IMG/VR virus record: IMGVR_UViG_3300038465_000055
Coordinates: 10,738-74,737 of that record
Direction: 5' to 3' (one strand)
DNA from: a virus
Length of the DNA stretch: 64,000 nt
Shown here: positions 1-64,000 of the stretch, one piece after another
Numbering within the stretch: the stretch's first letter is position 1
How the letters are laid out: each line of letters begins with the position of its first letter
Translations under genes and position numbers: made by a program
The notes under the pieces: model-generated
The model's database searches: none
Told to the model about the DNA's origin: nothing
Seen by the model: only the letters and a program-made list of their open reading frames with translations

Positions 1-16
1 GATTACTGATATTACA

Positions 17-181
17 ATGGCTTACCGCGACCCCACGAAGATCAAATTCCCTCCCGCCTGCGTAAAGTGCGGGGAACGGCCGCGAAAGTTACCTTACACG
101 AAATGCTACACCTGCCGATTAAGAATTCTTCGGGCAGCATCCAAAAAGGGATGGGTGTTTCGAAAGAGGAAAAACAGATGA
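17..181 (+). CDS. Small zinc-finger protein (54 aa, not in ORF track; may extend upstream of the window)
   Basis: Hand translation MAYRDPTKIKFPPACVKCGERPRKLPYTKCYTCRLR...; two CxxC motifs; stop overlaps the next start (ATGA 178-181). Confidence 0.65.
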   Translation: MAYRDPTKIKFPPACVKCGERPRKLPYTKCYTCRLRILRAASKKGWVFRKRKNR

Positions 182-1920
182 AACTCCCCATTCCAGCCGC
201 AGCGATCGAACAACACGTCATTGCCCTTGGCAAGACGCGCTCCGGGAAGTCGTCGAAGATGCGCGTCATCGTCGAGTATTTCCTCGATCGCAAGACGCCT
301 GTTTGCATCATTGACCCGAAGGGCGATTGGTGGGGCCTGAAGTCCTCCGCTGACGGCAAGAGCGCTGGCTATCCGATCATTATCTTTGGCAGCGAGTACG
401 CGCGCCATGCTGACGTGCGGATCAATGCGACATCTGGCGCCGAGATCGGCCGCCTCGTCGCAACCGGCAATCGTCCTGCCCTGATAGACCTGAAGGGCAT
501 GAAGGTCGCAGATCGCAACCGGTTTTTTATTGGCTTCGCGGAGTCCTATTTCCGGCACGCCGCTGGCGAGCGCGTGCTGATGATCGACGAGGTTCATAAT
601 TTTGCGCCGCAAGGCAAGATGCTTTCGTTCGAGGCGACCGAGTCATTGCATTGGGCGAACCGGCTGATCACGGAAGGCGGCGGCCTGGGAATCACGATGT
701 TCTCCGCATCGCAGCGACCGCAGAAGGTCCACAAGGATTTTGTCACCTCGAACGAAACACTTATCGCGTGCCGCGTGATCCACAAGCGCGACCGCGACGC
801 TGATAAGGAATGGGTCGACGCCTGCGGAGATCCTGACGTCGCGAAAGAGATGCTGGCATCGCTGGCGTCGATGCCGCGTACCGATGCATGGGTTTATTCG
901 CCGGAAGTCGGATTCGGTCCGAAGCAAATCACGTGGCCGATGTTTCAGACCTACGATTCGTTCGCACCGCAAGGCGTGTCGAAAGCCAAGTTGAAGGGCT
1001 GGGCCGACGTCGACCTTGGCGAAGTGCAAGCGGCGATCGCCAAGACGGTCGAGGAGCACAAGGCGAACGATCCAAAAGAATTGAAGGCGGAGATTGCCCG
1101 GCTCAAGGCGGATCTGGCCAAGAAAGCAACGCTGGCGCAGATGGTGGCACCTATTACTGTGCCCGATCAGGACATGCTTTCGCTGGCCGAGGCGCGGGGA
1201 TTTGAGCGCGGACTGCAATACGGACTACAGGCATTCGCCGGGCTAGAAGTGGCCGCCCGTAAGCTAGATTCAGCGCTGGGCGATATTGCCTCCGAGGTTC
1301 GCGGCGCCATACAGCGGGCTAGCGATCGACTTACACAGGCACCTAAATTCCAATCGGGCCCCCCAGCGGTTAACGGCAAATTTCCCGCTGACGCCCCGAA
1401 GCGAGCGCCGGCCGCACCGGATGTTCGCAAGCCGCCGCCTAGTGGGGAGCGTGGCGGCGGCACCAAATTACCCAAGGCGGAACGGTCGATCCTGACTGCG
1501 CTGGCGCAGGTTGGCAACGCATCAAAGGTCAAGATCGCTGTCCTGACCCGTTATGCTGTGACCGGAGGCGGTTTCAACAATGCGCTGGGCGCGCTGCGCC
1601 GCAATCTGTGGATCGATGATTATGGCGCTGGCATGTTGTCGATCACCACTGCCGGAATGGAAGCGCTTGGCGATTGGACGCCCTTGCCGACCGGCGACGC
1701 ATTGCTCCAATACTGGTTTTCACAATTACCGAAGGCAGAGCGCGCAATCCTAGCAGTGCTTTGCGAAGGCTATCCCAGCGTGTTCGATAAAGAACGTCTG
1801 GCGACACAAGCCGGGTACGAGGCCAAAGGCGGCGGTTTCAATAATGCCCTTGGCAAGCTTCGCACCCTTGAACTAATCGAGCGCAAGGAATTGCGAGCAT
1901 CACAGGATCTATTCGGATGA
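178..1920 (+). CDS. HerA/FtsK-superfamily (DUF87-like) P-loop ATPase with coiled coil and two tandem C-terminal winged-helix-like repeats
   Basis: Walker A GKTRSGKS, IIDPKGD, Walker B LMIDEVH, ASQRP; GAGGA RBS before ATG 178. Confidence 0.85.
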   Translation: MKLPIPAAAIEQHVIALGKTRSGKSSKMRVIVEYFLDRKTPVCIIDPKGDWWGLKSSADGKSAGYPIIIFGSEYARHADVRINATSGAEIGRLVATGNRPALIDLKGMKVADRNRFFIGFAESYFRHAAGERVLMIDEVHNFAPQGKMLSFEATESLHWANRLITEGGGLGITMFSASQRPQKVHKDFVTSNETLIACRVIHKRDRDADKEWVDACGDPDVAKEMLASLASMPRTDAWVYSPEVGFGPKQITWPMFQTYDSFAPQGVSKAKLKGWADVDLGEVQAAIAKTVEEHKANDPKELKAEIARLKADLAKKATLAQMVAPITVPDQDMLSLAEARGFERGLQYGLQAFAGLEVAARKLDSALGDIASEVRGAIQRASDRLTQAPKFQSGPPAVNGKFPADAPKRAPAAPDVRKPPPSGERGGGTKLPKAERSILTALAQVGNASKVKIAVLTRYAVTGGGFNNALGALRRNLWIDDYGAGMLSITTAGMEALGDWTPLPTGDALLQYWFSQLPKAERAILAVLCEGYPSVFDKERLATQAGYEAKGGGFNNALGKLRTLELIERKELRASQDLFG

Positions 1921-2177
1921 GCGATGATCGTGCAACGCGCGCCGCGCGCGAGAAGGCCATGGCGCGGCCAGAGTTGCGAGGCACGGAATTCTATTTTGAT
2001 TTCCCCGCAGCGATACCGCCAGAGGGCGAGAAGCTTTTTACAGTAGTGGTGACAGACGGTCCCGGCCCGCAATACAAGCTGCCGTTCAACGTCATCTATC
2101 GCGACGGGCGATGGTTCAATCCGAGGTATGGCGATAAGCAACTCACTGTCCGCGTGATCAGATGGCGGTTCGCATGA
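1917..2177 (+). CDS. Hypothetical protein
   Basis: ATGA-coupled at both ends. Confidence 0.7.
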   Translation: MSDDRATRAAREKAMARPELRGTEFYFDFPAAIPPEGEKLFTVVVTDGPGPQYKLPFNVIYRDGRWFNPRYGDKQLTVRVIRWRFA

Positions 2178-2557
2178 GACCGCACCGGAAGGCAATTACC
2201 GATCGCGTCAAGCGCATCGTGCTGGAACGCCAGCGCAATATTTGCGACGGATGCGGGGTTCTGATGACAACAGACGACAAGAAGCAATTCGACCATCGGC
2301 CTGCGCTGGAACAGCGGGAGGTGAACGCAAAATGGACCGACTACATTCCACCGCAGCTCGATCCGAAGTATATCGACGCGCTTCACGTCGACTGCCATTT
2401 GAAGCGAACGGTTGGACGAACGCCCGGCGCCGACAAGACGGTGACGACTAAAGGATCTGACGCATGGCTTGCTGCAAAATTCCGCCGCCTTGAGGGAAGA
2501 AACAAACCGAAGCGACGCCAGAAGATTCCAGCGCGGCCATTTCAGAAACGAGCCTAA
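2174..2557 (+). CDS. HNH-family endonuclease-like protein
   Basis: CDGC...FDHRP...HVDCH pattern with a basic tail; ATGA coupling. Confidence 0.75.
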   Translation: MRPHRKAITDRVKRIVLERQRNICDGCGVLMTTDDKKQFDHRPALEQREVNAKWTDYIPPQLDPKYIDALHVDCHLKRTVGRTPGADKTVTTKGSDAWLAAKFRRLEGRNKPKRRQKIPARPFQKRA

Positions 2558-2560
2558 CCG

Positions 2561-3181
2561 ATGACGTTTAATCCATACGAGGTGCTAGACGTGCCACGCG
2601 ATGCCAGCCAGACGGATATCAGCCGCGCCTATAAGCGGAAGGCAAAAATCCATCACCCGGACAAGGGCGGCGATCGCGATGATTTCGAAAAGCTTGTCCA
2701 GTCCAATATGGTTCTGTCCGACCCGAAGAAGCGATCCAAATACGACACCACCGGAAAGATCGACGAGGAGCACCCCGACAATACCGAGGGGATTTTTATC
2801 GCCCGCGCGATTGCAGCGATTTTGCAAGCCGCCGACGCCGCCGGCAAACACGGCGAGCCGACGCTTTTCGACCTAGTCCAGATGGCAAAGGAACAGATCA
2901 ATAAAGACATACTGGCCACACGCCAGAATCAGACAATGGTCGAGATCAACGCCAAGCGGGTGGAAAATATCGCTTCCAAGATGCTGCGCAAGTCCAAGGA
3001 TGGCCAACCTGATTTTGTCGTTCGCGGCATTCAGCGTCACGCTGGCATGATGCGCGAGGCTATCGAAAAATCTGACATCCAGATCGTGACCATGCAAGGC
3101 GCGCTGAAGATCCTCGAAGATTATGACTTCGTCAAAGACGTGCAACAGGCCGTTACAACATTCTATGTGACAACACGCTGA
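2561..3181 (+). CDS. J-domain (DnaJ-like) protein
   Basis: NPYEVLDV...AYKRKAKIHHPDKGG...VLSDPKKRSKYD; intact HPD motif. Confidence 0.9.
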   Translation: MTFNPYEVLDVPRDASQTDISRAYKRKAKIHHPDKGGDRDDFEKLVQSNMVLSDPKKRSKYDTTGKIDEEHPDNTEGIFIARAIAAILQAADAAGKHGEPTLFDLVQMAKEQINKDILATRQNQTMVEINAKRVENIASKMLRKSKDGQPDFVVRGIQRHAGMMREAIEKSDIQIVTMQGALKILEDYDFVKDVQQAVTTFYVTTR

Positions 3182-3537
3182 TGCCGATCCGGCCAGAAAA
3201 CAAAGACCGTTATCCGAAAGACTGGCCAGCCATCAGCCTGAGGATACGCGAGCGCGCAGGCAATAGATGCGAAAAATGCGGAGTTCCTAATGGAGAATTT
3301 ATTGTTCGTCACGATGATGGCACGTGGGAAATTACCGACATGATCTTCGCTGGAACCAAGATAGTTCTGACCGTAGCGCACCTTGATCACACGCCGGAAC
3401 ATTGCGACGACGAAAACCTGCGCGCATGGTGCCAACGCTGCCACAATCGATATGACGAGCCAGAGCGACGCCGAGGCATCCGAGCAAGAGCGCGAGCATC
3501 GCGCGCATCAGGAGATCTATTCGAGGGTAAGACATGA
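3181..3537 (+). CDS. HNH endonuclease-like protein
   Basis: RAGNRCEKCG...LTVAHLDH...NLRAWCQRCHNRYD. Confidence 0.85.
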   Translation: MPIRPENKDRYPKDWPAISLRIRERAGNRCEKCGVPNGEFIVRHDDGTWEITDMIFAGTKIVLTVAHLDHTPEHCDDENLRAWCQRCHNRYDEPERRRGIRARARASRASGDLFEGKT

Positions 3538-3716
3538 CTGCGACCTTGCTGGTTTATTTCATCCTGACAAAAGCCCTGACGTGGGAATTTTTTGCCGTCG
3601 AACACACCGACAAAAGTTATTGCGAGATGTCCAGCGATTCGTTAAAGCGCAATTTCGCTGGCAAGATCGGCAATATGAAAATCATCTGCGCGCCAGACGT
3701 CGGCGCCGATATCTGA
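3534..3716 (+). CDS. Small hypothetical protein
   Basis: ATGA-coupled ORF. Confidence 0.6.
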   Translation: MTATLLVYFILTKALTWEFFAVEHTDKSYCEMSSDSLKRNFAGKIGNMKIICAPDVGADI

Positions 3717-3766
3717 AAAGAATTGGCGATCGCATGTCGCGCTCGCCGTTACCCCGAGGAGAGACT

Positions 3767-4309
3767 ATGAGAAGGTTAATTTACGCTGCGGCTATGATAA
3801 CCGCGATTTCACCAGCGATCGCCAACGAAGCGCCCGTCAAACCAGAACCGCCCAAGCCCACCATGACCATCGACGAATGCATGACGGTGCTGGCTGGCCT
3901 CGAAGCGCTCGACGGCTACACGACGATCATCAAGGAGGGAAAGCCCGATGCTCAAGTCGTCGTTCGTTCCTATGTATTCGGCAACGGTGCGCTGCGAGAC
4001 GATATCGCCCAAAACCTCACCGCCTTGCGTGACGTTCGCCGATCGACGCAGGAAACTCAGAACGCGATCGTCAAAGAGATCGGGAAGGGTGCCAACGATA
4101 TCCCTGCACAGATCATGGGGCCTGACGGCAAGCAGTTAATCTCGAACCCTGACTATGTCGAATATGTCAGGCAGGTTAACCAGCTCACCGCCAAGCCGTG
4201 CAACGCCATCCCCGTTCCCATCAGGCTCAAGGATCTGAAACTGGACATCAACGAAATACCAAACTCCACCATCTCAAATCTCGGAAAGATTCTTGTCCGG
4301 GATAAGTAA
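3767..4309 (+). CDS. Secreted hypothetical protein
   Basis: GAGGAG RBS before ATG 3767; signal peptide MRRLIYAAAMITAISPAIA. Confidence 0.75.
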   Translation: MRRLIYAAAMITAISPAIANEAPVKPEPPKPTMTIDECMTVLAGLEALDGYTTIIKEGKPDAQVVVRSYVFGNGALRDDIAQNLTALRDVRRSTQETQNAIVKEIGKGANDIPAQIMGPDGKQLISNPDYVEYVRQVNQLTAKPCNAIPVPIRLKDLKLDINEIPNSTISNLGKILVRDK

Positions 4310-4337
4310 CAAGCATAACAATCTTGGGGATCGATTC

Positions 4338-4376
4338 GCCCGCTGCCGGTGGACCGGTGGCGGGCTCCTCATTTTT
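4338..4376 (+). terminator. Putative intrinsic terminator
   Basis: GCCCGCTGCCGGT-GG-ACCGGTGGCGGGC stem (G-U allowed) followed by TCCTCATTTTT. Confidence 0.55.
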
Positions 4377-4389
4377 GGAGCTGCACACA

Positions 4390-4596
4390 ATGGCCATCAA
4401 CACAAGCAACGAATTCCAGCAATCAAAGACACACTGCCCGGCAGGACATCCCTACACGCCAGAGAACACAATTCAGGTAAAATCGACCAAGCCGGGGCAC
4501 TTCAAACGGCAATGCCGCAAATGCAAGAACCTCTCCGCCTCCAGACGCAACAAAGAAAAAGGACCGCAAGCAGATAAGCCAGCGGCCCGAGTCTAG
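4390..4596 (+). CDS. Stand-alone zinc-binding domain of the kind found C-terminal in phage HNH endonucleases
   Basis: KTHCPAGHPYTPENT...RQCRKC; GGAG RBS. Confidence 0.7.
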   Translation: MAINTSNEFQQSKTHCPAGHPYTPENTIQVKSTKPGHFKRQCRKCKNLSASRRNKEKGPQADKPAARV

Positions 4597-4709
4597 GGAG
4601 GAAACGCCCAAGGAGGGCAGCGATAGTGCGAAAGGTCGGACGGACGACTGCGATGCACTACCGCCGACTCGATCATAACCCTCTATTGCCGATTCCCTCA
4701 ATAGATTTG

Positions 4710-5516
4710 TCAGCGCGCAGTGCGGCCCTTGGCCATAAAGGGGATTACAGCCGTGACGCCGACGAACAGCAGCATCAGGATAGCCTGTATCCACCCGATC
4801 ACGTCACTGCGGCCTGATCCGACGCTAGAATTATCCGCCTGCGCTCGGCTTAACTTTTGCACCTCACCAATAAGCGAAGCGAGCGCCGGATCTTGAAATT
4901 TCTGTTTGCCAAGACCTTCAGCTCCGGTTTGTTCAAGCGCTGTTAGTCGTGTGCCAATAACTCCAAATTGTGCTTGGATACCAGCAAAACTGTTCTGCAA
5001 ATTCCTAGCCTGTTCATCCGCGGTGTTCTTCACAAGCGTTCGCACATCGTCCGCTGATTTTGTGACCTGAGCGCTCAACACCAACGCGGCGTCGTCGCCC
5101 TTCTTCGCCAGCGCCGCAGCCGTTGCGTTTGCGCGCTCGCTGGCGACCGAAACGTTGTTGGTGTCAACAATACGGATGGCATCCAGCCTGTTGGCTTCCG
5201 CTTTGCGCAGCTTGTCTTCGTAGTCAGCTCGCAATGAGGAATTTTCTTTCAGGCTGTTATATCGCAACTCCTCCAGCGAGGCTTGTGCTACTCTCAAATC
5301 GTCCTGCCGCTTGACCGTAAGATCCAGAACATCGTCAATCCGCTTGACGGCGGCTAACACCAGATCGAGAACATTCTTGGTGGGATCAATAGCGGAATTG
5401 CCTCTGGAATCTACCGGCTGGCCGGGCTTGGACGGCGCTATAGCCGCATCCTGTGCCGACACTGGCGAAGAAAGCATCGCCATGAAGGTCAATGCTGCTA
5501 GAGCCGCCTTTAACAT
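4710..5516 (-). CDS. Exported coiled-coil protein with C-terminal transmembrane helix
   Basis: Signal peptide MLKAALAALTFMAMLSSPVSA; heptad-rich middle; C-terminal hydrophobic helix. Confidence 0.75.
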   Translation of the reverse strand: MLKAALAALTFMAMLSSPVSAQDAAIAPSKPGQPVDSRGNSAIDPTKNVLDLVLAAVKRIDDVLDLTVKRQDDLRVAQASLEELRYNSLKENSSLRADYEDKLRKAEANRLDAIRIVDTNNVSVASERANATAAALAKKGDDAALVLSAQVTKSADDVRTLVKNTADEQARNLQNSFAGIQAQFGVIGTRLTALEQTGAEGLGKQKFQDPALASLIGEVQKLSRAQADNSSVGSGRSDVIGWIQAILMLLFVGVTAVIPFMAKGRTAR

Positions 5517-5526
5517 TTGTCTTTTT

Positions 5527-5901
5527 TCACCCCCGGCCGAGATAGGACTCTATCAAATGGCCAGCGAAACCTACCACAGTTCCGACCGCAAGAATGAAGG
5601 CCCAGAATAATTTGCTGGCCCACATCACACCGCCTCTGCGAGCGATATCGGTATTATACGCCGAGATCGTCGGCATGACATTATCGTCGAGATCATTTTT
5701 TAATTCTGCGACGTCTTGAATGGCACCGTCGATCTTGCTGGCCATCTGCCCTACTTGTGCTGACAGGCCCTCAAAACGTTCGTAAAGTGCCTTGCGTGAT
5801 GCTGCCGCCGCGGTCTCCTGAGACTTCCATTGATCAGCCATGCCACGCACCGTGCCCTCAAGGTCACCTAGCGCTCGAATAAGTGAGTTAGGAGTCGCCA
5901 T
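5527..5901 (-). CDS. Coiled-coil membrane protein (holin-like, lysis cassette)
   Basis: N-terminal coiled coil and one C-terminal TM helix. Confidence 0.6.
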   Translation of the reverse strand: MATPNSLIRALGDLEGTVRGMADQWKSQETAAAASRKALYERFEGLSAQVGQMASKIDGAIQDVAELKNDLDDNVMPTISAYNTDIARRGGVMWASKLFWAFILAVGTVVGFAGHLIESYLGRG

Positions 5902-5918
5902 CGGTTTGTGCTTTTCCC

Positions 5919-5949
5919 CAGCCCGAAGGCGTCTATCACCTTCGGGCTG
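5919..5949. repeat. Perfect 11-bp inverted repeat just downstream of the OMP gene
   Basis: CAGCCCGAAGG-N9-CCTTCGGGCTG. Confidence 0.8.
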
Positions 5950-5967
5950 CTTACCGTTTTCTCCTAA

Positions 5968-6780
5968 TCAGAATGCTACCATAACGCCAGCAATATATTT
6001 GGTGCCAAGGACTGCCTTAACCTGCGCTGGACCGCCGGTGACGGCACCATTTCCCTGAAACACGGTTTCGATGTACTCGCGGATGGCGGAGCCATTGCTC
6101 AATTGCTCCATCAAGTCGATCTCGATCTTGGGCGACCAAAGCTCCACCTTGTTCGATCCTGCACCGAGATAAGCAATCGTCACGTCATCCATGCGGACGC
6201 CAGCGCCGAAGCCTGCTTGGATGTTGGTCGCTGCGATTCCTGTCGGCAGGAGAGGAAACGGCGCGATCGAGCTGAAGGGATTGGGAAGATTCAGCAGCCC
6301 GAATGTGCTCTGGATCAGCGACACTGGCATCCATACGAGGCCAGTGGCCTCTGCGGAAAGCGGACCGGCAACTGAGAAGCCTTGGTTGGCGCCATTGAAG
6401 TTGGTCGCAGATACCTTGCCTTCAACGGCGTAGGCGAGCAGGCTGGATCTGCTGCCCCACGCATAGCCCACGGCGGCGCCGATACCCGCGGTTGTCGTGG
6501 TCAAGCTTGCGGAGTTGACGCCCGGTACTGTGGCGTTAACCGGACCACCGCCGGCCTCGGTGAACAAGCCGACATAAAGACCGGAGCTGCCATAGGGATA
6601 TCCGGTAAGCCAAGATGGCCCAATGGCTGATGGCGCCTTCGTATAGAGCACAGGCGATGGAGCAACTACCGCCTGAGGTAACGGAGCGGCGACGGCAGCA
6701 CCCGGCCCCGGAGAGTTCTGGGCCATCGCAGAAGTCGAAAACAACGCTGCGATCGCCGTCGCAAGTAATAGCTTCTTCAT
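5968..6780 (-). CDS. Outer-membrane beta-barrel protein (Omp25/RopB-like)
   Basis: Signal peptide MKKLLLATAIAALFSTSAMA, YTKAP motif, amphipathic strands, terminal Phe. Confidence 0.75.
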   Translation of the reverse strand: MKKLLLATAIAALFSTSAMAQNSPGPGAAVAAPLPQAVVAPSPVLYTKAPSAIGPSWLTGYPYGSSGLYVGLFTEAGGGPVNATVPGVNSASLTTTTAGIGAAVGYAWGSRSSLLAYAVEGKVSATNFNGANQGFSVAGPLSAEATGLVWMPVSLIQSTFGLLNLPNPFSSIAPFPLLPTGIAATNIQAGFGAGVRMDDVTIAYLGAGSNKVELWSPKIEIDLMEQLSNGSAIREYIETVFQGNGAVTGGPAQVKAVLGTKYIAGVMVAF

Positions 6781-6876
6781 GGTGAAAATCCCCTTTGGTT
6801 GCGGAGATCAGAAACTACGCCAGCGCTCTATCAGCGATAGGACGATTTACTAAGCAGACTGACGAATTAAGTTAGC

Positions 6877-6894
6877 TGTGACTTATCCGCAACA
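6877..6894. promoter_or_regulatory. Imperfect palindrome upstream of the OMP gene
   Basis: TGTGAC-TTATCC-GCAACA (TGT-N12-ACA) in an AT-richer intergenic region. Confidence 0.35.
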
Positions 6895-6902
6895 AGAGAA
6901 TA

Positions 6903-7292
6903 TCAGGCAGCCTTCGTCGCATCGGCGGCCATCAGGCTTATGGCCTTCGTCGCATCGGCGGCCATCACGTCTGGATGCGTGATCGTCACGACAGCTTTGG
7001 CCGTGTCCGCGGCTCCCGTAACAGATGCCGGTTGCATCTTCTTTGCGATCTCAATCGCCGCGGCCTGCGTCGCGGTATCCGTCAGCTTCTTGAGATACGC
7101 TTCTGCTTGCACGTGTCCGTCTTGTACCCACCACGACCAGAACGCTCCACCGGCCGCGACCGCAGCTCCAGAGAATGCTTCGAGGCCGGGACCGGCCGAG
7201 ATAAGACCATGGGTAACAAGAGCACCACCCGCGACCTTCAAGACGCTGGTGAACATCAGAGTGACGAACGGTTTGATGGCATCCCAATTCAT
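6903..7292 (-). CDS. Holin-like membrane protein (2 TM)
   Basis: MNWDAIKPFVTLMFTSVLKVAGGALVTHG...GGAFWSWW; near the endolysin; ATGA coupling at 7289-7292. Confidence 0.65.
   Translation of the reverse strand: MNWDAIKPFVTLMFTSVLKVAGGALVTHGLISAGPGLEAFSGAAVAAGGAFWSWWVQDGHVQAEAYLKKLTDTATQAAAIEIAKKMQPASVTGAADTAKAVVTITHPDVMAADATKAISLMAADATKAA
6910..6967. repeat. 25-bp direct repeat (33-bp period) encoding MAADATKA twice
   Basis: GCCTTCGTCGCATCGGCGGCCATCA at 6910-6934 and 6943-6967. Confidence 0.95.
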
Positions 7293-7816
7293 GATGAAGA
7301 CTCCCCTGTGTGTGAAATTTCGACATGCGTGCTGAGAATGAGGAACAGCATTAGCGGACTCCAGCGATGGAATGGCACAACTGTGGGCCATTTGAAATAG
7401 GGGAACGGGTTTGTCCGCAACGCCCAACCCATTTCAGCCGAACAGATCAGATTGCCTATTGTGTGCAGGTTCAAGGCCGGATCGACAAAATTGATGATTG
7501 ACTTGATATCGTAGGGTGCTCCGACTCGCTTATCGATGTGATCATAGAAGCAGTTTTGCTGATCGATCGTGCATGGCAGATCCACAAATTTCTGAGACAT
7601 TGATCCATCAGGCAGTTTCATCAGGCTTGCTATATCGTACCCCGCCGGTCGCTTCTTCATGCCGCCGTCCGCGTGCTGCCCGATCCACCATTGCTTGTCG
7701 AGAGAAACGCATTCGCAATGGCTAGGGACGAAAGGCATCGCGAGTCCCGCCTGAAATCTGATGTCGGCTGATATCAAATCGTTCTCGGTAACAAATCTGA
7801 GTGTTATGGCCGGCAC
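7289..7816 (-). CDS. Permuted papain-like (YiiX/YaeF-type NlpC/P60) amidase-like protein
   Basis: His before Cys: SHCECV...GAPYD...LICSAE. Confidence 0.65.
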   Translation of the reverse strand: MPAITLRFVTENDLISADIRFQAGLAMPFVPSHCECVSLDKQWWIGQHADGGMKKRPAGYDIASLMKLPDGSMSQKFVDLPCTIDQQNCFYDHIDKRVGAPYDIKSIINFVDPALNLHTIGNLICSAEMGWALRTNPFPYFKWPTVVPFHRWSPLMLFLILSTHVEISHTGESSS

Positions 7817-7819
7817 AGT

Positions 7820-8005
7820 TTATCCCTTAAGTTTTTCTGCCGCGACCTTTCTGGCGCTCGCTTGTAAGGCAATCAACAGATCGAAATCCAGCGCCAGCCG
7901 CTTTTCCTGCTCGGCGCCCTTCAGCGACGTTGCATTGATGAGCTGACCGGTATGAAGGCTGACGAGAGCCGCTTTCAGGATCTCCTCATACTCTTCGAGC
8001 GTCAC
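7820..8005 (-). CDS. Hypothetical protein
   Basis: Coupled ORF in operon. Confidence 0.6.
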   Translation of the reverse strand: MTLEEYEEILKAALVSLHTGQLINATSLKGAEQEKRLALDFDLLIALQASARKVAAEKLKG

Positions 8006-8259
8006 GGCGACTTCACTTTCTGCTCGATCAGCATGGCGATGGTTTCGACGACCGGAAGCACCTGAATGGCATCTGGATACATTTTCTTGAGGATCGGAAT
8101 GGCCCTCGCGATAAGCGGCTTCATCTCCTCCGCGATCGGCTTCAGCTCCTCCCAGCCTGCCATTAGTCGGCTGAATTCCGGTTGATCCGAATTGAGCGCT
8201 TCGATAGTTGCTTCAGGAACGCCCAAGACTGTTAGGCCAATATCGATGATCGTGCTCAT
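8002..8259 (-). CDS. Hypothetical protein
   Basis: Coupled ORF in operon. Confidence 0.65.
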   Translation of the reverse strand: MSTIIDIGLTVLGVPEATIEALNSDQPEFSRLMAGWEELKPIAEEMKPLIARAIPILKKMYPDAIQVLPVVETIAMLIEQKVKSP

Positions 8260-8951
8260 GACACAAGCACCGGAGTTGCAACGGTCGGTACCGAAACTGT
8301 AGGCATCGAAACCGTAAGACCCTCGATCTGGATCGAGCTGTCGATCGCCATCATCATAGAGAGCAGCGGCGCCGTTCCCTCCTGCACGTCGATATATTTG
8401 GCGTTGTACACGTGATCTCGAACGTACTTTCCGGAAATATAAACGTCACTTCCGGACCACACGTAGGCCGAGGGAACGCCCATCGCGGCATATCCGAGCC
8501 CGTTGAACTCCTCCCAGAGAGTGAGAACACCGCCGATCGTCCAAAGGGGCCACTTCGCTGCATAGGGCGCCGAGTTGATCAGGACATCGACGCAGCACCG
8601 AGTCCAAGCATCGTGGCCGGGCGTGACATCGCCTTCATGCGCGAGATAAGGCCCCATGTTAGCCGGGACATTGTGCGAGCGCTGGTTGAGCGGATCACCC
8701 TGTCCGAGCTGCTTATCCCAATGCGGAGGCCCGCTATACTCGCGCTCCGATGCGATCGCGATAAACCACCACGGCACCGGCTGCATCTTCTGTTCGATCA
8801 GCCGATCGGTAACGCCCTGATAGCGCGCCTTCGAAACCGGATCACATAGCCGCATCGCGGACTTGTGGAAGGCCGGAAGTTTGTCGGCCTTGACGTGCAT
8901 GTTCACCCAGCGATGCGCGTTGACGGCTTCGAGCGCTACAATGTTGACCAT
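8256..8951 (-). CDS. Endolysin, lysozyme-family (COG5526-like)
   Basis: VPWWFIAIASERE...LGQGDPL...EEFNGLGY...PSAYVWSG...GKYVRD. Confidence 0.8.
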   Translation of the reverse strand: MVNIVALEAVNAHRWVNMHVKADKLPAFHKSAMRLCDPVSKARYQGVTDRLIEQKMQPVPWWFIAIASEREYSGPPHWDKQLGQGDPLNQRSHNVPANMGPYLAHEGDVTPGHDAWTRCCVDVLINSAPYAAKWPLWTIGGVLTLWEEFNGLGYAAMGVPSAYVWSGSDVYISGKYVRDHVYNAKYIDVQEGTAPLLSMMMAIDSSIQIEGLTVSMPTVSVPTVATPVLVS

Positions 8952-8970
8952 GACGATATCTCCCTTCCTT

Positions 8971-11373
8971 TTATTGCCTCGTGGCAACATCTAACTGCAT
9001 GACCCCGACACCTCCATTGTATCCAGTGCCAAAATTATTAGCATTTTCTTCTGTGGCTGAAACAAAGTGAAACCCAGAGACCGCTGGATAGTTGGCAATT
9101 GAGATTGGGCTCGCAAAAAAAGAATTTGCAGTAGCCGTTTCCATCAGAGCACGAGCATCAAAACAAGTCGTTCCGTCAAGGCATGTACCTGTGACAGAAC
9201 CAGACCCCGCCGAAGCGGATGTAAATGCCTGCACCTGATAGCTTGCCGTAAAACCATTCAGGGGAAGTCCAACGACAAACGATGCCCTGTTATTGACTGA
9301 GTTGTCGGCCGCACGGACCGCGCTCGCTCCGGATTGCAACCATACACTCACAGTGTCGGTGACCGTCGTTTTGACGTCGACTTGGTTGTACATATTCCAG
9401 ACACCGAACATCGCAGCGCCGCCACCGCCTGCAGCGCTACCCCAAACATAACTTATCGAACCATTTGCAATGGCATACACGGTGCCGAGATACGTGGCTT
9501 GGTTCGCAGCGACCGAACCATAGTTCGTCGATCCGTTGAAGCAATTCGCCAGCGCATTCTTGTTTGTTGGATATGGCCGCGTGATCTGATCGATGACGGT
9601 GTAGCCGGTGCCGCGCGACGTATTCGATCCTCCGGTATCGGCCGCCCAGCCGCCGCCGCCGCCGCCAGCAGTTGACATCGCCAAGCAAATCCTGTTGGCG
9701 CCACCATGCACCCACCAAACGTCATAGACCTGAGATCCGACGACCTGACCTGCGCTCGCCGCTGCGACCATCGCATCGATAACCTCGCATGAGGCGACCG
9801 TGTCGATCAGATCAAGCGTGCCATTGAAATACGGGACTCCGCCGCCCACCGCGCAATCATATCGCAGCGTCGTCTGGTTCGCGCACGACGACCCGCCGCA
9901 AGACGTTGCGAGCATGACCGGGGTATTAGCGGCCAGCGTGATGCGACCCTGCGGCGCGATGACGGCGCCCGCAACCGTGCATGTTCCGGTGCTTGTAATG
10001 CTGCACGTTCCAGAGACAGCTATTCCAGATCCCGCCGCGATAATAACGTTGGTCACCGTTCCAGTGCCGCCCGCCGTCAGCCAAGCCGGCACGCCGGTCG
10101 GCCCTTCGGAAAATACCTGCGTGCCGCTATTGTTACCGGCCAGCGTCGTCCAGATGGTGCCGTTCCAGAAAGCGAAGTCGCCAACTCGAGTCGGAACAGG
10201 CATCAATGCCGTGATCGCAGCCGGCGCCCCGCTCTGACCCGTACCGCCATTTGCGATCGGCGCAATACCCGTCACGCCTCCGTTGCCGCTGGCGCCTAGA
10301 TTTATCGCCGACAGCCACGAACCCGAGATCGTCCCAGAGTTGATGGCCGAGCCCGCGATCGATGGCGTACCGCCGAGCGCATAAGTTCCGGTGATCGTGC
10401 CTGTGATCGCCGGCCCGGTGCCAAACGTGACAGTCGAATTGAATATAGCGCCGCCTGTGACAGCCAGAAAAAAACCGCCGATGGTCGCGCCGCCCAAAGC
10501 CAGCGACGTTCCCGCTGCCACACCGAGCGACGGCGTCGTCAAGGCCATATTGGTGGCGGCGATCCCGCTGGGTAGCGTTGCGGAGAATGACGGAACGTTC
10601 GATCCGTTCGTCACCAACACCGAATTAGCAGCGAGCGCTGCCGCCGTCATGGTTCCACCGTTCGTCGAATTGTACGGAACGCCAGTGCCGCCGCTTATGG
10701 TCGTGGTTCCATAGGTGATGCCGGTAGCTGGCGCCACGATCGAGCACGTGCTTCCGAGGGCGCATGGGATGCCGTTCACGGTCGTGAGGGCAACCGCTCC
10801 ATTCACATAGTAGTTTCCGCTGACATTGATGGTGCCCGCGCCGGTCAGCGTTCCCATCGTCGTGCCGACCGTTACGCTGCCGTCTTGCTCGACCCCAAAC
10901 CTGTCCGTCAACGTCGCGCTGCCATTCGGCGTAACGCCAAAGCGCAAATAGGTTCCATTCTGGCCCACGCTCCAATTCTGTGCCGCGTAGGTTCTGATCG
11001 CCGCCTGCGGGCCGACCACTCCGGTTCCGTTATAGCCGAACGCATTCAACGAACAGACTTCATCCGCGGACTGCAACGTTGTCGGCGCCGCTTCCGTGCC
11101 ATCCCAGCGCACGCAACTATAGCGCGGTACGCTAGCGTAGGCGTCCAGCTCCGTCCTTACCGTCGTTCCAGCAGCTCCGACAATCTGCAAACCGCTGCCA
11201 GCCAAAAAAGCCGGCGTCGTCTGCGAGGCGTTTAGATTGATGATCTGGGGAGAAAGAAACGTGTTGATCGCGGTCGTGAATGCGCAGTTGACGCACGAAG
11301 GCGGACTTGGCTGCGCCGCTGCACCGACAACAGAAACAGCCAGAGCGAATAGTGCCGCGATAAAACTGCGCAT
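8971..11373 (-). CDS. Gly/Thr/Ala-rich fibre-like protein with Sec-type signal peptide
   Basis: MRSFIAALFALAVSVVGAAA-Q; fibre-type PIANGGTG motif; many close Cys pairs; follows the tail-fibre genes. Confidence 0.75.
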   Translation of the reverse strand: MRSFIAALFALAVSVVGAAAQPSPPSCVNCAFTTAINTFLSPQIINLNASQTTPAFLAGSGLQIVGAAGTTVRTELDAYASVPRYSCVRWDGTEAAPTTLQSADEVCSLNAFGYNGTGVVGPQAAIRTYAAQNWSVGQNGTYLRFGVTPNGSATLTDRFGVEQDGSVTVGTTMGTLTGAGTINVSGNYYVNGAVALTTVNGIPCALGSTCSIVAPATGITYGTTTISGGTGVPYNSTNGGTMTAAALAANSVLVTNGSNVPSFSATLPSGIAATNMALTTPSLGVAAGTSLALGGATIGGFFLAVTGGAIFNSTVTFGTGPAITGTITGTYALGGTPSIAGSAINSGTISGSWLSAINLGASGNGGVTGIAPIANGGTGQSGAPAAITALMPVPTRVGDFAFWNGTIWTTLAGNNSGTQVFSEGPTGVPAWLTAGGTGTVTNVIIAAGSGIAVSGTCSITSTGTCTVAGAVIAPQGRITLAANTPVMLATSCGGSSCANQTTLRYDCAVGGGVPYFNGTLDLIDTVASCEVIDAMVAAASAGQVVGSQVYDVWWVHGGANRICLAMSTAGGGGGGWAADTGGSNTSRGTGYTVIDQITRPYPTNKNALANCFNGSTNYGSVAANQATYLGTVYAIANGSISYVWGSAAGGGGAAMFGVWNMYNQVDVKTTVTDTVSVWLQSGASAVRAADNSVNNRASFVVGLPLNGFTASYQVQAFTSASAGSGSVTGTCLDGTTCFDARALMETATANSFFASPISIANYPAVSGFHFVSATEENANNFGTGYNGGVGVMQLDVATRQ

Positions 11374-11384
11374 GTGATCTCTCT

Positions 11385-11693
11385 TCAAAACCAAACGACA
11401 GAAAATTTGTGACCGTTGGAAGCTGCGTTGACCGAGGTTATCGACGTTTGACCGGGAATGATGGGCCAACTCGCGCCGGGGTATAGCACGAAGGTTGTCC
11501 CGTTCCCCACCAAACCCGCCGGATTTACCGGATCGACATACAGATTTTCCGGCGCCCCGAGCCCCTGATCCGTTGCCGATATCGGATTGGTTATGAATCC
11601 GCCATTCGGGGCGCCGGGAATAACCTCGACGGGCGTCCCACCGTTTGTAACCACCGAGGTGAGACCCGGTACCGGGGTGACTGCAACGGTCAT
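11385..11693 (-). CDS. Small beta-rich structural protein, paralogous to the N-terminal domain of 13902-14879
   Basis: Shared GG(F/I)IxNPxxAxDQG...VNAAxxGHKFS. Confidence 0.75.
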   Translation of the reverse strand: MTVAVTPVPGLTSVVTNGGTPVEVIPGAPNGGFITNPISATDQGLGAPENLYVDPVNPAGLVGNGTTFVLYPGASWPIIPGQTSITSVNAASNGHKFSVVWF

Positions 11694-11695
11694 TT

Positions 11696-12541
11696 TTAAG
11701 ATACCCCTGTGAATGGCGGAATTTTCCAAGCGTCGATGTTTGATTCCGTCAAGTCCTCAATATCACTTTGGACCCCAGCGGCCCAGCGCGTAACCGCGTC
11801 CATCCCCGCCTTGCTCTGCTTTTGCTGGTTAAGAAATTCGGTATCGGCCGCCGGCCGCTGCGCAGCCTGAAAGACCACCTGATCAGCGACAGATGCTTGC
11901 AGTGGCGCAACGCTGTCTGTGATTACTTTTATTTTTGCCTGCGCCGCAGCGCGATCCGCGTCTGTCTTGGCCGCCAACATTTGAACCGTTAGATCCTGCA
12001 ATGGAAGTTGGGCCGTCCTGATTTCCACCATGACAGCTTGCAATCTCTGGCTATCGGATAAAGCAATATCCCCCTCTCGAATCGTGAGCGCGCGACGTTT
12101 CCCCGGAGGTGGCGCAATCTTTTCCATCTCCTGCTGTTCCATGGCCGTTACGGAATTCAGAAGAACGTTCTTCTTCGATCTTAGGATCTGATCAGCCGTG
12201 GGATCGTCGTTCACGACTTCATAGTCAGAGATATATTTTCCATCCTTGCCGAGAACGATGGACGCCTCGACATCCTGGGAGCCGATCGGACGTTTTACCG
12301 GGGCATGACGCGATAGTTTTTCCTCCTGCCATTTGGCTACAGCATGGCTCAAATCGTTAGAGGCTGTCTTACTGCTCTTGAATTCCGCCCATGTCGGGCA
12401 AGGCTTGACCGGGCCGAGCGCCTTGAGTTCATCCGCCACGATCTTGTTTCGCTCCGCCCACAGATTCATTTCATCGACATGGAGCTTGACGGTGTCGTCG
12501 AATCCTTCCGGCAATCTTGACTTCAAAATCTGATGCGTCAC
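11696..12541 (-). CDS. Hypothetical protein (tail-fibre assembly position)
   Basis: Long helical ORF directly after the tail fibre. Confidence 0.7.
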   Translation of the reverse strand: MTHQILKSRLPEGFDDTVKLHVDEMNLWAERNKIVADELKALGPVKPCPTWAEFKSSKTASNDLSHAVAKWQEEKLSRHAPVKRPIGSQDVEASIVLGKDGKYISDYEVVNDDPTADQILRSKKNVLLNSVTAMEQQEMEKIAPPPGKRRALTIREGDIALSDSQRLQAVMVEIRTAQLPLQDLTVQMLAAKTDADRAAAQAKIKVITDSVAPLQASVADQVVFQAAQRPAADTEFLNQQKQSKAGMDAVTRWAAGVQSDIEDLTESNIDAWKIPPFTGVS

Positions 12542-12556
12542 GACGACATTCCTTTT

Positions 12557-13879
12557 TCAAAGTTTGAGATACCACGTTCCGCTCATCGCTAGATGGACAG
12601 TGTTGTGGGCGCCGCCGCCGGTGTTGTACGAAAGAACCGACTGACCGCTGGTAGCCCCCGATCCCGATCCGGAAACTGCAATCTGAACCGGAGACGGAGA
12701 ACCAATCTGTAGGATTGGAGATGGGCCACCTTCGAGGTTAACGTTGTACACCGATCCAGTAATGATATCCGTGTAGTTTGATACGCCAGTGATGCTGACG
12801 CTGACGGACAATGCTCCTCCGCTCGAATCGATCTGCGGAATCTCGGTCGGAGTCAGCGTATGCAGGTTTTGTCCAAGAATAGATCCCGGTATAGTCGCGC
12901 TCCCCGAGCTGAATGGTACACCGCTCAACAACGTCGTGGCAGGGCCGCCCATCGTGTCGACGCCGATCGGGCTCTTGCCTCGCATGTCGAGCGTCGTGAT
13001 CGCGCAGTTTGCCGCAAAGTCCGCCGCTGCATTGACGCCTCTAGCGACAAGAGCGCCAGCGCTGTTACGAAGCGGACATTGCACGTTCGAAAATTCGTTC
13101 CAGTGCCATTCGAACAAATTGATCGTGGTTGGATCAGCAAACCCTGTGGCATTCGACGCCGCATTGCCTATCGTCAGTGTATTGGCGGTAACCCAACCCG
13201 ATATCGTTTCCGACGTCGGACGCCACTTGAAATCGCCAGTGGTAGCTATGCCAGCGCTGGACTGAGATTCCTGAGATGCACTGATGAGCTGATAAGGGCC
13301 GCTCCCGGGATCGTAAATCGTGAAGGCGCCCGCAGCCACAATAGCGCCCGTACCAAGAGCGCTGCCGTTGGGATTTACGATCGCGAAGCTTCCGGCGCCT
13401 AGATTGAGCGTCGATGGTCCAGTGTTGCTTGTGGCAGCAAGGATATCGATCACCATGCCTTGCTGGCGCGTGGTGACTGCCGGGCTCAAAACGACAGCGT
13501 AGGCGTTGACTGTTCCGGTATCCTGCGCTGATGTCGCGCTTCCAGATTGGGCCTGCACGATCTGCATCATGAGGGCCATCGTTCCAGCGGTCGGTCCCAT
13601 CTGGAAGATATCGCCAGCATTCCATGCCAGCGCAACGGTGCCTTCCTGACCGCGCAGGATCGTGAAGGTATCCGCAGCCGTCGCGGTCACCCACACCACC
13701 TCGGTGATCAAACTGTTGCCAGCCGCGACAAGAGTGCCGATGAAAAATTTATTACCAGCGATCACCGGAAAATTTGAGCCCTCGCCTGCAACCAAGGTCA
13801 GACTTGTCGCCGCCGCAGTGATCGGACTCGCCAGCGTGCCAGTCGCGTTATCCTTGAACAGCATCAGCGGAAAAGTCAT
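12557..13879 (-). CDS. Tail fibre protein with collar-like domain
   Basis: N-terminal baseplate-attachment region (RGQEGT); LDMRGKSPIG...HTLTPTEIP...GGAHNT. Confidence 0.8.
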   Translation of the reverse strand: MTFPLMLFKDNATGTLASPITAAATSLTLVAGEGSNFPVIAGNKFFIGTLVAAGNSLITEVVWVTATAADTFTILRGQEGTVALAWNAGDIFQMGPTAGTMALMMQIVQAQSGSATSAQDTGTVNAYAVVLSPAVTTRQQGMVIDILAATSNTGPSTLNLGAGSFAIVNPNGSALGTGAIVAAGAFTIYDPGSGPYQLISASQESQSSAGIATTGDFKWRPTSETISGWVTANTLTIGNAASNATGFADPTTINLFEWHWNEFSNVQCPLRNSAGALVARGVNAAADFAANCAITTLDMRGKSPIGVDTMGGPATTLLSGVPFSSGSATIPGSILGQNLHTLTPTEIPQIDSSGGALSVSVSITGVSNYTDIITGSVYNVNLEGGPSPILQIGSPSPVQIAVSGSGSGATSGQSVLSYNTGGGAHNTVHLAMSGTWYLKL

Positions 13880-13901
13880 GACGCGAGCCCCTAGCTATTA
13901 T

Positions 13902-14879
13902 TTATGATGACGCGATCGAAACATTGAATGTGTACTGAAACGGCAGCTCCACGGCACCCGACTGAATCGCCTCTTGCAGAATAACCGAATTTGGAGTTAG
14001 CGGCAGGATGATATCGATCACGAACCTCGACGGATAGCTCACGCTGACCGAATAGGTATTGTCTATGACTGGATCTGTCCCGTTTGGCCCATTCAGGAAT
14101 CGCAAGATGCGCCGCTTTAGCCACTGAGGATTGAACGTCTGGCCGTCCCCGCGATAGAGCCGCCACGTCATGATTCGCTTGAATATATCGTCTGAGGTCA
14201 CCGTGACGTTGTCGGCGCCGATTGCCTTGTAGCCGTTCCATACAAGCTGGTTATAGAGCGCCGTGTTGTAAGGTCCAAGATTTTGATTGAGCCCCGACGA
14301 AAGAGTCGGCCGAAGCATCCCGTAAAGACCGTCAGCTACCCAATCGAGCAACGTTCCAGCAATCAAAGAAGAGGTATAGATCGGAAGATTTATCTGGTTG
14401 AACCAATCCACGAATTGCTGCGCATAGGAATTGTACGACGCGAACATAGCTTGCAGATCTGCGTCGTCCGCATACTCCTGATAGAGATACGCCTTTATGA
14501 CATTGACTAGACCGGTTGGCCCCGAGGGAGGAAACGTCGCGCCAGTCGATACCAGAGAAACTAACGGCTGAATGATGATAGCGCTGAATTTGTGCCCGAC
14601 CGTCGCCGCGTTGACATTTAGGTTCGTCGCCAAACCGGGCGGCACTTGGATGGACTGCCCCGGCGCCAGCCTGAACGTCGTCGGAGATTCGACGAGAGAT
14701 GCTGGATTGATGAAATCATAGAACAGTGTTTCAGGAATCGGGATTCCCTGATCCCGCGCCGCCGCCGGATTGGCGATGATGCCACCTTGTACGCCGCCAA
14801 AAATCGCAACCTGCGAAACACCACCGATAGCGATGGATGTCGATGCCGCTTTGAAAACTGAAACCGGAGCAGCGCCCAT
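13902..14879 (-). CDS. Baseplate wedge protein (gpI-equivalent) with an extra N-terminal domain
   Basis: YLYQEYADD...LLDWVA...DDIFKRIMTW...WLKRRI; follows the baseplate J-like gene. Confidence 0.75.
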   Translation of the reverse strand: MGAAPVSVFKAASTSIAIGGVSQVAIFGGVQGGIIANPAAARDQGIPIPETLFYDFINPASLVESPTTFRLAPGQSIQVPPGLATNLNVNAATVGHKFSAIIIQPLVSLVSTGATFPPSGPTGLVNVIKAYLYQEYADDADLQAMFASYNSYAQQFVDWFNQINLPIYTSSLIAGTLLDWVADGLYGMLRPTLSSGLNQNLGPYNTALYNQLVWNGYKAIGADNVTVTSDDIFKRIMTWRLYRGDGQTFNPQWLKRRILRFLNGPNGTDPVIDNTYSVSVSYPSRFVIDIILPLTPNSVILQEAIQSGAVELPFQYTFNVSIASS

Positions 14880-14884
14880 ATATG

Positions 14885-16330
14885 CTACCCCTGCGCAATC
14901 GAGATCGCCGCAGCGCTAGTCGAGAAATAGCTTTCCTGATCGCCCGCGACGATCCCCGTGCCGGCCTGCGGTGGCGTGCTGATCCCGTTGATTGAAACCG
15001 TGGGGATGACGCGCGTGAGATATGCCGGATTTAGCACCGTGACGATCGCAGCCTGAAATGCCGCGATCAGCTCGAATTCGTTGATCGGCTGTCCTACCGT
15101 GATCCCATTGATGTATGCAGCCACCGCTGGCGCCCCGAGCTGCGCAATCGATGCCGTGTTTACGAAATTAACCTGAGTCGTATTCCAGATGATGCTGACC
15201 GTCACCGTCTGCTGCGGCGGCGTGACATAGGTTACGTTGTAGATATCCGGGAAATTATTGATGGAAACCGAGATATTGCGGGCATTCGGCGTGGCAACTC
15301 CGCCGCTTACGTAAGGAGAAAATCCCGTCGAGTTTATGCTGATCGTGAAATTCTTTTCATCTATCACCGCAACGACCGTCGTCGGGATGCCGTTGATCTG
15401 CACCATGCCGAGAACGCCGTTCAGCTCGACCGGATTTCCTGCGACGTATCCGTGATTAAGCGTGGTCGTCACTTGCGCATTTGCAGCTTGTGTAATGTTC
15501 GACACCGTCATCGACGAGCCGATCAATCCGGTGATGTCGACACCCGAATTCAGGATGGCATTGGCGACAAGATTTGGATCGCCTCCGCCAACGATGATTT
15601 CCCAGCCTCCATTGTTCGGCGCCTGAAGGATAGAAACGAGCTGCGATTGCACGCCGGATATTTGCTCCAACGCCGTTCGCAAGGTCGTCTGAAAACCGGT
15701 GCCTGCGGAAAGAAAACCCTGCTGCACGCGCGCGCGATACGATGCCGCCGTCTCACCTGTGGTCGAAGGAATTCCTGCAAGCGGATTGTTCACCGTCAAC
15801 GTCACGTCGTCGGGCACCGATGTCACGAGCTGCTGCACCGTGCCGGGAGGTACCGCCCACGATCCCACCACCGAGGCCAGAGCAAAAAGCGGCGCTGTCG
15901 TGCCGTTGCCAGATCCATTGTTTGCCCCGATGATTCCTCCGTCTGTGATCGTGTATTGATAAGTGCCATCGCTGACGATGAATCCGATCCCGATAACGAA
16001 TCCCGGCGTTCCGGTGAACACAACGAAAACGCTGGTATTGCTGGCACCTCCGATCTGGATTCCTGTCTGCTGTCCCTGCTGCACAAGCAGGAATTCATTG
16101 GCGCCAAGCGCGGTGAGCGAGTTGATAAGATCGACGCGAAATTGGTCGCATTCCAGAATCGCGAAGGTATCGGTTTGGTTGACGTCGGAAATAAGAGAGG
16201 CCGGCAGCCGTCCAGTGTAGCCCGGCGCCGCCGCAGCGATCGCGGCAATGAGACTATCCAGCACCGCTTGAGGCTGTAGCGGCGTGAGTCCGGCAGCCGT
16301 CACCACAGTCGGAAGATCGGTGGCACTCAT
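14885..16330 (-). CDS. Baseplate J-like protein with inserted FCCH-like beta domain
   Basis: VFTGTPGFVI...NPLAG...ETAASYRAR; position in operon. Confidence 0.85.
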   Translation of the reverse strand: MSATDLPTVVTAAGLTPLQPQAVLDSLIAAIAAAAPGYTGRLPASLISDVNQTDTFAILECDQFRVDLINSLTALGANEFLLVQQGQQTGIQIGGASNTSVFVVFTGTPGFVIGIGFIVSDGTYQYTITDGGIIGANNGSGNGTTAPLFALASVVGSWAVPPGTVQQLVTSVPDDVTLTVNNPLAGIPSTTGETAASYRARVQQGFLSAGTGFQTTLRTALEQISGVQSQLVSILQAPNNGGWEIIVGGGDPNLVANAILNSGVDITGLIGSSMTVSNITQAANAQVTTTLNHGYVAGNPVELNGVLGMVQINGIPTTVVAVIDEKNFTISINSTGFSPYVSGGVATPNARNISVSINNFPDIYNVTYVTPPQQTVTVSIIWNTTQVNFVNTASIAQLGAPAVAAYINGITVGQPINEFELIAAFQAAIVTVLNPAYLTRVIPTVSINGISTPPQAGTGIVAGDQESYFSTSAAAISIAQG

Positions 16331-16695
16331 CCCGGAACCCCTACATTGATCGTCGGTATCACCGCGCCTGTCTTGGTGACGATGTTAACGTTATAGGTCG
16401 GATTGCCATCCTCGTCGGCCGGGCCGGGCGCGATCGATAGATTGGCAAAATATGGAGCGAACTGCTGCTGCGTGATGGTCGATTGGTAATCCGGATGCGT
16501 CTGCGTGATCACCGAGTTCATCGCGTTGATACCATAATTGGCGTTGTACGGAGCCTCATTGAGATTGAGTTTCAACACCTGAATCAGCGTCGTTACCCAA
16601 ACCCAAGTGTCATCGCCGGTCACCGGATCAGTCGCGACCTCAACCCAGATCGTCGGATTTCCGTTTTCATCCTTGATGCGGCCGAACGTGCGCAT
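16327..16695 (-). CDS. Baseplate wedge initiator (gp25/W-like)
   Basis: LKLNLNEAPYNANYGI; lies between spike and J. Confidence 0.7.
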   Translation of the reverse strand: MRTFGRIKDENGNPTIWVEVATDPVTGDDTWVWVTTLIQVLKLNLNEAPYNANYGINAMNSVITQTHPDYQSTITQQQFAPYFANLSIAPGPADEDGNPTYNVNIVTKTGAVIPTINVGVPG

Positions 16696-16735
16696 CAGGC
16701 AGACCTCGCGATTTCACTGGCTTGGGTAAGGTTGG

Positions 16736-17383
16736 TCATACCGGCGGCCCCGTGTCGCCGCTGCCAGTCTGGACGCCGCTGTGAATGTGAGCGCTCAATA
16801 TCTTGCCTTCCGAATTTATGGTTCCGGTCGTCGTGATGTTGGCGCTACCGAAATCGATAAGGCCGTCCGTGATCTTGATGGTTGTGGCGCCCACGGTGAT
16901 GTCGACTTCCGTTTCTGATCCGACGATCTTGACGTTACCGTTCTGCGATCGAGCGATAAACCCTTCCGGCCCGTAAATCTCGTATTTGTTCGGATCGGTC
17001 GGCGCTGTGAATCCCTTGTTACCCAGAGGGGCAAATACAAGAGCCCCAAGATTGGCTGGTTGAGCGAGCGTAGCCGTTCCGCCGCCGAGCCCGGTAATCC
17101 CACCTAGTCTGGCGTCCGCCGGTTTTACCCAGCCCTTGCAGCCAACCTGAATCGGAACGCGCGCATATTCCGAGCCCTCTACCGGCACCGTCACAGTGGT
17201 GAACGTCGCCGTCTGTCCCGGTGTCTGGATCTGAAAGCTGACGGTAACGACCGATCCCATCACCGCGGTCACCGAGCACGGCAGCGCATAGCCTGATCGA
17301 ACAAGTGCACCGTGTATTTTCTTTTCCGTGAATTGATTGATGTAGCGCTGGAACGGACTGCGCTGAGAGTCGCCGCTGCTCAT
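16736..17383 (-). CDS. Baseplate central spike (Gp138/gpV-like)
   Basis: OB-fold-like start; C-terminal HIHSGVQTGSGDTGPP iron-binding tip motif. Confidence 0.9.
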   Translation of the reverse strand: MSSGDSQRSPFQRYINQFTEKKIHGALVRSGYALPCSVTAVMGSVVTVSFQIQTPGQTATFTTVTVPVEGSEYARVPIQVGCKGWVKPADARLGGITGLGGGTATLAQPANLGALVFAPLGNKGFTAPTDPNKYEIYGPEGFIARSQNGNVKIVGSETEVDITVGATTIKITDGLIDFGSANITTTGTINSEGKILSAHIHSGVQTGSGDTGPPV

Positions 17384-18450
17384 GACGTCGATGCTCCCGT
17401 GTTCGCAGACTGCTGCGTCGGATAAGCATCGAACACGGTAACCCACGCGCCTGCGTCGGACTGTCTGAAATTTCCGATATGCCGCATCGACTGGATGAAG
17501 AACGAACCTTGAAACGCCACTTTCTGATTAACGAGGAAACCTTGCGCCTGCGCGCTGTTAGTCACCAACGTCTGCGGCATCTTCACAGACTGACCGACTT
17601 TAAGATCAGCGCGCATCGCGCATTTGAAATTGATCAGCGGCGCGTTCTGCCAAGAGGGCTGGCCTATCAGATCAACGAAATTGATTTGCGCGGAGTTGCC
17701 ACCGGGAGTTGTCGTGCTTCCAGCCTGCGAAGGAAATGTCGCCGCCGAAGATCCTGACGTCGACGGCGATGACGATCCTGATCCTCCCATGCCGTCGAAA
17801 ACGTTGAACGTTTTCTGAAACGGAACGATGCTCACTCCGGGATAGTTGGTGCCTCCGATGATTGCCTTGCTCGTCTCATTCGCCCATTGGGCAAACGAAG
17901 TGAGATCCGGATAGTGACCATACTGGCTTTCAGGAAAAACCAGAATCGAGCTTATGTTGCTGTTCACCGAGAAGTCTGGATAGGCTGTCGTCAACGCGCT
18001 CTTGATCGCGGTACCCATCGTTTGACCCTGAGGCCAAACCAGAGAAAGGTTTTTTGGATTAGGCGTTCCGCCGGTGATCGAGCTATTGCCTGTTGGGGCG
18101 TCGCCTGCGCGAATAATTAATGCCAGCCATTGATCAGTGTCGATCCAGTTGCCGAATGCATTGAGAATGTAACCCTGTGCCAAGAGGCCAGCCTGCGCAG
18201 GATTGGCCAGCGGAAGACCCTTCGCAAATCCTCCATAGACGCTGATGCTCTTGTTGATCAGGTTGTTCGCCTGACTGAGAGTCGAAAGCGGAACGCCCCA
18301 TATTTTTACCAGCGCGTCGCCAAAGGGAAGATGGGCAGACACAACCGGAAGATCAATCTCAACCTGCAAGGCATTCGGATTGGTCGAGCCATCACCGTTG
18401 AGGCTCGTATAGGTGGCGCCGCCGCCGATCTGGATTGAGTAATAGCGCAT
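17380..18450 (-). CDS. Baseplate hub protein
   Basis: Position; DLIGQP...MRADL...RHIGNFR. Confidence 0.75.
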   Translation of the reverse strand: MRYYSIQIGGGATYTSLNGDGSTNPNALQVEIDLPVVSAHLPFGDALVKIWGVPLSTLSQANNLINKSISVYGGFAKGLPLANPAQAGLLAQGYILNAFGNWIDTDQWLALIIRAGDAPTGNSSITGGTPNPKNLSLVWPQGQTMGTAIKSALTTAYPDFSVNSNISSILVFPESQYGHYPDLTSFAQWANETSKAIIGGTNYPGVSIVPFQKTFNVFDGMGGSGSSSPSTSGSSAATFPSQAGSTTTPGGNSAQINFVDLIGQPSWQNAPLINFKCAMRADLKVGQSVKMPQTLVTNSAQAQGFLVNQKVAFQGSFFIQSMRHIGNFRQSDAGAWVTVFDAYPTQQSANTGASTS

Positions 18451-18453
18451 CGG

Positions 18454-19056
18454 TCAACCCTTCCATCGACGAAGGGCCGCCTCACTCATTCGTTTCCGAG
18501 TTTCCTCAGACCTCTTTCGGCCGACATTGATCGTGTTGCCTTTTTTGAAACAATTGTTCTCCGTCCTCGGTAGGGTATTGCCCACTCCTCCTCCTCCGCC
18601 GATCCTATTTGGCACCAATTCTCCAGATAGAAGCCTGCGAGTCATACGCTCGCTCAATACCCTCCTCGCTTCTGGGGAAGCGAATTGAGCCTTTGCTTTT
18701 CGACTAAGCTTGGCTCGAGTCTGCTCAGAAAAATTATGAGCACCACCACCGCCATCTGACCTATTCCAAAGCGGCCCCTTTAATTTGTCAGCACGACCTA
18801 TCTCATCGATCAAGCGGCGCTCGTTTTCGTAAGCCTCCTCTCTTGTGAGCCCACAAATTATCTTCTTGGGAACCACAGAAAGACCGCAGCCGATCGCATG
18901 AAGGATGCCAAGATTTTTTGAAGGGCTAATATTTTTCGCAAGCTCCCTAGCCGCATTTCTTATGTGCATGTTCATGCGGTATCCGCTTCCCATTCCGATA
19001 TATCTTGGGATGGGATCATCACCGACAAATAGGCCATAGACATAGAACTTGTTCAT
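18454..19056 (-). CDS. Free-standing GIY-YIG homing endonuclease with NUMOD3-like tail
   Basis: FYVYGL...RYIGMG...R...E...LWNRSDGG; GRKRSEETRKRMSEA; visibly more AT-rich than its flanks. Confidence 0.85.
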   Translation of the reverse strand: MNKFYVYGLFVGDDPIPRYIGMGSGYRMNMHIRNAARELAKNISPSKNLGILHAIGCGLSVVPKKIICGLTREEAYENERRLIDEIGRADKLKGPLWNRSDGGGGAHNFSEQTRAKLSRKAKAQFASPEARRVLSERMTRRLLSGELVPNRIGGGGGVGNTLPRTENNCFKKGNTINVGRKRSEETRKRMSEAALRRWKG

Positions 19057-19544
19057 GGCGACACTTCTATTTGATTGTTGGCGATACGGTACACCAGAGT
19101 CGAGTTGAAGTATCCAGCGGTCAGGCTGATGTTCTCGCTGGCGACGCCAAGCCTCGTCGCAGCTCCCGGATCGGCCATCAGCGGATAGGTGAATGTGTAC
19201 CGGCCTGTGACATAGGCGAGCACCTGACCGTTGTAGGCGTCCGGCGTCGAGCCCGTGATCGTGAGCGCCACCGTACTGCCGATTCGGTATGGAATGGGAT
19301 TCGCAAGCGTCCCTGTCACAAAACCATTGGCCCATGACAGCTCCGCAAGATTGGCCCCGTTCGGAGATCCCACCATTGCCTTGTTGACGATCAGCGTGCC
19401 GTCGAGACCTGCGATCGCGAGATAGTATCGCTGCGCCGCCATATTAAAGGTGACGGTCGCGTTGTAGACCTGACCGTCCAGCGTGGGCTGGAACGTATAG
19501 TTCGCGGTCGGTACCGGCGTGAAATCATAATAGGTGATGCTCAT
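19053..19544 (-). CDS. Baseplate protein with inserted FCCH-like beta domain
   Basis: FQPTLDGQVYNATVTFNMAAQRYYL; position in operon. Confidence 0.75.
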   Translation of the reverse strand: MSITYYDFTPVPTANYTFQPTLDGQVYNATVTFNMAAQRYYLAIAGLDGTLIVNKAMVGSPNGANLAELSWANGFVTGTLANPIPYRIGSTVALTITGSTPDAYNGQVLAYVTGRYTFTYPLMADPGAATRLGVASENISLTAGYFNSTLVYRIANNQIEVSP

Positions 19545-20281
19545 AGGCCGTTGCCGCCGATCCCGCCAATTGATCCGCTACCCGCCACGCTGCTGCCGCT
19601 GGACGATCCCAGCGATGGCACCACCGAGGAGCCGGTGAGGGACTGCGGTGACGTCGACGCATTGGCGCCAGACGTCGATCCGTCCGTCGTCAGGCCGCCA
19701 GAGATCTTGCTCATCATGGTATTGAGAACATTCGAAGCATCTGACTGCGTGAGAAGCGGCTTGCGAAACGTCCATATCCATTCGGACTGAGGTTGTTTCG
19801 GATTTGGCGACACGTCATCCAACCCAAGCAAAACCAAATTGGTGTAATAATAGGCCGGCGTCGCCACCGTATAGGTTCCTCCAGACGCATTGTGCTGGTC
19901 GAGTGCAGCCTTCAACGCCGTCATCGTGGCCAGCTTTATCAGCCACGCGCCCGATCCCCGCGCCGGGCAATACATCTTCAGCATGACTTTGAGTGGATCA
20001 GAGATGACCGCATTCGCCGCTGTGGCCTGATTCGCGAACGGATATTCGCCGAGCCGCTGTGCGATCAGAGAGCCACCCGGCATCACCACGAAATTAGCAA
20101 AGCAGTTATTCAGATCGAGGTTGGCGCCTTGAAGAATTCCAGCGGTGAAATTGATCGCCTCCGTCAGCGCGATGATCGGCAACATCCCGCCGAGAAGCGT
20201 GGCGATCCCATTGGTCAAAATGATAGGCGAGAGCTGATAGCTCAATTGCGCCGCGATCGCCCCTGTCGGTTGTCCTGCCAT
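19541..20281 (-). CDS. Baseplate/tube-initiator protein
   Basis: Directly follows the tape measure; YPFANQ..AANA. Confidence 0.7.
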   Translation of the reverse strand: MAGQPTGAIAAQLSYQLSPIILTNGIATLLGGMLPIIALTEAINFTAGILQGANLDLNNCFANFVVMPGGSLIAQRLGEYPFANQATAANAVISDPLKVMLKMYCPARGSGAWLIKLATMTALKAALDQHNASGGTYTVATPAYYYTNLVLLGLDDVSPNPKQPQSEWIWTFRKPLLTQSDASNVLNTMMSKISGGLTTDGSTSGANASTSPQSLTGSSVVPSLGSSSGSSVAGSGSIGGIGGNGL

Positions 20282-20319
20282 TGCCCTGAAGTTCCATGAC
20301 TCGAGTCGTGGTTTTTACC

Positions 20320-22005
20320 TTACTGCGCAACTTGTCTTGTGTTGGTTATGACGGTGCCGCCTGCCGCATTCTCGATCTTGACCTCGACCTTTGGATTGTA
20401 GCCGGGGACACTATGTCCGTGCCTGATATATTTCTGCGTTTCCCATGGCAAAACGTTGATGTTGTCTCCCGTTCGATGAAACTTGTTGGCGCGACCGGGA
20501 CCGGCATTGTAGGCCGCAAGGATTTCGTCCGTGTTGCCACCATAGCGCTTGGTCAGATCCGCTAGAATCGCATCAGCAACCTGCTCATTATACTTCGCAT
20601 CTTTCAGGCGACTTGGATCAAATCCATACTGCCGCGCCGTGCCGGGCATGACCTGATATCTGCCGATCGCTCCAGCCGATGAAACCTCCTGATCGCCGCT
20701 TCCCTCCAGTTTGCGAACTAGCCCCTTGAGCCACGCGGCATCACCGGTACCTCCGCCAGCGTTCGCATTTCCGGAGAAAACATCCCATAGCTGCGACACC
20801 GCGCTCTTACCGGTCGTCTCGCGCTCCTCGCGCAATGCGCGCGCTCTATTCTTGGTCCCCTCGTATCCTTCGGAGCCTTCGCCGCCGCCCATCCATTCGA
20901 TAAACCCACCGATCTTTTTGGCGATCGTCACCATGCCGTCGACGAACGTGCCGATAGCCTTTAGGAATTCCGGCGTCGAGACATAATCCGCAAATCCTTC
21001 TAGCCCTGCCGCAACCCGCTTGATGACGTCCTCGAGTCCCTTGTTACCGAGGAAGCGTTCAACGACGTGCGTCGCTGCTTCTGACAGCTTTTGCAGCGGT
21101 CCAGTCAAAGGCGTGAGACCGCGAATGAACACCGTTTCGATCGTGTTGCCCGCCGCCCCCAGCCGCGTATTGAAATCCTGCCAGCGCTTCAGATCTTCCT
21201 GCGACACTCCCATCGCACCGCGATCGCGACCGAAGCTTCCGCCCAGCTCGTTCAATTCCTTGTAGGACGTGGCCTTCAACGCTTGGAACTGTTCCGGGGT
21301 AATGATCCCATCCAGCTTGCGCGCCGATAGCGTATCTGACAGCAGCGCATCCGGCGTTCTGTCTGCAAGCCGCTTCAGGCCGCGTAGGACGCGCATGGAG
21401 ACGTCTGTAGTATCCCCGGTCAGATCCCGCTCGCTCAAGCCTGCGCCGTACAGGGACGCCCGCCCAGCCGCGCTATGCAGTGCCGAGTTAACGCCACCAA
21501 GGAATTCCGGTCCGACGATTCGGCCGAAGTTCGTGTTGAAAGCTTTCTGATCGCCGAATTGCGTGTTGTGGCCGAGCCCGTATTGCCGGCCAGCGCTGGC
21601 CGATTGCGCCAGCCGCTCGATGCCAAAGAGGCCGCCAGCGCCCAGCAACCCGGTAAAGATCCCGGTGAGCGTGCCCCATTTCAGCAGCGAATTTGTCGCG
21701 CTGGTAATGTTGGCTGCCACCGTCTTGGTATTGCGAGCCAGATCGCGCCAGTATTCCATCTCGGTCTTGGTGATGCGCAGCGCCTTCTCATGCGCCTCCG
21801 TCATCAGCTTCGCCTTGCCGATCGATGCCACCTCCAGCGCCACAAGCTCTTGAAAGCTTTTGACGTTGCCTGTGACCATGTTCTGAATGGAGCGCAATTG
21901 CTGCGGATGCTTCGCGAGCAACGCCGAATACTGGCGATAGTTCGCATGGAATCGATTGAACGCGCTATCGTTCAGATCAATGTCGATGATAGATTTGACC
22001 GGCAT
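20320..22005 (-). CDS. Tape measure protein with C-terminal lytic transglycosylase (SLT) domain
   Basis: Helical Ala/Gly-rich body; LEGSG...AIGRYQVMP...AAYNAGPG...ETQKY. Confidence 0.9.
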   Translation of the reverse strand: MPVKSIIDIDLNDSAFNRFHANYRQYSALLAKHPQQLRSIQNMVTGNVKSFQELVALEVASIGKAKLMTEAHEKALRITKTEMEYWRDLARNTKTVAANITSATNSLLKWGTLTGIFTGLLGAGGLFGIERLAQSASAGRQYGLGHNTQFGDQKAFNTNFGRIVGPEFLGGVNSALHSAAGRASLYGAGLSERDLTGDTTDVSMRVLRGLKRLADRTPDALLSDTLSARKLDGIITPEQFQALKATSYKELNELGGSFGRDRGAMGVSQEDLKRWQDFNTRLGAAGNTIETVFIRGLTPLTGPLQKLSEAATHVVERFLGNKGLEDVIKRVAAGLEGFADYVSTPEFLKAIGTFVDGMVTIAKKIGGFIEWMGGGEGSEGYEGTKNRARALREERETTGKSAVSQLWDVFSGNANAGGGTGDAAWLKGLVRKLEGSGDQEVSSAGAIGRYQVMPGTARQYGFDPSRLKDAKYNEQVADAILADLTKRYGGNTDEILAAYNAGPGRANKFHRTGDNINVLPWETQKYIRHGHSVPGYNPKVEVKIENAAGGTVITNTRQVAQ

Positions 22006-22009
22006 GGCT

Positions 22010-22355
22010 TCAGAATATGCCCTTCTTGGCGATCACTCCGGTTAGCGTCGCCAGCGAGTTTAGTATATACCGCTGCCGAAACTCATGGGCCGTACTCCAA
22101 TCAGCCTCCGGATTGAGATCTTCCATGAAATCGTGGAAGCCCTCGTTCGCCGTCCAATTCAGGATGGCGGCGACAATCCCTTGGCTGTCTCTCCAGAACT
22201 GGCGATCGCGGTCAACGTCGGTAAGGAATTCCGATAGGCCGTAGAGTTCAATGATGTTGTGTGCGCATCCCAGAGCGTACCGACCTTTCGGCCCACTTCT
22301 AACAGCATCGCCAATTCTTTTCGCCTGCGCATAACCGAGTTGACAGTAAAAAAAA
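22010..22355 (-). CDS. Probable -1 frameshift extension (gpT-like) of the tail assembly chaperone
   Basis: Open -1 frame from the T8 run (A8 at 22348-22355 on +) to the stop at 22010, adjacent to the tape-measure start. Confidence 0.6.
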
Positions 22356-22791
22356 CGAGGATGTTTTCGACCTCGTCGGCGTCCTGTTTGTCCAGCACGC
22401 CCTTCTTGACTGCCTCGTCCATCCCCATGGAATGCCACGCCGTAGCTTTCCATTGAGGAGATTTGCCCTCGTCCTCAACCACGACAGCCTTTTCGTTCGG
22501 AACGATAACGTGAGCCAACCGCCTGACTTCCCCGATGACGTTCATCTCGACGCCCTGCGGACCTTCCCACACGCCCTGATCCTTGGCTATGTCCCGGAGC
22601 GCCTTTGCCGCGATGCGCGACCCGCCCGCGCTGCCATGGCCGCCGCCGAATATCTTGGAATAGGTCTGACCGAGAACATCCCAATACACATCGAACGTCT
22701 CCGGTGAGATAGGTGCAGCATGGACATAGACGACACCGCGATCTTCAGTTTCAACAGGCACGACAAAATTCAACGTCTGATCAATCTTCAT
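22159..22791 (-). CDS. Tail assembly chaperone (gpG-like)
   Basis: Between tube and tape measure; contains slippery GTT TTT TTT. Confidence 0.75.
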   Translation of the reverse strand: MKIDQTLNFVVPVETEDRGVVYVHAAPISPETFDVYWDVLGQTYSKIFGGGHGSAGGSRIAAKALRDIAKDQGVWEGPQGVEMNVIGEVRRLAHVIVPNEKAVVVEDEGKSPQWKATAWHSMGMDEAVKKGVLDKQDADEVENILVFFTVNSVMRRRKELAMLLEVGRKVGTLWDAHTTSLNSTAYRNSLPTLTAIASSGETAKGLSPPS

Positions 22792-22839
22792 GCAGACTCT
22801 CCCGTTGGCCGCCCGGTGAAGGCGGTTTGTCCTAAGACT

Positions 22840-23286
22840 TTACGCAGCATTCCACATCGCATTGTTCACGTAGTACGTCGATTTGAAGCGTACCGTGAAC
22901 GCCGGATTTGTGCCTCCAGAGTCGAGTCCGTCGACGCCTTCGATCGCCGCATTCACCACGTCGAACGGTGGAATGGCTGCGGTATCGAGCCGGATCGAAC
23001 AGTTGCCCAACCGCGTGTCGTTTTCCCATGCCGCCTTGTAGAGCGCCGCAAGCGCGACCGTCTTGACGATCCCCACGCTGAAGGAAAACATCATCCACGG
23101 TTCCGGCGACGTGACGGCGCCAGCCATCGCCGCAAGGAATTGCGTCATGTCGCCGTCGATCCCAAGCTTGATCGCCTCTTTCGTCATGTTTTGAGCATTG
23201 ACGTCGAGCGACGGGAAGGCGTCAAACAGAACGCTGCCGCGCAGCCTGTTGAGCGAACCGAGCTGAATGAGAGGATTGGCAGCCAT
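22840..23286 (-). CDS. Tail tube protein
   Basis: 148 aa, directly after the sheath. Confidence 0.8.
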   Translation of the reverse strand: MAANPLIQLGSLNRLRGSVLFDAFPSLDVNAQNMTKEAIKLGIDGDMTQFLAAMAGAVTSPEPWMMFSFSVGIVKTVALAALYKAAWENDTRLGNCSIRLDTAAIPPFDVVNAAIEGVDGLDSGGTNPAFTVRFKSTYYVNNAMWNAA

Positions 23287-23313
23287 GACGATCTCGCCCT
23301 TTCAGAAAAAGGT

Positions 23314-24699
23314 TTATGCGTTGACGATGAAATTCGAAACCGAGAGATTGTATATGATCTGTTTGAACCCGCGCGCCGGGACATAGGCAATCGACAACCC
23401 GCGGTATATCCCCGCCGGGAAGTCGGTCGGATTTTCCGCAGCATTGATCAGGAATGGTTCGGCGTTGACGACGGTCATCCCGGTATAGGCGCCAGATTCA
23501 AACGCTGTGATGAAGTCGCTCTGCGAGAGCTGTGTTTGTATAGTGTTGCCATTGAGAACGAGGCCGTTTGTGACACCTTGCTGCATCGTGCTCAATGCAA
23601 CCCGCTGTATGCGGTTGATGCCGTTCTGATCATAGTACAACGGATTGTTTTTGTTGTTCGAATTGGCGACGACATAATTCGAGGTATTGAGGTCGAGGTT
23701 GATTTCAACCCAATCGACCGAATACCAATAGAGCATGTCGTTGCCGTCCAGCGACGTGCCATCGCGCAGGATGACGTTCGACAACCCGGCTTCCGAAGCT
23801 GGGCCACCATAGTTGACGAAAGCCGCTTCGAACTCGGTGGTCTGCGTTCCGAAGCCCGCCGCCGGCCATGGCGTGATGCCGAAGCCGTAGTTGTAGCAGA
23901 ACGGAGTCGCCTTGCTTGTGGATGACGGATTCTGCCCGATCAGGCTGCGGAACGGCCATGCCGCGCCGAATTCGGTTGGCGGCGCATCTGGCGATGGAAT
24001 GAAGATGAACGCCGACTTGTCCGCGCCAACATAATCGGTGTAGGTCCCCGGCGTGCTGGTCGTGATGAAGTAAAGCCGCGATGTCGGAGTCGTGTATTGC
24101 GCTATCAGCGCGAGATACTGCGACAGGCCATCCCATTCTGACGGGACGAGGAACGCATAGATCGTGCCGGGATTGGCCGCGATATAGGTCGCCAGCGCAG
24201 CGATCGCAGCAACCGGCGCCAGATCGCCCAGCTCAAGCACATAGGGTGCAACCTGACTCCCCTGCGCCCAGAACGTATTATTCTGCGTGACCAGCTCGTT
24301 GACGTCGGCAGATATCCAAGTGCCGGGCACCGTTTCCGCCCCCGGATTCGCCGCCAGCGGATAAGTAAAGGTGCTGGCACCGGTCACCGTCGCCAAGAAT
24401 GTGCCGTTGTAAGCAGCCGGCACCGCACCAACGATCGCGACTCCCAACGTCGAAGGATTTGGAAGCCCATGAGGCGCCGCGGTGGTAACGGTTGCGATAC
24501 CACTCAGCCACGTGATCGAGGTGATCGCCGCCCCCGGCGTCAGGATCGAATTGATGGAATTGGACTGCGTCAGGAGTTGCCTCGTCCCCGGCGCCAGCGT
24601 GGTGCCTCCGACCGAAACGATGGCGCCAGTTTGCTGCAAGGTCGAAGGGGCGGGCGCGGAAACGATGTTCGCGTTGACGATCGTGATCGGATTGCTCAT
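23314..24699 (-). CDS. Tail sheath protein (DUF3383-like) with inserted FCCH-like beta domain
   Basis: YWYSVDWVEIN...NPLYYDQNGI; 461 aa; position in operon. Confidence 0.85.
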   Translation of the reverse strand: MSNPITIVNANIVSAPAPSTLQQTGAIVSVGGTTLAPGTRQLLTQSNSINSILTPGAAITSITWLSGIATVTTAAPHGLPNPSTLGVAIVGAVPAAYNGTFLATVTGASTFTYPLAANPGAETVPGTWISADVNELVTQNNTFWAQGSQVAPYVLELGDLAPVAAIAALATYIAANPGTIYAFLVPSEWDGLSQYLALIAQYTTPTSRLYFITTSTPGTYTDYVGADKSAFIFIPSPDAPPTEFGAAWPFRSLIGQNPSSTSKATPFCYNYGFGITPWPAAGFGTQTTEFEAAFVNYGGPASEAGLSNVILRDGTSLDGNDMLYWYSVDWVEINLDLNTSNYVVANSNNKNNPLYYDQNGINRIQRVALSTMQQGVTNGLVLNGNTIQTQLSQSDFITAFESGAYTGMTVVNAEPFLINAAENPTDFPAGIYRGLSIAYVPARGFKQIIYNLSVSNFIVNA

Positions 24700-24752
24700 C
24701 GGGTGCCCCTAGAGGGAGATGTGATGCTGGTTTCCGCGCCTTTGGCTTGCAA

Positions 24753-25124
24753 TTACTCGTAGTTTATCGCGATCGTCTGGCCAGCGCCGGGGACGACTAC
24801 AATGCCAGTGGAGCATGGGAAGTTGAGCTGGGTATTCCCGACCGCGGCTGGCGTCGTAGCGATCTGGTTGGCCGCCGCAGCCGCGCCAGTGGTCGCACAA
24901 TCGTTGATGGTCCCAGCCGCACCGGCCACCACAACTGTAAATGAAATGACGGTTCCCGGCGTCGCCTTCACGACGGTGGCCACCGTGATATTTTTAAGCG
25001 TGGTGGACGCATCGGAAGCCTGACTCGCTGTTTCGAGCCGGCCGGCCGCGTCCGCCAGCGCTGGCACATAAGCACCTGACGGATTCTTCGCATACATTTT
25101 CTGGGCGTTTGCGTTCTGGACCAT
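24753..25124 (-). CDS. Small beta-rich structural protein
   Basis: Ala/Thr/Val-rich; GIVVVPGAGQTIAINY C-terminus. Confidence 0.7.
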   Translation of the reverse strand: MVQNANAQKMYAKNPSGAYVPALADAAGRLETASQASDASTTLKNITVATVVKATPGTVISFTVVVAGAAGTINDCATTGAAAAANQIATTPAAVGNTQLNFPCSTGIVVVPGAGQTIAINYE

Positions 25125-25142
25125 CGTCGTCTCGCTCCTATT

Positions 25143-26099
25143 TTAGACAGCTTGAGGAAAATAATTGTTTATCACTTTCGTGATCAGTTGCCGGGCGATG
25201 TTGCGCGCGGTGAATTGGTGGTACGAGATTTCAAACTCAACCGACTTCTTTTGCGCGATCGTCATCAGCTCGGGCTGGATTCGACGCTCGTCCATAACCA
25301 CAGGCATATTCATAATGCCAAACGTATCATAGTCCAAGCTATACTGGTTGACGGCATCGACCAAAGTCAGCGCTTCGGCATTGCGCAGCCCGAACATCGT
25401 GATTTTGACCCGATCGGATACAAGCTGGAAATGCGTTCCATCTTTGCCGATATAGGCCGTGGACTGCAAAGCGATCGGGCTTCCCTGCAAGATATCCACA
25501 GAAGCGAATGGAGGGCTCATGTCGAGCGGCAGGAGGTAGGCCGGATACAAGGTCACCGGAAGCGCCCAGCGAACGCCCGGCACCGGCGGCTGATAGGCGT
25601 TCATCGCCAGCCAGAGCGGAAGGCTGTTCGACGCAATGACCTCGTCGGTGGCGAGATGGCTGGCCGAATTGACGACCTGAGTCCGCATGTCCGGATAGAT
25701 CGCAGCGCCATAATAGTGATGCAGGCCCGATTGCTTGAAGTATTTTCCACGACCTGAGAAACCGAACATCAGGCCATCGAATTCGCCGATCCACATCGTC
25801 TTTGGATCGACCGCATTCAGCGGCGTGACTTCGCTCAGTGACGTGAATACCACGCGATTGAGCGCGAATGTCTCCTCGACGTCCTGATGGATCTCGGTGG
25901 CATAATGCAGCGAGCCCATCACCTTCATCGTCTTGAGCGGTCGAATCCTCACCCAGAAGCGATAATTATCTAGCGGCAGGATCGCTTCTGCGTAGTGCGT
26001 AAACTTGATCTCTTGCTGGATCGCGATCGCCTTGACGCCTTCGGCAAGGTCGCTTCCTAGCGGAGTGTCTGCGCCAGAGGCTTCGTCAATTCCCGGCAA
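25143..26099 (-). CDS. Head-tail joining/tail-completion protein (probable TTG start)
   Basis: Position between neck gene and sheath. Confidence 0.7.
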   Translation of the reverse strand: MPGIDEASGADTPLGSDLAEGVKAIAIQQEIKFTHYAEAILPLDNYRFWVRIRPLKTMKVMGSLHYATEIHQDVEETFALNRVVFTSLSEVTPLNAVDPKTMWIGEFDGLMFGFSGRGKYFKQSGLHHYYGAAIYPDMRTQVVNSASHLATDEVIASNSLPLWLAMNAYQPPVPGVRWALPVTLYPAYLLPLDMSPPFASVDILQGSPIALQSTAYIGKDGTHFQLVSDRVKITMFGLRNAEALTLVDAVNQYSLDYDTFGIMNMPVVMDERRIQPELMTIAQKKSVEFEISYHQFTARNIARQLITKVINNYFPQAV

Positions 26100-26100
26100 T

Positions 26101-26547
26101 TTACGTGACCCATGCTCGAAGTGATGATTCGTACAATTCTGTATCAACAAACGACACCGGACGCGAGTTAGATCGACGTCCGCGCTTCTTCTTCCGCCCG
26201 CTCCGCTTCTTCCCCAAGGCACGGTCGATCGCTGCCTGCGTCGGCACGCCGGGATAGCCAAGGCTGTCCATTTCTCCGTTTGTGATGAATTCCTTCATGC
26301 CTTCTTCGATCTTCGAGGCGCCGCCCGCGAACACATCGATGGTTGCCGGGGCCCCCATCAGCAGACTTTCGAGCGCTCCGCGCGCGCCTTCCTCCATCGC
26401 CGTCGCCATGTCCGGCCCGTGAACCTGCGAATAGATTTCGAGGATATGATATTTGTCCTCAAGCCAGCCTGCGACGTCGCCGGTCGTCACCGTGCCCTTC
26501 TGGTCATAAGGCAGATCGTCAATGACTCCGAGATGAAGTACGGGCAT
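26101..26547 (-). CDS. Neck/tail-completion protein
   Basis: LHLGVID.PY...RPVSFVDTELYESS. Confidence 0.75.
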   Translation of the reverse strand: MPVLHLGVIDDLPYDQKGTVTTGDVAGWLEDKYHILEIYSQVHGPDMATAMEEGARGALESLLMGAPATIDVFAGGASKIEEGMKEFITNGEMDSLGYPGVPTQAAIDRALGKKRSGRKKKRGRRSNSRPVSFVDTELYESSLRAWVT

Positions 26548-26561
26548 TTATCTCGCTTCCA

Positions 26562-29500
26562 TCAGTGACCGCTGTTGAAACTCGACGTGCCATTATAATT
26601 TTGCCAGAACGGCGAAGTGAGCGGGTTGCAGAACAGACTAGTACACGAACTAAACCCCCATTGTTGCGAGAGAAGAAAATTCAAAGACGAAGGAGACCCC
26701 GAATTAGGCATCAAACCAAAGGTGACTTGATTGATGTCGGTCCCCATGAATCCCTTGTAGTAATACTCCCATGTCACGGCGAATGACGGATCATTCTTAT
26801 ACCCGGTAAAAACTGCGTCATTGAAAGCGTTGGCCGCTCCTGTACTCGACGGATCAGAGAACGTGATGCCTTCTCCCGCGTTCGTTCCCGTGGCATTGCC
26901 AGATAGAATCACATAGTTGCCGGTGCATGTTGTAGGGCATCCGCTGTTGATCGACGAAACCGTCAGCCCCGAAATATCGCCCGCGGCAACCGTCATCCCT
27001 GTGTAATAGCCAAGAGCAGTCGAGAGACTGTCGACGACGGTGTTTGTGTGAGTCGACCCGGTAATTCCAACCGTAGTGCCGATCTGGATCGGAGGCACCG
27101 CCGCAGCGAAGGTAGCTGCCGCATAAGGATTAACTTCAATGTCGCCTTCGTACCACCGCATCAAAACCGGACCCATCCCAGAAGGTCGAGGATTGGCTGC
27201 CGTCCCGCAACTCTGTTGAGTGGAGCTGCTGTAGCTACAGGCAAGAGTTTGCCAGAGCTGAAGATTAGTCTGGACCGTGGAATTGTTGCCTTGCGTAAAA
27301 GTAAATGGCGTCGATGTGTATATCAGAGAGTTTAGCGACAACGTACCGGTGCCGGGCGTGCCGCAATTTACATCGCTGCCGTTTTGGATTCCGGCAGTGA
27401 ACCCTTTCATGGTGAAGTTCCACGGCGAAGTGGTCAGCGCCGCCCCCGCGGATGTTGTGGCTGCACTTGTGACGTAGAGACCGGCCCCACCGGTCGTGCC
27501 CGAGGTCTGGCTGACGATCGTGGTGGTGATGGTGGACGGAACGCCTGTGCCAGCAACCGCAGCACCTATCGCAATGGTGCCCGTGACGCCGGTTACGGTG
27601 AGGTTGGTTCCGCTGCCAGTCCCCGTGAAGCTGGCTGTGCCGGTGATGGTGTCCGTCGTATAGACTTGGTTTCCTGCTAAACCACTTGGAAGCGTTCCAC
27701 CGGGCGATGTGAACAGGAAGAAGTTGCCATTCCCTCCCGGCTCGTATGACGATGCGCCTGTCCCCGTCGTGAACGTGGTGCCGCTGCAAGTAAGTGCTTG
27801 GGGTGCTCTGCGCGGATAAGTCCCCCTCAGGTCTTGGTCGATGAGCGATATGGCGGCGGCTTCGCTGCCGTTGATCCAGTCGTTCACGACAGGTTGGAAA
27901 AACCAAGCTGATGCTAGCCCGAATCCAGAGCCTCCGACGTCCGACCCGTTCGTGATGTTGTTGCCGCCAACATATGGCGCACCTCCGATCGTGTTGATGT
28001 CGTCGATGGGGCGGTTAGGATAAACATTTCGTCCTGCTACTGAACACCCGCTGGTAAACGTTCCGCCAAAATGTACGCAAAGTGGAGCGTTCGTTGCTGT
28101 GCTTAGAAGTGACCCGCCCAGAGCCAAGATATAATCGCTGGAAGAAAGGGCGCAGCAGAATTGCCCCATCATGGCGGCTTCGTAACGAGAGCGATTTGAG
28201 CCACTAAATACGGACGAAAATGCAAGCGCTGTGTCCGAAGCCAGCACCGCCATGTAGTGCGTATAATCGAGCGGAGAGCCGTTGGTTATATTGAGCCAGT
28301 TCTCACGCTGGATCGCCAGCCGCCATGGTTGATACGCCGGATTCCAGACCTCATTGCCATCTTCAGTAAGCACCTTGAGCGGCGCTTTCATCAAACTAAG
28401 AATAAGGGAGGCCGTTCTGGTCTTGTAAGTGTTGGTGGCCGTTATCGGAAGATTCAGCCAGAAGTTCGCGTCGGTCTGATTGGCAAGATTGATGAAATAC
28501 TCATACGGCGCCATGCCCGGCGAGACGCCGCCGCCCTGTTCGATGACCCCGCCTAAAATGGCATCGTAAGCAAACGTGGAGTAGCCGGTGCCGAGCTGGT
28601 TGGAATTTATTCCACCACAGTTGTCGTTGTAGCCCTGTCCTTCGCAGTTCAAGATGAACGCTTGAGCGCCGCCGGCCTTCGTGGAAACAACGATTGCAAA
28701 TGGACTTATGTAGCCTAGGCAACCGGAACAGGCATGGACAAACGCTGTGTTGAAGGTGACGTGGTAGCCATCACTTGAGATGTTAGTTATTGTCTGGACG
28801 CCACCAGCCTCGGTGGTGCCGCTCGTCAATCCATTGACATAGAGCACATTTCCGACAATGGCGGCGGACACGTTGCCCGCGTAAAGCGCCTGCGCCGCAA
28901 CAGTCTGCGAAACGCTGACAGCATAAGTTCCTGTGCCACCGGCCCCCGTGCAAGCAGGCGCACAAGCAGATGAATTGGTCGTGGAGTTTCCGACAATCGT
29001 GGTGTTGGCCGCAACCGACGTTCCGGAGATAGAAAAGACCGTGTCTCCGAGCAGTACGGAGGCGCTGCCGCCCCCGTAGCTGTTGAAGGCGCTGACGGTC
29101 ATCGTCGTACCAGAAATGCTGGCCGTCGTCATCTGGCTGTGCGCGATCGACGCCGAAACGCACGGACCGCCGCCGCAGTTGGTCGTGCTGTCTCCGACCG
29201 CGTTGACTAGAGTCCATCCCGGCGTCGGTCCTGTGCCGGGATTTCCCATCACGGTGTCGCCATCAGCCCATGCCCCTAGGCTCTGGTCGTTGGCGCTGTT
29301 GTTCATGTCGTCAGAAGGCGCGCAGGTAAAAATATATGGCGCCTGTCCTGACGAGCCAGCCGTGAGCGGACACGTCGGCGTAGTATTGCCCGCTCCTCCG
29401 GAACGAGCGCTCGGCACATTACGGCTGGTGAATGTGAGATGGAGGTCGGTGATCTGAGCACGATAACCAAACGTCGTCATCTTGGTAGTGTCGGAAGCGC

Positions 29501-30359
29501 TTGATCCCATATTTCGGAGCCAGCCGAAGCCAGCTCCCTTTATGGCTGCTACAAATTCAGGAACGAAGAACGAGCCGGAAGCCCCGCTGGTTGACATCGC
29601 AAGCGCGTATTGGGAGCAATCATCGTTCGGCGCGCCGCCGTTATTGGTGCTCCGACAAAGTATCCACTCGCCGCTGCCCGGCGCAAAAGCATAACCCGTC
29701 GGATAAAGAATGGAGAGACCGAAGCACTGCGACGTGCATTGAAACACTGCCGTGCCAGCCGTGCTGCCGTTGCACTTGAAATTCTGGTTGCTGCTGGTGA
29801 ACGTGCCCGGTGTGCCGGAACCGCTGAGCGTCATTCCACCCGTGAAAGACGACACCACAAATGTCGGCGTGGTCGTATTGCCGAAAACTATCGACATGAA
29901 CGGACGTGTCGCGGCGCACGACAGCGTATAGGTTGAGTTTAACCACAGACCATTAGTCTGCGAACCAATCTGCTGCGTCAGCGTCGTAATCGGATATTGG
30001 CTACCATCGACGTCGATGGAAGTATTGTTGTTTGTTGCTTGGTTTCCCCTCAGGGCATTTGTGTAAGTGATCGGCGTAAGATCCGCGCCGACACTGAGCA
30101 TTACTTGGGAAATGCCGGCGGGTGGCGATAAGGGCGCTGAACCATGACGATAGCCGACCGGCAGAAAGCGAGACTCACCTTGGCCGAAAAATTTAACGGC
30201 TCCCGACAACGAAGCCTTCTGCTCAATGATTAGATGCTGGATCTGAATCGAGTAGGCCAGAAGATTATTGCGCTGCGGATTGACCGGCATCGCAAAGGAA
30301 GTCGTCGTCGCCAGTGCGACTACCACACCAGCCAGAGCTGATAAAAATCTTTTGAACAT
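26562..30359 (-). CDS. Large exported protein with glycoside-hydrolase-like core and beta-rich insertions
   Basis: Signal peptide MFKRFLSALAGVVVALATTTSFA; FINLANQ...FWLNLP...EDGNEVWN; many Cys pairs. Confidence 0.7.
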   Translation of the reverse strand: MFKRFLSALAGVVVALATTTSFAMPVNPQRNNLLAYSIQIQHLIIEQKASLSGAVKFFGQGESRFLPVGYRHGSAPLSPPAGISQVMLSVGADLTPITYTNALRGNQATNNNTSIDVDGSQYPITTLTQQIGSQTNGLWLNSTYTLSCAATRPFMSIVFGNTTTPTFVVSSFTGGMTLSGSGTPGTFTSSNQNFKCNGSTAGTAVFQCTSQCFGLSILYPTGYAFAPGSGEWILCRSTNNGGAPNDDCSQYALAMSTSGASGSFFVPEFVAAIKGAGFGWLRNMGSSASDTTKMTTFGYRAQITDLHLTFTSRNVPSARSGGAGNTTPTCPLTAGSSGQAPYIFTCAPSDDMNNSANDQSLGAWADGDTVMGNPGTGPTPGWTLVNAVGDSTTNCGGGPCVSASIAHSQMTTASISGTTMTVSAFNSYGGGSASVLLGDTVFSISGTSVAANTTIVGNSTTNSSACAPACTGAGGTGTYAVSVSQTVAAQALYAGNVSAAIVGNVLYVNGLTSGTTEAGGVQTITNISSDGYHVTFNTAFVHACSGCLGYISPFAIVVSTKAGGAQAFILNCEGQGYNDNCGGINSNQLGTGYSTFAYDAILGGVIEQGGGVSPGMAPYEYFINLANQTDANFWLNLPITATNTYKTRTASLILSLMKAPLKVLTEDGNEVWNPAYQPWRLAIQRENWLNITNGSPLDYTHYMAVLASDTALAFSSVFSGSNRSRYEAAMMGQFCCALSSSDYILALGGSLLSTATNAPLCVHFGGTFTSGCSVAGRNVYPNRPIDDINTIGGAPYVGGNNITNGSDVGGSGFGLASAWFFQPVVNDWINGSEAAAISLIDQDLRGTYPRRAPQALTCSGTTFTTGTGASSYEPGGNGNFFLFTSPGGTLPSGLAGNQVYTTDTITGTASFTGTGSGTNLTVTGVTGTIAIGAAVAGTGVPSTITTTIVSQTSGTTGGAGLYVTSAATTSAGAALTTSPWNFTMKGFTAGIQNGSDVNCGTPGTGTLSLNSLIYTSTPFTFTQGNNSTVQTNLQLWQTLACSYSSSTQQSCGTAANPRPSGMGPVLMRWYEGDIEVNPYAAATFAAAVPPIQIGTTVGITGSTHTNTVVDSLSTALGYYTGMTVAAGDISGLTVSSINSGCPTTCTGNYVILSGNATGTNAGEGITFSDPSSTGAANAFNDAVFTGYKNDPSFAVTWEYYYKGFMGTDINQVTFGLMPNSGSPSSLNFLLSQQWGFSSCTSLFCNPLTSPFWQNYNGTSSFNSGH

Positions 30360-30365
30360 TTTTTA

Positions 30366-31166
30366 TTAAGTTCCTGGATACCAGTATGCCCACGGATTTT
30401 CGGACCACTTCAACAGAGTGTTGAACGACAGCATGTTGCCAAAATTAAAACTATACATATACGCAGCGATGTGACCCGGAAACGCTGCCACTGCCGCAGT
30501 GTGGTTGCCTATGTTGAAGGTGCCGTCACCTGCCGAGGCTCCGACGCTGGCCAATGCAGCCTGTGTGGCCACTACTTTTCCCGTCGCCAGATTGCGAATG
30601 ATTCCGTCAATTGAATTTGCACCGTTGGCATAGTTACTGAAGGCCGCAAAGTAAGGCACCCCAACCGCAAGCGCATAGCCAGCAGTCGGAAACGCTCCGG
30701 CGGTTTCCGGAAATAAAACAGGAGCAGTACTTACAAGCAAAGAGTTGCTCGTATTTGCATTTGCCGTGCTGTGGAGAGCAGCCGTGACTGTTGGGATGCT
30801 GTCCATGACGAAAATGCAACCATACGTAAAACCACCGATCGGATTCCTTGCCGAGAAACCGGAAAACTCGATCTGATCCGTGCTGGCGCCGTTGAACTTG
30901 ACGCTTGGACCGATCACCGGGTCTAGAAATCCAGTCGGAGCACCAATGATCGTTCCCGGTTTGCCACCTAGAAGGTTTGTGAAATTCCCGCCTAAATTGG
31001 CCACCGCCGATATCCACGGCTGTCCAGAAACAGGATGACTCTGATTCATCCCCGGAGCCACCCCAGCCGGAAACGCAAACGGCGGCCTTTGAGCTGCAAA
31101 CAGTTTGCGCGACGGCAACAGGAGGGCTGGGGCAGCAACTTGGATAAGACGACGGCGCGACAGCAT
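30366..31166 (-). CDS. LamG/concanavalin-like protein with Tat-like signal
   Basis: MLSRRRLIQVAAPALLLP; beta-sandwich pattern FNIG...FPGHIA...WSENPW. Confidence 0.7.
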   Translation of the reverse strand: MLSRRRLIQVAAPALLLPSRKLFAAQRPPFAFPAGVAPGMNQSHPVSGQPWISAVANLGGNFTNLLGGKPGTIIGAPTGFLDPVIGPSVKFNGASTDQIEFSGFSARNPIGGFTYGCIFVMDSIPTVTAALHSTANANTSNSLLVSTAPVLFPETAGAFPTAGYALAVGVPYFAAFSNYANGANSIDGIIRNLATGKVVATQAALASVGASAGDGTFNIGNHTAAVAAFPGHIAAYMYSFNFGNMLSFNTLLKWSENPWAYWYPGT

Positions 31167-31811
31167 TTAGTTTTGTCCTGCAATCGGAGCTAACTTTATC
31201 AAATTTCCGGTCCCGCCCAGCGCAGCGCCACAGTTATTTTGGGTCATCACCTTGAACTGAAGTGCAGGAACGTTAATCGGCCCCGGCGCTTTATAGGTGT
31301 TGGTGCTGATCGCAGCAGTGGGAAGAAAAATTATAGCATCTGGAGAGCGGACCATTTGCGCTGCTGTGGCAGTCTCGAACGTTGTTCCGTCTCCGGTTTG
31401 AAGAAACCAGATCGAGATGTTGCCGCCCGCCGTGCACGTCGCGGTGGCGCCAGAGGTGAAGAAGATTTCACCGAGTTGTGCGCCGCCTGTGTTTGAATTG
31501 TTGAACAGTCCAGAGGTGCCACCAACCGAACTGACGGCAACCGCACCATTGGCTAGCGCGTTCAATTCTATCGATTCCAGCGTCAGCAGCGCCGAGTAAA
31601 GACCATTGTTCGACGAGCCGAGATACCATTTGTGCGGCCCTGCATTCGGCGCGCAGTTTCCGTCATCTCCGGTTTGCGTGCTCATACCGACCGAGGACGG
31701 CACGTTGTTGTTGATCGAGATCGGATTGGTGCACGCCGCCAGCGCTGGCGCGGCGAACGCGATCAGCCAAAGCACGACTGCTGTTAGTGGTGCTGCGAGA
31801 CGCTTGATCAT
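31167..31811 (-). CDS. Exported beta-rich protein
   Basis: Signal peptide MIKRLAAPLTAVVLWLIAFAAPALA; WFLQTGDGTTFE. Confidence 0.75.
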   Translation of the reverse strand: MIKRLAAPLTAVVLWLIAFAAPALAACTNPISINNNVPSSVGMSTQTGDDGNCAPNAGPHKWYLGSSNNGLYSALLTLESIELNALANGAVAVSSVGGTSGLFNNSNTGGAQLGEIFFTSGATATCTAGGNISIWFLQTGDGTTFETATAAQMVRSPDAIIFLPTAAISTNTYKAPGPINVPALQFKVMTQNNCGAALGGTGNLIKLAPIAGQN

Positions 31812-31823
31812 AGTGATCGCTCC

Positions 31824-32009
31824 TTACCGGAAGATGAGAGAGAAATATTGACTGTTGCAGGCTTGCGAAAAATCCAGCTCGTTCGAGCACGAGTTCCCGC
31901 CACCACTGCCGGCGCCGAGCAGCATGATGCTTGCCGCGCGCGACTGATCGCCGCGAACCGAGCACGACGCGATCGCGATGAGAACGAGAATGATAATGCG
32001 CTTCTTCAC
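31824..32009 (-). CDS. 61-aa exported or lipoprotein peptide carrying the LDFSxxxNSQY motif (GTG start)
   Basis: GGAG RBS; MKKRIIILVLIAIAS-C lipobox; C-terminus ELDFSQACNSQYFSLIFR. Confidence 0.7.
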   Translation of the reverse strand: MKKRIIILVLIAIASCSVRGDQSRAASIMLLGAGSGGGNSCSNELDFSQACNSQYFSLIFR

Positions 32010-32020
32010 GTATCCACTCC

Positions 32021-35000
32021 TCAGAATTGCATGTAGCTGATCGAACCGGCGACAGCCACCGCTGCCGTTGTAATGGCGCACAGCGCGTTTCCTGACGGCA
32101 CCTTCAAGATCGTCCCCACACCGCCGCCTTTCGTAAGACCCGGATTGGACGTGCTCAGAGAATATGCCCCGCTAAGTGTGCCCTGCCCTGTAGCGCAAGC
32201 CGTTCCAGTTCCGTAAATCCATTGGAACGTGTCCACACCCGCGGCCATGAAATCTTCCGACGTGACATAGATCGACGTCGAGCCCGACAGCGCGACGATC
32301 TGGGTTGTAGTCGCCGTCGAGATGCTGATCGGCGCAGACAGGCTGTCCTGCGACAAAGTCTGGCGCCCCACGCCAGTTCCGGTCTGACCTTGGCCGGTTG
32401 CCGTAGCCGTTCCAGCCGTCTGGGCATTGTTGGTCTGCACCACAACGCTGGGCGCCGAGCCCGCCAGCGTCGCGGTATCGGTGGCAACGGTGACTCGAGG
32501 AACTGTGGCTCCCTGCGCTCCGGTACCGGTGGCCACCGCGGCGTTGCCGACCATCAGGTTGGCAAAGAGACCGTTCGTGGCACTCAGGACCGCGTTGCCT
32601 TGCAGGAGGTTGGAGAAGATGCCGTTGGTCGCTGACAAGGCCGAGCCGCCTTGCGTGAGACCAGCCGTCCACGTGCCCGATTGCGTGGCTGCAACCGTGC
32701 CTGTGATCGTGGTCGACGTCAGCGTCACGGCAAGACCGGAGACACCCGCCGCAACCAGCAATTCACCGCGCGAACTGAATAGCAGCGCAGCCTGTTGCGT
32801 GTTCGTCATTGTCGGCTGCGCCGAAAGATACTGACCGCCGACCGTGAGCGCGCTGGTCGACGCCGCCGTCGCCGCATTGAGCGGACCCGTAACCTGCGGG
32901 ATCGGCCCCTTGATATCGTCGTCAAGCTGGCCGAGACAGCCGATGATGGTATTCCCTGCAACCGAGCAGGTATGCGCCGAGGTGATCGTTCCCTCGACGA
33001 CGTTGGCGCCGTTGGCGAGCGAGCCCGCTGCGAACGCACCGGACGCGAACGCGCCCGACGCATAGGCGCCCGAAGCGATCGAGCCCGACGCATAGGCGCC
33101 GCTCGCCACCGCACCGGACACCATCGTGACAGCACCGCCCCCACCGCCCACCTTGACGTTGACTAGCAGGTTGCCCGCGGCATCCATCTGGAACGGCGAG
33201 AAGTTCCCGGACGTGATCGTGGCCGGCGTCGTGTTGAACTGGCCACCGACTAGAACTGAGCTGAATGTGCCCGTCGCGTTCTGGCCAGCGAAATCGAGCA
33301 GCGCGCCGGCATTGCCGACGATCCGATCGCTCCACGTGCCAGATTGCGTGACTGGAATGGCGCTCTGGTTGCTGGCGATCGCAACCGAGACGCTATTGGC
33401 CATCGTGACTTGGCCGTTTGGATTGACGCTATTCGGCGAGATCGATACGACGATCGCCGTGTCGGTAGCCAACGGCGGCGTGCTCCCGAGCTTGATTGCC
33501 GCCCCGACGACGTTCTGACCAGCCGCGCCCGTGACTGTACCGCCGAACACGACCGGGGGATTGGCGTTCGCAACGCCCACTGCCGTGGGACCAAAGACCG
33601 CCCCCCCGCCGCCGCCGCCGCCGGTGCATCCAGAGATACAAGCGACATTCAGGGCATTCGTGGTCGAGGCTATGACGTTCCCGGAGCCGTCGACGATCTG
33701 GGTTTTTGCCGCGCCGCTGGTTTGCAAGGTGGCCGTGGCCGCGCCCGTGGGAAGGCTGATAGTTCCTGTGATGTTGTTGATGTTGTTCGTGGCGCCGGTG
33801 AGCTGGACGCCAAAGGTACCCGTTCCGACGACGGTCGCATTGAGGGCCGCCGCCGTGGCCTGCGTCACAGCGAACGAGCTGTTGCCGATCGAACCGCCGG
33901 CCTGAAATGGCGTTCCAAGCGCTGCTATGATAGTCGCCTGATTGGCCGCCGTGCCGGCTCCCCCCAAGGTGCCAAGGTTGACCGTAGGCGTTGCCGCGAA
34001 GGCAGGGAGCGTCCCCAAGATGCCAAAGGCCGTATTGGCGATGCTGCCACCGGCTTGGAACGGCGTGCCCAGCGCCGTCTGGATCGCCGCCAGCGTGGTC
34101 TGTGTCGCGACCCCCGCGATGGTCCCCAGATTGACGGTTGGCGTCGCAGCAAACGCAGGCAGCGTGCCCGTGATGCCAAACCCGGTATTGGTGATCGAGC
34201 CGATCGCGTTGGTGCCCGCAGCGAGCCCAATCGACCAAGCGCCAGACTGCGCGGCCGGGAATGTGCCGCCAGCGCCGGTAACAAGCAGCGCCGAGCCGTT
34301 CGAACCGGTATTGGCGAGAGAGACCTGAAGCGGGGCCGCCGATACGCCGACTTCCGCTCCCGCCGCGTTGCGCAGGTTCATCATGACAGCGCGGAATTCC
34401 GTCAACTGCACCATGCCCTGATCGCCAGCCGTCAGGGGATTTGCCGTCACCGTCGTCTGATAGAAACCGCCCGCGCCAGCGAACAGCGAAGCGCCGGCCG
34501 CGAACAGCGCACCATCCGCCGTGCTCACGCCCGAACCCGAGCAGTTCGAGCACTGGATATTCAGGTTGCCGCCGGTACCGGTGAGCGGAACAAGATTGCC
34601 GCCCTGCAACATACCGACGTAGGTGGCCGAGCCCGGCGCCAGCGTGGCCACCGCTCCAACGGACGCATTCGGAGCCGCGCCGCAGCCCGTGCCGCAATTG
34701 AATGTCGGGGTGGCCGCAAATGCCGGGAGCGTGCCGCCGAGACTGACAGTGCCGCTGACCGGTTGCGTTACCGCAGATCCGTCGACCATGAGGCCATTGG
34801 CGGTCGCGACCAATCCCGTCAGGACGCCGCCGACGCTGGCGCCGAGATAGGTGGCAGAGGCCGGCACCGCGATCGAGGTGAGCGCAACCGACGCATTCGA
34901 TCCGTTGCAACCGCTGACGCAATTGACATTCGGCGTGCCCGCAACCGAGACAGGAAGGGTGACCGAAGCCTTGATGCTTACCCATTCTCCATTGGTGACG

Positions 35001-35389
35001 TCGCCGAGCTGCGGCTGAAAATTACCCGACACATCCTTGAAGCCGCCCGGCGTGCCGAAATTTCCGATCGGGCTTGCGAAGGTGGCCGAGACGCCAGTGC
35101 CGCTGCAATTCGAGCATGTGATGCTGCCGGTGACTGCAAACGTAGCTCCCGCGCCGGGCGAGACAAAGATCGGATTGGCCGACACACCCATCGGGTTGCC
35201 AGTCTGATCCTGAATGACGTTAGCCGCGCATATGACGCTGTTCGAGCAATTGAACCCATGCAGTTGGCGCGGGATCTTGTAGGCGTCGAGGAACGAATAA
35301 TTAGGGAACGTGGCCTGTTGAGCCAGAGCTGGGGAAAGGCCAACGAGCGACAGCGACCAGATCGCCAATGCCAAGAGAGCTTTTTTCAT
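32021..35389 (-). CDS. Large repetitive fibre-like protein with Sec-type signal peptide
   Basis: MKKALLALAIWSLSLVGLSPALA-Q; repeats GTLPAFAATPT x3, ALGTPFQAGGSI x2, CSNCSG x2, ASGA(Y/F) run. Confidence 0.8.
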   Translation of the reverse strand: MKKALLALAIWSLSLVGLSPALAQQATFPNYSFLDAYKIPRQLHGFNCSNSVICAANVIQDQTGNPMGVSANPIFVSPGAGATFAVTGSITCSNCSGTGVSATFASPIGNFGTPGGFKDVSGNFQPQLGDVTNGEWVSIKASVTLPVSVAGTPNVNCVSGCNGSNASVALTSIAVPASATYLGASVGGVLTGLVATANGLMVDGSAVTQPVSGTVSLGGTLPAFAATPTFNCGTGCGAAPNASVGAVATLAPGSATYVGMLQGGNLVPLTGTGGNLNIQCSNCSGSGVSTADGALFAAGASLFAGAGGFYQTTVTANPLTAGDQGMVQLTEFRAVMMNLRNAAGAEVGVSAAPLQVSLANTGSNGSALLVTGAGGTFPAAQSGAWSIGLAAGTNAIGSITNTGFGITGTLPAFAATPTVNLGTIAGVATQTTLAAIQTALGTPFQAGGSIANTAFGILGTLPAFAATPTVNLGTLGGAGTAANQATIIAALGTPFQAGGSIGNSSFAVTQATAAALNATVVGTGTFGVQLTGATNNINNITGTISLPTGAATATLQTSGAAKTQIVDGSGNVIASTTNALNVACISGCTGGGGGGGAVFGPTAVGVANANPPVVFGGTVTGAAGQNVVGAAIKLGSTPPLATDTAIVVSISPNSVNPNGQVTMANSVSVAIASNQSAIPVTQSGTWSDRIVGNAGALLDFAGQNATGTFSSVLVGGQFNTTPATITSGNFSPFQMDAAGNLLVNVKVGGGGGAVTMVSGAVASGAYASGSIASGAYASGAFASGAFAAGSLANGANVVEGTITSAHTCSVAGNTIIGCLGQLDDDIKGPIPQVTGPLNAATAASTSALTVGGQYLSAQPTMTNTQQAALLFSSRGELLVAAGVSGLAVTLTSTTITGTVAATQSGTWTAGLTQGGSALSATNGIFSNLLQGNAVLSATNGLFANLMVGNAAVATGTGAQGATVPRVTVATDTATLAGSAPSVVVQTNNAQTAGTATATGQGQTGTGVGRQTLSQDSLSAPISISTATTTQIVALSGSTSIYVTSEDFMAAGVDTFQWIYGTGTACATGQGTLSGAYSLSTSNPGLTKGGGVGTILKVPSGNALCAITTAAVAVAGSISYMQF

Positions 35390-35414
35390 CGCTCGAATTC
35401 CCCAAAGGAAAGTG

Positions 35415-35855
35415 TCAGCCGCCGATCAGCGGTATGTACTGCGAATTTTCTGCATCCGAAAAATCAAGGTCAGGATCTTCTTCGCCTCGTATCCGCAGGT
35501 AAACGATTTCCACGAAGATACGGCCCTGCGCCGTCGTCGCATTGTTCATCAGAGCATACACTGATCCGATTGCTCCGACCGACAACCAGACGGAAACAAA
35601 CGGATTATTTATTGCCTTGTTACCTATCACCAAACCTTCATCCGGAGGTTCGATCTGATCCCACGTCGAAGTCACGATCGTGTCGCCCGCCGCCGCCGGT
35701 GGCACAGCAAGCCGTATCGAATAATCGATACCGAAGTCGAGTTTTTCGATCGAATTCTTTGCTGGCCATTCAAGCAGTTGGCGCCCGCGACCGGGGGTAA
35801 CGATTCGCGAAAATCCTGCCGGCAGAATAACCCGCTGTGAATTAACGCCGACCAT
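35415..35855 (-). CDS. Fibre adaptor-like protein with C-terminal LDFSxxxNSQY motif
   Basis: KLDFGIDYS...VWLSVG...TTAQGR; ends DLDFSDAENSQYIPLIGG. Confidence 0.65.
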   Translation of the reverse strand: MVGVNSQRVILPAGFSRIVTPGRGRQLLEWPAKNSIEKLDFGIDYSIRLAVPPAAAGDTIVTSTWDQIEPPDEGLVIGNKAINNPFVSVWLSVGAIGSVYALMNNATTAQGRIFVEIVYLRIRGEEDPDLDFSDAENSQYIPLIGG

Positions 35856-35868
35856 GACCGTTCACGCC

Positions 35869-36183
35869 CTATTTATAATATGACACGTTGAGGACAGCGG
35901 TTGCCGACTGCTGGATGAATTGCAGCGCGGCCAGATTGGCGAGGGGAATCGGCGCAGCTCCAGCCGTGATCTGCATCCCGATCGTCGCAGTTGGCGCTGT
36001 CCCGTCATCGCGATAATTCACATTTGCGCCCGTGCACATCACCAAGGCATAGGTCGCGCCCGCCGGCACTGTAAACGCCGCCGCCACTGTCAATGCCGTG
36101 ATCTGCTGGAATCCCAACGGCTTGCCTGACGGGATGATCGTGACCGGCGTCGACGCACCAGCCTGCACAAGTTGGTTTGCCAT
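35869..36183 (-). CDS. Small beta-rich structural protein (possible capsid spike/fibre base)
   Basis: VPAGATYAL...YRDDGTAPT...LNVSYY. Confidence 0.7.
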   Translation of the reverse strand: MANQLVQAGASTPVTIIPSGKPLGFQQITALTVAAAFTVPAGATYALVMCTGANVNYRDDGTAPTATIGMQITAGAAPIPLANLAALQFIQQSATAVLNVSYYK

Positions 36184-36196
36184 TATCTATTTTCCC

Positions 36197-36715
36197 TCAT
36201 GTGATCCCGAACAGAGTCGGTCCCCACTTCTGTGCGATCGACAGATAGCGTCGGCCCCATGGCGTCTTCATGTTTTGCAGATCCGACAGCGAGAGCTGCG
36301 CGAGCGAATCAGGAACGACCATCGACTCGCTTGTTCCCTCATCGCTCGCGGACGATATCACGCCTGAGACGAAACCGTTGACGTTGAATTTTCTTCGCAG
36401 ATACGCAAAGACAGGCAGCCTGTCCTTACCGATGGTCCCATAAAACGGCGGCGGATTGCCGAACGCATCACCGATGTCAGGCGCATAATTGATCAGGATA
36501 TCCGCTGCCAGATTGTAGACCGCCTGATGATAAAGGAACGGCACAGCACACCTGATGAAGCCGTTCACCGTTTCCCGCGCCGAGTGAAAAGCAAAGAACA
36601 CCACCGGCGAGGTTGGTGGCAACTGTGCCGGAGTGATCTGCATAAAACCGTAGACGAATTGAAGGAATCCATCGACGGTCGGCGGGGGAACGATGAACGG
36701 CGGATCATTATCCAT
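36197..36715 (-). CDS. Head-tail adaptor (DUF4054-like)
   Basis: AVYNLAAD...GVISSASDEGTS...KTPWGRRYL. Confidence 0.8.
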   Translation of the reverse strand: MDNDPPFIVPPPTVDGFLQFVYGFMQITPAQLPPTSPVVFFAFHSARETVNGFIRCAVPFLYHQAVYNLAADILINYAPDIGDAFGNPPPFYGTIGKDRLPVFAYLRRKFNVNGFVSGVISSASDEGTSESMVVPDSLAQLSLSDLQNMKTPWGRRYLSIAQKWGPTLFGIT

Positions 36716-36969
36716 CAGCGCGGTCCCTCGAACGACTCGAGAAACAGGCCCTCTCGATAGGCGCCATTGTGCAGGACATAATGCCGCGCGCCCCACTTGA
36801 TGACGTCTGGAGGCCCGCCGGGCGGCAGCCTGATCGTTGTGACGCGCTCCCCTGACTTGGTGAACAACTGCACGTCGCCTCTATTTTCAGGACGCTTCAT
36901 TTCCTGCTGTGGCATGTCAAATCCCGTGATGTTCCAAACCTCGCCTTTTTCATCTGCCCACTGGCCCAC
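36715..36969 (-). CDS. Hypothetical protein
   Basis: Coupled ORF. Confidence 0.55.
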   Translation of the reverse strand: MGQWADEKGEVWNITGFDMPQQEMKRPENRGDVQLFTKSGERVTTIRLPPGGPPDVIKWGARHYVLHNGAYREGLFLESFEGPR

Positions 36970-36975
36970 GGCGCG

Positions 36976-37473
36976 CTACCCCTTTCGCCGCTTCGACGGC
37001 CGAGCCGTCCCGGTGTCGATCTCGGTGCGATAGCCATCTGCCCATGCGCCATCTTCATCCTGCACCGAAAACTCCGTCTTTCGAATGTTGGGAAGATCGT
37101 ACTTCTGATTATCGCGCACCATCCGGTTGGTCTCGACGATCGCCGCCACCTTGCGCATTTCCTGCCCGCGCAGCACAAGCACGTTCTGGTTGGCGTGAAA
37201 AAGCTTTTCGATTTTCGACGAGCTGATTTCCTTGCCGACCTGATAGCAAAGCCCGCGGAACATCGTGCTCCCTTGGTCGATCGTGTCTACCGACGTCAGG
37301 CCGTACTTTTCGCCCTGATGAACGATCGCCGCGACCTCATCCGGTGTAAGATCGCCGCTGATTTTGATCTGCTCGCCCATGGGAATGATTTCGTGCAGGG
37401 CACTCTTTTTCTCCGGAAGCCGGTAATAGAAATCCCAATGCTGTCCCGTAGCGTTTCCAAGATATAGATCCAT
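36976..37473 (-). CDS. Conserved-looking head-region protein
   Basis: MDLYLGNATGQHWDFYYRLPE; AGGAG RBS. Confidence 0.75.
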   Translation of the reverse strand: MDLYLGNATGQHWDFYYRLPEKKSALHEIIPMGEQIKISGDLTPDEVAAIVHQGEKYGLTSVDTIDQGSTMFRGLCYQVGKEISSSKIEKLFHANQNVLVLRGQEMRKVAAIVETNRMVRDNQKYDLPNIRKTEFSVQDEDGAWADGYRTEIDTGTARPSKRRKG

Positions 37474-37551
37474 CGTGCCTTCTCCTGTTGATGGTGGTGC
37501 CCGGCATTCCACCGGGCGGCGTCCTTAGCGTCCGCTGCATCATTCCTTTAT

Positions 37552-37583
37552 AAACGAAACGCGGCAGCCGTGAAGCTACCGCG
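37552..37583 (-). terminator. Intrinsic terminator downstream of the capsid genes
   Basis: CGCGGTAGC-TTCACG-GCTGCCGCG followed by TTTCGTTT on the minus strand. Confidence 0.75.
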
Positions 37584-37611
37584 CTGCGTTCCTCCGCCGA
37601 TATTCAAAAAC

Positions 37612-37773
37612 TCAAAACTTGATGTTGAAGCCGGGACCGCCGCCGCCCTGAAGATGCTGCTCGATATGCTCCAAGCGCGCTTTAAGCTGCTCGATCTCCC
37701 CCAGCGCTGTTTCCAGCGCCGTCTGTAGCTCTTGCACGACGGCCGGTAGATTTGAATTTAATGGTGTCGCCAT
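37612..37773 (-). CDS. Small coiled-coil protein
   Basis: RBS; heptad pattern VVQELQTALETALGEIEQLKARLEHIE. Confidence 0.6.
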   Translation of the reverse strand: MATPLNSNLPAVVQELQTALETALGEIEQLKARLEHIEQHLQGGGGPGFNIKF

Positions 37774-37866
37774 GTTGTTTTCCTTTTCGTCGCGACTCTC
37801 GCGCAAGCCACACATCAAGATCAAGGTTGCTCTGGGCTTTCGTTATAGCAGCAAGTAGCTGAAACG

Positions 37867-38889
37867 TCAGCTATATTGCATCGATATCACTTGGACTGCC
37901 TCACCACGGAGTCCCCATCCACTCGTAATCCTCATCTCGGACACGACGTCGACGGCGCCACCGGGCAGAGGCGCGGTCAGTTCGCGCGGCGCGACCATGT
38001 CGCAGAGCTGCAAGACGCAAGCGTCTAGCCCCGGAGCGATGTTAGCGAATTCGTTGGTGTTCCAGTTCGTTGTCGGCTGCGGATTCTCGACTTCCGGCAT
38101 GACGAGCAAGACCGCATCAAGGCCACCGGCGCCCTTGCCGATCAGCGTGTCGTCATAGGCCCAGATGATCTCGTCACCGTTCAAGCCACCGACGCCCTCG
38201 ACCACGCCAGCGGTTGACTGCGAACCGGCGCCTGCGCGCTGATACTGCGTGAGCTGGACGACGTTGTACTCGAACTGGCCGAGCGTGCGCTGCGATCCGA
38301 GGATCGTGAATTTGCGGCCGATGCCGAGCTGGTTGGTGCGAGTCTTCATCGCGAGCAACTGGCTGATGACGAAGAACGCCATCTCGCCGTTGTCATAGGT
38401 GATGACGGTATCGTTGCCGTAACTGTCCGGCGGTAGGTTGATCGCGACGGCGCCTGCCGTATTCAGCAGGCCCTCGCCGTTGGCCGGGTTCATGCCGTAG
38501 AGCAGCGCGGATCGAGTGAGCTGGAAATGCCCCTGACGCATACCTAGGCGATAGGCTTGTTCGATCGCCATGCCGCGACGCGCCATCGCCGCTGAATCGT
38601 GATGATCCCATTCGGCACGAACCCGCAGCAGGTAGGTCGCCGTCTGGATGTATGAAAGGAAAATGCCGATCGACGGGAGCTGGTTATAGGCGCTCTGTCC
38701 CGCCGCCATCTTGGTGCGAACATCGGCGCGATTGATGTAGCAGGCCAGATCGCCTTCACCTAGCCTCACCATCAGGTCGCCGCTTGGAAGTGTCTTGAAG
38801 GCGCCCGAAGCTTGGCTATAGGGCAGCAACACTTCCGGAAGCGTGAGCGACGGATTGAGCGTGATAAAGGCCGGTGCAATTACGGGCAT
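37867..38889 (-). CDS. Major capsid protein
   Basis: 340 aa after scaffold and decoration genes; LLYGMNPANGEGLLN; MRITSGW. Confidence 0.85.
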   Translation of the reverse strand: MPVIAPAFITLNPSLTLPEVLLPYSQASGAFKTLPSGDLMVRLGEGDLACYINRADVRTKMAAGQSAYNQLPSIGIFLSYIQTATYLLRVRAEWDHHDSAAMARRGMAIEQAYRLGMRQGHFQLTRSALLYGMNPANGEGLLNTAGAVAINLPPDSYGNDTVITYDNGEMAFFVISQLLAMKTRTNQLGIGRKFTILGSQRTLGQFEYNVVQLTQYQRAGAGSQSTAGVVEGVGGLNGDEIIWAYDDTLIGKGAGGLDAVLLVMPEVENPQPTTNWNTNEFANIAPGLDACVLQLCDMVAPRELTAPLPGGAVDVVSEMRITSGWGLRGEAVQVISMQYS

Positions 38890-38971
38890 TTGTTCGTCTC
38901 CGGTATGGGCTCAATCGTCTGATGATGAGCGGGTGATGGCGTCTGTCGGTTTGAGGTTGCGGGAAACGCGA

Positions 38972-39856
38972 TCAGATCTTGATGAGCGCGCAGGCACCAT
39001 TGCGGTTGAAAATGTAAGCGCCGGCCGAATTGAGCTGGACCGTCATGCAGTTCGTCGCCTTCACGTCGAGCACTTGGACCGGAAGGATGCCGCCGCCAGC
39101 GACGAGCGTGCCGAACACTGTGCCGGCGCCGGGCGTCGACGCGAGCGGATTGGCTGTGACAATGGTCGAGCCCGTGGTGCCGGCGAGCGTGAGGAAGGTG
39201 CCGTTGTAGGCGGCCGGGGTGATACCCGAGAAGGTGACGTATTCTCCGACGCCGATGCCATGCGCTGACGTCGTGGTGTAGGTCGACTGGCCACCGGCGG
39301 TCGCAGCCCACGTCGCCGCTGTGATGACGTTCGCGTTATATATCGCCTGACCTGCGATAAGCTTCTGGCCGCCAAAATCCCAGCTCACTTGCGAAGTGAT
39401 GATATTGCCCTGCAAGTCGATCAGGGCCGGGTCCATCGCAACCGCGATGCGAGCCCCACATCCGAGTCGATAGCCGTGGACACTCATTCCCGAAAGCGCG
39501 ACGGGCACTTCCTGCGTTGCCGACTGGATCATGGAGTGATCCTGATCGAATACGCTGAAACCAACGAGGTTGAAATTTCCGGGAGTGCCTGTTCCGGGAT
39601 AGAGCCCTGTTGCGCGGCCGAGGATATTGCCGAGCACCGAACCGGGACCGTTCGCCAGCCCGCCGATCTGCTCATAGATGCCGACACCACCGTACATCGG
39701 GAGCGTTTCGGTTACGGCCAGCACGCCGCCGAACAGTTCGTGGCGAATGGCGGGATCGTCCATCGCCTGACCTTGGATGTAGCCGGTGCTCTCGACATTG
39801 AACGAGCCACTGGCATTCGTCGTGACGATCGGGTTGTAGCTGAGAGAACCTACCAT
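38972..39856 (-). CDS. Capsid decoration/cement protein with inserted FCCH-like beta domain
   Basis: Between scaffold and MCP; GFSVFDQ...YRLGCGARIAV. Confidence 0.75.
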   Translation of the reverse strand: MVGSLSYNPIVTTNASGSFNVESTGYIQGQAMDDPAIRHELFGGVLAVTETLPMYGGVGIYEQIGGLANGPGSVLGNILGRATGLYPGTGTPGNFNLVGFSVFDQDHSMIQSATQEVPVALSGMSVHGYRLGCGARIAVAMDPALIDLQGNIITSQVSWDFGGQKLIAGQAIYNANVITAATWAATAGGQSTYTTTSAHGIGVGEYVTFSGITPAAYNGTFLTLAGTTGSTIVTANPLASTPGAGTVFGTLVAGGGILPVQVLDVKATNCMTVQLNSAGAYIFNRNGACALIKI

Positions 39857-39938
39857 GGCCCAGAGTTCCTTGCGTGAGTGCGACGATCGTCGCGATTATG
39901 CCAGATCCTAAAAAAGAAAAGACGCCCGCGCGCCGCCC

Positions 39939-41942
39939 TTAGTGTTGGGTCGGCATGCGGGTACCGATGAAGTTGACGTTGCGGTGTGGGCGCGACATCT
40001 GCGCGAAGATCGTGCCCTTGCCGACGAACCGTGTGATCTTGTGGCCGCCCGGTGCGGTTTCCTTGATCTCGCGATGCTGGAATGGCTGCGCATCTGTCGG
40101 GTCCATCGCCGCCTTGAAGGCGTCTGCCCGAATGCCGTCGAGCGCGATCGTGAAGCCCTTGGCATCGGCAGCGATCACCGCCAGATCGACATCCTTCCAC
40201 GTTTTTGAGTGGGGCTGAAGCTTGCGGGCAAGCCGAATGTTGTAGGCGACAATATCCTCGCCGGACATCGGCGGATCTGCGCTGTCATTCATGGCGCGCA
40301 GCACGACGTCGGCTTTCGCCTGTGCATCTGCGAAGGCATCGCGATCGGCCTGCGTCATCTTGCGCGGCTGCATCGAGGTGACCATCGCCTGAAGCTTTTC
40401 GAATTCAGAGCGAGGAACGCTGTCAGCCTTGGCTGCATCAGCCTTCTCTTTCTCTTTTTCCTTGTCCTCGGCATCCTTCTTGGCAGCATCAGCCTTTTCT
40501 TTTTCCTTCTCTTTTTCCTCAGCGTCCTTGCGCTTCTTGTCGGCTGCCGTCTCCTCGGCTCCCTCGCCGTCTTTCTTGGCGCCGTCCTTCTTGGCCGCGT
40601 CTTTCTTCTTCTCCTCCTCCTCCTTTTCGGAATCGGACTTGGCGGCGTCCTTTTTCTTTTCTTCTTCCTTCTCTGCGTCGCGCTTCGCCGAGTCGGACTT
40701 CACCGCGTCCATCACAGCATCGTACTTCGAATCCATTTTCTGACAGTGCGAGGCCATGTCCTGACGGAGACCATCCGCCATCTTCTTGAACGAATCCATG
40801 ATGGCGTCCATCACACCATTTGCGTGCGAACCAACACCGGCCTCATCAGCAGCCTTCTTATCGGCATCCGCCTTCTTCTCTGCTTCGGTTTTTTCGGCCA
40901 CGCTGGAATCTCCTCTGATGATGTGATCGCTGCTAATTCCGGCGGGCTCCCCGCCTTTGTCCCAAACACCCTGCTGGCAGATCGCGACATGATCTAGCAA
41001 ACCGGGGTCGCCTTCAATGAGTAACAAGCTCTTGTCGGGAAGTGCTACGGACTGATTTACACTGAGTTTCGTGAAAACAACAGTGGGACTTGTGGACAGC
41101 ACGCCTTTTTCCATCTCGGCGTTGGCCTCGTCGTCATAGATCTTGGCCACCGCCCAGACTTCATCTTCGTCGATGTAGGGCACAAAAACGGTGCCGACGA
41201 TCCGCTTGGCGAACTCTTTTGACGTCAGCTTCGCCTTAGCCGGGTGCAGCCAGATAACCGGCAGCCCGTTGCATCGATCGAGGAAATCCTGATTGAGATA
41301 GTGCTCTGGCGGCCGATAGACGTGCTCGTCATAGACGATCGTCTTGCCGTCGTCGTCCTTTCGCTTCTGCGCCTTGCGGAATGACCGGCCCGTACCCGTG
41401 ATCCGCATCGTCCACATCGTCATGTTGATGTAGCGCTGCGGCGACATTAGCTCGCCCGCGGCCATCGCGCGCGCGATCCCCAGCTCATTCATCGTCAGCT
41501 TGTCGAGCGCGATCTGACAGCCGGGATGCAGCGGTTGCGGCGCGTCGCCGATCGACGACCACACGAAGCCGTCATGCTCCTCATTCAGCTTAGGTGTGAA
41601 CTGGACCGGGACGCGGACAAGGAACGTCGTGAAATCAACCATAGGCGGAGGCGGCAGCTCGACCACGTCAGGAACAAGCGACGCCGGCTTTTCAGCTACA
41701 TCCTCCAACACCGGCTTGATGCGCCTTGCGTGCAGACGCAGCGCCGCTGGCTTTACCTTGTATCCGGTCTCCTCCTCGACCTCGCGGATTGCCGCACCAT
41801 CGGCGTCCTCGCCATCCTCGATTTTTCCACCGGGAAACGCCCAACGGCCGATCTGGTCGCCGTCAGCGCGGCGCAGGAATAAGGCTTTGCCCTCGGGATC
41901 GAGGAACAGGATGCCGGCGGCGCGAATCACATTATCGGTCAT
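39939..41942 (-). CDS. Nudix hydrolase fused to DUF2213-like prohead protease/scaffold
   Basis: Nudix box GGKIEDGEDADGAAIREVEEETG; RITGTG, GLPVIWLHP, LDHVAIC; K/E/D-rich scaffold region. Confidence 0.85.
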   Translation of the reverse strand: MTDNVIRAAGILFLDPEGKALFLRRADGDQIGRWAFPGGKIEDGEDADGAAIREVEEETGYKVKPAALRLHARRIKPVLEDVAEKPASLVPDVVELPPPPMVDFTTFLVRVPVQFTPKLNEEHDGFVWSSIGDAPQPLHPGCQIALDKLTMNELGIARAMAAGELMSPQRYINMTMWTMRITGTGRSFRKAQKRKDDDGKTIVYDEHVYRPPEHYLNQDFLDRCNGLPVIWLHPAKAKLTSKEFAKRIVGTVFVPYIDEDEVWAVAKIYDDEANAEMEKGVLSTSPTVVFTKLSVNQSVALPDKSLLLIEGDPGLLDHVAICQQGVWDKGGEPAGISSDHIIRGDSSVAEKTEAEKKADADKKAADEAGVGSHANGVMDAIMDSFKKMADGLRQDMASHCQKMDSKYDAVMDAVKSDSAKRDAEKEEEKKKDAAKSDSEKEEEEKKKDAAKKDGAKKDGEGAEETAADKKRKDAEEKEKEKEKADAAKKDAEDKEKEKEKADAAKADSVPRSEFEKLQAMVTSMQPRKMTQADRDAFADAQAKADVVLRAMNDSADPPMSGEDIVAYNIRLARKLQPHSKTWKDVDLAVIAADAKGFTIALDGIRADAFKAAMDPTDAQPFQHREIKETAPGGHKITRFVGKGTIFAQMSRPHRNVNFIGTRMPTQH

Positions 41943-41944
41943 CG

Positions 41945-42301
41945 TCAGTCGCTCGCGCTCACGTTGGCCGGGATAGGCGGCATCGCCACGATATCAGATC
42001 GCTTATGCCAACTGTCAGAGCAAAACTGGATTTGTCCATCGGTGATGATGTAGTGGCACGTGCCGTCTATCGGATGGCCGTCCTCGTCGCGATGCCATTC
42101 TCCGTTCCACTTGCCGTCGACCACAACCAAGCGTTTGCCGGAATGCTTGAAACTCGGCGTGAACGTCGGCTTGTCGACGTCGCCGTTCCATTTCCAGCCG
42201 AAGCCATCGAACACCGGATGCAGCACCTCGCACGCTGGGCACCAATGAAACATCCGGTTGCCGTTGCGCTCTAGGATTGGGCTCAAACGCTCGACCGCCA
42301 T
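41945..42301 (-). CDS. Small Cys/His metal-binding protein (DUF6527-like)
   Basis: HWCPAC...H...WNGD..KPTFTPS...CHYII.DG.IQFC.D..H. Confidence 0.7.
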   Translation of the reverse strand: MAVERLSPILERNGNRMFHWCPACEVLHPVFDGFGWKWNGDVDKPTFTPSFKHSGKRLVVVDGKWNGEWHRDEDGHPIDGTCHYIITDGQIQFCSDSWHKRSDIVAMPPIPANVSASD

Positions 42302-42302
42302 T

Positions 42303-42653
42303 TTAAGTCATGCTCCCCGGCATAAAACATCGAACCTGCGGCCTACCGTCGATCCAGATGGGCCAGACGATTGTCCGTCCGTCGAGATTGGGAACGGTGA
42401 TCAGGGCATCGTCAGGAACGTCAACCCACTCCCGCAGCATGAACACACGGTAATGGCCGCGCTTTACCTCCCAATCGGCATCCTTGACCACATCCCCGTC
42501 AGCGTCAGCGCAGCAGCGCCCTTTGCCCGATTGCAGGCCCTCAAACCACGCATGAAGCGGCGATTGCGAATGGCCGTCGCCTTCCTTGGCAAACGAAGCT
42601 GCAACCCCCGAGAGGATGATCCAGCAAATTGAGATGGCTCTCGACGAGATCAT
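42303..42653 (-). CDS. Exported Cys-containing hypothetical protein
   Basis: Hydrophobic N-terminus; WFEGL...CCADAD...RCFMPG. Confidence 0.7.
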   Translation of the reverse strand: MISSRAISICWIILSGVAASFAKEGDGHSQSPLHAWFEGLQSGKGRCCADADGDVVKDADWEVKRGHYRVFMLREWVDVPDDALITVPNLDGRTIVWPIWIDGRPQVRCFMPGSMT

Positions 42654-42659
42654 GAAAGG

Positions 42660-42824
42660 TCATAGCCTTCCGAGCAGCAGCAGGACGAGCAAGATCACAA
42701 CGATAAGGCCGAGGCCGCCGCCGCCATAATAACCGCTTCCGTAGAACGGTCCACCGCCGACGCCCGTGAATCCGCCGAGCAACGCGATAACAAGGATGAT
42801 CAAGATAATTGTCCCGAGCGACAT
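42660..42824 (-). CDS. DUF3309-like small membrane protein (54 aa, not in ORF track)
   Basis: Hand translation MSLGTIILIILVIALLGGF...GYYGGGGLGLIVVILLVLLLLGRL; AGGAG RBS. Confidence 0.8.
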   Translation of the reverse strand: MSLGTIILIILVIALLGGFTGVGGGPFYGSGYYGGGGLGLIVVILLVLLLLGRL

Positions 42825-42972
42825 GGTCTTTACTCCTTTGCGTCGCAGCCCTTGCAGATCGATGGAGGGCCGGGCTCCATCGGAGGATCTGCCTCCGAGC
42901 AGTCGGTAACACCCCCGACATAGTAGCAGCCCTTGCGCGCGGGGACCATTTCAACAATGGGTGGCTTGCCCC

Positions 42973-43170
42973 CTAGTAAAAAGAATGGTGGCCCGCTCCT
43001 ATGCCCTGCAAGGGAAAACCAAACTCGGCCAATCCCAGCAGCACGATCAAAATGAGGATAAGCGCATCGTTGGCCCAACCATATTGCCACGTCGGGCCTC
43101 GCCGATAGCCTATGACGCTAAGAATGACGATGACGATAAAAATGCCCCAGAAGATGTATCCAAGCGGCAT
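42973..43170 (-). CDS. Small two-TM membrane protein
   Basis: GAGGAG RBS; two hydrophobic helices. Confidence 0.7.
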   Translation of the reverse strand: MPLGYIFWGIFIVIVILSVIGYRRGPTWQYGWANDALILILIVLLGLAEFGFPLQGIGAGHHSFY

Positions 43171-43180
43171 GGCGCACTCC

Positions 43181-44011
43181 TCATGAAGCCAGTTCGACTC
43201 TCACGCGATCCAACTCAGCTTTACCCTTAACGGTGAGCATGTCCGGCGGCAAGTCCCGCAATGCGTAAATCCAAACCATGTAGCAGCGGCAGAACGGTTC
43301 CTCTCCAACCTTTGTTACCTTGTCGTACCAGCCGGCGCCGACGGGTTTGACTAAACCTTTCTCGGTCGCCCACGTATCGCGCAGCAAATAGATTTCCTGA
43401 TCTCGTTCCTTGTGATCCTCGCGATAATCGTACCCCGGCTGTTTCCAATGCGAGCGCCAGCGTCCCGCGATCGCTTGCCCGCCAATGGCTACCACCTCCG
43501 AAATTGACGCTGTCAGCTTGTGACCTTGATCGATAAAAACTCGCCGTTCCTCAAAGGATAGCGACGTTATCGATCGGCGAATCTTATCCTTGAGGCCAGC
43601 CTTGTTGCCCTGAGACGTCCCGCCCTTCGGCACCGACGTAGCCCAGCCAGAGAAGCGAGACATCATGGTGTCGATCGTTGTCTTGCGCTTGCGCTTGATC
43701 AGATCTGCCGACGCCATGATGCGCTGATCGAGGATCTTACGAAGCTCCGGTCGCAGCTTGTCGACAGTGAATGTGCTGATGCCGGGATGCTTACTATAGA
43801 TCTGGCCCTTGTCGATCAGGCGCTCGTAAATCTGCGCCAGTCCGTCGCGCAGCATCTTGTCCATCTCGGCTTCCGGCAGGAGCGAAGCCCTAGCCGACGT
43901 CGCCAGCTTTTCTTCCCATCTGCGCACGCGACCAATTTCGTCAAAGCCGTGATCGAGGATATCGACCACGGCCTGAGTCACGACGCGATAGAATGTGCTC
44001 TTGTCAGCCAT
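43181..44011 (-). CDS. Head morphogenesis protein (Mu gpF-like)
   Basis: IDQGHKL...YREDHKERD...GEEPFCRC. Confidence 0.8.
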   Translation of the reverse strand: MADKSTFYRVVTQAVVDILDHGFDEIGRVRRWEEKLATSARASLLPEAEMDKMLRDGLAQIYERLIDKGQIYSKHPGISTFTVDKLRPELRKILDQRIMASADLIKRKRKTTIDTMMSRFSGWATSVPKGGTSQGNKAGLKDKIRRSITSLSFEERRVFIDQGHKLTASISEVVAIGGQAIAGRWRSHWKQPGYDYREDHKERDQEIYLLRDTWATEKGLVKPVGAGWYDKVTKVGEEPFCRCYMVWIYALRDLPPDMLTVKGKAELDRVRVELAS

Positions 44012-44333
44012 GCTGATCTTGGCCGCTCTCCTGAGGCCCATCAGCCTTTTCGATTAGCGTGTAGCTTTCGAGGAACGCCTTGCGCGACGAGAACGACCGA
44101 TAGCCGTCGTCATAGATCACATAGAAGTCGCCCTGCTTCGGCGTGTAGCGCGCGAGCATCTTAGGGTCGATCTGCTGCGAAGGATATTTCGCATCCATGA
44201 AATGCAGGAGACCATCTGCCATGCCCATGATCTCCAGCGCGCGCACCGTCTTGTGTGACTTGTAGAGCGGGACTTCCTTGTTGATGTTGAGCGTGGGGAA
44301 GCCGTTTGAAGTCTCGATATTATCGTCGGTCAT
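44004..44333 (-). CDS. Small phage protein with GDFYVxYxDGYxSFS motif
   Basis: PLYKSHKTVRA...GDFYVIYDDGYRSFSSRKAFLESY. Confidence 0.7.
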   Translation of the reverse strand: MTDDNIETSNGFPTLNINKEVPLYKSHKTVRALEIMGMADGLLHFMDAKYPSQQIDPKMLARYTPKQGDFYVIYDDGYRSFSSRKAFLESYTLIEKADGPQESGQDQHG

Positions 44334-44524
44334 GTTTCAACCTTTCCTCGTTGATTTCGTTGCTCTTGGGAACGTTTCTGACGGATTCTCTCGTTGGTGT
44401 TGATGCGGCTGGCCTGCAACGCATATTCCCGCGCACGTCTGTTGAAATCGGTCTCTGGCGGAATTAACCCGACCAGCTCCAAAATCTCTCGCTTCACGAC
44501 CTTGTAATTATTTTTATGCCTCAT
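44330..44524 (-). CDS. Small basic protein
   Basis: ATGA-coupled at both ends. Confidence 0.55.
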   Translation of the reverse strand: MRHKNNYKVVKREILELVGLIPPETDFNRRAREYALQASRINTNERIRQKRSQEQRNQRGKVET

Positions 44525-46071
44525 GCTGCATTTGGCCTGCGATCTGGCGCGATGATCGGCGAGTTTGGCGTCTTGCCGCTGCCTGTATATTGCGCCAGCG
44601 AATCCCTGTAGGCTGCGAGCGCGTCGGTCCTCGGTTTGAACGAGCCTTCGATGTTCTTCGTCTCGGCCTGTTTTCCCTCCATCTCCAACTGCTTCTCAGG
44701 CGGCACATAATTGACCAGAGCGTCGAAATCCAGATCGAGCCGCACGCCGAACATCAGCTTTTGATTGTTGAAGATATCCTGCAACCATTCGAGCAGCTTG
44801 GCCTTGTTGTCCGGATCGGCCATCGGCGCCATCATCTCGAAGGCCGCCAGCACCGCGCGGAAGCGAACGTCCTCGACTTGGATCTTCTCGCTGTCGGGCT
44901 CTGTCAGGAGGTTAGGCCACGTCGCCTTCATGTTGTTGGTGACGTCGTAAAACCACGTCTGATATTTGACGCCTCCAAACTCATCCGGAAACTCGCTCTT
45001 GATCGTATCGAAAAACTCCTCGTTGAATGCGCGGCGTTGGATGATCGGGTCCATAAACGCATAGGTTGGCGCCATGTCGTCGCGAATGCGTGTGATGAAG
45101 CGAGACTCGGCTGCCGCGTCCTCCGTGCCCTCGCCAAACCCCTCTGCGAAAGTCTCATGGTTCAACATGCGAGCTGGCATCGGCACAGCCGTGGCAATGT
45201 TTTGCAGGACGTTCTTTCGCGACTCGGACATAGCGGTGTTGACGTTAGTGAGGTCGATCCCCTTGATATCCTCATCCTTCTCGACGCTGATGACGTTCTC
45301 GGTGGCCGCCTGCTTGATCATGGCGCGCTTGATGCCGGCCATCAGCAGCATCGCCCGATCGATAATCGATCCTGCCGACTTCAGCACCGCGACGATGATG
45401 CCGGCTTTCTTCGTAACCATGTCGTCGGTGATCATGGACTGGACGAAAGACTTCAGCGGGAACAGCGCGCGCTGGTAGGCCGATCGGCCGACGTAACCGT
45501 AAGCGCTGGCCGTGTACTCGATATAGATCGGGCTTTCGTTCATAACCACGATCGCGCGCGAGCGATGATACGACACCCCATTGATCGCTATGTTGTCGAC
45601 CTTCTGGAAGTCGGTTGCATTGGGGCGCTGATTAAGGACGAGGCTTCCGGCGGTATTGAGAGGATCGAGCACATTCCAGCTAATCGACAATTTGGCAAGT
45701 CGATCGAACGGCATAGGCTCAGAGGGCAGGAAATCGTCACTGACGACGCACAGCGTAGAGATGCCATACACTCTCGCCAGTACATGAGTGTTGAAGATAT
45801 TTCTGTCGGCATTGTCGGACGTCCACTGCTTGTTCCATTGCTCCTTTAGCCGCTGCTCGATGCCGGGATGCTTTGGGAACGCGATCTCCCGCGGCTGGCT
45901 CATCGCGATGCGAATCGGCTCCTCGACGATCTTGGCGCCGAGCGGGTGGAACACGTAGATGGTTTTGCAGATCTGGTAACTGGCGGGAGCGCCGGGGACT
46001 ATCTCAGGGGCCATAAGCAGCCCTTGGAGCGACTGGCCTAGCGTGCTGCCGTTGATGATGACTTCGGCCAC
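44521..46071 (-). CDS. Portal protein (DUF1073-like)
   Basis: 516 aa following TerL; LDPLN.AGS...HRSR...FGEGTED. Confidence 0.85.
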   Translation of the reverse strand: MAEVIINGSTLGQSLQGLLMAPEIVPGAPASYQICKTIYVFHPLGAKIVEEPIRIAMSQPREIAFPKHPGIEQRLKEQWNKQWTSDNADRNIFNTHVLARVYGISTLCVVSDDFLPSEPMPFDRLAKLSISWNVLDPLNTAGSLVLNQRPNATDFQKVDNIAINGVSYHRSRAIVVMNESPIYIEYTASAYGYVGRSAYQRALFPLKSFVQSMITDDMVTKKAGIIVAVLKSAGSIIDRAMLLMAGIKRAMIKQAATENVISVEKDEDIKGIDLTNVNTAMSESRKNVLQNIATAVPMPARMLNHETFAEGFGEGTEDAAAESRFITRIRDDMAPTYAFMDPIIQRRAFNEEFFDTIKSEFPDEFGGVKYQTWFYDVTNNMKATWPNLLTEPDSEKIQVEDVRFRAVLAAFEMMAPMADPDNKAKLLEWLQDIFNNQKLMFGVRLDLDFDALVNYVPPEKQLEMEGKQAETKNIEGSFKPRTDALAAYRDSLAQYTGSGKTPNSPIIAPDRRPNAA

Positions 46072-46530
46072 TTGTTACCCCGTCGCGAGAAGCTACAGGG
46101 CAGCCTTATCATCACCGGGCGCTTTCGTCACTATCGACTTAACATGATCTCTCGGAACAAGCTTTTGTGCTTTTGCATGGAGCGAGGCAATCTGATCTTC
46201 GCCGGTTTCAATCCACGTCCGCGCTGATAACGATCCCAAGCTTTCATCCATGGCCTGCGGAGAGCACGCAATCGATGCAGTGTGCGTGCTAATGCTTTTC
46301 GGCATCGTCCCGGCGCCAACCCTCAAGCCGCTCGCGCAATTCATCTATGTTCATGTGTCGCTCCCAGCGCGCATCTAATTCCGTCCATCGCAGCTTTGCC
46401 GCACGCGCAGACGCCGGACCAATCGGTGCAGTCTCTCCCGCTGTCACGCACGGCATTTCCGCCTATCGCCGCGTTGGCGGCCACGAAAGAGACCGATGCT
46501 GCGCCGGGATGCTCTGCGTGGGCAACTATG

Positions 46531-47937
46531 TCACTGGCCTTCGGAGTTTCCGAGGGCGATGGCGAGTCCGTAGCAATATGCGTCCAGAAGGTCATCTGCT
46601 CGCCGACTGGCATCTTTGTCACCGATTCTAAAGCCTGTAACCTGCGTCAACAGATGGTTGCGCGTCTCGCGCTTGAAAGTAACGGTCTTGTCATAGGCTA
46701 GTTGGCTGGTTTTTACAAGGCCGCGATAATGATAACTTGAGACCGAAATGGCTCTTTCGTCCTTACCGGCCGCCGTCAGGGTTGATTCGATCTCGTTGAC
46801 GTTCCAGCCACGATTGCGGCCCTGCTGCAGCAGGATAGAACCGGAACCTTTATCCTCGATCCATGCGCCAACGCTGCCCTGCCGGGCGCCGCATTCCTTC
46901 GCATAGTGCTCCAGCATGTCGAACACCACAGGCATCCAGAGCTCTAGTGTGGCGCCCTCAACCTGAATGATGTCCCAATCGAGAACGGTCAGAGGATGCT
47001 GCGCTGTGCTATTGAGCGCGAAATAGATCACCGCCGTGCCATCGTGCTCGGCGCCATCCTTGACGGCGGTGTCGATCACAGCGAACACGGTATCGCACGG
47101 CTTGACGCCAGCGATCGGCTTACCTTCCACCATCCACTTCGCTGGATCAAAGAACGCCTTGCCTGCCCAATCGACGAACTCGGCCTCGTACTCTTGCGCA
47201 TAAACCAGAGGATCGTTGTCGCGCCGCAGGTCCTCAAGATACGTCGTGCGATTGAGAATCCATTGCATTCGGCTTTCGCCCGGCATCCGCTTGGGCAACC
47301 GATCGTTGTCGACCGTCTTGGCGTGATACTCAATGAAGCTGTACTGCGGATCGGTGCAGATCTTGTAAAAGAAATTGTCTGGATTCTTGCCGGCGCTATT
47401 CGAGCAGACCAGCGCTTCACCGCGGAAGTCGAACAGCGTTGGCTTGATCGACTTTTCCCAGATGTCCATCATCGAACCATCGGTGGTGTTGTCACCATCC
47501 TTTGCGAACGCTGCCTCGTCGATCACGATGCGCTGATAGCGGCGCGATCGCCCGGCCATGTGATTTTCCAATGTCCAGAAGTCTAGGCGCCCGCCGCTCC
47601 ATGATCTCATGACCGCTGCGCCCTTGCTGCCACCGTCGACGATCGGCGCAAATGCTCCGCGCATTTCTGTGTAGGCCTCCGACCACGTCTTATGCTGCGG
47701 AGCGAACCAGCCGCACTCCATGCCGTTGGCGAGCCCGTCACCGATCCACAGCTTTGCATAGTCGGTCTTGCCCCAGCGCCGGCCGCAACGCAGCGCTTTG
47801 AAGCGATGCCCCGCCAGCGCGTGCCATGCCGCAGACTGCCCCTTATGCAGTGTCGGGAGCGACAGCCTAACTTGGATCTCTTTGTCGCCGGGATGCCTGT
47901 GCTCGCGCTCGTCGTCCAGAATTACAACGTCGCCCAT
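46531..47937 (-). CDS. terL: Terminase large subunit
   Basis: CGRRWGKT Walker A, IVIDEAA Walker B, QEYEAEF, nuclease DTA...DDLLDA. Confidence 0.95.
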   Translation of the reverse strand: MGDVVILDDEREHRHPGDKEIQVRLSLPTLHKGQSAAWHALAGHRFKALRCGRRWGKTDYAKLWIGDGLANGMECGWFAPQHKTWSEAYTEMRGAFAPIVDGGSKGAAVMRSWSGGRLDFWTLENHMAGRSRRYQRIVIDEAAFAKDGDNTTDGSMMDIWEKSIKPTLFDFRGEALVCSNSAGKNPDNFFYKICTDPQYSFIEYHAKTVDNDRLPKRMPGESRMQWILNRTTYLEDLRRDNDPLVYAQEYEAEFVDWAGKAFFDPAKWMVEGKPIAGVKPCDTVFAVIDTAVKDGAEHDGTAVIYFALNSTAQHPLTVLDWDIIQVEGATLELWMPVVFDMLEHYAKECGARQGSVGAWIEDKGSGSILLQQGRNRGWNVNEIESTLTAAGKDERAISVSSYHYRGLVKTSQLAYDKTVTFKRETRNHLLTQVTGFRIGDKDASRRADDLLDAYCYGLAIALGNSEGQ

Positions 47938-48188
47938 GGGAATACTCCTCTAGCCACGGCATCATTTCTATAAAAATGGCGAAGCTTCTGTTCCATCCTA
48001 AACCGCGCGCCGTGCTTCACCCCGGCAGCATTGAACAGTCTGCTCAAGATCACGCGATGCCGATCGGTGTGTTTGCTGATCTCACGCAACGTGGCGCCGT
48101 CCATATAGAGCTGGATCGCTTCGGCGCGCTGCTCGTCGGTCATGTGCCGGCGCCCCGTCGTAAGCTTGGCGATCTTCCTCCGCTTCAT
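47922..48188 (-). CDS. Helix-turn-helix protein
   Basis: AIQLYMDGATLREISKHTDRHRVILSRLF. Confidence 0.65.
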   Translation of the reverse strand: MKRRKIAKLTTGRRHMTDEQRAEAIQLYMDGATLREISKHTDRHRVILSRLFNAAGVKHGARFRMEQKLRHFYRNDAVARGVFPWATL

Positions 48189-48421
48189 TTGCCAGAGCAC
48201 TCCGGACAGAGCCAGATGCGACCTTGCGGCCCGTTGCGCTCAAGCCAGCCGGCAAGCATCGCTAGGTTGTGGGCCCCTATGTAACCGTTTGGATCGGAAA
48301 AGATCTTGTGCCCATGGCAGAACATCTTCGAGCGATCGTCGCAATCCAGCTCCACTTGTATCGGAAGCCGGCCAGCTCGATCGGGGGCCAAGGGCATACT
48401 ATGCGTGATCGAGATGCCCAC
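48185..48421 (-). CDS. Small Zn-ribbon protein
   Basis: LDCD...C...AGW...WLCPEC. Confidence 0.65.
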   Translation of the reverse strand: MGISITHSMPLAPDRAGRLPIQVELDCDDRSKMFCHGHKIFSDPNGYIGAHNLAMLAGWLERNGPQGRIWLCPECSGK

Positions 48422-48429
48422 GGGAGCGC

Positions 48430-48531
48430 TTACCTAAACCAAAGCCATGTGCCCAGCCCGATCCCTATTGCCACGGCAAAGGCAGAGAGCACAAAACCAA
48501 TAAGAAATCCCTCCAAAGCAGCACGGTCCAT
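48430..48531 (-). CDS. 33-aa single-TM peptide (not in ORF track)
   Basis: MDRAALEGFLIGFVLSAFAVAIGIGLGTWLWFR; coupled to the upstream stop. Confidence 0.5.
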   Translation of the reverse strand: MDRAALEGFLIGFVLSAFAVAIGIGLGTWLWFR

Positions 48532-48713
48532 CACTTCTTGTCCCATGGTGTTGGCGGTAGCGTGACAGGCTTCGGAGCGAATCCGCCTCGGCGTTTGTCA
48601 ATTGTGTATCTCGTACCTGTCCTAGACGACGCCTGCCGCATGATCATAAGCTTTTGCTGCTCTCTGGCGGTAAGCGGTGGATCGCCTTTCTTCTGGATCG
48701 TCATCGTGGCCAC
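48531..48713 (-). CDS. Small hypothetical protein
   Basis: ORF in operon; KPVTLP motif. Confidence 0.55.
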   Translation of the reverse strand: MATMTIQKKGDPPLTAREQQKLMIMRQASSRTGTRYTIDKRRGGFAPKPVTLPPTPWDKK

Positions 48714-48744
48714 CGCCTTGATACCATGCCGGGCTTGAACGCCT

Positions 48745-48885
48745 TCAACAGATCGACCATGGCAGATCTCCCATCTTCATCGCTGAAATAGAGCACAGCC
48801 GCGTCGACCCCGGCTTAAAGTGATTGACAAAAATACGTTCGATGAGAGCAGTGTATCGGTTCTCGACAGTCTCTCCCTTAGCCAT
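48745..48885 (-). pseudogene. Probable truncated restriction-endonuclease N-terminus
   Basis: ATG overlaps the MTase end; MAKGETVENRYTALIERIFVNHFKPG then stops at 46 aa; similarity to REase starts recalled, not searched. Confidence 0.5.
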
Positions 48886-50209
48886 GGAGTTCTCCCAAGG
48901 CATGCAGGCGAGCCGCTTCCGTCTCTTGCTGAGTTCGCTTGCGAGCACCACTCTTCCGATCTCGCCTTCCGTTCGGAGCAGCCACTCCGAAGTAGCTCGC
49001 CGCTTGCGACATCTCGATAGAAAGTAGAGCTACGTCCCCGAGCTCGACCGCCTTTCTAGGGCGGCTCGGCCTGTAGCCAAGTCCCCTAACTATTTCGCTC
49101 GCAATTGCCCGAGCTAAAGCGGGAGGGACGGCGTTGCCGATCTGTCGCGCTCCATGCCACTTGGTCGAATGCAGTCGAAACCAATCGGGAAAGCCGTGCA
49201 GTCGCGCCATCTCACGCACAGTGATGCAGCGCGGGTATTTGTAGTGTATCGGTCGCGGGCTTGTAAAAGCACCTCGGGCTCCGTCAGTGCCGGCCCTAAG
49301 CGTGTTCGAGAGACCTTTTGCCGGCAGACGGAAGAACCTGGAAATCGGTTCTACCGAACCCGGCTCGGTGCGGTCGAACCTCTGTTGGGAAATCACCGAG
49401 TGTCCGGTTCGCCAAGACGAGGTCAAAACGGACGGGTCCCAGTTTCTCACGTATCCATAGTGCCATGCATCGTTCGTTAGGCACCGCAATTCTCTGGCGT
49501 AGGTTGATGGCTTATTCCACTTTGTGGGTCGCATGCTATCGCCCCGCTCTAGCGCCGCGTATTTATCGGCGTTCGGTAAATCACCAAGAGCGTCGGCGCA
49601 TGTCGGGCCATGTGGCAAATCCAGCGCGGGTTCGTCGGCGGCACTTGTCGTTCGCCGAGGGTACTCGGGCAGCCGCACGCCTTTCTTAGCACCGACCAAA
49701 ATCAAGCGTTCACGATGTTGCGGAACGCCGAAGTGCGCAGCGTCAAACACCTGCCACGGCAGCCGGACAACATAGCCGGCTTCTGCAAACGCAGCGACAA
49801 GCTCGTCCAAGAAGGCGCGGTGCCGCCCGACCGTCAGGCCCTTTACGTTCTCGAAGACAAATGTCTGAGCGCGCAATTCGCGCACGAGCCGCACAAATTC
49901 CAGAACAAGCGAATTGCGCGGATCATCAAGGACGCGATGACCGATCAACGAGAAGCCCTGACATGGAGGTCCACCGAACACGCAATCAACTTGCTGATTG
50001 CCAATTCCGGCGGCCCGCCTGATCTCCGCGCCGGTAATCTCCGCAACGCTTTTTGGGATAACTGCGCAATTCGGAAAATTGAATTTGTGAACAGCACAAT
50101 GGATCGGCTCGATCTCCACCGAGGCGACTACGTCAAACCCCGCCTGCTCGAACCCAAGCGACATTCCCCCAGCGCCCGAAAACAGGTCAATTCCAATAGG
50201 CCGCGCCAT
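48878..50209 (-). CDS. DNA (cytosine-5) methyltransferase
   Basis: DLFSGAGG, GGPPCQGFS, FENVKG, PQHRER, TVREMARLHGF, IGNAVPP. Confidence 0.97.
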   Translation of the reverse strand: MARPIGIDLFSGAGGMSLGFEQAGFDVVASVEIEPIHCAVHKFNFPNCAVIPKSVAEITGAEIRRAAGIGNQQVDCVFGGPPCQGFSLIGHRVLDDPRNSLVLEFVRLVRELRAQTFVFENVKGLTVGRHRAFLDELVAAFAEAGYVVRLPWQVFDAAHFGVPQHRERLILVGAKKGVRLPEYPRRTTSAADEPALDLPHGPTCADALGDLPNADKYAALERGDSMRPTKWNKPSTYARELRCLTNDAWHYGYVRNWDPSVLTSSWRTGHSVISQQRFDRTEPGSVEPISRFFRLPAKGLSNTLRAGTDGARGAFTSPRPIHYKYPRCITVREMARLHGFPDWFRLHSTKWHGARQIGNAVPPALARAIASEIVRGLGYRPSRPRKAVELGDVALLSIEMSQAASYFGVAAPNGRRDRKSGARKRTQQETEAARLHALGELHG

Positions 50210-50337
50210 CGTCACCCCAAATCGATTCGCTATCGACATTAACGGCAACGCCACTCTATTGCTTTGGACATCGTACGTTGATCACAAGAAATCTTTCATG
50301 CTTATCCGGTTTGGACATACGGCCCTAGATGTTGTGG

Positions 50338-50562
50338 TCATGTGTCGTCATCTTCTGCGTAGGCTCCGGGCTTGCAGGTTTCCCATCCGCCGTCGTGATG
50401 GTCGGTGTGGCAGGTTTCGCACCATGTCCGATTGCCTTCACAGACCGGACATTGATGAACGTTCCTGCGGTTGCCTTCCCCGAGCGCCGCGATATCAGCG
50501 TCGCCACGCAACAGATTCTGGCAGGGCTGCGTCCCGACCGTGTAGCGGTGCTGCGGTTTCAT
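50338..50562 (-). CDS. Small Cys-rich protein
   Basis: CPVC...WCETC...CKPG. Confidence 0.55.
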   Translation of the reverse strand: MKPQHRYTVGTQPCQNLLRGDADIAALGEGNRRNVHQCPVCEGNRTWCETCHTDHHDGGWETCKPGAYAEDDDT

Positions 50563-50813
50563 GCCATCCTCGCATCCGGGTCATAATCGTCTGGCGGGGT
50601 CAATTGGTGCATCAATCTGACCAGGGCGGCATTCGCTTTTGGCCCAAACGCCCCGTGATCGACCGGAAACGCCTCAGATACGCGGCTGAATATCTCTTCG
50701 CCAACTTCTTGATGCACGAGATCAAGCAGGCTTCCAAAGGCTTCTACGGCGTCGGCTAAATCGCCAACCAAATCCGCCGCGATTTGCAGGCGGATAGATT
50801 TCTGAGCGCTCAT
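50559..50813 (-). CDS. Hypothetical protein
   Basis: AGGAGG RBS; coupled to the next gene. Confidence 0.65.
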   Translation of the reverse strand: MSAQKSIRLQIAADLVGDLADAVEAFGSLLDLVHQEVGEEIFSRVSEAFPVDHGAFGPKANAALVRLMHQLTPPDDYDPDARMA

Positions 50814-50893
50814 TGCGGCCTCCTAGATATAGTGGGTTTCAGCGTTTGTGTGCGGCAACCGGATAAGCATGCAAAAGTATTCTACGCTCATGG

Positions 50894-51025
50894 CTACCAC
50901 CACTTGATCAGGAAATGGACGACGATGACGGCAGCGCCGCCCCACACCATCGTCCAGAAGGCAGCGTAGACGCCGATTATCAGGAACGCAGCCCACGGCA
51001 CTGGCGCCTTTTTAGGCTCGCTCAT
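50894..51025 (-). CDS. Small membrane protein
   Basis: MSEPKKAPVPWAAFLIIG...HFLIKWW; ATGA coupling. Confidence 0.6.
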   Translation of the reverse strand: MSEPKKAPVPWAAFLIIGVYAAFWTMVWGGAAVIVVHFLIKWW

Positions 51026-51228
51026 CGTCTGCCCTTCGCAAAATCTTCGGTGCATGACGGGCAAGCGTGCGCCCATTGTTTGTCTGGGCCTTTGTAGACG
51101 CGCCAGCCATTTTGTTTTGCAGCGGCCAGCGCCGCAGTGAAATCCACATGCTCAGTGTCGAAAGATTCAGGACACTCGTCGCAATGAACCACAAAGGCTT
51201 GCGCGCCGGAATCGAGCTGCATCGTCAT
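51022..51228 (-). CDS. Small Zn-ribbon protein
   Basis: HCDEC...NGW...HACPSC; same architecture as 48185-48421. Confidence 0.7.
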   Translation of the reverse strand: MTMQLDSGAQAFVVHCDECPESFDTEHVDFTAALAAAKQNGWRVYKGPDKQWAHACPSCTEDFAKGRR

Positions 51229-51455
51229 GACAGCTTCTCCAATAGCTGCTCGGCCTTGTACTTTACCTTATTGAGCGCGCCATGATCAAACGGCTTGTTA
51301 TCGGTGGCGCACAATACGCGCCCCACTGGCAGCGCCGCGACGAACTCGCGCAACAGATCCTCGGCGTTCTCCGCGCGCACGCACAGATCATATGCATCCT
51401 TGGCGAGATCAGCAGCTCGCTTGTAGAGTCCCAATAGCCGATCGGTGTCGTTCAT
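51225..51455 (-). CDS. Hypothetical protein
   Basis: ATGA-coupled at both ends. Confidence 0.6.
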   Translation of the reverse strand: MNDTDRLLGLYKRAADLAKDAYDLCVRAENAEDLLREFVAALPVGRVLCATDNKPFDHGALNKVKYKAEQLLEKLS

Positions 51456-51913
51456 AGCGTGCCTTTCTTCCTGCGCCGGTACCACGTGCGCCGCGATATC
51501 CTCGGCCGCATCTTCTTCCATGGCTTTGTCTGCTCGATCGTGCTGGCCGAGTCCTCAAGGCGAGGGCGGCCGGGCTTGTGCTTAACAAGCGTTGCTTCCA
51601 CATCCTTAAGATCGTCGCTGGATGGCGGTCGCCAAGCAGGCGCACTGGCGTAAGATCCAACAGCTTCGGGTGGCACGCACCGATGCGTGCGCCCGACGAG
51701 CGCGAGGTTGGCGCCACATGCCGGGCAGTTGTCAGTCATCATCGTCGTCTTTCGGCACAGTATTGTCGCTCGGACCTGCAACATCTCTGGATTTTTCTCA
51801 ATACAAACGGGGAAGCCGAGAGCGTCCATAATCAATCCGCGCAAATCCTCGGCAGCTCTGAGATCGTCACGCTCGAAATCAGTTTCCATTTCCACGACGA
51901 ACGCTCGCTTCAT
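51452..51913 (-). CDS. Zn-knuckle/AT-hook DNA-binding protein, copy 1 (possible internal start at 51739)
   Basis: CPACGAN...HRC...PGRPR...KPW...SRRTWYRRR. Confidence 0.65.
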   Translation of the reverse strand: MKRAFVVEMETDFERDDLRAAEDLRGLIMDALGFPVCIEKNPEMLQVRATILCRKTTMMTDNCPACGANLALVGRTHRCVPPEAVGSYASAPAWRPPSSDDLKDVEATLVKHKPGRPRLEDSASTIEQTKPWKKMRPRISRRTWYRRRKKGTL

Positions 51914-52194
51914 TTGCGGGACGCCTTTTCCTCTGCCTTACGACGACGCCATGTCCTTTCTGACATACCGAGAGCAACCCACGGTTCGTGCTTGGGCGAC
52001 TTTGGATCACCAATGCGAGGGCGACCACGCTTCGGATTGATTGCACCGGGGGGCGAAGGTCTCGTCGTGACCTGCGAAGGCCCTTGGTTCCTACCGCCCT
52101 TGCGCACCATGCCCTCAGTCAACGGTGGGATACACCGATGGCTGATGCCGACCATATCGATGTTAGCGCCGCATTTGGGACAGGGATTTGCCAT
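51910..52194 (-). CDS. Zn-knuckle/AT-hook DNA-binding protein, copy 2
   Basis: CPKCGAN...HRC...RGRPR...EPW...SERTWRRR. Confidence 0.65.
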   Translation of the reverse strand: MANPCPKCGANIDMVGISHRCIPPLTEGMVRKGGRNQGPSQVTTRPSPPGAINPKRGRPRIGDPKSPKHEPWVALGMSERTWRRRKAEEKASRK

Positions 52195-52238
52195 GACCGG
52201 ATTTATGGCAGAATTTATGGCAGTGCGCAAGGCCGGCG

Positions 52239-52868
52239 CTATTTACGCGGTTCCTCTGGCGGGACTTCGTCATAGTCGTCGCCCTCAGGCTTCTCAGGCG
52301 TCGACCCCTTCGGCAGCCCGCCCTCGATAATGATGCGCCTTGTGATCGTGGGGCCGCCCGGCGAGCCATCAGCATTGGGCACGTACTCATCGCCCTTGCC
52401 CAGCACCGGCCGCGGATCGAGCGGTTCGCTGCGGAAGCCCATTAGGTTCTTCGACATAAAGAATGACGTGCCTTCGAGACCTCGCGCTAGATTTTTCATC
52501 AGAGTGCCGCTCAAGATCGCAATCACCGCAGCAACTCCGGTATCCAGCTCTTTCCTGAAATGCTTGTGCAAAGTCTCAACAGTGATGGGCCATTGCGTGT
52601 GCGGATTCATTATCGCGTTGGCGATCACCTCCTCCGATTGCTTCATCCCCTTCATCATCAGGACAATACGGCGTTGATCGTCAGTGGGCGAGAATGGCCT
52701 CTGTCCTGCCCCAGCGCGCTTGCCGCCTTTCTTTGGAGTGGGGATGCCAAGCTTATGCATCATGCGAAGCTCTTTGGCGCGCTTTCGCTTCGCTTTTAGC
52801 TTCTGAGCGGCAGTCAGCGGTTTCGCTGGCGCGTCGTCTTTTTTAATTGGGTCCGACTGATCCGGCAC
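52239..52868 (-). CDS. terS: Probable terminase small subunit
   Basis: HTH-like region PTDDQR...TVETLHKHFRKELDTG; FFMSKNLMGF; C-terminal IIIEGGLP strand. Confidence 0.65.
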   Translation of the reverse strand: MPDQSDPIKKDDAPAKPLTAAQKLKAKRKRAKELRMMHKLGIPTPKKGGKRAGAGQRPFSPTDDQRRIVLMMKGMKQSEEVIANAIMNPHTQWPITVETLHKHFRKELDTGVAAVIAILSGTLMKNLARGLEGTSFFMSKNLMGFRSEPLDPRPVLGKGDEYVPNADGSPGGPTITRRIIIEGGLPKGSTPEKPEGDDYDEVPPEEPRK

Positions 52869-52959
52869 GACGACGAGATGACCTCATAAATTGTTCTGCG
52901 CTCAGACTGCGCGGCCCGACTTATAGACCTCATTTCATTTCTGTTGTGGTTCCAGTGAT

Positions 52960-52974
52960 TTGTCAATTTGACAA
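52960..52974. promoter_or_regulatory. Palindrome of back-to-back TTGACA between divergent genes
   Basis: TTGTCAA-T-TTGACAA in an AT-rich intergenic region. Confidence 0.45.
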
Positions 52975-53017
52975 TGGGTAACAAGCAAGGCAGGCTTGGC
53001 ACAATTAAACAGGTGAT

Positions 53018-53497
53018 TTGCTTGTAGGAGGATGGCTCTTGATCTGGACGATAGGCTACCAGCGCTTGGCGCCCTCTCGCTTGCTTGAGCTGGCCGAGCG
53101 ATTGGATGCGCTGGTTATCGATGTTCGAGCTGTTCCAAAGACGCGGATCAAGGGCTATGGAACCCGCCAGCTTGAGACGCTTCTGGGGCGCCGATATCTC
53201 TGGGCAGGCAGCGTTCTAGGCGGACGTGGGCATGGTGGGAAGGTGACCGAGGAAGGGATTAAGGCCGTCGAGCGCAGCGGCAGAGACGGCAACGTCATCC
53301 TGATGTGCGTCTGCCATGTGCCGGGCGATTGCCACCGTCATCAGGATATCTGCGCACCGCATTTCCCCAAGGCCGTCCATCTGTTCGAGGACGAGGCGAT
53401 CGAGGCTGGCGAATTGGAACGATCGATTCGCGAAGGTGGCGATTATATGTGCGAGGAGCTGGACGACACTATTGCGGCAGCTTCGTCGGGCTCATGA
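53018..53497 (+). CDS. DUF488-like protein
   Basis: IWTIGY...IDVR..P...LGG...LMC...CHRH. Confidence 0.8.
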   Translation: MLVGGWLLIWTIGYQRLAPSRLLELAERLDALVIDVRAVPKTRIKGYGTRQLETLLGRRYLWAGSVLGGRGHGGKVTEEGIKAVERSGRDGNVILMCVCHVPGDCHRHQDICAPHFPKAVHLFEDEAIEAGELERSIREGGDYMCEELDDTIAAASSGS

Positions 53498-54245
53498 GCC
53501 GATCGAACTCCTCCCCTGATTGATATCGATTGTCCTCCAGTCCGTGCTTGTTCGTGAAATGCTGGCGCGTTTCCTCGCTGCGAAACACCACGACCAGATA
53601 GAAGCTTTCGCTGTTGCGCGCGCCTTGGCCCGACTTCACGCCGTCATAGGCATCCCGCATATCGCGGACCCGCTGCGCAAACTCCTCCAGCTTGCCGTCA
53701 TCTTGAGCGAGGAACACGGAGTCTCCGAATAGTTTGAAAATGTCGGAGTGATCGAAACCTGTACCGTCAAGATCAAGTCCAGTGGTACGCAGGATATTCT
53801 GCAATCCTTCCATGTCGAAGTCACCGGCGGCCTCTTGATTGTTGAGCAATAGGTTCAATTCCTTTTCGCGAATATCGTCGACGTCAATCACCGCAATATC
53901 GAGATCATAATCATCGGTCCCGGCGATGGCGTCGAGCTGATCAATGCGCTGATGGCCACCGACCAGATTGCCAGTGCGTTTATTCCACGTCAGCGGCGCT
54001 ACTAGGCCGTGCTTCTTCAAACCTGTCCGTAGCTTTCGCTTGGCCGCTTCGCTCAAGATCCGAGGATTGTACGGCGCCGCCGTCAGCAGCCGCCTGTTCA
54101 TTCGCTCGATCTTGAACGTCTGCAAATTTGACAGCCCGCCTTCGACTGCCTCGCTTTTTTTGCTGGCCCGCTTCTTCTTCGGTGAGCCCTCGCTCGGTGC
54201 GAGGCTTTCCAGCAACGACGGCGGAGCGCTCTGCGTCTGTGCCAT
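53469..54245 (-). CDS. ParB/Srx N-terminal domain protein
   Basis: APYNPR...GLVAPLTWNKRTGNLVGGHQR...EKELNLLLN. Confidence 0.9.
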   Translation of the reverse strand: MAQTQSAPPSLLESLAPSEGSPKKKRASKKSEAVEGGLSNLQTFKIERMNRRLLTAAPYNPRILSEAAKRKLRTGLKKHGLVAPLTWNKRTGNLVGGHQRIDQLDAIAGTDDYDLDIAVIDVDDIREKELNLLLNNQEAAGDFDMEGLQNILRTTGLDLDGTGFDHSDIFKLFGDSVFLAQDDGKLEEFAQRVRDMRDAYDGVKSGQGARNSESFYLVVVFRSEETRQHFTNKHGLEDNRYQSGEEFDRLMSPTKLPQ

Positions 54246-54906
54246 AAAATTTCCTTCGCCAGATCAGCGCCTCGATATAGGGAAAATATTCTGCGATGCG
54301 CCAGAAGTCGGCCGGATGATTATCATAGATCCACATTAGCTCATGAGGCACAAGGCCAACGCCGCTTGCCGTGCCTCCAGCGGAATTATCGGGGATAGCG
54401 ATGCCACGGCCCTTGAGATACGAAAGCACGTCCCACTTGGCCCACTCCGCGAGCGGATAGACGATCCTGCCCCAATGCTGAGTCGCGTGCATGAAGCGCT
54501 TGCGCCATCCGCTATCGGCTTTCTTGGCGCCGGTGAGGATCAGTGGGATCTTGGTTTCGATCATCGCATACGAATAGATATCAGCCAGCTTGATATCCGG
54601 GACGTCGTCGCGTTGCCACCAAGGATTACAATACTGGCCCTCTTTCATCGCTGCGATCCCGCCGTAGTGCGGAAAGCGATGGATCTTGACGCTCCACCTT
54701 TTCTCTACCGCAGCGAGATCGGCATCCATGTAGGCGATCGCCGGCACCCATTCCATATAGAAACCCTCGACGTGATCAAACCAACGCTTCGCAAGGTCCA
54801 TCACAACGCGAGAGTCTTTGCCATCAGAATAAGCGACCAGCACTTTCGGAGACATTGAGCGCGCCTTTTCAAGCGCGCTCTTTGTCGATTCCAATAACTC
54901 AGACAA
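53980..54906 (-). CDS. PP-loop ATPase (PAPS-reductase-like adenine nucleotide alpha hydrolase), probable TTG start
   Basis: VAYSDGKDS PP-loop; TGAKKADS..R; YPLAEW. Confidence 0.85.
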   Translation of the reverse strand: MSELLESTKSALEKARSMSPKVLVAYSDGKDSRVVMDLAKRWFDHVEGFYMEWVPAIAYMDADLAAVEKRWSVKIHRFPHYGGIAAMKEGQYCNPWWQRDDVPDIKLADIYSYAMIETKIPLILTGAKKADSGWRKRFMHATQHWGRIVYPLAEWAKWDVLSYLKGRGIAIPDNSAGGTASGVGLVPHELMWIYDNHPADFWRIAEYFPYIEALIWRRKFYGTDAERSAVVAGKPRTERGLTEEEAGQQKKRGSRRRAVKFADVQDRANEQAAADGGAVQSSDLERSGQAKATDRFEEARPSSAADVE

Positions 54907-54911
54907 CGCTG

Positions 54912-55010
54912 CTAACCACCACCACGCGGCTTGCCGGGCTTGCCGCGCCGTCCAGCCTTCTTCGCAGCTTTCTTTGGTGCCTTCTTCGCCTTCTTGGCTT
55001 TCTTTGCCAT
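54912..55010 (-). CDS. 32-aa Lys/Ala-rich histone-H1-like peptide ending GGG (not in ORF track)
   Basis: GAGGAG RBS; MAKKAKKAKKAPKKAAKKAGRRGKPGKPRGGG. Confidence 0.8.
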   Translation of the reverse strand: MAKKAKKAKKAPKKAAKKAGRRGKPGKPRGGG

Positions 55011-55217
55011 TGTCGATTCTCCTCAACCGCATGATGCGGGCGAATCATCTGTAACCGCTCAATGATTCGCTGGCAAATTATTGGGGCGTTTGAGGCTGGT
55101 TTTTCCAGAGCTGGAATCAAGCCAAAAATGCACCGTTTTGGCTTGGACTAGCCTTGGTGTGGGGGAATAGGTTAAAAAATGGTGTATTTTCAGCCTCTTA
55201 TGGGCCAAAAAGGGCTG

Positions 55218-55247
55218 TTGACTTGTTTTTACCCTATACTCTATATT
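55218..55247 (+). promoter_or_regulatory. Sigma70-type promoter for the + strand early operon
   Basis: TTGACT-N18-TATATT, with phased A/T tracts upstream. Confidence 0.7.
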
Positions 55248-55250
55248 TGG

Positions 55251-55383
55251 CCTTGGGAGTTGACGCTCCCGCAAGGCACTCCCTGAAACCTATCTCCGCC
55301 GCTTCCGGTTTGCAGCCCTTACTCGGCAGAAGCACTAGACAGAAACACTAACTGCGCAGGCGTCATGGGCATTGTCGCCTTTT
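55251..55383 (+). other. Structured 5' leader (three predicted stems)
   Basis: CCTTGGGAG..CTCCCGCAAGG; CTGAAACC..GGTTTGCAG; AGGCG..CGCCT followed by T. Confidence 0.45.
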
Positions 55384-55405
55384 GCCTCTAACAGGAGTCC
55401 ACACA

Positions 55406-55771
55406 ATGGCGCTACAGGGTAAAATCATCGCGCTCGAACATTCGAAGTTTGGTTTCGAGTACGTCACGACCGATTACAACAAGCCGGAGCGTATTCGGCA
55501 GGTTTGGCCGATCGCATCGCTAAAGTCTGAAGGTATGTCTTATTGCCGCGTGGACGAGGCGATCGGAAAACCGGCTTCGATCACCGATGGCCGCGTGTCC
55601 TGCTATCTTGGAAACGGCAATTGGGTTCGCGGCGAGCTATCGAACCTCGGGCAAACCGCATCGCTCTCGATTGAGATCACACCTATCCCGTGCCCGAAAT
55701 GCCGCAGAGAGACTCGCTGGCACAATGGCGCTTGGCAAAAACTTATGAAGAAAGGCTGGGTGCCAGCGTGA
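55406..55771 (+). CDS. Hypothetical early protein
   Basis: AACAGGAG RBS. Confidence 0.7.
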   Translation: MALQGKIIALEHSKFGFEYVTTDYNKPERIRQVWPIASLKSEGMSYCRVDEAIGKPASITDGRVSCYLGNGNWVRGELSNLGQTASLSIEITPIPCPKCRRETRWHNGAWQKLMKKGWVPA

Positions 55772-56181
55772 CAACGCTCCTCGGTCTGATCGACCGCGCG
55801 CCGCTGGCAGTGATGCTGGCGGCGCTGATGCTTCTGACGTTCGTTGCCTACATCCTATTGTCCACTCGCATTCGACTGACAACGATTGCGGTGCTGACAA
55901 TCCTGCCGCTTGCTCCAATCCTGATCTTGCGATTTGTGGCCGCTGCGATCGTCGCTCGCTGCGACCGCTTCCTCCATGTCTCGAAGCTTTGTGCGCCAGC
56001 GCGCCGCCGCGCTCGCTGGCTTGATCGTGAATACAACCCCGATCCGTCACCGCGGATCTCAACAGGAGAAACAGAACATGACGACCAAAGAACTCGCTAT
56101 TTGCAGCGCGCTCACGTTGCTCTCGCTAGTCGGGGCGCTGACATTGCTCGCCGTATCGTTCAACATAATAGGGTTCGATGA
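55768..56181 (+). CDS. Membrane protein (GTG start; 3' part overlaps next gene)
   Basis: GTGA coupling; two hydrophobic helices. Confidence 0.5.
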   Translation: MTTLLGLIDRAPLAVMLAALMLLTFVAYILLSTRIRLTTIAVLTILPLAPILILRFVAAAIVARCDRFLHVSKLCAPARRRARWLDREYNPDPSPRISTGETEHDDQRTRYLQRAHVALASRGADIARRIVQHNRVR

Positions 56182-56221
56182 ACCGATCGCTGTGGCTGTT
56201 CACTATGCCCGCAACCGTTAG
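56078..56221 (+). CDS. Small single-TM protein
   Basis: AACAGGAGA RBS; MTTKELAICSALTLLSLVGAL. Confidence 0.55.
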   Translation: MTTKELAICSALTLLSLVGALTLLAVSFNIIGFDEPIAVAVHYARNR

Positions 56222-56399
56222 CGATACCGCAGAAGTGCAGCGCATTGCCGACGATGTTCGCCGCGTCATGCGGATGCACACCAAATCCCTCCGCAAGATC
56301 GTCGCCGCTGCCAAGCGTCGACAATTCCGACTCCCGCTTGAACAACTCCTCCTCGCATCCATTGCGGATGCATTGATCCAGAAAAGGAAACAGTCATGA
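56205..56399 (+). CDS. Small basic protein
   Basis: Coupled to the next gene by ATGA. Confidence 0.55.
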   Translation: MPATVSDTAEVQRIADDVRRVMRMHTKSLRKIVAAAKRRQFRLPLEQLLLASIADALIQKRKQS

Positions 56400-57307
56400 C
56401 CAACCTACTCTCGCAGAAAGCCGTTCTCGCTTCCGTAAACATTTCCGGTTGGGGCGCGCGCGCCTATGACAAGAAAGTCACCGCCGAAACCAACCGCCGC
56501 CATCACGCTAACGAAGATGCCGGCCGATACAACAAACTTCTGATCGCCAAGGAAGCGATCGCCGATATCAATCGTATCGCTAGCGCCGCACGCGCGGCGA
56601 GCTACCGCCTCACGCAGCCATGGTATGACGATGGCGCGCGCGTCCTGCCTACTGCTCTATATGACGAATATGCAAAGACCATGCGAGCGTTCAAGGCAGA
56701 GTATGAGGCAGCCGTTAGAACGTTTGCTGTCTCTTATCCGCAAACCGTGACAGATGCTAAGTCGCGGCTCAACGGGATGTTCAATGCTGATGATTATCCC
56801 GACGCCAACGAAATGACCATTTACGATTGGAAGAAAAATCCGAATGGCCGATTCATGTTCGACATGGTCGTCATGCCGTGTCCTGACATTGAAGATTTTC
56901 GAGTCTCGCTTGCCGATGAACATGCGCAGGATATCAAAGAAGATCTCGAACGTCGGATGCGCGACGCTCTTGAACACGCGATGGATGAACCGATCCACCG
57001 CGTCTTAGAAACCGTAGGGCACATGGTCGAAAGATTGACCGCTTTCAAACCCGCCAAGCCGGGCAGCGGCAAGCGACCTGAGGGGCTATTCCAAGAGTCG
57101 ATGGTCAATAACATCCGCGACCTTGTGACCTTGCTGCCTGCCTTCAATCTGGCGAATAATAAGAAACTAGACAAGATCATCGTGCGGATGCGAGACGACC
57201 TTTGCAGCCATGACGCATCAGAACTAAAGACAGATGCCAAGCTGCGCGACTCCACGAAGAAAGCCGCGGCTTCTATCTTGGCCGATGCTGAAGCACTGAT
57301 GGGTTAA
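56396..57307 (+). CDS. DUF3150-like helical protein
   Basis: Helical 303 aa; TQPW...GARVLP...FNADDYP; precedes MoxR/vWA. Confidence 0.7.
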   Translation: MTNLLSQKAVLASVNISGWGARAYDKKVTAETNRRHHANEDAGRYNKLLIAKEAIADINRIASAARAASYRLTQPWYDDGARVLPTALYDEYAKTMRAFKAEYEAAVRTFAVSYPQTVTDAKSRLNGMFNADDYPDANEMTIYDWKKNPNGRFMFDMVVMPCPDIEDFRVSLADEHAQDIKEDLERRMRDALEHAMDEPIHRVLETVGHMVERLTAFKPAKPGSGKRPEGLFQESMVNNIRDLVTLLPAFNLANNKKLDKIIVRMRDDLCSHDASELKTDAKLRDSTKKAAASILADAEALMG

Positions 57308-57364
57308 ATCTCAAACTGAAACCGCGCATCACCGTGCGCATCACACACAATAGGAGACTTTACT

Positions 57365-58372
57365 ATGACCGTTCAAATCACGATGCTCGAAGCCGAACGC
57401 ATGATCAAAGCTTGCTACGCGATCAATGAGCCGCTGTTCCTTATGGGCTCGCCGGGTTCTGGCAAATCAGCGCTGTTTGAAAGCGTCGCCACTGCGCTGG
57501 GGATTGGCTTCATAGATTTTCGCTTCACAATGCGAGATCCCGTCGATATCGGCGGGATGCGCATTCCCGATCTGACAACTGGCTTCATGCGCCATTTCGT
57601 TCCAGACGATCTGCCCAACGTTAAAAAGCATGGCAAGGCTGGATTGTTTGTCTGCGACGAAATCAACGCCGTTAGCGCCATGATGCAGGCCGCTGGTTAT
57701 GGCCTGATCCAAGAGCGCCGATCTGGCTCATACAAAATGCCGGATGGCTGGGTTCCTATGGCGTCAGGCAATAACGTGGGCGATCGTGCCAGCGCGCAAC
57801 GTTTGTCCACCGCGCTCGCAAACCGCTTCAATGTGCAGCACGTTAAATCCGACGTCGTTTCATGGCTGGAGCAATTCGGCTTTGCGAACGTTCATCCTTA
57901 TGGCGTGGCCTTCCTCAAGCATCGCCCCGAACTGTTTTCAGTGATGCCGACAGCCGATCAGACAGCGTTTCCGTCAGCGCGGTCATGGACGAAGTCTTTC
58001 AAGGCGATCGACAACGATCCGACATTCCGACACAAGCTGTTCGCTGGATGGGTTGGCGATGACGCCGCGGGCGAGTTTGAAGCGTTCATGCGCATCATGC
58101 AATCCGTGATCTCGTTCGAGGAAATTCTTGCCGATCCGAAAACTGCTCGCATCCCAGAGGGGCGCGAGGCTGGCCTTTACTACGCCGTCGCCGGCATGGT
58201 CGCTCGCCTTGTCGATCGCAAGAATTTTGATCGCGCGATGGAGTATGTTGGACGACTTCTCCCCGACTACCAAGTCATGATCATCAAATCCGCGACCCGC
58301 CGCGAAGCTGGTTTGAAAAACACCAAAGCTTACGGTTCGTGGGCGTGTGCGCATCAGGACGTAACGCTATGA
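57365..58372 (+). CDS. MoxR-like AAA+ ATPase
   Basis: GSPGSGKS, CDEIN, ASGN..DR, ALANRF, PSARSW. Confidence 0.9.
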   Translation: MTVQITMLEAERMIKACYAINEPLFLMGSPGSGKSALFESVATALGIGFIDFRFTMRDPVDIGGMRIPDLTTGFMRHFVPDDLPNVKKHGKAGLFVCDEINAVSAMMQAAGYGLIQERRSGSYKMPDGWVPMASGNNVGDRASAQRLSTALANRFNVQHVKSDVVSWLEQFGFANVHPYGVAFLKHRPELFSVMPTADQTAFPSARSWTKSFKAIDNDPTFRHKLFAGWVGDDAAGEFEAFMRIMQSVISFEEILADPKTARIPEGREAGLYYAVAGMVARLVDRKNFDRAMEYVGRLLPDYQVMIIKSATRREAGLKNTKAYGSWACAHQDVTL

Positions 58373-59709
58373 ATGAGATCGTCGATATCAGAGTAACCCG
58401 CGCGCGATCAATCCTTGTGACTGATCACGCCTTCTTCGGCTCGCTGGTTATGCGAATGCCGATCGTGCAGAACACGTCGCTAAAATCCAAGACCATGGCC
58501 ACCGATGGCCATGCCACTTACTACCATCCAGAATATCTCGACGAGGTTTCGGAAGCCGAGTTGCTTGGAACGTTCGTGCATGAGCTGTTCCATTGCATCC
58601 TTGGACATCATGTGCGCCGTGGCGATCGCGACCATGATCGCTGGAATAAAGCCTGTGACTACGTCGTCAATCCGATGGTGCTAGATGCAGGCTTCAAACT
58701 TCCGAAATTCGTTTTGCTTGATCGTCGCTTCACTGGCCTGAATGCGGAACAGGTTTATCGCTTTCTTGAGGACGAGGAACAGCAGCAAGAGGATGAACAG
58801 GAGTCAGATGAGTCGCAGGACTCGCAAGACTCGCAGCACGAGCAGCCTAGCGCTGGCGACGAGCCAGACGACAGCGAAGGCGACGACGAAGGGGACAGCG
58901 ATCAGAGCGACGAAGGGGACGAAGGCGACAGCGATGACGAAGCCAGCGGTGCTGGCGATGGCTCTGGCGATGGTGAAGCGCTTCCGTCTGGCCATGGTGA
59001 CCCCGGTCACTGCGGCGAGATCCTAGACGCAGCGCCAGAGCACGACAAGGCTGCATTGAGCGAGGCAGAAGGCGAATGGGAAGTGGCCGTTCGTCAGGCT
59101 GTCAACATCGCGAAGAAAGCCGGCGAGCTGCCGGGCTTCATCAAAGAGATCATCAACGATCTGGCTGATCCCAAGACAGACTGGCGCGAAGTGGTGCAGC
59201 GCTTTGTCGATCCGAGCGCAACCAAAGACTACTCATGGCAGAACCCGAATCGCCGGCTCATGTCCATGGGATACTACGTTCCCGGCCTGATCAGCGATGG
59301 CGTGTCGCATGTTGGCATCGCCATCGATGCTTCTCTAAGCGTCAACACTGGAACGCTGCGAACCTTTGGTGGCGAGACGCAAGCCGCGCTTGATGATGGT
59401 CGCATCGACAAGCTGACACAAATTTTCTTCGATACTCGCGTGACAGCATCGAAGGAATACTCGCCGGGGGAAACGATCGATTGGGAAATCCCCGGCCGCG
59501 GAGGCACCGCGTTCTCGCCAGTGTTCAAGTGGTTCGCCGAGAATGCTCCCGATATCCAATGTCTGTTAATCTTCACTGATATGCAATGCAGTGACTTTGG
59601 ACCAGAACCGCACTTTCCTACGCTATGGTGTGGATACGGAGATCCGCGCGTTCTGCAATACTATCAAAGCAAAGTCCCCTTTGGGGAATGCGTCGACGTC
59701 AACCAATAG
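58369..59709 (+). CDS. DUF2201-like metallopeptidase-vWA protein
   Basis: MATDG, HELFH zinc motif, acidic linker, AIDASLS MIDAS-like, GRGGTAF, FTD. Confidence 0.9.
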   Translation: MNEIVDIRVTRARSILVTDHAFFGSLVMRMPIVQNTSLKSKTMATDGHATYYHPEYLDEVSEAELLGTFVHELFHCILGHHVRRGDRDHDRWNKACDYVVNPMVLDAGFKLPKFVLLDRRFTGLNAEQVYRFLEDEEQQQEDEQESDESQDSQDSQHEQPSAGDEPDDSEGDDEGDSDQSDEGDEGDSDDEASGAGDGSGDGEALPSGHGDPGHCGEILDAAPEHDKAALSEAEGEWEVAVRQAVNIAKKAGELPGFIKEIINDLADPKTDWREVVQRFVDPSATKDYSWQNPNRRLMSMGYYVPGLISDGVSHVGIAIDASLSVNTGTLRTFGGETQAALDDGRIDKLTQIFFDTRVTASKEYSPGETIDWEIPGRGGTAFSPVFKWFAENAPDIQCLLIFTDMQCSDFGPEPHFPTLWCGYGDPRVLQYYQSKVPFGECVDVNQ

Positions 59710-59721
59710 GAGAGAAACGAA

Positions 59722-59919
59722 ATGCTAATGAAATCGACATGCGCACGATGCGGCAAGATCGACGAGGATTGCCGTTGCCCATGGGACTCGCATGGCTGGG
59801 ACGATGATTATTCCGAACCACCGAGCAAACCAGTGGTGCCCGCGCTGATCTTGGCTTGCATCGCTGTTGCAATCGTTGCCGCGTTGTCACTCCCGCTTGC
59901 GCTTTGGTTGGCTCGCTGA
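59722..59919 (+). CDS. Small Cys-rich membrane protein
   Basis: AATAGGAGA RBS; CARC...CRC; C-terminal TM helix. Confidence 0.6.
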   Translation: MLMKSTCARCGKIDEDCRCPWDSHGWDDDYSEPPSKPVVPALILACIAVAIVAALSLPLALWLAR

Positions 59920-59927
59920 AAAGAGTT

Positions 59928-59956
59928 GGGGCGAGCTGTTCACCGCAGCTCGCCCC
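59928..59956. repeat. Perfect 11-bp inverted repeat (intergenic hairpin)
   Basis: GGGGCGAGCTG-TTCACCG-CAGCTCGCCCC. Confidence 0.8.
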
Positions 59957-60038
59957 CTCTATCCAAACCCGGTCAACAGGAGAGCCAACCCGGCGAGGAG
60001 AGGCTTTCCGAATATCACATTTCAATAGGAGAGTAAAA

Positions 60039-60605
60039 ATGGCATCACTCGAAGAACAATTTGGTCCGATATATCCCGATCTTGGTTCTGGCGTCGCGAA
60101 GTTTCGCAAGCGCGGGCCGATCGCCAAGATGGCCAAGGCCGATCGCCGCGCCTATGGCGAGGCTGTTGAAACCGCGATCCGCGCAAAGCAAAGGCAAGCG
60201 CTCATGAGGGAAGGCACGTCACCGCGCTCGTTTGAGCCGATAGGGGATGCCCGCGTGCAACGTCAGAGGCAGGCTTTGCAGGCCGCTGTTGCCAGCGAGC
60301 GGCGTGAGCGCGAGCCCGACGAATGGAAAAAGATGTATGAGGCGGCGATGAAAGAAAAGGCGGAGCGCGCCGCTGCTCCGCCGCCAGCGCCCAAGCCTGC
60401 GCCGCAAAGCGCTGGTCTTCCTTTCGAAGTGGTCAAGATCAAGGGACGCTTGATCGTCAAGGCGCCAGTGTGGACGATCGGCAACACGCCGCCGACCATC
60501 GCGATTTTACGCAACGCGCTTCGTTGCAAATATTCGTATCGTGACGAAGGCTATATCGCCACGGCTGCGAAGCTTGAGAAGCTTAACCAGATGCTCAACG
60601 TCTAA
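60039..60605 (+). CDS. Hypothetical protein
   Basis: AATAGGAGAG RBS before ATG 60039. Confidence 0.75.
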   Translation: MASLEEQFGPIYPDLGSGVAKFRKRGPIAKMAKADRRAYGEAVETAIRAKQRQALMREGTSPRSFEPIGDARVQRQRQALQAAVASERREREPDEWKKMYEAAMKEKAERAAAPPPAPKPAPQSAGLPFEVVKIKGRLIVKAPVWTIGNTPPTIAILRNALRCKYSYRDEGYIATAAKLEKLNQMLNV

Positions 60606-60619
60606 CAGGAGAATGAACC

Positions 60620-61012
60620 ATGCAGGAAATTGAAACTGATCACCGCTTGATCGACAACGGCCTTGTGCCGCGACCGCTATGGAGCGTTGCCATCTATCTC
60701 GTCGATCGCGAGTATGGCGGCGCCGAGGAGGGCGGCTGGTACTATGACGCTGGAGTCAAGGTCACCTCAATGATCGATGGAATGGAGGGAACGCCCTTTC
60801 CAGAACATTCTTGGAACGTCACGTTCGCCAGTGCCACGGCCGAGGAGCTGGCCAATCAATGCGCCGCTGCCGTGCAGCAGGTGTTGGATATCACCGCCAA
60901 CGCGCGCCGCCGGCCGATCAGCAGCGTCTTGTCGACAGGTCGCTATGAAGCGATGGTGTTCGAAGGCATGGCGCCTGATCGCTTCCCAGAAGAAACGCCA
61001 CACTACGAATAG
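60620..61012 (+). CDS. Phage protein with YGGxEEGGWYY motif
   Basis: AACAGGAGA RBS; DREYGGAEEGGWYYDAG...P..RP-like PHYE C-terminus. Confidence 0.75.
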   Translation: MQEIETDHRLIDNGLVPRPLWSVAIYLVDREYGGAEEGGWYYDAGVKVTSMIDGMEGTPFPEHSWNVTFASATAEELANQCAAAVQQVLDITANARRRPISSVLSTGRYEAMVFEGMAPDRFPEETPHYE

Positions 61013-61048
61013 AGCCCTTCAACCGTTCTACAATAGGAGAGAAAGACC

Positions 61049-61390
61049 ATGCGAACCAAACGACGCTCGCCAGAGCAATTAAATAAAACGTCAGCATCAC
61101 GCGCCGACCTTTTCAAATTCATGGAGCGTTTCAGCGGCAAAAACTATTGGACGATCGACGGCCCAATGGACACCGAGGTCGACGAAATATTTTGCTTCGC
61201 GCTTTGGGGAAAGGATGGCAGTCCGATGGGCGTCTGCCTCGTTCAAACGTGGTTGAGCGGCGGCTGGTCGATCTTCGTTGAGCCGTCGAAAAGCGGCGCC
61301 TTAGACGCGACAGAGGAAGGGATGCGATCACTACACGATAGCTCGCCGATCGAGCTGCCGCCCGTTCTCATGACGTCGAGTCTGCCATGA
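61049..61390 (+). CDS. Hypothetical protein
   Basis: AATAGGAGA RBS. Confidence 0.7.
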   Translation: MRTKRRSPEQLNKTSASRADLFKFMERFSGKNYWTIDGPMDTEVDEIFCFALWGKDGSPMGVCLVQTWLSGGWSIFVEPSKSGALDATEEGMRSLHDSSPIELPPVLMTSSLP

Positions 61391-61569
61391 GCGCGCCCCG
61401 CATCGGAAAGAAAAAGCGGACCCCGGAAGCACGGGCGAAGAGAAACCAGCGGCGGCGCGAGCGAAAGAAACGTGCCGCCGCTATCAAGCCAGATCTTCCG
61501 CTTCTTCCGCCGACGATCTCCTATACCTCTTATCTCGACAAGATCAGAAAGGAGTATGGCGATGGCTGA
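61387..61569 (+). CDS. Small Arg/Lys-rich protein
   Basis: ATGA coupling. Confidence 0.55.
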   Translation: MSAPRIGKKKRTPEARAKRNQRRRERKKRAAAIKPDLPLLPPTISYTSYLDKIRKEYGDG

Positions 61570-61738
61570 GAGAACCATCGGACCGAAAGAGCTGGCGCAG
61601 CGCGCGCTCGCTCAATCCAACTATGCAGGAAAGAATGCGCGGGCTCCCAAGGCCGCGACGATCGACAACCTGAAAGCCGCGACCATTGAGGCTTCAAAGC
61701 ATCGTGGCAAGCCGCGCAAGGCGAAGGCCAAGCGCTGA
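61562..61738 (+). CDS. Small basic protein
   Basis: AAGGAG RBS; MAERTIGPKE. Confidence 0.6.
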   Translation: MAERTIGPKELAQRALAQSNYAGKNARAPKAATIDNLKAATIEASKHRGKPRKAKAKR

Positions 61739-61748
61739 AAACGACGAA

Positions 61749-61772
61749 GCGGCGGGGTTGACGCCCCGCCGC
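61749..61772 (+). terminator. GC-rich hairpin closing the early operon (weak U-tract)
   Basis: GCGGCGGGG-TTGACG-CCCCGCCGC. Confidence 0.55.
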
Positions 61773-61789
61773 CTCTAAACCTGCACCGC

Positions 61790-62120
61790 TGCGACCATGG
61801 GCAAGGCGTACCCATGGGACCGAATGCAAGGCATCGCCTATTTAGGCCATTTGCCGCCAGCCGCAAGCCTGCCCATGGGCCGCTTGCCGCACCACGCCCT
61901 TTCCCCCTGCCTACCTCTAAAACCTGCCCAAAACGCCCTAATAGGGCAAAAACCAGCCCTATTTGCTGGGCCAGAAAGGCACCCTACAGCCTGCCAATTT
62001 TGGCCGCTGCCATGCGCCACTTTTAGCCCTTTCCAGCGCTGGCAAGCCCTGCCTGCCCTAGCTTTTGGCTGGAACCTGCCAAGGCCAGATCTGGCCATTG
62101 GCTGGAAACCATACCGCACC
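61790..62120. repeat. Probably non-coding spacer with seven CCTGCC hexamers and several palindromes
   Basis: CCTGCC at 61868, 61906, 61923, 61990, 62048, 62052, 62075; GGCCAGATCTGGCC at 62083-62096. Confidence 0.6.
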
Positions 62121-62130
62121 GCAACAGATT

Positions 62131-62508
62131 TTAGCCGCTGGCTCCTGTCGTCATGGGGCGATCGATAAGCTTGGCGCCCTTCTGCCCACCGGGCGCATCT
62201 GGCATGGATGCAAGATGCGCATCAGCCGCGGCGCGCGTGCCATGCTTCGGATGCTTGTGGCCGTGCTTGTGGCCGTGCTCGTCTTTTTCTGCTTTGGGCG
62301 TCGGCTGCGCCAGCAAACGAATCCTAGCTGCCATTTCGTCGATCTTGCGCTGATCGTCCTGATCGGCGTTGTCGACCGTTTCGCCGGGATTGAGCGAGCG
62401 GACCTGCAAAGGGGTGTTGAAACGGGGATCGCCTTGCGTGGTGCTGTACCGGGGATCAGCCGGCGGACGAGTTTCTTGCTTGGTGATTGGTTTGAATGGA
62501 GGGGCCAT
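62131..62508 (-). CDS. Hydrophilic, probably disordered protein
   Basis: GAGGA RBS; HGHKHGHKH. Confidence 0.7.
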   Translation of the reverse strand: MAPPFKPITKQETRPPADPRYSTTQGDPRFNTPLQVRSLNPGETVDNADQDDQRKIDEMAARIRLLAQPTPKAEKDEHGHKHGHKHPKHGTRAAADAHLASMPDAPGGQKGAKLIDRPMTTGASG

Positions 62509-62583
62509 GGTCGTATGTCCTCATGAGGAGTGTTGCCTCACCGATCAACTCAGCGAGGCTGTAAAAGATCCGACGTGATCTGG

Positions 62584-62976
62584 TTAACCCGTAGCGGCTG
62601 GGCTAGCGGCCTGCGGCGCCGCGCCGGCTACTGTCGGCACAGCCGCTTGCAGATTGGCCGTCTCTGTTGCGATCGAGCCCGCCTCCGTGACGCTGCTCGC
62701 CGAGAGCTGCGAGATTTGGCTAGTGATCGCGTCAACCTGCGCCTGATCCCCGGCGCCGATCGCCGTTTTCAGTGCGGTAATCGCCGTTTGGATCGCGGCG
62801 TCATTGTTCGTGATATTGGTGGCGATTACCTGTTGTTTGGCTGCGAGATCTGCGATCGCGGCATTCAGGGCAGTGAAGTCGGTCATGACGTTCCTCGTTA
62901 GGGTTTGGATGCCGCTGAGAATGGCATCGAGCTTCGCGCTAATACTACGGTAGGAAGTGCTCATAGGTTCCATCAT
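62584..62976 (-). CDS. Ala/Thr-rich coiled-coil protein (alternative start 62886)
   Basis: Heptad pattern. Confidence 0.7.
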   Translation of the reverse strand: MMEPMSTSYRSISAKLDAILSGIQTLTRNVMTDFTALNAAIADLAAKQQVIATNITNNDAAIQTAITALKTAIGAGDQAQVDAITSQISQLSASSVTEAGSIATETANLQAAVPTVAGAAPQAASPAATG

Positions 62977-63050
62977 TGCCTCACAACGTCGTGAAGCACA
63001 ATAGGATACAAGCTTGTGGCTAACAGGTTTTTACCATAGAAGCGATTTCG

Positions 63051-63296
63051 ATGGAAAAGAAACGCTCCAATAAATATCCGCGCGGCAGTTATGTCTACTA
63101 CCGCGACAATGTCGGCGATCTGATCATCGCCAAGGTGTTGCGCGCCCAGAGAGCTGACGGATGCGTGCCGATAATGCCTATGTGGTTTGCTCCGGAACCT
63201 GCAGTAGGACTGCCGCAGCGTCGCATCGATCGACGCCCTTCGCTCAATCCTCCAACTCAATGCATCGAAAAGGTTTCTCTTGATGATCCTAGCTGA
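63051..63296 (+). CDS. Hypothetical protein
   Basis: ORF only. Confidence 0.45.
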   Translation: MEKKRSNKYPRGSYVYYRDNVGDLIIAKVLRAQRADGCVPIMPMWFAPEPAVGLPQRRIDRRPSLNPPTQCIEKVSLDDPS

Positions 63297-63305
63297 CAGC
63301 CGCTA

Positions 63306-63515
63306 ATGGCGCCGTCCACCAAGACAACCGCTGCTGTTTATGTTGTGGGCTGCCCGCGATGCGGTTCACCACCGAACGAACTGTGCATTTACATCTGGAT
63401 GATCGAGACGAGAAAAATAAAAATCAAGACTAGCGATGGAAAATTATTGCAGCCACACAAACAACGGTACCGTGCTGCGTTTTTCAGTCGGAGTATCCAG
63501 CGATGGACGAAGTGA
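63306..63515 (+). CDS. Small zinc-finger protein
   Basis: GCPRCGSPPNELC...PHKQR. Confidence 0.6.
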   Translation: MAPSTKTTAAVYVVGCPRCGSPPNELCIYIWMIETRKIKIKTSDGKLLQPHKQRYRAAFFSRSIQRWTK

Positions 63516-63733
63516 TCTTTGATATCGCGATTCGCTCGATCGTCATGTTGGGCGGTGGTTATATTATTCTGACGCTGGTGTAGCGTCTTTCTCTCGCGCA
63601 TACGGCGTATCCCTTCGGCATTGACTGGCTGGTTTCCACCAAGGAGATCCTGGGCGCCGACTCTGGAATAGGTCGCAGCAAACACACCAACGTCTGTTTC
63701 CCACCTCTATAAATTCATGATCACCTGCCGTAG

Positions 63734-64000
63734 TCACACGTCCTCCGGAACGCGCGTATCGATCTTGGTCTTGCGCAGAATGTCCGCGAGCATCTTGGTG
63801 ATGACTTCGCTTTTCTTCTCGACCGTATCAACCGGACGGAATGCGATCATCGGAAATGGCAGGCTCACTTCCCTGCATCCGCAATAGGCCGATTTGACTT
63901 CATTCAGGTAGATCCCCGGTCGCTCCTCCTCCGGACAGTCGACACCGGGACAATCCGCAAAGCCAGCCACGGTATAGACCAAGCCAACCTGCGGCAGATA
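63734..64000 (-). CDS. Hypothetical protein, 5' end probably outside the window
   Basis: Open frame; VYTV...IYLNEV...FRP. Confidence 0.55.
   Translation of the reverse strand, partial: YLPQVGLVYTVAGFADCPGVDCPEEERPGIYLNEVKSAYCGCREVSLPFPMIAFRPVDTVEKKSEVITKMLADILRKTKIDTRVPEDV

Follow-up and report, generated by a model that had tools for sequence, protein, structure and literature searches.

A block of fibre-like and glycosidase-like proteins with export signals, inserted at the head-tail joint of a contractile-tailed phage

Five consecutive genes with export signals were found at positions 26562-35389 of the window, the 64,000-nucleotide stretch of viral DNA analysed here, on the minus strand, as are all features described below. 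They are part of a 9.6 kb accessory module (26548-36196) carried as an insertion at the head-tail joint by an uncultured, Chronis-like myovirus with a contractile tail. Judged by sequence, their products look like genuine substrates of host export, three using the Sec route, one the Tat route and one the lipoprotein route. The favoured explanation is a tentative one, to which somewhat less than even confidence is given: accessory neck fibres and glycan-acting proteins would fold in the periplasm, and the fibre would dock on the collar at lysis.

The inserted block

Two backbone genes, assigned by PHROG match, border the block: phrog_6356 on the head side (36197..36796) and phrog_6560 on the tail side (26101..26547). 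An adjacency survey revealed that these genes adjoin (0-21 nt) in 77/77 related loci and are 9.6 kb apart here. The block is missing from every one of these relatives with the same backbone, and is therefore dispensable, since a particle can be built without it. Its first gene is an ORF for a 104-aa protein with no leader (35869..36183), which gave no match in Pfam or PHROG; the C-terminal half is 47% identical to a 127-aa leader-bearing protein in the cassette of another locus, L003. The exported genes were said in the earlier note to come after a fibre-adaptor-like gene, and the gene at 35415..35855 indeed encodes a Gp77-type (PF23148) collar/fibre adaptor of 146 aa. The tight packing on the late strand was likewise borne out, with intergenic gaps of 0-25 nt. 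These gaps contain nothing that resembles a promoter and no convincing terminator, which, together with their shortness, argues for late co-expression of the block.

Prophage-borne surface proteins such as Lom and Bor of lambda and the Eib adhesins of E. coli provide another model for an insertion of this kind. The block could be moron-like cargo for lysogenic conversion, in which prophage-expressed surface adhesins and glycan enzymes benefit the lysogen. Its status as an insertion missing in 77/77 relatives, the export of every product of the block and the G+C of the fibre gene (0.61-0.64 vs about 0.56-0.58 nearby) would all fit. However, a higher G+C is expected of a Gly/Ala-rich protein, the block runs in line with the late operon with no promoter- or terminator-like site of its own, and a particle collar adaptor stands at its beginning. 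Moreover, the module recurs at head-neck or fibre positions in unrelated phage backbones, and no integrase was found among the ORFs tested, a partial set of those in the window. Lysogenic-conversion cargo is thus considered improbable.

Export signals and paired cysteines

The leaders are of the types described in the earlier note, namely three Sec-type, one twin-arginine and one lipobox. Export calls were based on a crude signal-peptide rule of our own making combined with conservation in homologs. The rule flagged 7/90 ORFs of the window, four of the seven within the block, and under this crude rule the chance of a run of five leader-bearing genes is about 2e-5. The four longer genes each have an ATG start with a purine-rich stretch upstream, and a 61-aa lipoprotein was counted as exported only from its internal GTG start, which has GAGGAG 8 nt upstream.

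The main fibre-like product is a 1122-aa protein (32021..35389; ORF, signal rule and homologs) with a Sec signal at residues 1-23 (MKKALLALAIWSLSLVGLSPALA, predicted cut, then QQ), GTLPAFAATPT repeats and a C-terminal jelly roll. Its relatives place it in a large phage fibre family. Signal-like N-termini were seen in about 33/40 of its 41 homologs, though the N-terminal sequence diverges, and L003 holds a near full-length relative that is 55% identical. The C-terminal domain (residues about 1012-1122; 32024..32356) is modelled by AlphaFold2 as an all-beta jelly roll (pLDDT about 95), for which VIA-align gave Z of about 8 with spore-appendage subunits, YomS/XepA, viral jelly rolls and carbohydrate-binding modules. 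In L006 this domain is encoded as a stand-alone leader-bearing protein.

Close cysteine pairs and richness in Gly, Thr, Ala and Ser had also been claimed, and both were found. In the 1122-aa fibre, 16 Cys fall into 8 sequential pairs (CSNC twice, CVSGC, CGTGC, CISGC and others), and a 1265-aa protein has 28 Cys (CAPAC, CSGC, CGGGPC, CPTTC and others). In leaderless structural proteins of this phage the count is 0-4, and cysteine richness is confined to its leader-bearing proteins. The G+T+A+S fraction is 0.46-0.53, vs 0.26-0.33 in the portal, terminase and capsid. Cysteine counts are even in 29/32 fibre homologs with a leader, which have 4-16 Cys (p 1e-6), and in 52/68 glycosidase-family members with a leader (p 7e-6). 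The C1065/C1104 pair of the jelly roll is kept in 28/28 homologs that have a leader or are otherwise Cys-rich; in P0040, P0045 and P0049, the three clearly leaderless homologs, which have 0-1 Cys, these positions are replaced. The paired-Cys make-up of the Sec-routed products (1122, 214 and 1265 aa) is that of proteins folding in an oxidising compartment.

Leaderless fibre-family members start M..VKDAAG, and in leader-bearing members the cut is predicted one or two residues ahead of the VKDAAG-type motif, which lies at residue 4-7 in the former and at 20-28, directly after A-x-A, in the latter. The motif has diverged in the window fibre (YSFLDAYKIPRQLHGFNCSNSVIC), although an alignment with P0017 and P0038 can be made by eye.

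These observations bear on a reading in which nothing is exported. The hydrophobic N-termini would be uncleaved membrane tethers on the cytoplasmic face, or assembly handles, and the Cys pairs would either coordinate metal down the axis of a trimeric fibre or be oxidised only after release. The CxxC/CxGxC spacing resembles metal sites, with a weak BSD2/DnaJ-type match (17.9 bits) that is below the cut-off. A parallel for late oxidation is the Agrobacterium phage Milano, an alphaproteobacterial myovirus whose particle proteins are cross-linked by many disulfides, described with no mention of the periplasm (PMC10811340). Membrane tethers leave unexplained, however, why one block has three types of export signal, including a lipobox and a twin arginine with a basic c-region, why Cys occur in the fibre family only where a leader occurs, and why the cuts are predicted at the point where leaderless relatives begin. 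The tether reading is therefore judged very improbable, and export with oxidative folding, as put forward in the earlier note, is well supported by the comparison of homologs.

Of the remaining long products of the block, one is glycosidase-like, one LamG-like and one a beta-sandwich. The 1265-aa protein (26562..30359) has a Sec signal at residues 1-23 (MFKRFLSALAGVVVALATTTSFA, predicted cut, then MP), an N-terminal region of about 500 aa and a glycosidase-like core with inserted domains. By structure prediction and alignment the core holds a clan GH-A glycosidase fold, a (beta/alpha)8 barrel at residues about 613-1265 (26565..28523). AlphaFold2 gave a mean pLDDT of 79.9, and clan GH-A-type TIM-barrel glycosidases make up most of the 50 best VIA-align matches (Z 9-11.8). 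The barrel has 567 relatives, of which none among 10 tested had a Pfam family; in the alignment columns E670 in SNEVWN is invariant and E1071 in WYEG near-invariant. The core follows a Sec leader here and a twin-arginine leader (SRRKFL) in the relative from L003. An inserted module of about 65 aa (FTGTGSGTNLTVTGVTGTI..GTGVP..IVSQTSGTTGGAGLYVTS; 27432..27635) is 76% identical to tandem copies in leader-bearing P0002-P0005, and is also found in a leaderless sheath-like protein of L003. The 266-aa twin-arginine protein (SRRRLI; 30366..31166) begins with MLSRRRLIQVAAPALLLPSRKLFAAQ, comprising the twin arginine and basic c-region, and contains 1 Cys. A word search gave no close homolog, and a LamG/concanavalin-like jelly roll is suggested by its Atlas match to Laminin_G_3 clusters (feature score 0.91-0.94, TM 0.66). 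The 214-aa protein (31167..31811) has a Sec signal at residues 1-25 by the signal rule (...AFAAPALA, predicted cut, then AC) and 4 Cys. A beta-sandwich common in phage proteins is indicated by Atlas structure matches to viral proteins of 138-169 aa (TM 0.72-0.84 by target), and CBM6-like rows are weak.

Outside 26562-35855, the same phenomenon as in the block fibre was observed at the baseplate-distal fibre locus. A second exported fibre of 800 aa, read from the ATG at 11373 (8971..11373), has 16 Cys and the N-terminus MRSFIAALFALAVSVVGAAA, predicted cut, then QP; it gave no Pfam match.

A putative socket tag on the collar adaptor and on a lipoprotein

The collar adaptor matches PF23148 with 57.2 bits (cut-off 27), and its residues 33-123 match chain D of PDB 8JOU (E 0.002). 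This protein of Ralstonia phage GP4, gp77, has been compared with the collar proteins of other phages (PMC13730344). Head fibres, one of the options raised in the earlier note, are accordingly not indicated, as the adaptor is of the collar/neck type. It has no leader, no Cys and a 23-aa C-terminal extension that contains the peptide LDFSDAENSQY, 17 residues ahead of the stop codon (35436..35468, by alignment). This tag was found at ORF C-termini in about 45 phage and metagenome loci (22 tags in viral loci plus 25 in metagenome contigs, a few contigs being shared), always 12-21 residues from the stop and on particle proteins or tiny ORFs. In most tag loci where the sequence continues, no more than about 21 nt (25 nt in the window) separate the tagged ORF from the start of a long fibre-like one, and the gene immediately upstream of a family fibre nearly always ends (P)SLD[FY]S[DQ]xxNSQY. 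Where identified, the carriers are leaderless particle proteins (collar, neck terminator, head closure or head protein, baseplate wedge and central tail fibre). In at least 10 loci the tag is on a leaderless ORF directly upstream of a leader-bearing fibre; these ORFs nearly all have 0-1 Cys, and those identified are particle proteins. L003 has a second tag on the neck terminator, away from the fibre 5' end. Solely from gene order and co-occurrence, we infer that the tag is a portable socket for the fibre N-terminus.

From this, it is proposed that the socket on the collar receives the fibre N-terminus. Since the socket here is on a Gp77-type collar protein, the 1122-aa protein would be an accessory neck fibre. 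Its export and oxidation would take place during assembly of the collar in the cytoplasm, and contact between the two would have to await the opening of the inner membrane at lysis. The 61-aa lipoprotein (lipobox IAS|C; 31824..32009, by start site and tag match) begins with MKKRIIILVLIAIAS followed by the lipobox C. At its C-terminal end the tag recurs in Cys-bracketed form (C-SNE-LDFSQAC-NSQY; tag at 31845-31877), and this copy differs from its L006 counterpart by synonymous codon changes only. This disulfide-bracketed socket copy may retain the fibre, or the next protein, at the membrane until lysis. Carried by the fibre or free, the glycosidase and lectin-like proteins would act on glycan of the host surface or the periplasm. 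The socket peptide thus lends the virion docking of the earlier note indirect support.

Several points speak against docking. The particle does not need the block, the N-terminal motif of the window fibre has diverged, a membrane-anchored socket copy would compete with the collar for the fibre, only seconds would be available between membrane breach and dispersal, and within 10 kb in L006 no tag was found other than the one anchored to the membrane. The exported tag copy of the lipoprotein fits envelope anchoring at least as well as docking. A real, if rather doubtful, possibility is that the five proteins are exported, never join particles and work on the envelope of the infected cell at a late stage. 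Cleavage or masking of the glycan recognised by phage fibres, through the glycosidase and lectin-like proteins, would keep progeny from being trapped on debris or block superinfection, as a receptor-destroying enzyme does. The lipoprotein tag would keep the fibre on the membrane, and the collar tag would serve a cytoplasmic fibre remnant or another partner. Glycan processing fits the GH-A and LamG folds, and the backbone does without the block. In both L024 and L012, exported enzymes lie next to fibres without a leader, so the enzymes do not have to belong to the particle and may never join it. In Porphyromonas phages, signal-peptide genes of unknown function have been read as host-surface modifiers (PMC10367356). 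However, action on the envelope does not explain the tag on leaderless, almost Cys-free ORFs upstream of leader-bearing fibres, where identified carriers are particle proteins including a baseplate wedge and neck terminator, or why the predicted cut gives the N-terminus of leaderless virion fibres. Docking at lysis is therefore tentatively preferred.

Relation to known systems

One of the closest known systems is that of GP4, whose gp77 ('fiber-tail adaptor', PF23148, PDB 8JOU) is of the same family as the window adaptor, which a fibre gene directly follows. GP4 is short-tailed, whereas the window phage is contractile-tailed. Its gp77 has 93 aa and no C-terminal extension, in contrast to the 23 extra residues with the LDFSxxxNSQY tag, and the partner fibre in the window bears a signal peptide. 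Leaderless fibres (L024-L029, L035, L122, L126, L141; P0045, P0049) share the upstream-ORF tag and a VKDxxG-type N-terminal motif with the window family, and P0045 and P0049 also share the C-terminal domain of the window fibre. Unlike it, they have no leader and 0-1 Cys; their assembly presumably takes place in the cytoplasm, as for ordinary fibres.

The T4 collar and whiskers (fibritin) and other accessory neck fibres are dispensable, attached to the neck and encoded beside head-tail joining genes. The window fibre would be comparable in these respects, but fibritin forms a coiled coil in the cytoplasm and lacks both a leader and disulfides, whereas the window fibre has a leader and Cys pairs. 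No sequence or fold similarity to fibritin was found for the window proteins. Late phage proteins routed via the Sec or lipoprotein pathway include signal-peptide or SAR endolysins and spanin lipoproteins. These are lysis proteins, whereas the exported proteins of the block resemble fibres, lectins and glycosidases and have a link with a particle adaptor.

Phage-like fibre proteins that bind glycans occur on a Gram-negative cell surface as the mosaic adhesive trimer (MAT) fibres of Bdellovibrio (PMC10769870). They are likened to the window fibre by description only, being cellular proteins of the predator rather than products of a phage morphogenesis operon. We know of no socket tag in MAT fibres. 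In Porphyromonas gingivalis phages, tailed-phage genes with host-type signal peptides encode capsid proteins, spanins and proteins of unknown function, and the paper is silent on fibres, a docking tag and paired Cys (PMC10367356). Likewise, the Milano paper does not discuss export (PMC10811340), and in the window phage Cys richness goes with the leader. If docking at lysis is correct, part of the particle would reach its fold outside the cytoplasm and join the rest at lysis; we know of no description of such a route in tailed phages.

An insertion in the late genes of a contractile-tailed phage

The 74.7-kb viral contig, of which the window is bases 10738-74737, was rated complete by CheckV. 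Its minus strand encodes the terminase (46531-47937), portal (44521-46071), protease/scaffold (39939-41942), capsid (37867-38889), sheath (23314-24699) and tube (22840-23286), together with the baseplate and fibres (8971-18450). Based on this late-gene set, the phage is contractile-tailed. Among cultured phages, its backbone is nearest to that of Klebsiella phage Chronis and kin, and DNA identity across the capsid gene is ~65%. The sole genome match was a Roseiarcus metagenome-assembled genome, from which the host is guessed to be one of Hyphomicrobiales. No integrase was found among 10 ORFs tested, a partial sample.

In Chronis, the phrog_6356 and phrog_6560 genes adjoin directly, and their spacing is 0-21 nt in 77 of 77 related viral loci, whereas 9.6 kb separates them in the window. 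This comparison indicates that the intervening block (26548-36196, minus) is an insertion, comprising a leaderless 104-aa gene (35869-36183), an adaptor gene (146 aa, 35415-35855) and the five genes for exported proteins. The survey of related phages proposed in the earlier note found the block missing from all 77 backbone relatives, as is expected of moron cargo. An own promoter and terminator, also expected of such cargo, were not seen when the gaps between the genes were scanned for simple consensus sites, which is a weak test. The genes are as tightly packed on the late strand as first described, with gaps of 0-25 nt, none of which holds a promoter- or terminator-like site. The C-terminal half of the 104-aa protein is also found in a leader-bearing protein of 127 aa, encoded last in the cassette of viral locus L003 (18249-18632), and thus the same small domain occurs with and without a leader.

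Other features of the late strand were also recorded. Compared with most backbone relatives, the window has a second, small insertion, a 123-aa gene (24753-25124, minus) lying between phrog_6359 and the sheath gene; the two closest relatives (L036 and L037) have ~400 nt at this position. The tail module also contains a homing-endonuclease-like ORF (phrog_314; 18454-19335, minus), flanked by the baseplate hub and phrog_7750 genes. About 25 nt downstream of the 70-aa ORF that follows the capsid gene is a strong hairpin resembling a terminator (12 pairs and a T run; 37558-37585, minus), which may attenuate transcription past the capsid gene. Transcription attenuation after the capsid gene is found in many phages.

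Export signals, cysteines and predicted folds

The exported proteins, all encoded on the minus strand, are a 1122-aa fibre (32021-35389), a 61-aa lipoprotein (31824-32009), and proteins of 214 aa (31167-31811), 266 aa (30366-31166) and 1265 aa (26562-30359). ORF reading and N-terminal inspection returned the five consecutive ORFs, starts and N-termini of the earlier note, and the three Sec-type leaders, the SRRRLI motif and the IAS-C lipobox that it had reported were all borne out by N-terminal anatomy, the Sec-type leaders being of basic-hydrophobic-AxA form. Export calls were made by our own rule and by conservation in homologs. For Sec (signal peptidase I) substrates, the rule asks for a basic n-region, an h-region of at least 10 hydrophobic residues and small residues at -3 and -1, all of which are present in the Sec-type leaders of the window. 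A crude signal rule flags 7 of 90 window ORFs, 4 of them within the five-gene run, and the chance of five leaders in a row is ~2e-5. Leaders are kept in ~33 of 40 fibre homologs despite diverged sequence; among 150 representatives of the glycosidase family to which the 1265-aa protein belongs, 70 have a Sec leader and a further 5 a Tat-like one.

The N-terminus of the 266-aa protein reads SRRRLIQ and VAAPALLLP, then SRK before FAA. This weakly hydrophobic stretch and basic c-region are of the Tat type, and the motif fits S/T-R-R-x-F-L-K in part, with L-I in place of F-L. A word search found no close homologs of this protein. At the equivalent cassette position, twin-arginine motifs occur on large proteins in other loci: SRRKFL (L003), SRRSFL (L007) and DRRQLL (L012). 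The L003 protein is a homolog of the 1265-aa core, and its SRRKFL motif, set against the Sec leader in the window, suggests that the export route varies while export itself is kept. The 61-aa lipoprotein starts at a GTG with a GAGGAG ribosome site, and its sequence (MKKRIIILVLIAIAS before the C; cut between IAS and C) has the [LVI][ASTVI][GAS]C lipobox expected of signal peptidase II substrates after a basic, hydrophobic N-terminus. Its counterpart, a mini-protein in L006, has a hydrophobic helix and lacks a lipobox, so that membrane anchoring seems to be conserved between the two and lipidation not. Export of the five proteins is very likely. Clear Sec-type leaders were also seen at the far end of the late strand, on 268- and 270-aa proteins (4710-5516 and 5968-6780, both minus) that have zero cysteine and no Pfam match.

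Close cysteine pairs, another point of the earlier note, are evident: eight sequential pairs make up the cysteines of the 1122-aa protein, and there are 28 cysteines in the 1265-aa protein, 4 in the 214-aa protein, and two in the lipoprotein besides its lipidation cysteine. Counts in the structural proteins of this phage that lack leaders are 0-4. The proposal that the proteins are exported and oxidatively folded gains support from comparison, since even cysteine counts and one particular pair go with leaders. The C-terminal part of the fibre has 40 relatives, every one metagenomic. Mature cysteine counts are even in 29 of 32 leader-bearing members of this fibre family (p 1e-6), and are 0, 1 and 1 in the three members that clearly lack a leader. 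The conserved C1065/C1104 pair of the C-terminal domain is present in 28 of 28 aligned sequences that are leader-bearing or otherwise cysteine-rich, and is replaced in three leaderless ones. Of the 567 relatives of the 1265-aa core, about half have a Sec or Tat leader; among leader-bearing ones, the count is even in 52 of 68. That Tat-routed proteins are poor in cysteine is true of the 266-aa protein (1 Cys) but was rejected as a general rule, because the twin-arginine proteins of L003 and L007 have 12 and 15.

Pfam and PHROGs gave no significant match for the five exported proteins or for the fibres of other loci. A tblastn search of 50,697 phage records with both large proteins and a leaderless fibre returned nothing useful. 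Viral-contig scans with single proteins (the 1265-aa protein, the phrog_6359 protein and the adaptor) gave no matches, and alignment-based scans were needed. The gene upstream of the cassette, first noted as fibre-adaptor-like, was found to be Gp77-type: its product matches the PF23148 profile over residues 33-120 (57.2 bits vs a cut-off of 27), and residues 33-123 align with 7-91 of the GP4 gp77 chain 8JOU_D, a weak yet collinear similarity (E 0.002). GP4 gp77 has been compared with collar proteins of other phages (PMC13730344).

Residues 501-1265 of the 1265-aa protein gave a predicted model with a pLDDT of 79.9. The top 50 VIA-align matches of this model were mostly clan GH-A-type (beta/alpha)8 TIM-barrel glycosidases (Z 9.0-11.8; 197-252 residues aligned; rmsd 3.0-5.5) from families GH51, GH39, GH79, GH53, GH10, GH26, GH5, GH128 and others, and a barrel of this type is the predicted fold of the core. 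Foldseek against the PDB gave no significant match and missed the glycosidase fold. Neither the 1265-aa protein nor 9 of 10 homologs tested has a Pfam family, and the tenth matched a secretion sorting domain only. GH-A enzymes are expected to have an acid/base Glu in an N-E pair and a nucleophile Glu, on strands 4 and 7. Across 61 aligned sequences, N669-E670 is invariant (SNEVWN) and E1071 near-invariant (WYEG), and E670 and E1071 are candidates for acid/base and nucleophile. A ~65-aa module (FTGTGSGTNLTVT..GTGVP..IVSQTSGTxGGAGVYVTS; 27432-27635, minus) is inserted in this protein. Tandem copies occur in other leader-bearing fibre/tailspike-like proteins (P0002-P0005); a leaderless sheath-like protein of L003 has a 56% identical copy, and the L003 neck terminator a similar-looking stretch (L003 coordinates listed for the module: 19505-21487 and 18629-19441).

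The 266-aa protein is LamG-like and the 214-aa protein is a beta-sandwich common to many small phage proteins. The last 110 residues of the fibre form a compact jelly roll in a confident model. The fibre ends in ...SISYMQF, and a trimeric autotransporter or outer-membrane anchor, with a membrane beta-barrel at the C-terminus, was considered and rejected given this modelled jelly roll and the lack of a Pfam anchor family.

A C-terminal tag and the fibre N-termini beside it

The adaptor and the lipoprotein share the peptide LDFSxAxNSQY, a tag. In the fibre family that we define by it as putatively tag-docked, the ORF upstream of the fibre has the tag near its C-terminus. In the adaptor it lies at 35436-35468, 17 residues before the stop, and conforms to (P)SLD[FY]S[DQ]xxNSQY at 12-21 residues from the stop. 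Further copies occur in L003 (two), L006 and L015, and a scan from six copies added 15 viral loci and 25 metagenome contigs. With a loose pattern, 22 copies were found in the viral loci collected, all 15-21 residues before the stop; metagenome copies lie 12-20 residues before it. Every carrier that could be identified is a particle protein: the Gp77-type collar protein of the window, a neck terminator and a head protein (L003), a head closure protein (L026), baseplate wedge proteins (L022, L033 and L034), a central tail fibre (L021) and a collagen-repeat protein (L031). The remaining carriers are tiny ORFs or ORFs without assigned identity. In the exported copies (window lipoprotein and L006 mini-protein), two cysteines bracket the tag, and the codon differences between the two tags are synonymous only. 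Two metagenome contigs (L130 and L139) have a tag variant within a cysteine-dense tail (SYCSNCQCMKPSLDFSDACNSMYLPLCERV), which may be a further exported form.

At most loci with continuing sequence, the next long ORF starts no more than ~21 nt after the tagged ORF (25 nt in the window). Two start types cover most, but not all, of these downstream ORFs. Leaderless fibres begin M-(3-6 residues)-VKDAAG and have 0-1 Cys. Leader-bearing fibres have ...A-x-A followed by DY-V-[VI]-K-D-G-N-G-..-Q-T-I-K-A-G, with 2-14 Cys; the predicted cut after A-x-A would give them the same N-terminus as their leaderless relatives. The 1122-aa fibre has a diverged N-terminus (NYSFLDAYK...FNCSNSVIC), missed by the Y-x-V-K-D-G-x-G motif rule and resembling that of the homologous protein P0017 (TFTAKDATG...INCSANIC). 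The tagged ORFs upstream of leader-bearing fibres are all leaderless, nearly all with 0-1 Cys. The usual tail-fibre locus encodes a second fibre with a leader and paired cysteines (8971-11373, minus; 800 aa, 16 Cys), preceded by a tail fibre of 440 aa that lacks a leader; the gene upstream of this second fibre showed no tag.

These regularities would be most simply explained by the tag being a portable socket for the N-terminus of the fibre. It would move together with the fibre gene and become joined, in frame, to the C-terminus of whichever exposed particle protein is encoded ahead of that gene. Recombination may graft the peptide (LDFSxxxNSQY) onto any such protein. That the tag acts solely as a DNA-level recombination site is unlikely, as copies differ by synonymous codons and second copies in L003 and L033 lie away from the 5' end of a fibre gene. 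Fusion of the tagged ORF with the fibre by frameshifting is also unlikely, given a spacing of ~-4 to +25 nt and a frame that is not constant.

Possible docking at lysis or action on the envelope, and known systems

Textbook assembly of tailed phages is wholly cytoplasmic. If the socket reading is right, a socket on cytoplasmically assembled proteins poses a topological problem for a leader-bearing fibre. The most economical answer, that of the earlier note, would be that the fibre docks on the particle when the membrane is breached at lysis. In its favour, at least 10 systems with a leader-bearing fibre have kept the tag on particle proteins of the cytoplasm. A role for the lipoprotein in staging the fibre at a membrane is possible, and it could equally be the final anchor of the fibre. 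The exported enzymes need not go with the fibre, judging from L024 and L012, where leaderless fibres lie beside exported enzymes. In L024 (6072-10579), a leaderless Cys-free fibre is followed by two Sec-type proteins and a Sec-type glycosidase homolog; in L012 (2926-9278), such a fibre is followed by two Sec-type proteins and a large twin-arginine protein (MDRRQLLTSASASGLLLAARP). This order links exported accessory proteins to fibre genes even where the fibre is cytoplasmic, and is compatible with a role in glycan clearing, in the periplasm or after release, that is tied to receptor specificity. If the five proteins instead act only on the envelope, they are a candidate late-acting, receptor-clearing system linked to fibre genes, of which we know of no description.

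Docking on the virion is plausible but unproven, with a probability that we put somewhat short of even. The fuller scheme, in which tailed phages of soil Proteobacteria have Sec-exported, periplasm-oxidised fibres that snap onto finished particles via LDFSxxxNSQY while a membrane-anchored socket copy stages the fibre, is more tentative, at roughly one chance in three. Were exported, disulfide-bonded fibres to join particles at lysis, this would be a new assembly route with a second assembly compartment. Prediction of receptor-binding proteins would change, their study would need a periplasmic, oxidising expression route, and the yield of infectious particles would depend on the host Sec, Tat and Dsb systems. 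Under either reading, the socket peptide serves as a short specific mark that links a fibre gene to its carrier across head, neck and baseplate positions and offers a simple binding test of the main question.

Export of tailed-phage fibres was not described in the papers found by literature search. In the papers on phiCbK and Atu_ph07, signal peptides come up only in connection with lysis genes or within the reference list. The nearest published case is that of Porphyromonas phages, in which capsid genes, spanin genes and genes of unknown function have signal peptides (PMC10367356). Bdellovibrio is known to have exported phage-like fibres (PMC10769870), and Agrobacterium a disulfide-linked myovirus (PMC10811340). 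Beside these systems, the block would be a new form of fibre-adaptor docking, and what is new is the socket tag, its exported copy, the link between leaders and cysteines within one family, the status of the block as an insertion, and the predicted glycosidase fold.

Follow-up and report, generated by a model that had tools for sequence, protein, structure and literature searches.

A C-terminal peptide common to a Gp77-like collar protein and a predicted lipoprotein of a myophage is a candidate docking tag for accessory fibres

The stretch of DNA analyzed here, 64,000 nucleotides of a 74,737-nt myophage genome (hereafter the window), encodes 2 minus-strand ORFs whose products, a 146-aa collar protein and a 61-aa predicted lipoprotein, end in the same peptide, LDFSxxxNSQYxxLI followed by 2 residues (Table 1). 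On balance, the sequence comparisons described below favor the view that this peptide is a portable C-terminal docking tag for an accessory fibre, of which the collar protein and the lipoprotein would each carry 1 socket.

Table 1. Positions of the tag copies, their carriers, and the candidate partners in the window
Feature	Position	Strand	Basis or remark
Tag copy 1, LDFSDAENSQYIPLI	35424..35468	-	Followed by GG and stop codon; end of the 146-aa protein
Tag copy 2, LDFSQACNSQYFSLI	31833..31877	-	Followed by FR and stop codon; end of the 61-aa ORF
146-aa collar/fibre-tail adaptor	35415..35855	-	Pfam PF23148 match and fold match to GP4 gp77
61-aa ORF, predicted lipoprotein precursor	31824..32009	-	GTG start, ribosome-binding site, codon usage, sequence-rule lipoprotein signal
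Predicted type-II signal peptide and lipobox, residues 1–16 of the 61-aa ORF	31962..32009	-	Read from sequence
1122-aa fibre-like protein	32021..35389	-	Sec-type signal (MKK..., hydrophobic core, ALA/QQ); gene after tag copy 1; candidate partner
214-aa protein	31167..31811	-	Lipoprotein-type signal (lipobox LAAC); gene after tag copy 2; candidate partner
104-aa protein	35869..36183	-	No signal; just upstream of the collar gene; third candidate partner

Two copies of one peptide in the window

The C-terminus of the 146-aa protein reads ...DLDFSDAENSQYIPLIGG and that of the 61-aa ORF, counted from its GTG start codon, ...ELDFSQACNSQYFSLIFR. A motif search of the whole genome returned these 2 copies only, and a back-translated 45-nt pattern of the tag matched the window twice, compared with no match in 100 shuffles. 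When the last 18 residues of the 2 proteins were aligned from the C-terminus, the BLOSUM62 score was 46, against maxima of 19 for 5356 pairs formed from the remaining gene ends of this genome and 42 over 2000 shuffled sets. BLASTP aligned the tag segment alone (11/16 identical residues; E of 5e-6 for the pair), in agreement with the original prediction that a common C-terminal peptide is carried by 2 otherwise unrelated proteins. The same prediction had placed the tagged ORFs on either side of the gene for the 1122-aa protein, which is indeed their arrangement, and had pointed to 2 Cys residues in the small protein; these are located 4 residues before the motif and just before NSQY. At the DNA level, the 2 copies are identical at 27/45 positions and use different codons at 7 of the 11 residues that they have in common (including AGT versus TCG for Ser), with upstream regions of 60 nt that are unrelated to each other. 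The likeness thus lies in the peptide rather than in a recent DNA repeat and, as judged from the codon differences, selection acts on the tag peptide. Both proteins fit the degenerate motif [LF][DN]F[STQH]-x3-NS[QM]Y-x2-[LV][ILV], with 2 residues after it; throughout this analysis, we defined tag carriers as proteins with this motif at 0–6 residues from the C-terminus, a definition to which the 18 IMG/VR loci and 27 database proteins described below also conform.

The carrier of copy 1 has an Ig-like Gp77 core (residues about 28–123), preceded by an N-terminal extension of 27 aa and followed by a C-terminal tail of 23 aa in which the tag is located. It matches the Pfam family PF23148 (Gp77) with 57.2 bits (cut-off 27; E of 2.4e-15), residues 33–120 aligning with profile positions 1–83 of 84, and a phmmer search yielded 197 relatives at E ≤ 1e-3, mostly single-domain proteins of 90–100 aa. 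In an AF2 model based on a 54-sequence alignment (mean pLDDT 82.7), the core scores above 90 and the 2 tails, at 59–73, are probably flexible. The top PDB match of this model in Foldseek was 8jou_B, the fiber-tail adaptor of GP4 (E of 8.4e-7; TM of 0.84 normalized to the target; rmsd of 2.0 Å; 29% identity). Both the Pfam and the fold match support the previously suggested role as a fibre adaptor, and the location of the gene between the neck genes phrog_6356 and phrog_6560 supports the protein as a candidate for a ring that bears fibres at the periphery of the connector. No export signal was found in the protein. The tag is missing from its closest core homologues, P0005 and P0009, which end in an acidic stretch where the tag would begin, and is present at the end of P0115, a distant Gp77 homologue.

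The 61-aa ORF encodes an n-region with KKR, a hydrophobic core of 11 residues, the IASC lipobox, and a linker rich in Gly that leads to tag copy 2. By sequence rules only (lipobox [LVI][ASTVI][GAS]C), it contains the positively charged n-region, the h-region, and the lipobox of a lipoprotein signal, with the lipobox Cys, the third Cys of the ORF, at position 16. We infer that the product resembles an outer-membrane lipoprotein and is exported.

Tagged proteins and their gene neighborhoods across phages

A search for the motif beyond this phage, as suggested along with the original prediction, recovered 18 IMG/VR contigs (GC 30–66%), which were matched by the back-translated 45-nt pattern, and 27 proteins, which were matched by a profile of the tag in a search of 5.8 billion proteins. 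In all 18 contigs, the match is in the reading frame of an ORF and located at its end, with the stop codon right after ...LI in 14 of them, and each of the profile matches is at the extreme C-terminus (variants include LNFQLILNSQYIPVV, LDFSVDTNSMYLGLV, and LDFHVSSNSQYLPL). Because the IMG/VR loci were selected with the back-translated pattern itself, it is to some extent built in that D, F, N, S, Q, Y, L, and I do not vary among them, a restriction that the profile matches loosen only modestly.

The carriers, of which there are more than 40, are structural phage proteins with ring or hub positions in the virion and are otherwise unrelated to each other. They include terminator-type proteins (PF11367 tail completion, PF13554 tail terminator, and PF23961 neck terminator), a distal tail protein (phrog_1302), a Mu gp48-like wedge protein (PF10076), J-like tip proteins of 730 and 887 aa, the Gp77-like collar proteins (P0115 and the 146-aa protein of the window), and small proteins of 68–98 aa. 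The Pfam domains of the carriers stop well before the tag, and no record of the tag itself was found in Pfam, PDB, or the literature. Five whole viral records examined contain 1 tag each, compared with 2 in the window genome. A lipoprotein-type signal is present in no other carrier among about 45, and the lipoprotein-borne copy is a feature without parallel among the known carriers.

At 17 of the 18 IMG/VR loci, a fibre-like gene starting with MAxxIxIKDGxG is located directly after the tag or after at most 2 genes. The N-terminus of this partner follows the pattern M-x(1-4)-[LIVF]-x-[IV]-[KRL]-D-[GAS]-x-G, and the corresponding HMM matched no other ORF of the tagged loci at E < 1. The association is also seen from the partner side, given that locus L080, found through its partner, has a tag upstream. 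In L016 and L021, the partners are 69% identical, and a distal tail protein at one locus and a Mu gp48 wedge at the other serve as carriers, with similarity over the last 24 residues only (16/24); the partners in L013 and L028 are likewise related, their carriers being gp17-like and J-like, respectively. Tagged terminators precede fibre genes in L013, L014, and L020/L024/L030. In another subfamily, a partner-type N-terminus occurs without the tag (L065, L073, L084, L096, and L097), and the coupling is therefore not exclusive in that direction. Co-occurrence of the tag with signal-peptide fibres, proposed as a test in the original prediction, does not generally hold; the usual partner is without a signal peptide. 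An AF2 read-through model of the carrier and partner from L027, obtained from a single sequence, was uninformative (pLDDT 41). Collectively, the conservation of a C-terminal module, its linkage to a downstream class of fibre genes, and the recurrence of tag and partner behind unrelated carriers, as in L016 and L021, support by association the docking role with which the motif had been credited in the original prediction.

Proposed docking role and alternatives

As a docking tag, the peptide would be a short exposed extension on the virion protein found at the intended attachment site of an accessory fibre, be it a neck terminator, a distal tail protein, a baseplate wedge, a tail-tip protein, or an Ig-like collar. 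It would most likely capture the N-terminal end of the fibre-like protein normally encoded just downstream, probably by beta-strand or hairpin complementation, by analogy with the 'rope' of the Bas63 collar and its whiskers. We infer physical binding of the tag, its mode, and the identity of the partner in the window. The cassette of approximately 10 kb that separates the phrog_6356 and phrog_6560 genes in the window, the 2 genes being adjacent in Pantoea phage PdC23, would bring in a Gp77-like collar with copy 1 on a flexible C-terminal tail and thereby a fibre socket on the connector. Copy 2, on the separately translated lipoprotein-like product, would provide the periplasm with the same socket; the products of the next 4 genes likewise appear to be exported to this compartment. 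More broadly, the tag and the partner N-terminus could form a general plug and socket that can be grafted onto any exposed C-terminus, 1 socket having been moved to the periplasm in this phage and Cys-rich fibre-like proteins being assembled or parked outside the cytoplasm. We regard this generalization as doubtful; under it, the exported fibre-like proteins might be displayed at the surface of infected cells or might not be incorporated into virions until lysis.

HMM and hhalign comparisons, which included all cassette proteins and the baseplate fibre, gave no significant match of any window ORF to the canonical partner N-terminus, and no homology was found between any window protein and any partner fibre. 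For the 1122-aa protein, the best alignment with the partner N-terminus profile (VIQDQTGNPMGVSAN, residues 58–72) was not significant (P of 0.06). By eye, its repeats resemble those of partner fibres at other loci. The 214-aa gene is in the same frame as the 61-aa ORF and starts 12 nt past its stop codon; its product has no significant similarity to partner N-termini or to other cassette proteins. The 104-aa protein has no Pfam or PHROG match, and the neighbors of its ESM Atlas model (pTM 0.71) are unnamed viral proteins of about 90–105 aa. Its N-terminus, MANQLVQAGAS, was likened to the partner motif by eye only (hhalign P of 0.045, not significant). The genes after both window tags carry export signals and the collar protein does not, so that a link between the collar and the 1122-aa protein would need contact across compartments or after lysis.

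In the model put forward with the original prediction, the lipoprotein tag would hold or chaperone the exported 1122-aa fibre in the periplasm until it is displaced by the virion copy, or would bridge 2 fibre subunits. The move of the fibre to the collar tag could occur, for example, after the compartments have been mixed by holin and endolysin. The fibre gene does lie between the 2 copies, of which one belongs to a virion-type protein of the cytoplasm and the other to a predicted lipoprotein, and 5 consecutive window genes have Sec, lipoprotein, or Tat-type signals; moreover, the presence of 2 tags in 1 genome is unusual, which suggests a special arrangement in this phage. A transfer of this kind nevertheless seems rather unlikely, considering that elsewhere the partner is the product of the gene after the tag, a rule by which copy 2 serves the 214-aa protein and not the 1122-aa fibre, in which the partner motif is not detectable. 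In addition, the carriers of about 45 tags include no second lipoprotein, and no precedent was found for tail-fibre assembly after lysis.

With a small probability, the tag is real in general, whereas the 61-aa ORF has no present function and is only the decaying C-terminal remnant of another carrier that once belonged to a separate tag-plus-fibre module. The genome is without a canonical partner, and the ORF was found only in this phage and in one near-identical contig (P0162, an 85-aa call of the same ORF on the second contig, differs by one E-to-D change). Furthermore, Cys residues with the spacing of the copy 2 pair are present in the small carriers from L015 and L026, and this affiliation with a subtype from unrelated low-GC phages fits a foreign origin. 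Against decay, the codon-usage log-likelihood over all 61 codons is gene-like (0.367 per codon, compared with 0.371 ± 0.135 for confident genes), with the other 5 frames scoring 0 or less, and translation would start from a strong ribosome-binding site, GAGGAG at 32017–32022, which overlaps with the 1122-aa gene at its stop codon and is separated by a 7-nt spacer from the GTG. The N-terminus fits all lipoprotein-signal rules, the neighboring genes also have export signals, and all 10 conserved tag positions as well as the Cys pair are intact.

It is also improbable that the tag is recognized by some other factor, such as a chaperone for assembly, a protease for processing, or a modifying enzyme, and that fibre genes are found nearby only because they tend to come after tail genes. 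Short C-terminal peptides often act as chaperone or protease signals, and the contact between tag and fibre rests on association; however, fibre genes do not normally follow terminator genes, yet they follow the tagged ones, tags of one subtype are found with one and the same partner on mutually unrelated carriers, and all-against-all BLAST yielded no third gene family common to the tagged loci. Finally, that the 61-aa protein is an ordinary lipoprotein, either a receptor blocker as T5 Llp or Cor or an outer-membrane spanin, with a tag-like end by chance, is highly implausible, because its resemblance to the T5 llp arrangement in size, lipobox, and place beside fibre genes is outweighed by the 10 conserved tag positions and the family Cys pair at the exact C-terminal position, the location of the gene inside the structural rather than the lysis cassette, and the lack of a PHROG or Pfam match.

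The attachment of accessory and side fibres to necks, tail tips, and baseplates is understood for only a few solved phages, and each solution is seemingly idiosyncratic. A docking tag that recurs with its fibre behind unrelated carriers, in genomes of 30–66% GC, would represent a simple sequence-recognizable rule. Such a rule would help to predict the position of fibres on uncultured phages and to annotate many 'hypothetical' proteins that follow tags, and, in laboratory phages, the tag could possibly serve to equip a virion protein of choice with new receptor-binding proteins. Through its lipoprotein-borne copy, the tag is also tied to a neighboring puzzle, namely, why a virion gene block should contain several consecutive genes for exported fibre-like proteins.

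Comparison with known attachment and targeting systems

T5 Llp and Cor are small phage lipoproteins that are encoded beside receptor-binding genes and block the host receptor. The 61-aa ORF resembles them in encoding a predicted lipoprotein precursor in the range of about 60–80 aa and in its place beside fibre or receptor-binding genes, whereas the receptor blockers have no fibre-docking tag. Short terminal peptides are also used for targeting in HK97-fold systems, namely, the encapsulin cargo-loading peptides and the T4 capsid-targeting sequences. Similar to the tag, these are terminal, about 10–15 residues long, and found on unrelated proteins, for which they set the site of assembly; unlike the tag, which is carried by tail and neck proteins and linked to fibre genes, they direct cargo into the shell interior and share no sequence similarity with it.

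By sequence and fold, the Ig-like core of the 146-aa protein corresponds to that of GP4 gp77 (PF23148, PDB 8JOU) and of the collars of the myophages Bas63 and Sf14, and the window collar gene is located among myophage neck genes, as in Bas63 and Sf14. GP4 gp77 has been described as a fibre attachment ring on the connector (PMC13730344), and the Bas63 collar as a whisker attachment ring on the connector, the flexible 'rope' of which threads the whisker dimers and completes their beta-sandwiches (PMC12609058). GP4 gp77, with 89 aa, has no tail, and GP4 has a separate rope protein, whereas the window collar carries a tagged tail. The rope of Bas63, for which no sequence motif has been reported, is a long extension at the N-terminus, in contrast to the 15-residue C-terminal motif of the window protein; unlike the rope, the tag is also present on proteins without a Gp77 domain, and the fibres that it would attach are of a different kind. 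In BcepMigl, 3 fibres share the start MALKLSNN behind the Gp77-like gp59, an adaptor-then-fibre gene order as in the window. In such N-terminal anchors of fibres and tailspikes, a short conserved terminal element makes receptor-binding proteins interchangeable on 1 socket, as the tag would do. The conserved element described for the anchor systems is on the fibre, whereas in the present case the socket side has a conserved element as well, located at the C-terminus and moving among socket proteins that are unrelated to each other.

A shared C-terminal peptide in a neck-gene cassette

The window covers most of a single virus record (74,737 nt), and all genes under discussion lie on the minus strand. 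Judged by its genes, the phage is a myovirus: PHROGs identify a sheath, a baseplate hub and wedge, a portal, and a Nudix-protease. Homologues of 2 neck genes that are adjacent in Pantoea phage PdC23 stand approximately 10 kb apart in the window and enclose a cassette encoding, in order, proteins of 104, 146, and 1122 (fibre-like) aa, a 61-aa ORF, and proteins of 214, 266, and 1265 aa. The last 5 of these consecutive genes start with predicted export signals of 3 kinds, and this run sits in a virion gene block inserted between the PdC23-adjacent neck genes.

Coordinates of the features discussed, with export signals as read from the sequence
Feature	Position	Strand	Assignment or signal
Window baseplate fibre	12557-13879		Compared with BcepMigl fibres
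Sheath	23314-24699		PHROGs
Neck gene	26101-26547	minus	phrog_6560 gene
Signal-bearing five-gene run	26562-35389	minus	Export-type signals of 3 kinds
1265-aa protein		minus	Sec signal SFA/M
266-aa protein		minus	Tat-like signal SRRRLIQ...LFA/A
214-aa protein	31167-31811	minus	Lipobox LAAC
61-aa ORF to 214-aa gene	31812-32009	minus	Same reading frame; one TAA and four codons between
61-aa ORF (tag copy 2)	31824-32009	minus	Lipobox IASC
1122-aa fibre-like protein	32021-35389	minus	Sec signal ALA/QQ
146-aa protein (tag copy 1)	35415-35855	minus	Gp77-like collar protein
104-aa protein	35869-36183	minus	
Neck gene	36197-36796	minus	phrog_6356 gene
Capsid protein	37867-38889		50-55% identity to PdC23 and Yersinia, Klebsiella, and Shewanella relatives
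L001 (Burkholderia phage BcepMigl)	6022-9545		93-aa Gp77-like gp59, then 3 tail-fibre genes
L017, 217-aa protein	9271-9924	plus	Signal-peptide-like; tail-fibre PHROG C-terminus
L030, 78-aa protein	8213-8449	minus	Signal-peptide-like
L030, 548-aa protein	8481-10127	minus	Signal-peptide-like; tailspike or virion-protein PHROG matches

The 146-aa protein and the 61-aa ORF end in the motif LDFSxxxNSQYxxLI (hereafter, the tag). Both endings read as the original prediction gave them, with the 1122-aa gene between the 2 ORFs, and its statement that the proteins are otherwise unrelated was borne out by BLASTP, which aligns the tag segment only (11/16 identical, E 5e-6). The motif occurs at these 2 places and nowhere else in the genome. 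The back-translated 45-nt pattern has 2 matches in the window versus 0 in 100 shuffles, and the C-terminus-anchored alignment of the pair scores 46, against at most 19 for the genome's other gene ends (5356 pairs) and at most 42 for 2000 shuffled sets. On these grounds, and given the other loci described below, a chance origin was rejected. The DNA of the copies is identical at only 27 of 45 positions, with different codons at 7 of the 11 shared residues and unrelated upstream flanks; hence, the likeness is one of peptides and not of a repeat or recent duplication. The same observations, together with conservation of the motif across loci of differing GC content, rule out a DNA repeat or recombination linker.

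The 146-aa carrier matches the GP4 fibre-tail adaptor gp77 family (PF23148, 57 bits). In an AlphaFold2 (AF2) model built with 54 homologues, residues 28-123 form an Ig-like core of high confidence, flanked by low-confidence tails, and GP4 gp77 itself ranks first among PDB matches (8jou_B; E 8e-7, TM 0.84 over the target). Among 1.84 billion representatives, 197 relatives were found, most of them no more than the bare domain (90-100 aa). The 2 closest (P0005 and P0009) finish with an acidic stretch at the very point at which the tag of the 146-aa protein starts, and a distant one (P0115) has the C-terminus LDFSEDGNSQYLALI; the tag is therefore an add-on to the Gp77-like domain rather than part of it. 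Searches of IMG/VR and the 5.8-billion-protein set found no close relative of either the window adaptor or P0115.

Two further observations concern this domain family. Among the Gp77-family matches, a subgroup with tandem Gp77-like domains (P0006, P0043, and P0145) has a different common C-terminal motif, ...[LW]xLE[ND]xxGxWxWG, which may be a second docking tag of the family. In BcepMigl, all 3 fibre genes behind gp59 start with MALKLSNN, a tblastn alignment continued past the stop codon of gp59 as far as the first fibre, and the ...ATSLxL..GEG..FP... region that comes after the MALKLSNN start is, by eye, common to these fibres and the window baseplate fibre.

The tag and its linked gene in other loci

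The motif recurs across phage proteins, in 18 IMG/VR loci and 27 database proteins. The loci retrieved with the 45-nt pattern span 30% to 66% GC, and in all 18 an ORF ends, in frame, with the motif, the stop codon following ...LI directly in 14 and after 4 or 5 further residues in the other 4. A tag-region profile, although not anchored at the C-terminus, matched the 27 proteins, from 5.8 billion, exclusively at their extreme C-termini; variants at conserved positions include LNF, TNSMY, and the endings VV, LV, or LL. The carriers of the 18 loci range from 68 to 887 aa and are mutually unrelated upstream of the tag. Carriers include gp17-like tail completion proteins (PF11367, among them P0178, an annotated protein from a prophage, L013, of the planctomycete Limnoglobus roseus), tail terminators (PF13554), neck terminators (PF23961), a distal tail protein (phrog_1302), Mu gp48-like baseplate wedges (PF10076), J-like tail-tip proteins, small proteins of 68-98 aa, and proteins whose genes adjoin an SU10-type head-tail adaptor (L017) or baseplate J (L022); the tag always lies beyond the annotated domains. 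Under a relaxed pattern, one tag each was counted in 5 whole viral records (52-168 kb), so that 2 tags per genome are unusual.

In 17 of the 18 loci, the tag ORF is followed by a gene whose product (the partner) starts M-x(1-4)-[LIVF]-x-[IV]-[KRL]-D-[GAS]-x-G, either directly (13 loci) or after one (3 loci) or two (1 locus) intervening genes; in the remaining locus, L022, the sequence ends 1.8 kb downstream. In many loci, fibre-type repeats and a variable C-terminal region come after this N-terminus, and an HMM of the N-terminus, run against the 1968 ORFs of all loci, matches only these partner genes at E < 1. The strongest single result is the comparison of L016 and L021. The tag is borne by a distal tail protein of siphovirus type in one and by a wedge subunit of myovirus type in the other, and these carriers have only the last 24 residues in common (16/24 identical); the downstream 109-aa partners are 69% identical. 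L013 (gp17-like carrier) and L028 (J-like carrier) display the same pattern. Tag and partner thus recur together behind structural proteins that are unrelated to each other, as would be expected of a socket and its plug. A search that started from the partner yielded one further tag-plus-partner locus, L080, and a related N-terminal motif in another subfamily with no tag upstream; the N-terminal element is therefore broader than the tag.

Several features of the surrounding genes were also recorded. In L065, L073, L084, L096, and L097, members of a family of approximately 180-200 aa starting MAxxIKDGxGxGxxAKVDxxNRL are each preceded by a small protein ending ...MN[LM][HY]LS...(G)E[EN]I..., a pair that could be an analogous socket and plug with a different socket. 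In the low-GC phages of L015, L018, L026, and L080, a small carrier lies between 2 paralogous proteins of approximately 310-380 aa with C-termini RVRLD[VF] or KLK[LI]D[LI]. Signal-peptide-like proteins adjoin the tag/partner module in L030 and L017 too (table), and L017 encodes the sole homologue of the window 266-aa protein (30% identity, E 1e-14).

Candidate partners in the window

The partner N-terminus has no significant match in any window protein, the best alignments being VIQDQTGNPMGVSAN in the 1122-aa protein (residues 58-72, P 0.06) and one stretch in the 104-aa protein (P 0.045). None of the window proteins is homologous to the partners, and the 104-, 214-, 1122-, and 1265-aa proteins are not homologous to one another. 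If each tag serves the gene that comes next, copy 1 would pair with the 1122-aa fibre and copy 2 with the predicted 214-aa lipoprotein, both of which start with export signals. The 146-aa collar protein lacks such a signal, and its pairing with the 1122-aa fibre would cross the inner membrane. One way out is the hand-over envisaged in the original prediction, in which the lipoprotein-borne tag would hold the exported fibre until the virion copy displaces it. Another is that the collar's partner is the unexported 104-aa protein, encoded upstream. A third is that the 61-aa ORF is a relic.

The 61-aa ORF looks like a real gene. It occupies a 209-nt gap in a tightly packed operon, and a GAGGAG 7 nt 5' of its GTG start overlaps the stop codon of the 1122-aa gene. 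Its in-frame codon-usage score (0.367 per codon) matches the average for confident genes cut into 61-codon pieces (0.371 ± 0.135), compared with −0.585 for off-frame pieces and 0 or less in the other 5 frames of the stretch. On another contig, a gene caller predicted an 85-aa version with one conservative change (P0162). By sequence rules, the ORF starts with a predicted lipoprotein signal, in which KKR is followed by a hydrophobic core of 11 residues and the lipobox. Its tag belongs to a subtype with one Cys 4 residues before the motif and another directly before NSQY, which is also present in two low-GC loci, L015 and L026, on carriers of 80-81 aa; thus, the Cys pair noticed in the original prediction is a family feature and not an accident of this ORF.

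Proposed docking mechanism and known systems

No model in Pfam or PHROGs covers the tag or the partner N-terminus; a PDB profile search gave 0 matches for the tag and only insignificant FimG matches for the partner N-terminus. A full-text search found no paper joining the motif (NSQY) to phage and tail fiber, and tblastn against 50,697 GenBank phages found no match to the 23-aa tag segment or 2 carrier families among cultured phages; for the J-like carrier, none of the best 25 of 300 isolate relatives aligned over the last 13 residues. Given these results, the portable C-terminal tag appears to be undescribed within the literature and databases searched.

Two mechanisms were set aside. Recoding that fuses carrier and fibre by read-through or frameshift is at odds with relative frames that vary by locus, with the 1 or 2 genes intervening in several loci, and with the lack of nucleotide conservation; a Lys-Asn/Asp isopeptide bond was dropped since several loci have R or L in place of the partner Lys. 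As a view of carrier-partner contact, an AF2 model of the natural same-frame read-through of L027 (carrier, stop as Q, partner) was uninformative, with a pLDDT of 41.

That fibres can dock via short terminal elements is already known. In the cryo-EM structure of myophage Bas63, 12 Ig-like collar proteins, homologues of GP4 gp77, sit on the connector, and a flexible extension of each threads the whisker dimers, completing their beta-sandwiches (PMC12609058); the collars of GP4 and DEV have likewise been described as providing additional sites for fibre attachment (PMC13730344). The tag's pattern is that of 2 short strands, LDFS and QYxxLI, on either side of a polar turn (xxxNS), and the partner opens with 2 strands separated by a D-G-x-G turn. 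By analogy with the Bas63, GP4, and DEV collars, the tag would dock the N-terminal end of the partner through strand complementation.

Follow-up and report, generated by a model that had tools for sequence, protein, structure and literature searches.

We report that a very small and highly basic phage protein ending in three glycines is a real gene, and that it forms a conserved set with an ATP-activating PP-loop enzyme, commonly mislabelled as a sulfur-metabolism gene, and a ParB-like protein. This set recurs in many unrelated phages and has no measured function. The window analysed here, a 64,000-nucleotide stretch of the IMG/VR virus record IMGVR_UViG_3300038465_000055 (positions 10,738 to 74,737), had been described beforehand from its sequence alone as carrying an unannotated H1-like peptide gene coupled to a PP-loop adenylating enzyme and a ParB-like protein upstream of TerS. 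Our analysis confirms that observation, except for the TerS assignment, while the interpretation attached to it is only partly supported.

The peptide ORF (54912..55010, minus strand, stop codon included) encodes 32 amino acids, of which 12 are lysine and 3 arginine, with no aspartate or glutamate and a Gly-Gly-Gly C-terminus. A Shine-Dalgarno sequence, GAGGAG (55019..55024, minus strand), lies 8 nt before its ATG. The TAG stop (54914-54912) is followed 5 nt later by the TTG (54906) that opens the PP-loop gene. This TTG is the true start of the enzyme, since the N-termini of homologues align there and nearly all of the 150 listed family representatives match from their first few residues. The peptide was missed in the gene track because the gene caller's product (349 aa) starts near the ATG at 55032, and this unconserved extension covers the peptide ORF in another frame. 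Only 1 of the 1006 window ORFs of at least 20 aa is basic and ends in Gly-Gly, and it is this one. The peptide's likeness to histone H1 is one of composition only: the tail-like Lys/Ala/Pro-rich character is present within 32 residues, but there is no winged-helix globular domain and no domain hit. Upstream lies a non-coding divergent control region (55011..55381) with three inverted repeats, in which no sigma-70-like site was detected on the minus strand; a search of 54800-55500 against Rfam returned no family, only a chance miRNA hit, and a terminator scan of the operon gave nothing useful.

To assess whether the peptide is more than a local accident, we examined the point on which the preliminary description had staked its proposal, namely whether a basic upstream peptide with terminal glycine is conserved in other loci. 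In 38 other loci with homologues of the enzyme (23-72% identity, GC 0.34-0.69), 32 present a small basic ORF directly upstream; 16 of those end in Gly-Gly and 23 have at least three glycines in the last six residues, while control positions do the same in only 0.35-0.45% of cases. The outcome is in favour of the preliminary description on this point. These 38 loci are not phylogenetically independent, so the P values overstate significance, and the DNA around the two closest homologues (75-76% identity) was not read. The ORFs start Met-Ala, and in most related loci they are preceded by comparable GGAGG-type sites. One of them is annotated as a CDS in the cultured Bacteroides phage BS-TP2, where gp53 sits between ASCH gp52 and PAPS gp54. 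An exact-pattern scan of viral contigs with words from the window's own peptide found nothing useful. The conserved feature is the C-terminal end and not the body: bodies range from Lys/Ala-rich to Arg-rich and do not align, with one clade sharing RRKSxGGxGG and the window's clade having oligo-Gly ends.

The glycine end is not a by-product of the ribosome-binding site of the next gene, as the codons are mostly GGC/GGT and the gap to the enzyme gene reaches 45-84 nt. Where this gap is long, a strong hairpin or terminator follows the peptide gene (z -5.4 to -8.0 in three of the related loci, L010, L006 and L023), which fits a stoichiometric peptide and a catalytic enzyme. Since related loci have separate genes with intervening hairpins, we also rejected a fusion of the peptide to the enzyme by frameshift. 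The glycine tail is, however, not obligatory for the enzyme family. Some loci have a basic ORF without a Gly end, namely L006 and L023 (both followed by canonical terminators), L008, and Riemerella phage RAP44 (ending NGAI), and others have no separate peptide at all: Lactobacillus phages JNU_P7 and LR1, Pasteurella phage Pm86, and the loci L049 and L050.

The enzyme gene (53980..54906, minus strand) belongs to the PAPS-reductase family of PP-loop ATP pyrophosphatases (PF01507, E 4.7e-7, 30.4 bits against a cut-off of 22.5; phrog_424). Its conserved domain ends near 54240, and the last 72 codons (54198-53983) are a read-through tail laid over the ParB-like gene, with a GC3 of 0.49 against 0.76 in the ParB frame. 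A PP-loop-ParB fusion by -1 slippage at the overlap was ruled out, as the ParB frame is +1 and the codon-position GC of the tail is non-coding-like; no longer, fused relatives of the enzyme were found either, although this is weak evidence. The PP-loop motif SDGKDS (residues 27-32; 54811..54828, minus strand) is intact, with S27, G29, K30, D31 and S32 conserved at 94-100% in 137 family members. The AF2 model (pLDDT 88.5) displays the Rossmann-like alpha/beta fold of solved PP-loop enzymes: VIA-align gave Z 14.7 (rmsd 3.1, 155 aligned) to the FAD synthase PAPS domain and Z 14.6 to LarE, followed by CysD, QueC, GMP and NAD synthetases, TilS and TtuA (Z 11.7-14.7), that is, adenylyl-transferring PP-loop enzymes. 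The C-terminal helical part (residues about 187-236) is specific to this family, and P151, W155, D200, F208 and P209 are family-specific residues.

With respect to catalysis, the enzyme lacks what a PAPS or APS reductase would require. The window's protein has a single cysteine (residue 93), which is not conserved, no cysteine column exceeds 66% in the 137 members, and 7 members have at most one cysteine; there is thus no C-terminal catalytic cysteine of the ECGLH type and there are no Fe-S cysteines. The NCBIfam PAPS_reductase model scores 14.9 bits against a cut-off of 254. PAPS reduction and Fe-S or persulfide sulfur transfer are therefore unlikely, which supports the preliminary view that the module does not serve sulfate assimilation, while weakening its suggestion that the peptide donates sulfur.

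The ParB-like gene (53469..54245, minus strand, 258 aa) overlaps the PP-loop ORF at its start and follows the PP-loop gene in every locus with enough DNA. The first 35 residues are disordered, and the core (residues 45-135, pLDDT above 90) is predicted to adopt the ParB N-terminal, CTPase-type fold, the best Foldseek match being ParB-CDP 6sdk (E 1.8e-5), followed by 7bnr, KorB 8qa9, Noc and sulfiredoxin. Profile hits (phrog_9353, 9e-48; phrog_620, 1.1e-20) agree with the ParB/Srx assignment. In 19 sequences the NPR and LNN motifs are invariant, and in the nucleotide-binding arginine motif GGHQR (residues 96-100; 53960-53946) G97, Q99 and R100 are invariant and H98 is at least 90% conserved; NTP binding itself was not assayed. 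As for a canonical partition ParB, we obtained no HTH or ParBc Pfam hit and saw no ParA next to the gene, but the region after residue 135 is modelled at lower confidence and parS sites were not searched, so that these observations do not settle the matter either way. A DUF488 gene (53018..53497, plus strand; PF04343, E 2.9e-7) is convergent with the ParB-like gene and overlaps its end by 29 nt. It is a frequent accessory of the module, found at the same antisense position in related loci L002, L003 and L010, while ASCH takes its place in other loci. By contrast, a DUF6527 protease (41945-42301) was rejected as a fourth part, as 0 of 5 other module-bearing phage genomes have it.

The preliminary description placed a probable TerS after the ParB-like gene, and this is unproven here. 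The next co-oriented ORF (52239..52868, minus strand, 209 aa), beyond the DUF488 gene on the other strand, matches only phrog_12540 (unknown function, 2.4e-9) and, in the Atlas, viral hypothetical clusters, with no Pfam or NCBIfam hit; TerL is 4.3 kb further on (46531-47937). TerS adjacency does hold in the cultured relatives LR1, RAP44 and BS-TP2.

Taken together, the analysis establishes the genes, their linkage and conservation, the intact PP-loop, the lack of conserved cysteine and the ParB fold, the last from a structural model; that the peptide tail is the substrate of the enzyme, the chemistry and the acceptor are all inferred. Our preferred hypothesis, which we hold tentatively at a probability of about 0.42, is that these genes form one functional module opening the late, packaging-side transcription unit of the phage, and consisting of a small, disordered, polycationic peptide with a glycine tail, a cysteine-independent PP-loop ATP pyrophosphatase and a ParB/Srx-fold NTP-binding protein, with DUF488 or ASCH as a common accessory. 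Mechanistically, the flexible Gly tail would thread into the PP-loop active site, where its C-terminal carboxylate would attack the alpha-phosphate of ATP, giving a peptidyl-AMP and PPi, and an amine would then displace AMP to form an amide. The ParB-like protein would recruit or activate the enzyme on double-stranded phage DNA, and the acceptor we favour is therefore a nucleobase amine on phage DNA at or before packaging, with plain C-terminal amidation by ammonia or transfer to a protein lysine as sub-variants. There is no direct evidence of any contact between peptide and enzyme, of adenylation, or of a modified DNA or protein; the peptide, enzyme and ATP were not co-folded and expression was not examined. 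Adjacency and co-inheritance could also reflect a shared role in packaging without enzyme-substrate chemistry, and the match between enzyme and peptide clades may be plain vertical co-inheritance.

Several precedents are in agreement with parts of this hypothesis. The PP-loop QueC-family enzymes Cap9 (with CdnD, type IV CBASS) and QatC (with QatB) act on flexible glycine-bearing protein termini (bioRxiv 10.1101/2025.04.06.647259; PMC13279940), and the family profile has a short match to Cap9 (9nto_B, E 6e-5, 37 residues). However, the polarity is opposite, as there the N-terminal amine of the protein attacks an adenylated nucleobase carboxylate, while here the peptide starts Met-Ala, its glycines are C-terminal and it would be the adenylated partner; moreover, Pfam assigns the enzyme to PF01507 only and not to QueC (PF06508), and the module belongs to the phage, not the host. 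The carboxylate-adenylating enzymes LarE, NAD synthetase and QueC, and the adenylyl-transferases CysD and the FAD synthase PAPS domain, share the fold, the PP-loop and the attack of an oxyanion on the alpha-phosphate of ATP with release of PPi, but act on small molecules, and LarE also uses a catalytic Cys or an Fe-S cluster, absent here. A phage ParB homologue, ParB176, is encoded next to the thymine dioxygenase 5mYOX176 and activates it on double-stranded DNA (PMC13229309), with DndB-DndC and DpdB-DpdA as further cases of a ParB-fold protein encoded next to a DNA-modifying enzyme and needed for its action on double-stranded DNA (PMC12839542); the partner enzymes there are a dioxygenase, a transglycosylase or an Fe-S PP-loop enzyme, no peptide is involved, and no activity has been shown for the ParB-like protein here. 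The ParB fold is also found fused to ASCH, DUF488 and DUF3850 (bioRxiv 10.1101/2025.10.10.680097), and ASCH enzymes hydrolyse N4-acyl-cytosines (PMC6972931; bioRxiv 10.64898/2026.02.27.708502), although the window has DUF488 and not ASCH, so that this last lead is indirect here.

The strongest alternative, which we consider possible but less likely, is that the peptide is a histone-like DNA-condensing or packaging helper, neutralising charge and helping TerS or ParB on DNA, that merely shares an operon with the enzyme. The enzyme would then act by itself on DNA or a nucleotide, by TilS-like base amination or by adenylylation of a phosphate as in FAD synthase or CysD, and the Gly tail would serve as a flexible end or as a docking site on ParB or terminase. 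The extreme basic charge and low complexity, the position at the head of the packaging genes in cultured relatives, the terminators that suggest high and separate expression, the family members without any Gly-tailed peptide and the phosphate- and sulfate-adenylylating enzymes among the nearest folds all agree with this view. Yet a pure DNA binder gives no reason for a conserved free C-terminal Gly-Gly on bodies that otherwise do not align, nor does it explain the tight 5-nt coupling to the enzyme gene. Less likely still is a regulator of late genes in the manner of E. coli IbrA/IbrB (YbdN/YbdM), a PAPS-reductase-like and ParB-like pair reported to switch on prophage eib genes (Sandt et al. 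2002), in which the ParB-like protein would bind DNA as an NTP-gated clamp with the enzyme and peptide as cofactors. The gene pair and its order are the same, in a prophage or phage context, the module sits first in the late unit next to the 370-nt control region with inverted repeats, and KorB-type ParB proteins are transcription regulators; but no HTH domain was detected, this reading gives no role to ATP-PPase chemistry or to a Gly tail, and sequence membership of the IbrA and IbrB families was not tested, NCBIfam giving no named hit for either protein.

We regard two further readings as very unlikely. One is that the peptide is a sulfur carrier whose C-terminus becomes a thiocarboxylate, as in TtuB, ThiS, MoaD or Urm1, with the PP-loop enzyme thiolating DNA or tRNA as TtuA or DndC do. 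The partner does end in Gly-Gly, as those of TtuA-TtuB and Ncs6-Urm1 do for entry into the PP-loop active site, TtuA and the TtuA-TtuB complex (5gha) are among the top Foldseek matches, and the Pfam family also contains DndC-type enzymes. In those systems, however, the carrier is a beta-grasp protein of about 65-100 aa activated by a separate E1-like (ThiF/MoeB) enzyme, and TtuA needs a Cys-ligated Fe-S cluster, whereas a 32-aa low-complexity Lys/Ala/Gly/Pro peptide without family hits cannot form such a fold. Pfam, PHROG and NCBIfam scans revealed no E1-like gene, cysteine desulfurase or rhodanese among the operon's genes, and PADLOC matched only the PP-loop motif of BrxP (E 8e-4, residues 5-41), with no DndC or SspD match. 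The other is that the ORF is not a gene, but untranslated leader or the 5' end of a longer PP-loop gene starting at ATG 55032. All three frames are open here, GC by codon position does not separate the peptide frame from the extension frame over 54912-55010, and the gene caller chose the long ORF; against this, the extension is absent from homologues, the Shine-Dalgarno site is placed correctly for the peptide's ATG, and the same class of ORF is found upstream in 32 of 38 loci, including low-GC phages where chance ORFs are rare.

Gene pairs annotated as PAPS reductase family protein and ParB-like nuclease, often directly before TerS-TerL, are already known from phages and prophages, but no biochemical function is known for any of them, and only a genetic effect on eib genes is reported for IbrAB. 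As to the third part, our literature searches found no paper describing the Gly-tailed peptide, nor one on the chemistry of the pair. In the boldest form of the hypothesis, which is unlikely on present evidence, the module would be a peptide-to-DNA conjugation system, in which a ribosomally made polycationic peptide is activated at its C-terminal glycine by the PP-loop enzyme and joined through an amide bond to a nucleobase amine (for example N4 of cytosine) on phage DNA, with the ParB-fold protein as DNA-loading subunit and ASCH or DUF488 proteins as readers or erasers of the acyl-base. This would be the first peptidyl-DNA base modification, and a C-terminal counterpart of CBASS deazaguanylation.

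The enzyme family is large, with 463 representatives at 50% identity with E up to 1e-30 and 1082 with E up to 1e-10, and is routinely annotated as a sulfur-metabolism auxiliary metabolic gene (for example PMC10434257), a label that our data contradict. Recognising the glycine-tailed peptide as a third, conserved part turns an unexplained gene pair into a testable hypothesis, namely C-terminal activation of a peptide by a PP-loop enzyme, and the existence of cultured carriers, Bacteroides phage BS-TP2 and Riemerella phage RAP44 with its variant tail, makes it accessible at the bench. If the acceptor is DNA, this would be a new class of DNA modification tied to packaging, with a bearing on evasion of restriction and on how phage DNA reads in sequencing; if it is a protein or ammonia, it would be a new, E1-independent route of peptide C-terminal chemistry.

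On the minus strand, a 370-nt non-coding region (55381-55011) separates rightward genes from a leftward operon. This divergent control region, which lies upstream of the peptide gene, contains three inverted repeats (55035-55075, 55118-55145 and 55167-55237, with arms of 14, 10 and 12 nt), which are candidate operators or leader hairpins, while no sigma-70-like promoter was found in it for the minus strand. The operon opens with a GAGGAG ribosome-binding site (55024-55019), followed eight nt later by ATG 55010, which starts a 32-codon ORF ending in TAG at 54914-54912. The product has 12 Lys, 3 Arg and no acidic residue, and ends Gly-Gly-Gly. Five nt after the stop, TTG 54906 opens a PF01507 'PAPS_reduct' gene (E 4.7e-7; phrog_424), whose PP-loop motif S-D-G-K-D-S lies at residues 27-32. 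The public gene call for this protein (P0001, 349 aa) starts near ATG 55032 and therefore runs over the small ORF in another frame, which explains why the peptide was absent from the gene track. That 42-residue extension is not conserved: homologues begin at the position of TTG 54906, and nearly all of the 150 best family representatives match the family profile from their first few residues. A 258-aa ParB-like gene (54245..53469) follows, and its ATG lies inside the PP-loop ORF.

At its other end, the PP-loop ORF lacks the stop that most homologues have right after ...RRKFYG, and runs 72 codons further across the start of the ParB gene (53980-54245, minus strand, a 265-nt overlap). The two closest relatives (proteins P0002 and P0003) share this tail. 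GC3 in the overlap is 0.76 in the ParB frame and 0.49 in the tail frame, so the tail looks like incidental read-through rather than a selected domain.

To assess whether the small ORF is indeed a gene, we first looked at composition, which does not decide the matter since all three frames are open and GC by codon position is alike in the two candidate frames. Comparison with other loci, on the other hand, does decide it. The preliminary description had proposed, as a test of its own reading, that a basic peptide with terminal Gly should be conserved upstream of the enzyme in other phages, and this expectation was fulfilled. We collected loci (numbered L001 onwards) encoding homologues of the enzyme from one genome contig, from viral and metagenome contigs, and from cultured phages, obtaining 38 non-redundant loci at 23-72% identity and with GC from 0.34 to 0.69; the DNA of the nearest relatives was not examined. 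In 32 of them a small basic ORF ends within -40 to +110 nt of the enzyme's start; 16 of these end exactly in Gly-Gly, 23 have at least three Gly among the last six residues, and 21 have Gly as the last residue. The same criteria are satisfied at 0.35% and 0.45% of 13,126 control positions in the same DNA, with binomial P values of about 1e-29 and 1e-44, which are overstated because the loci are related. In the window itself, one ORF of 1006 (at least 20 aa, both strands) is basic and ends in GG, and it is this one. Nearly all the ORFs from the related loci start Met-Ala behind a GGAGG-type site, and one is annotated in a cultured phage: in Bacteroides phage BS-TP2, gp53 (53 aa, Gly- and Arg-rich, ending in Gly) lies between an ASCH gene and the 'PAPS reductase', and is followed by ParB-like, TerS-like, TerL and portal genes.

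The bodies of these peptides do not align. The window's clade has Lys/Ala-rich bodies with oligo-Gly ends (L001, L004, L010, L020 and L022), while a second clade has Arg-rich bodies ending in a recognisable RRKSxGGxGG (L011-L014, L026, L037, L041, L044 and L047). The shared features are small size, high positive charge and a free glycine end. We also considered whether the glycines could be a disguised ribosome-binding site for the enzyme gene, and this was rejected, as the codons are mostly GGC/GGT and in eight loci the gap to the enzyme gene is 45-102 nt. In those long-gap loci (for example L023:2923-2985, L006:2899-3000, L010:2892-2958, L011:2925-2979, L012:2919-2979 and L009:2887-2931) the spacer folds into a strong hairpin, with a U-tract in L023 and L006 (z -8.0 in L023, -5.6 in L006, -5.4 in L010). 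This looks like a leaky terminator or RNA stabiliser, which, although expression was not examined, would make the peptide message more abundant than the enzyme message, as expected for a stoichiometric component.

For the enzyme, an AlphaFold model built on 25 sequences is confident (pLDDT 88.5). Its neighbours in the PDB are the whole range of PP-loop enzymes, with no clear winner, and include the FAD synthase PAPS domain, LarE, CysD, APS/PAPS reductases, QueC, GMP and NAD synthetases, TilS, TtuA and NcsA (Z 11.7-14.7). The family profile finds 463 cluster representatives at E up to 1e-30 and 1082 at E up to 1e-10, almost all stand-alone proteins of 215-255 aa. In an alignment of 137 of them, the PP-loop (S27, G29, K30, D31, S32) and residues G126, D131, R135, P151, W155, D200, F208 and P209 are at least 90% conserved. 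No cysteine column exceeds 66%, seven members have at most one Cys, and the window's protein has a single, non-conserved Cys. This excludes the catalytic Cys of PAPS reductase and the Fe-S ligands of APS reductase, TtuA, NcsA, DndC or BrxP, and also argues against a LarE-type sacrificial Cys. What remains is plain adenylyl transfer to an oxyanion, followed by displacement of AMP.

The ParB-like gene follows the enzyme gene in every locus that extends far enough, and nineteen sequences share invariant NPR, GGHQR, LNN and GF motifs. The core of the predicted structure (residues 45-135, pLDDT above 90) matches ParB-CDP, ParB-CTPgammaS, KorB, Noc and, more weakly, sulfiredoxin, while PADLOC sees the protein as the ParB-type N-domain that some type II methyltransferases carry (E 2.6e-15).

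In the window, a DUF488 gene (53018-53497, plus strand, E 2.9e-7) converges on the ParB gene, and the same arrangement holds in L002, L003 and L010. In other loci an ASCH gene takes that place or sits just upstream of the peptide (ASCH was seen in L011-L015, L021, L023-L026, L030, L032, L034, L037 and L048-L050). The two alternate as the accessory gene of the module, often antisense just after the ParB gene. Whole-record searches add weak adjacent matches in two more phages and find nothing in one complete genome, so the accessory is frequent but not obligatory. ParB-fold fusions to ASCH, DUF488 and DUF3850 have been reported (bioRxiv 10.1101/2025.10.10.680097), as have ASCH enzymes acting as N4-acyl-cytosine amidohydrolases (PMC6972931; bioRxiv 10.64898/2026.02.27.708502). 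That both domains are reported as ParB-fold fusion partners suggests equivalent roles, perhaps as a reader or eraser of the product. In Lactobacillus-type phages there is no separate Gly-tailed peptide; instead, the ASCH protein directly upstream of the enzyme gene carries a Lys-rich C-terminal tail of about 45 aa (L030:1497-1964, L049:259-726, L050:988-1455), which may be a fused or alternative form of the basic component.

Further along the minus strand, the preliminary description had placed a probable TerS after the ParB-like gene. This was the one part of its observation that we could not confirm, the rest being borne out by the sequence: the 209-aa ORF at 52868..52239 matches only unnamed viral families, and TerL lies 4.3 kb away. 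Just downstream of this ORF are two adjacent paralogous small proteins of unknown function (51910-52230 and 51452-51913, both minus strand; 33% identity, E 8e-16), which share a CPxCGAN..VG..HRCxPP zinc-ribbon-like motif, a GRPR motif and a basic RTWxRRK tail. A C5 cytosine DNA methyltransferase (48878-50254, minus strand; PF00145, E 8e-66) lies inside the late operon, between the module and TerL. Finally, a DUF6527 protein (41945-42301, minus strand; PF20137, E 2.1e-7) lies in the head module. This family (BubE) is a Ubl-specific serine protease that cuts peptide and isopeptide bonds at the C-terminal Gly of bacterial ubiquitin-like proteins (bioRxiv 10.1101/2024.11.21.623953). As it is absent from five other phages that carry the peptide/PP-loop/ParB module, we do not count it as part of the module; it may be a counter-defence gene, or it may process Gly-ended conjugates in this phage only.

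The strongest inference from these data is that the three genes work together and that the peptide's free glycine end is the functional feature. A short, flexible Gly end is what Ub-like carriers use to reach a buried adenylation site, and the only conserved chemistry of this enzyme is ATP alpha-phosphate transfer. We therefore propose a mechanism that involves adenylation of the C-terminal carboxylate, followed by amide formation with an amine. None of these steps has been demonstrated, nor was a co-fold of peptide and enzyme made, and the role of the peptide tail as the substrate of the PP-loop enzyme is still an inference, tentatively held (probability about 0.42). Two recent precedents make the idea less exotic. 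QueC-family PP-loop enzymes (Cap9, QatC) modify flexible glycine-bearing protein termini, although with the opposite polarity (bioRxiv 10.1101/2025.04.06.647259; PMC13279940), and a phage ParB homologue is required for a DNA-modifying enzyme to act on dsDNA (PMC13229309).

Several family members count against this scheme, either because they lack a Gly-tailed peptide (Lactobacillus phages JNU_P7 and LR1, Pasteurella phage Pm86, L049 and L050) or because they have a basic ORF with another end (L006, L023, L008 and Riemerella phage RAP44). The leading alternative, although itself unlikely, is a histone-like packaging helper that merely shares the operon. The likeness of the peptide to H1 drawn in the preliminary description is compositional only. 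Less likely still is an IbrAB-like regulator of late genes. A thiocarboxylate sulfur carrier is very improbable, being disfavoured by the absence of Cys, and the sulfur-donor option of the preliminary description is accordingly unlikely, while a non-gene is about as improbable. Taken globally, the earlier interpretation is supported in part: its conservation test succeeded and its exclusion of sulfate assimilation holds.

Regarding the acceptor, C-terminal amidation or protein conjugation are equally allowed by the chemistry, and the version in which the peptide is conjugated to DNA is, taken by itself, doubtful. The methyltransferase in the late operon means that the phage already carries one DNA-modifying enzyme near its packaging genes. 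Within the proposed mechanism, the ParB partner, the polycationic body, the ASCH link and the position before the packaging genes point to DNA as the acceptor.
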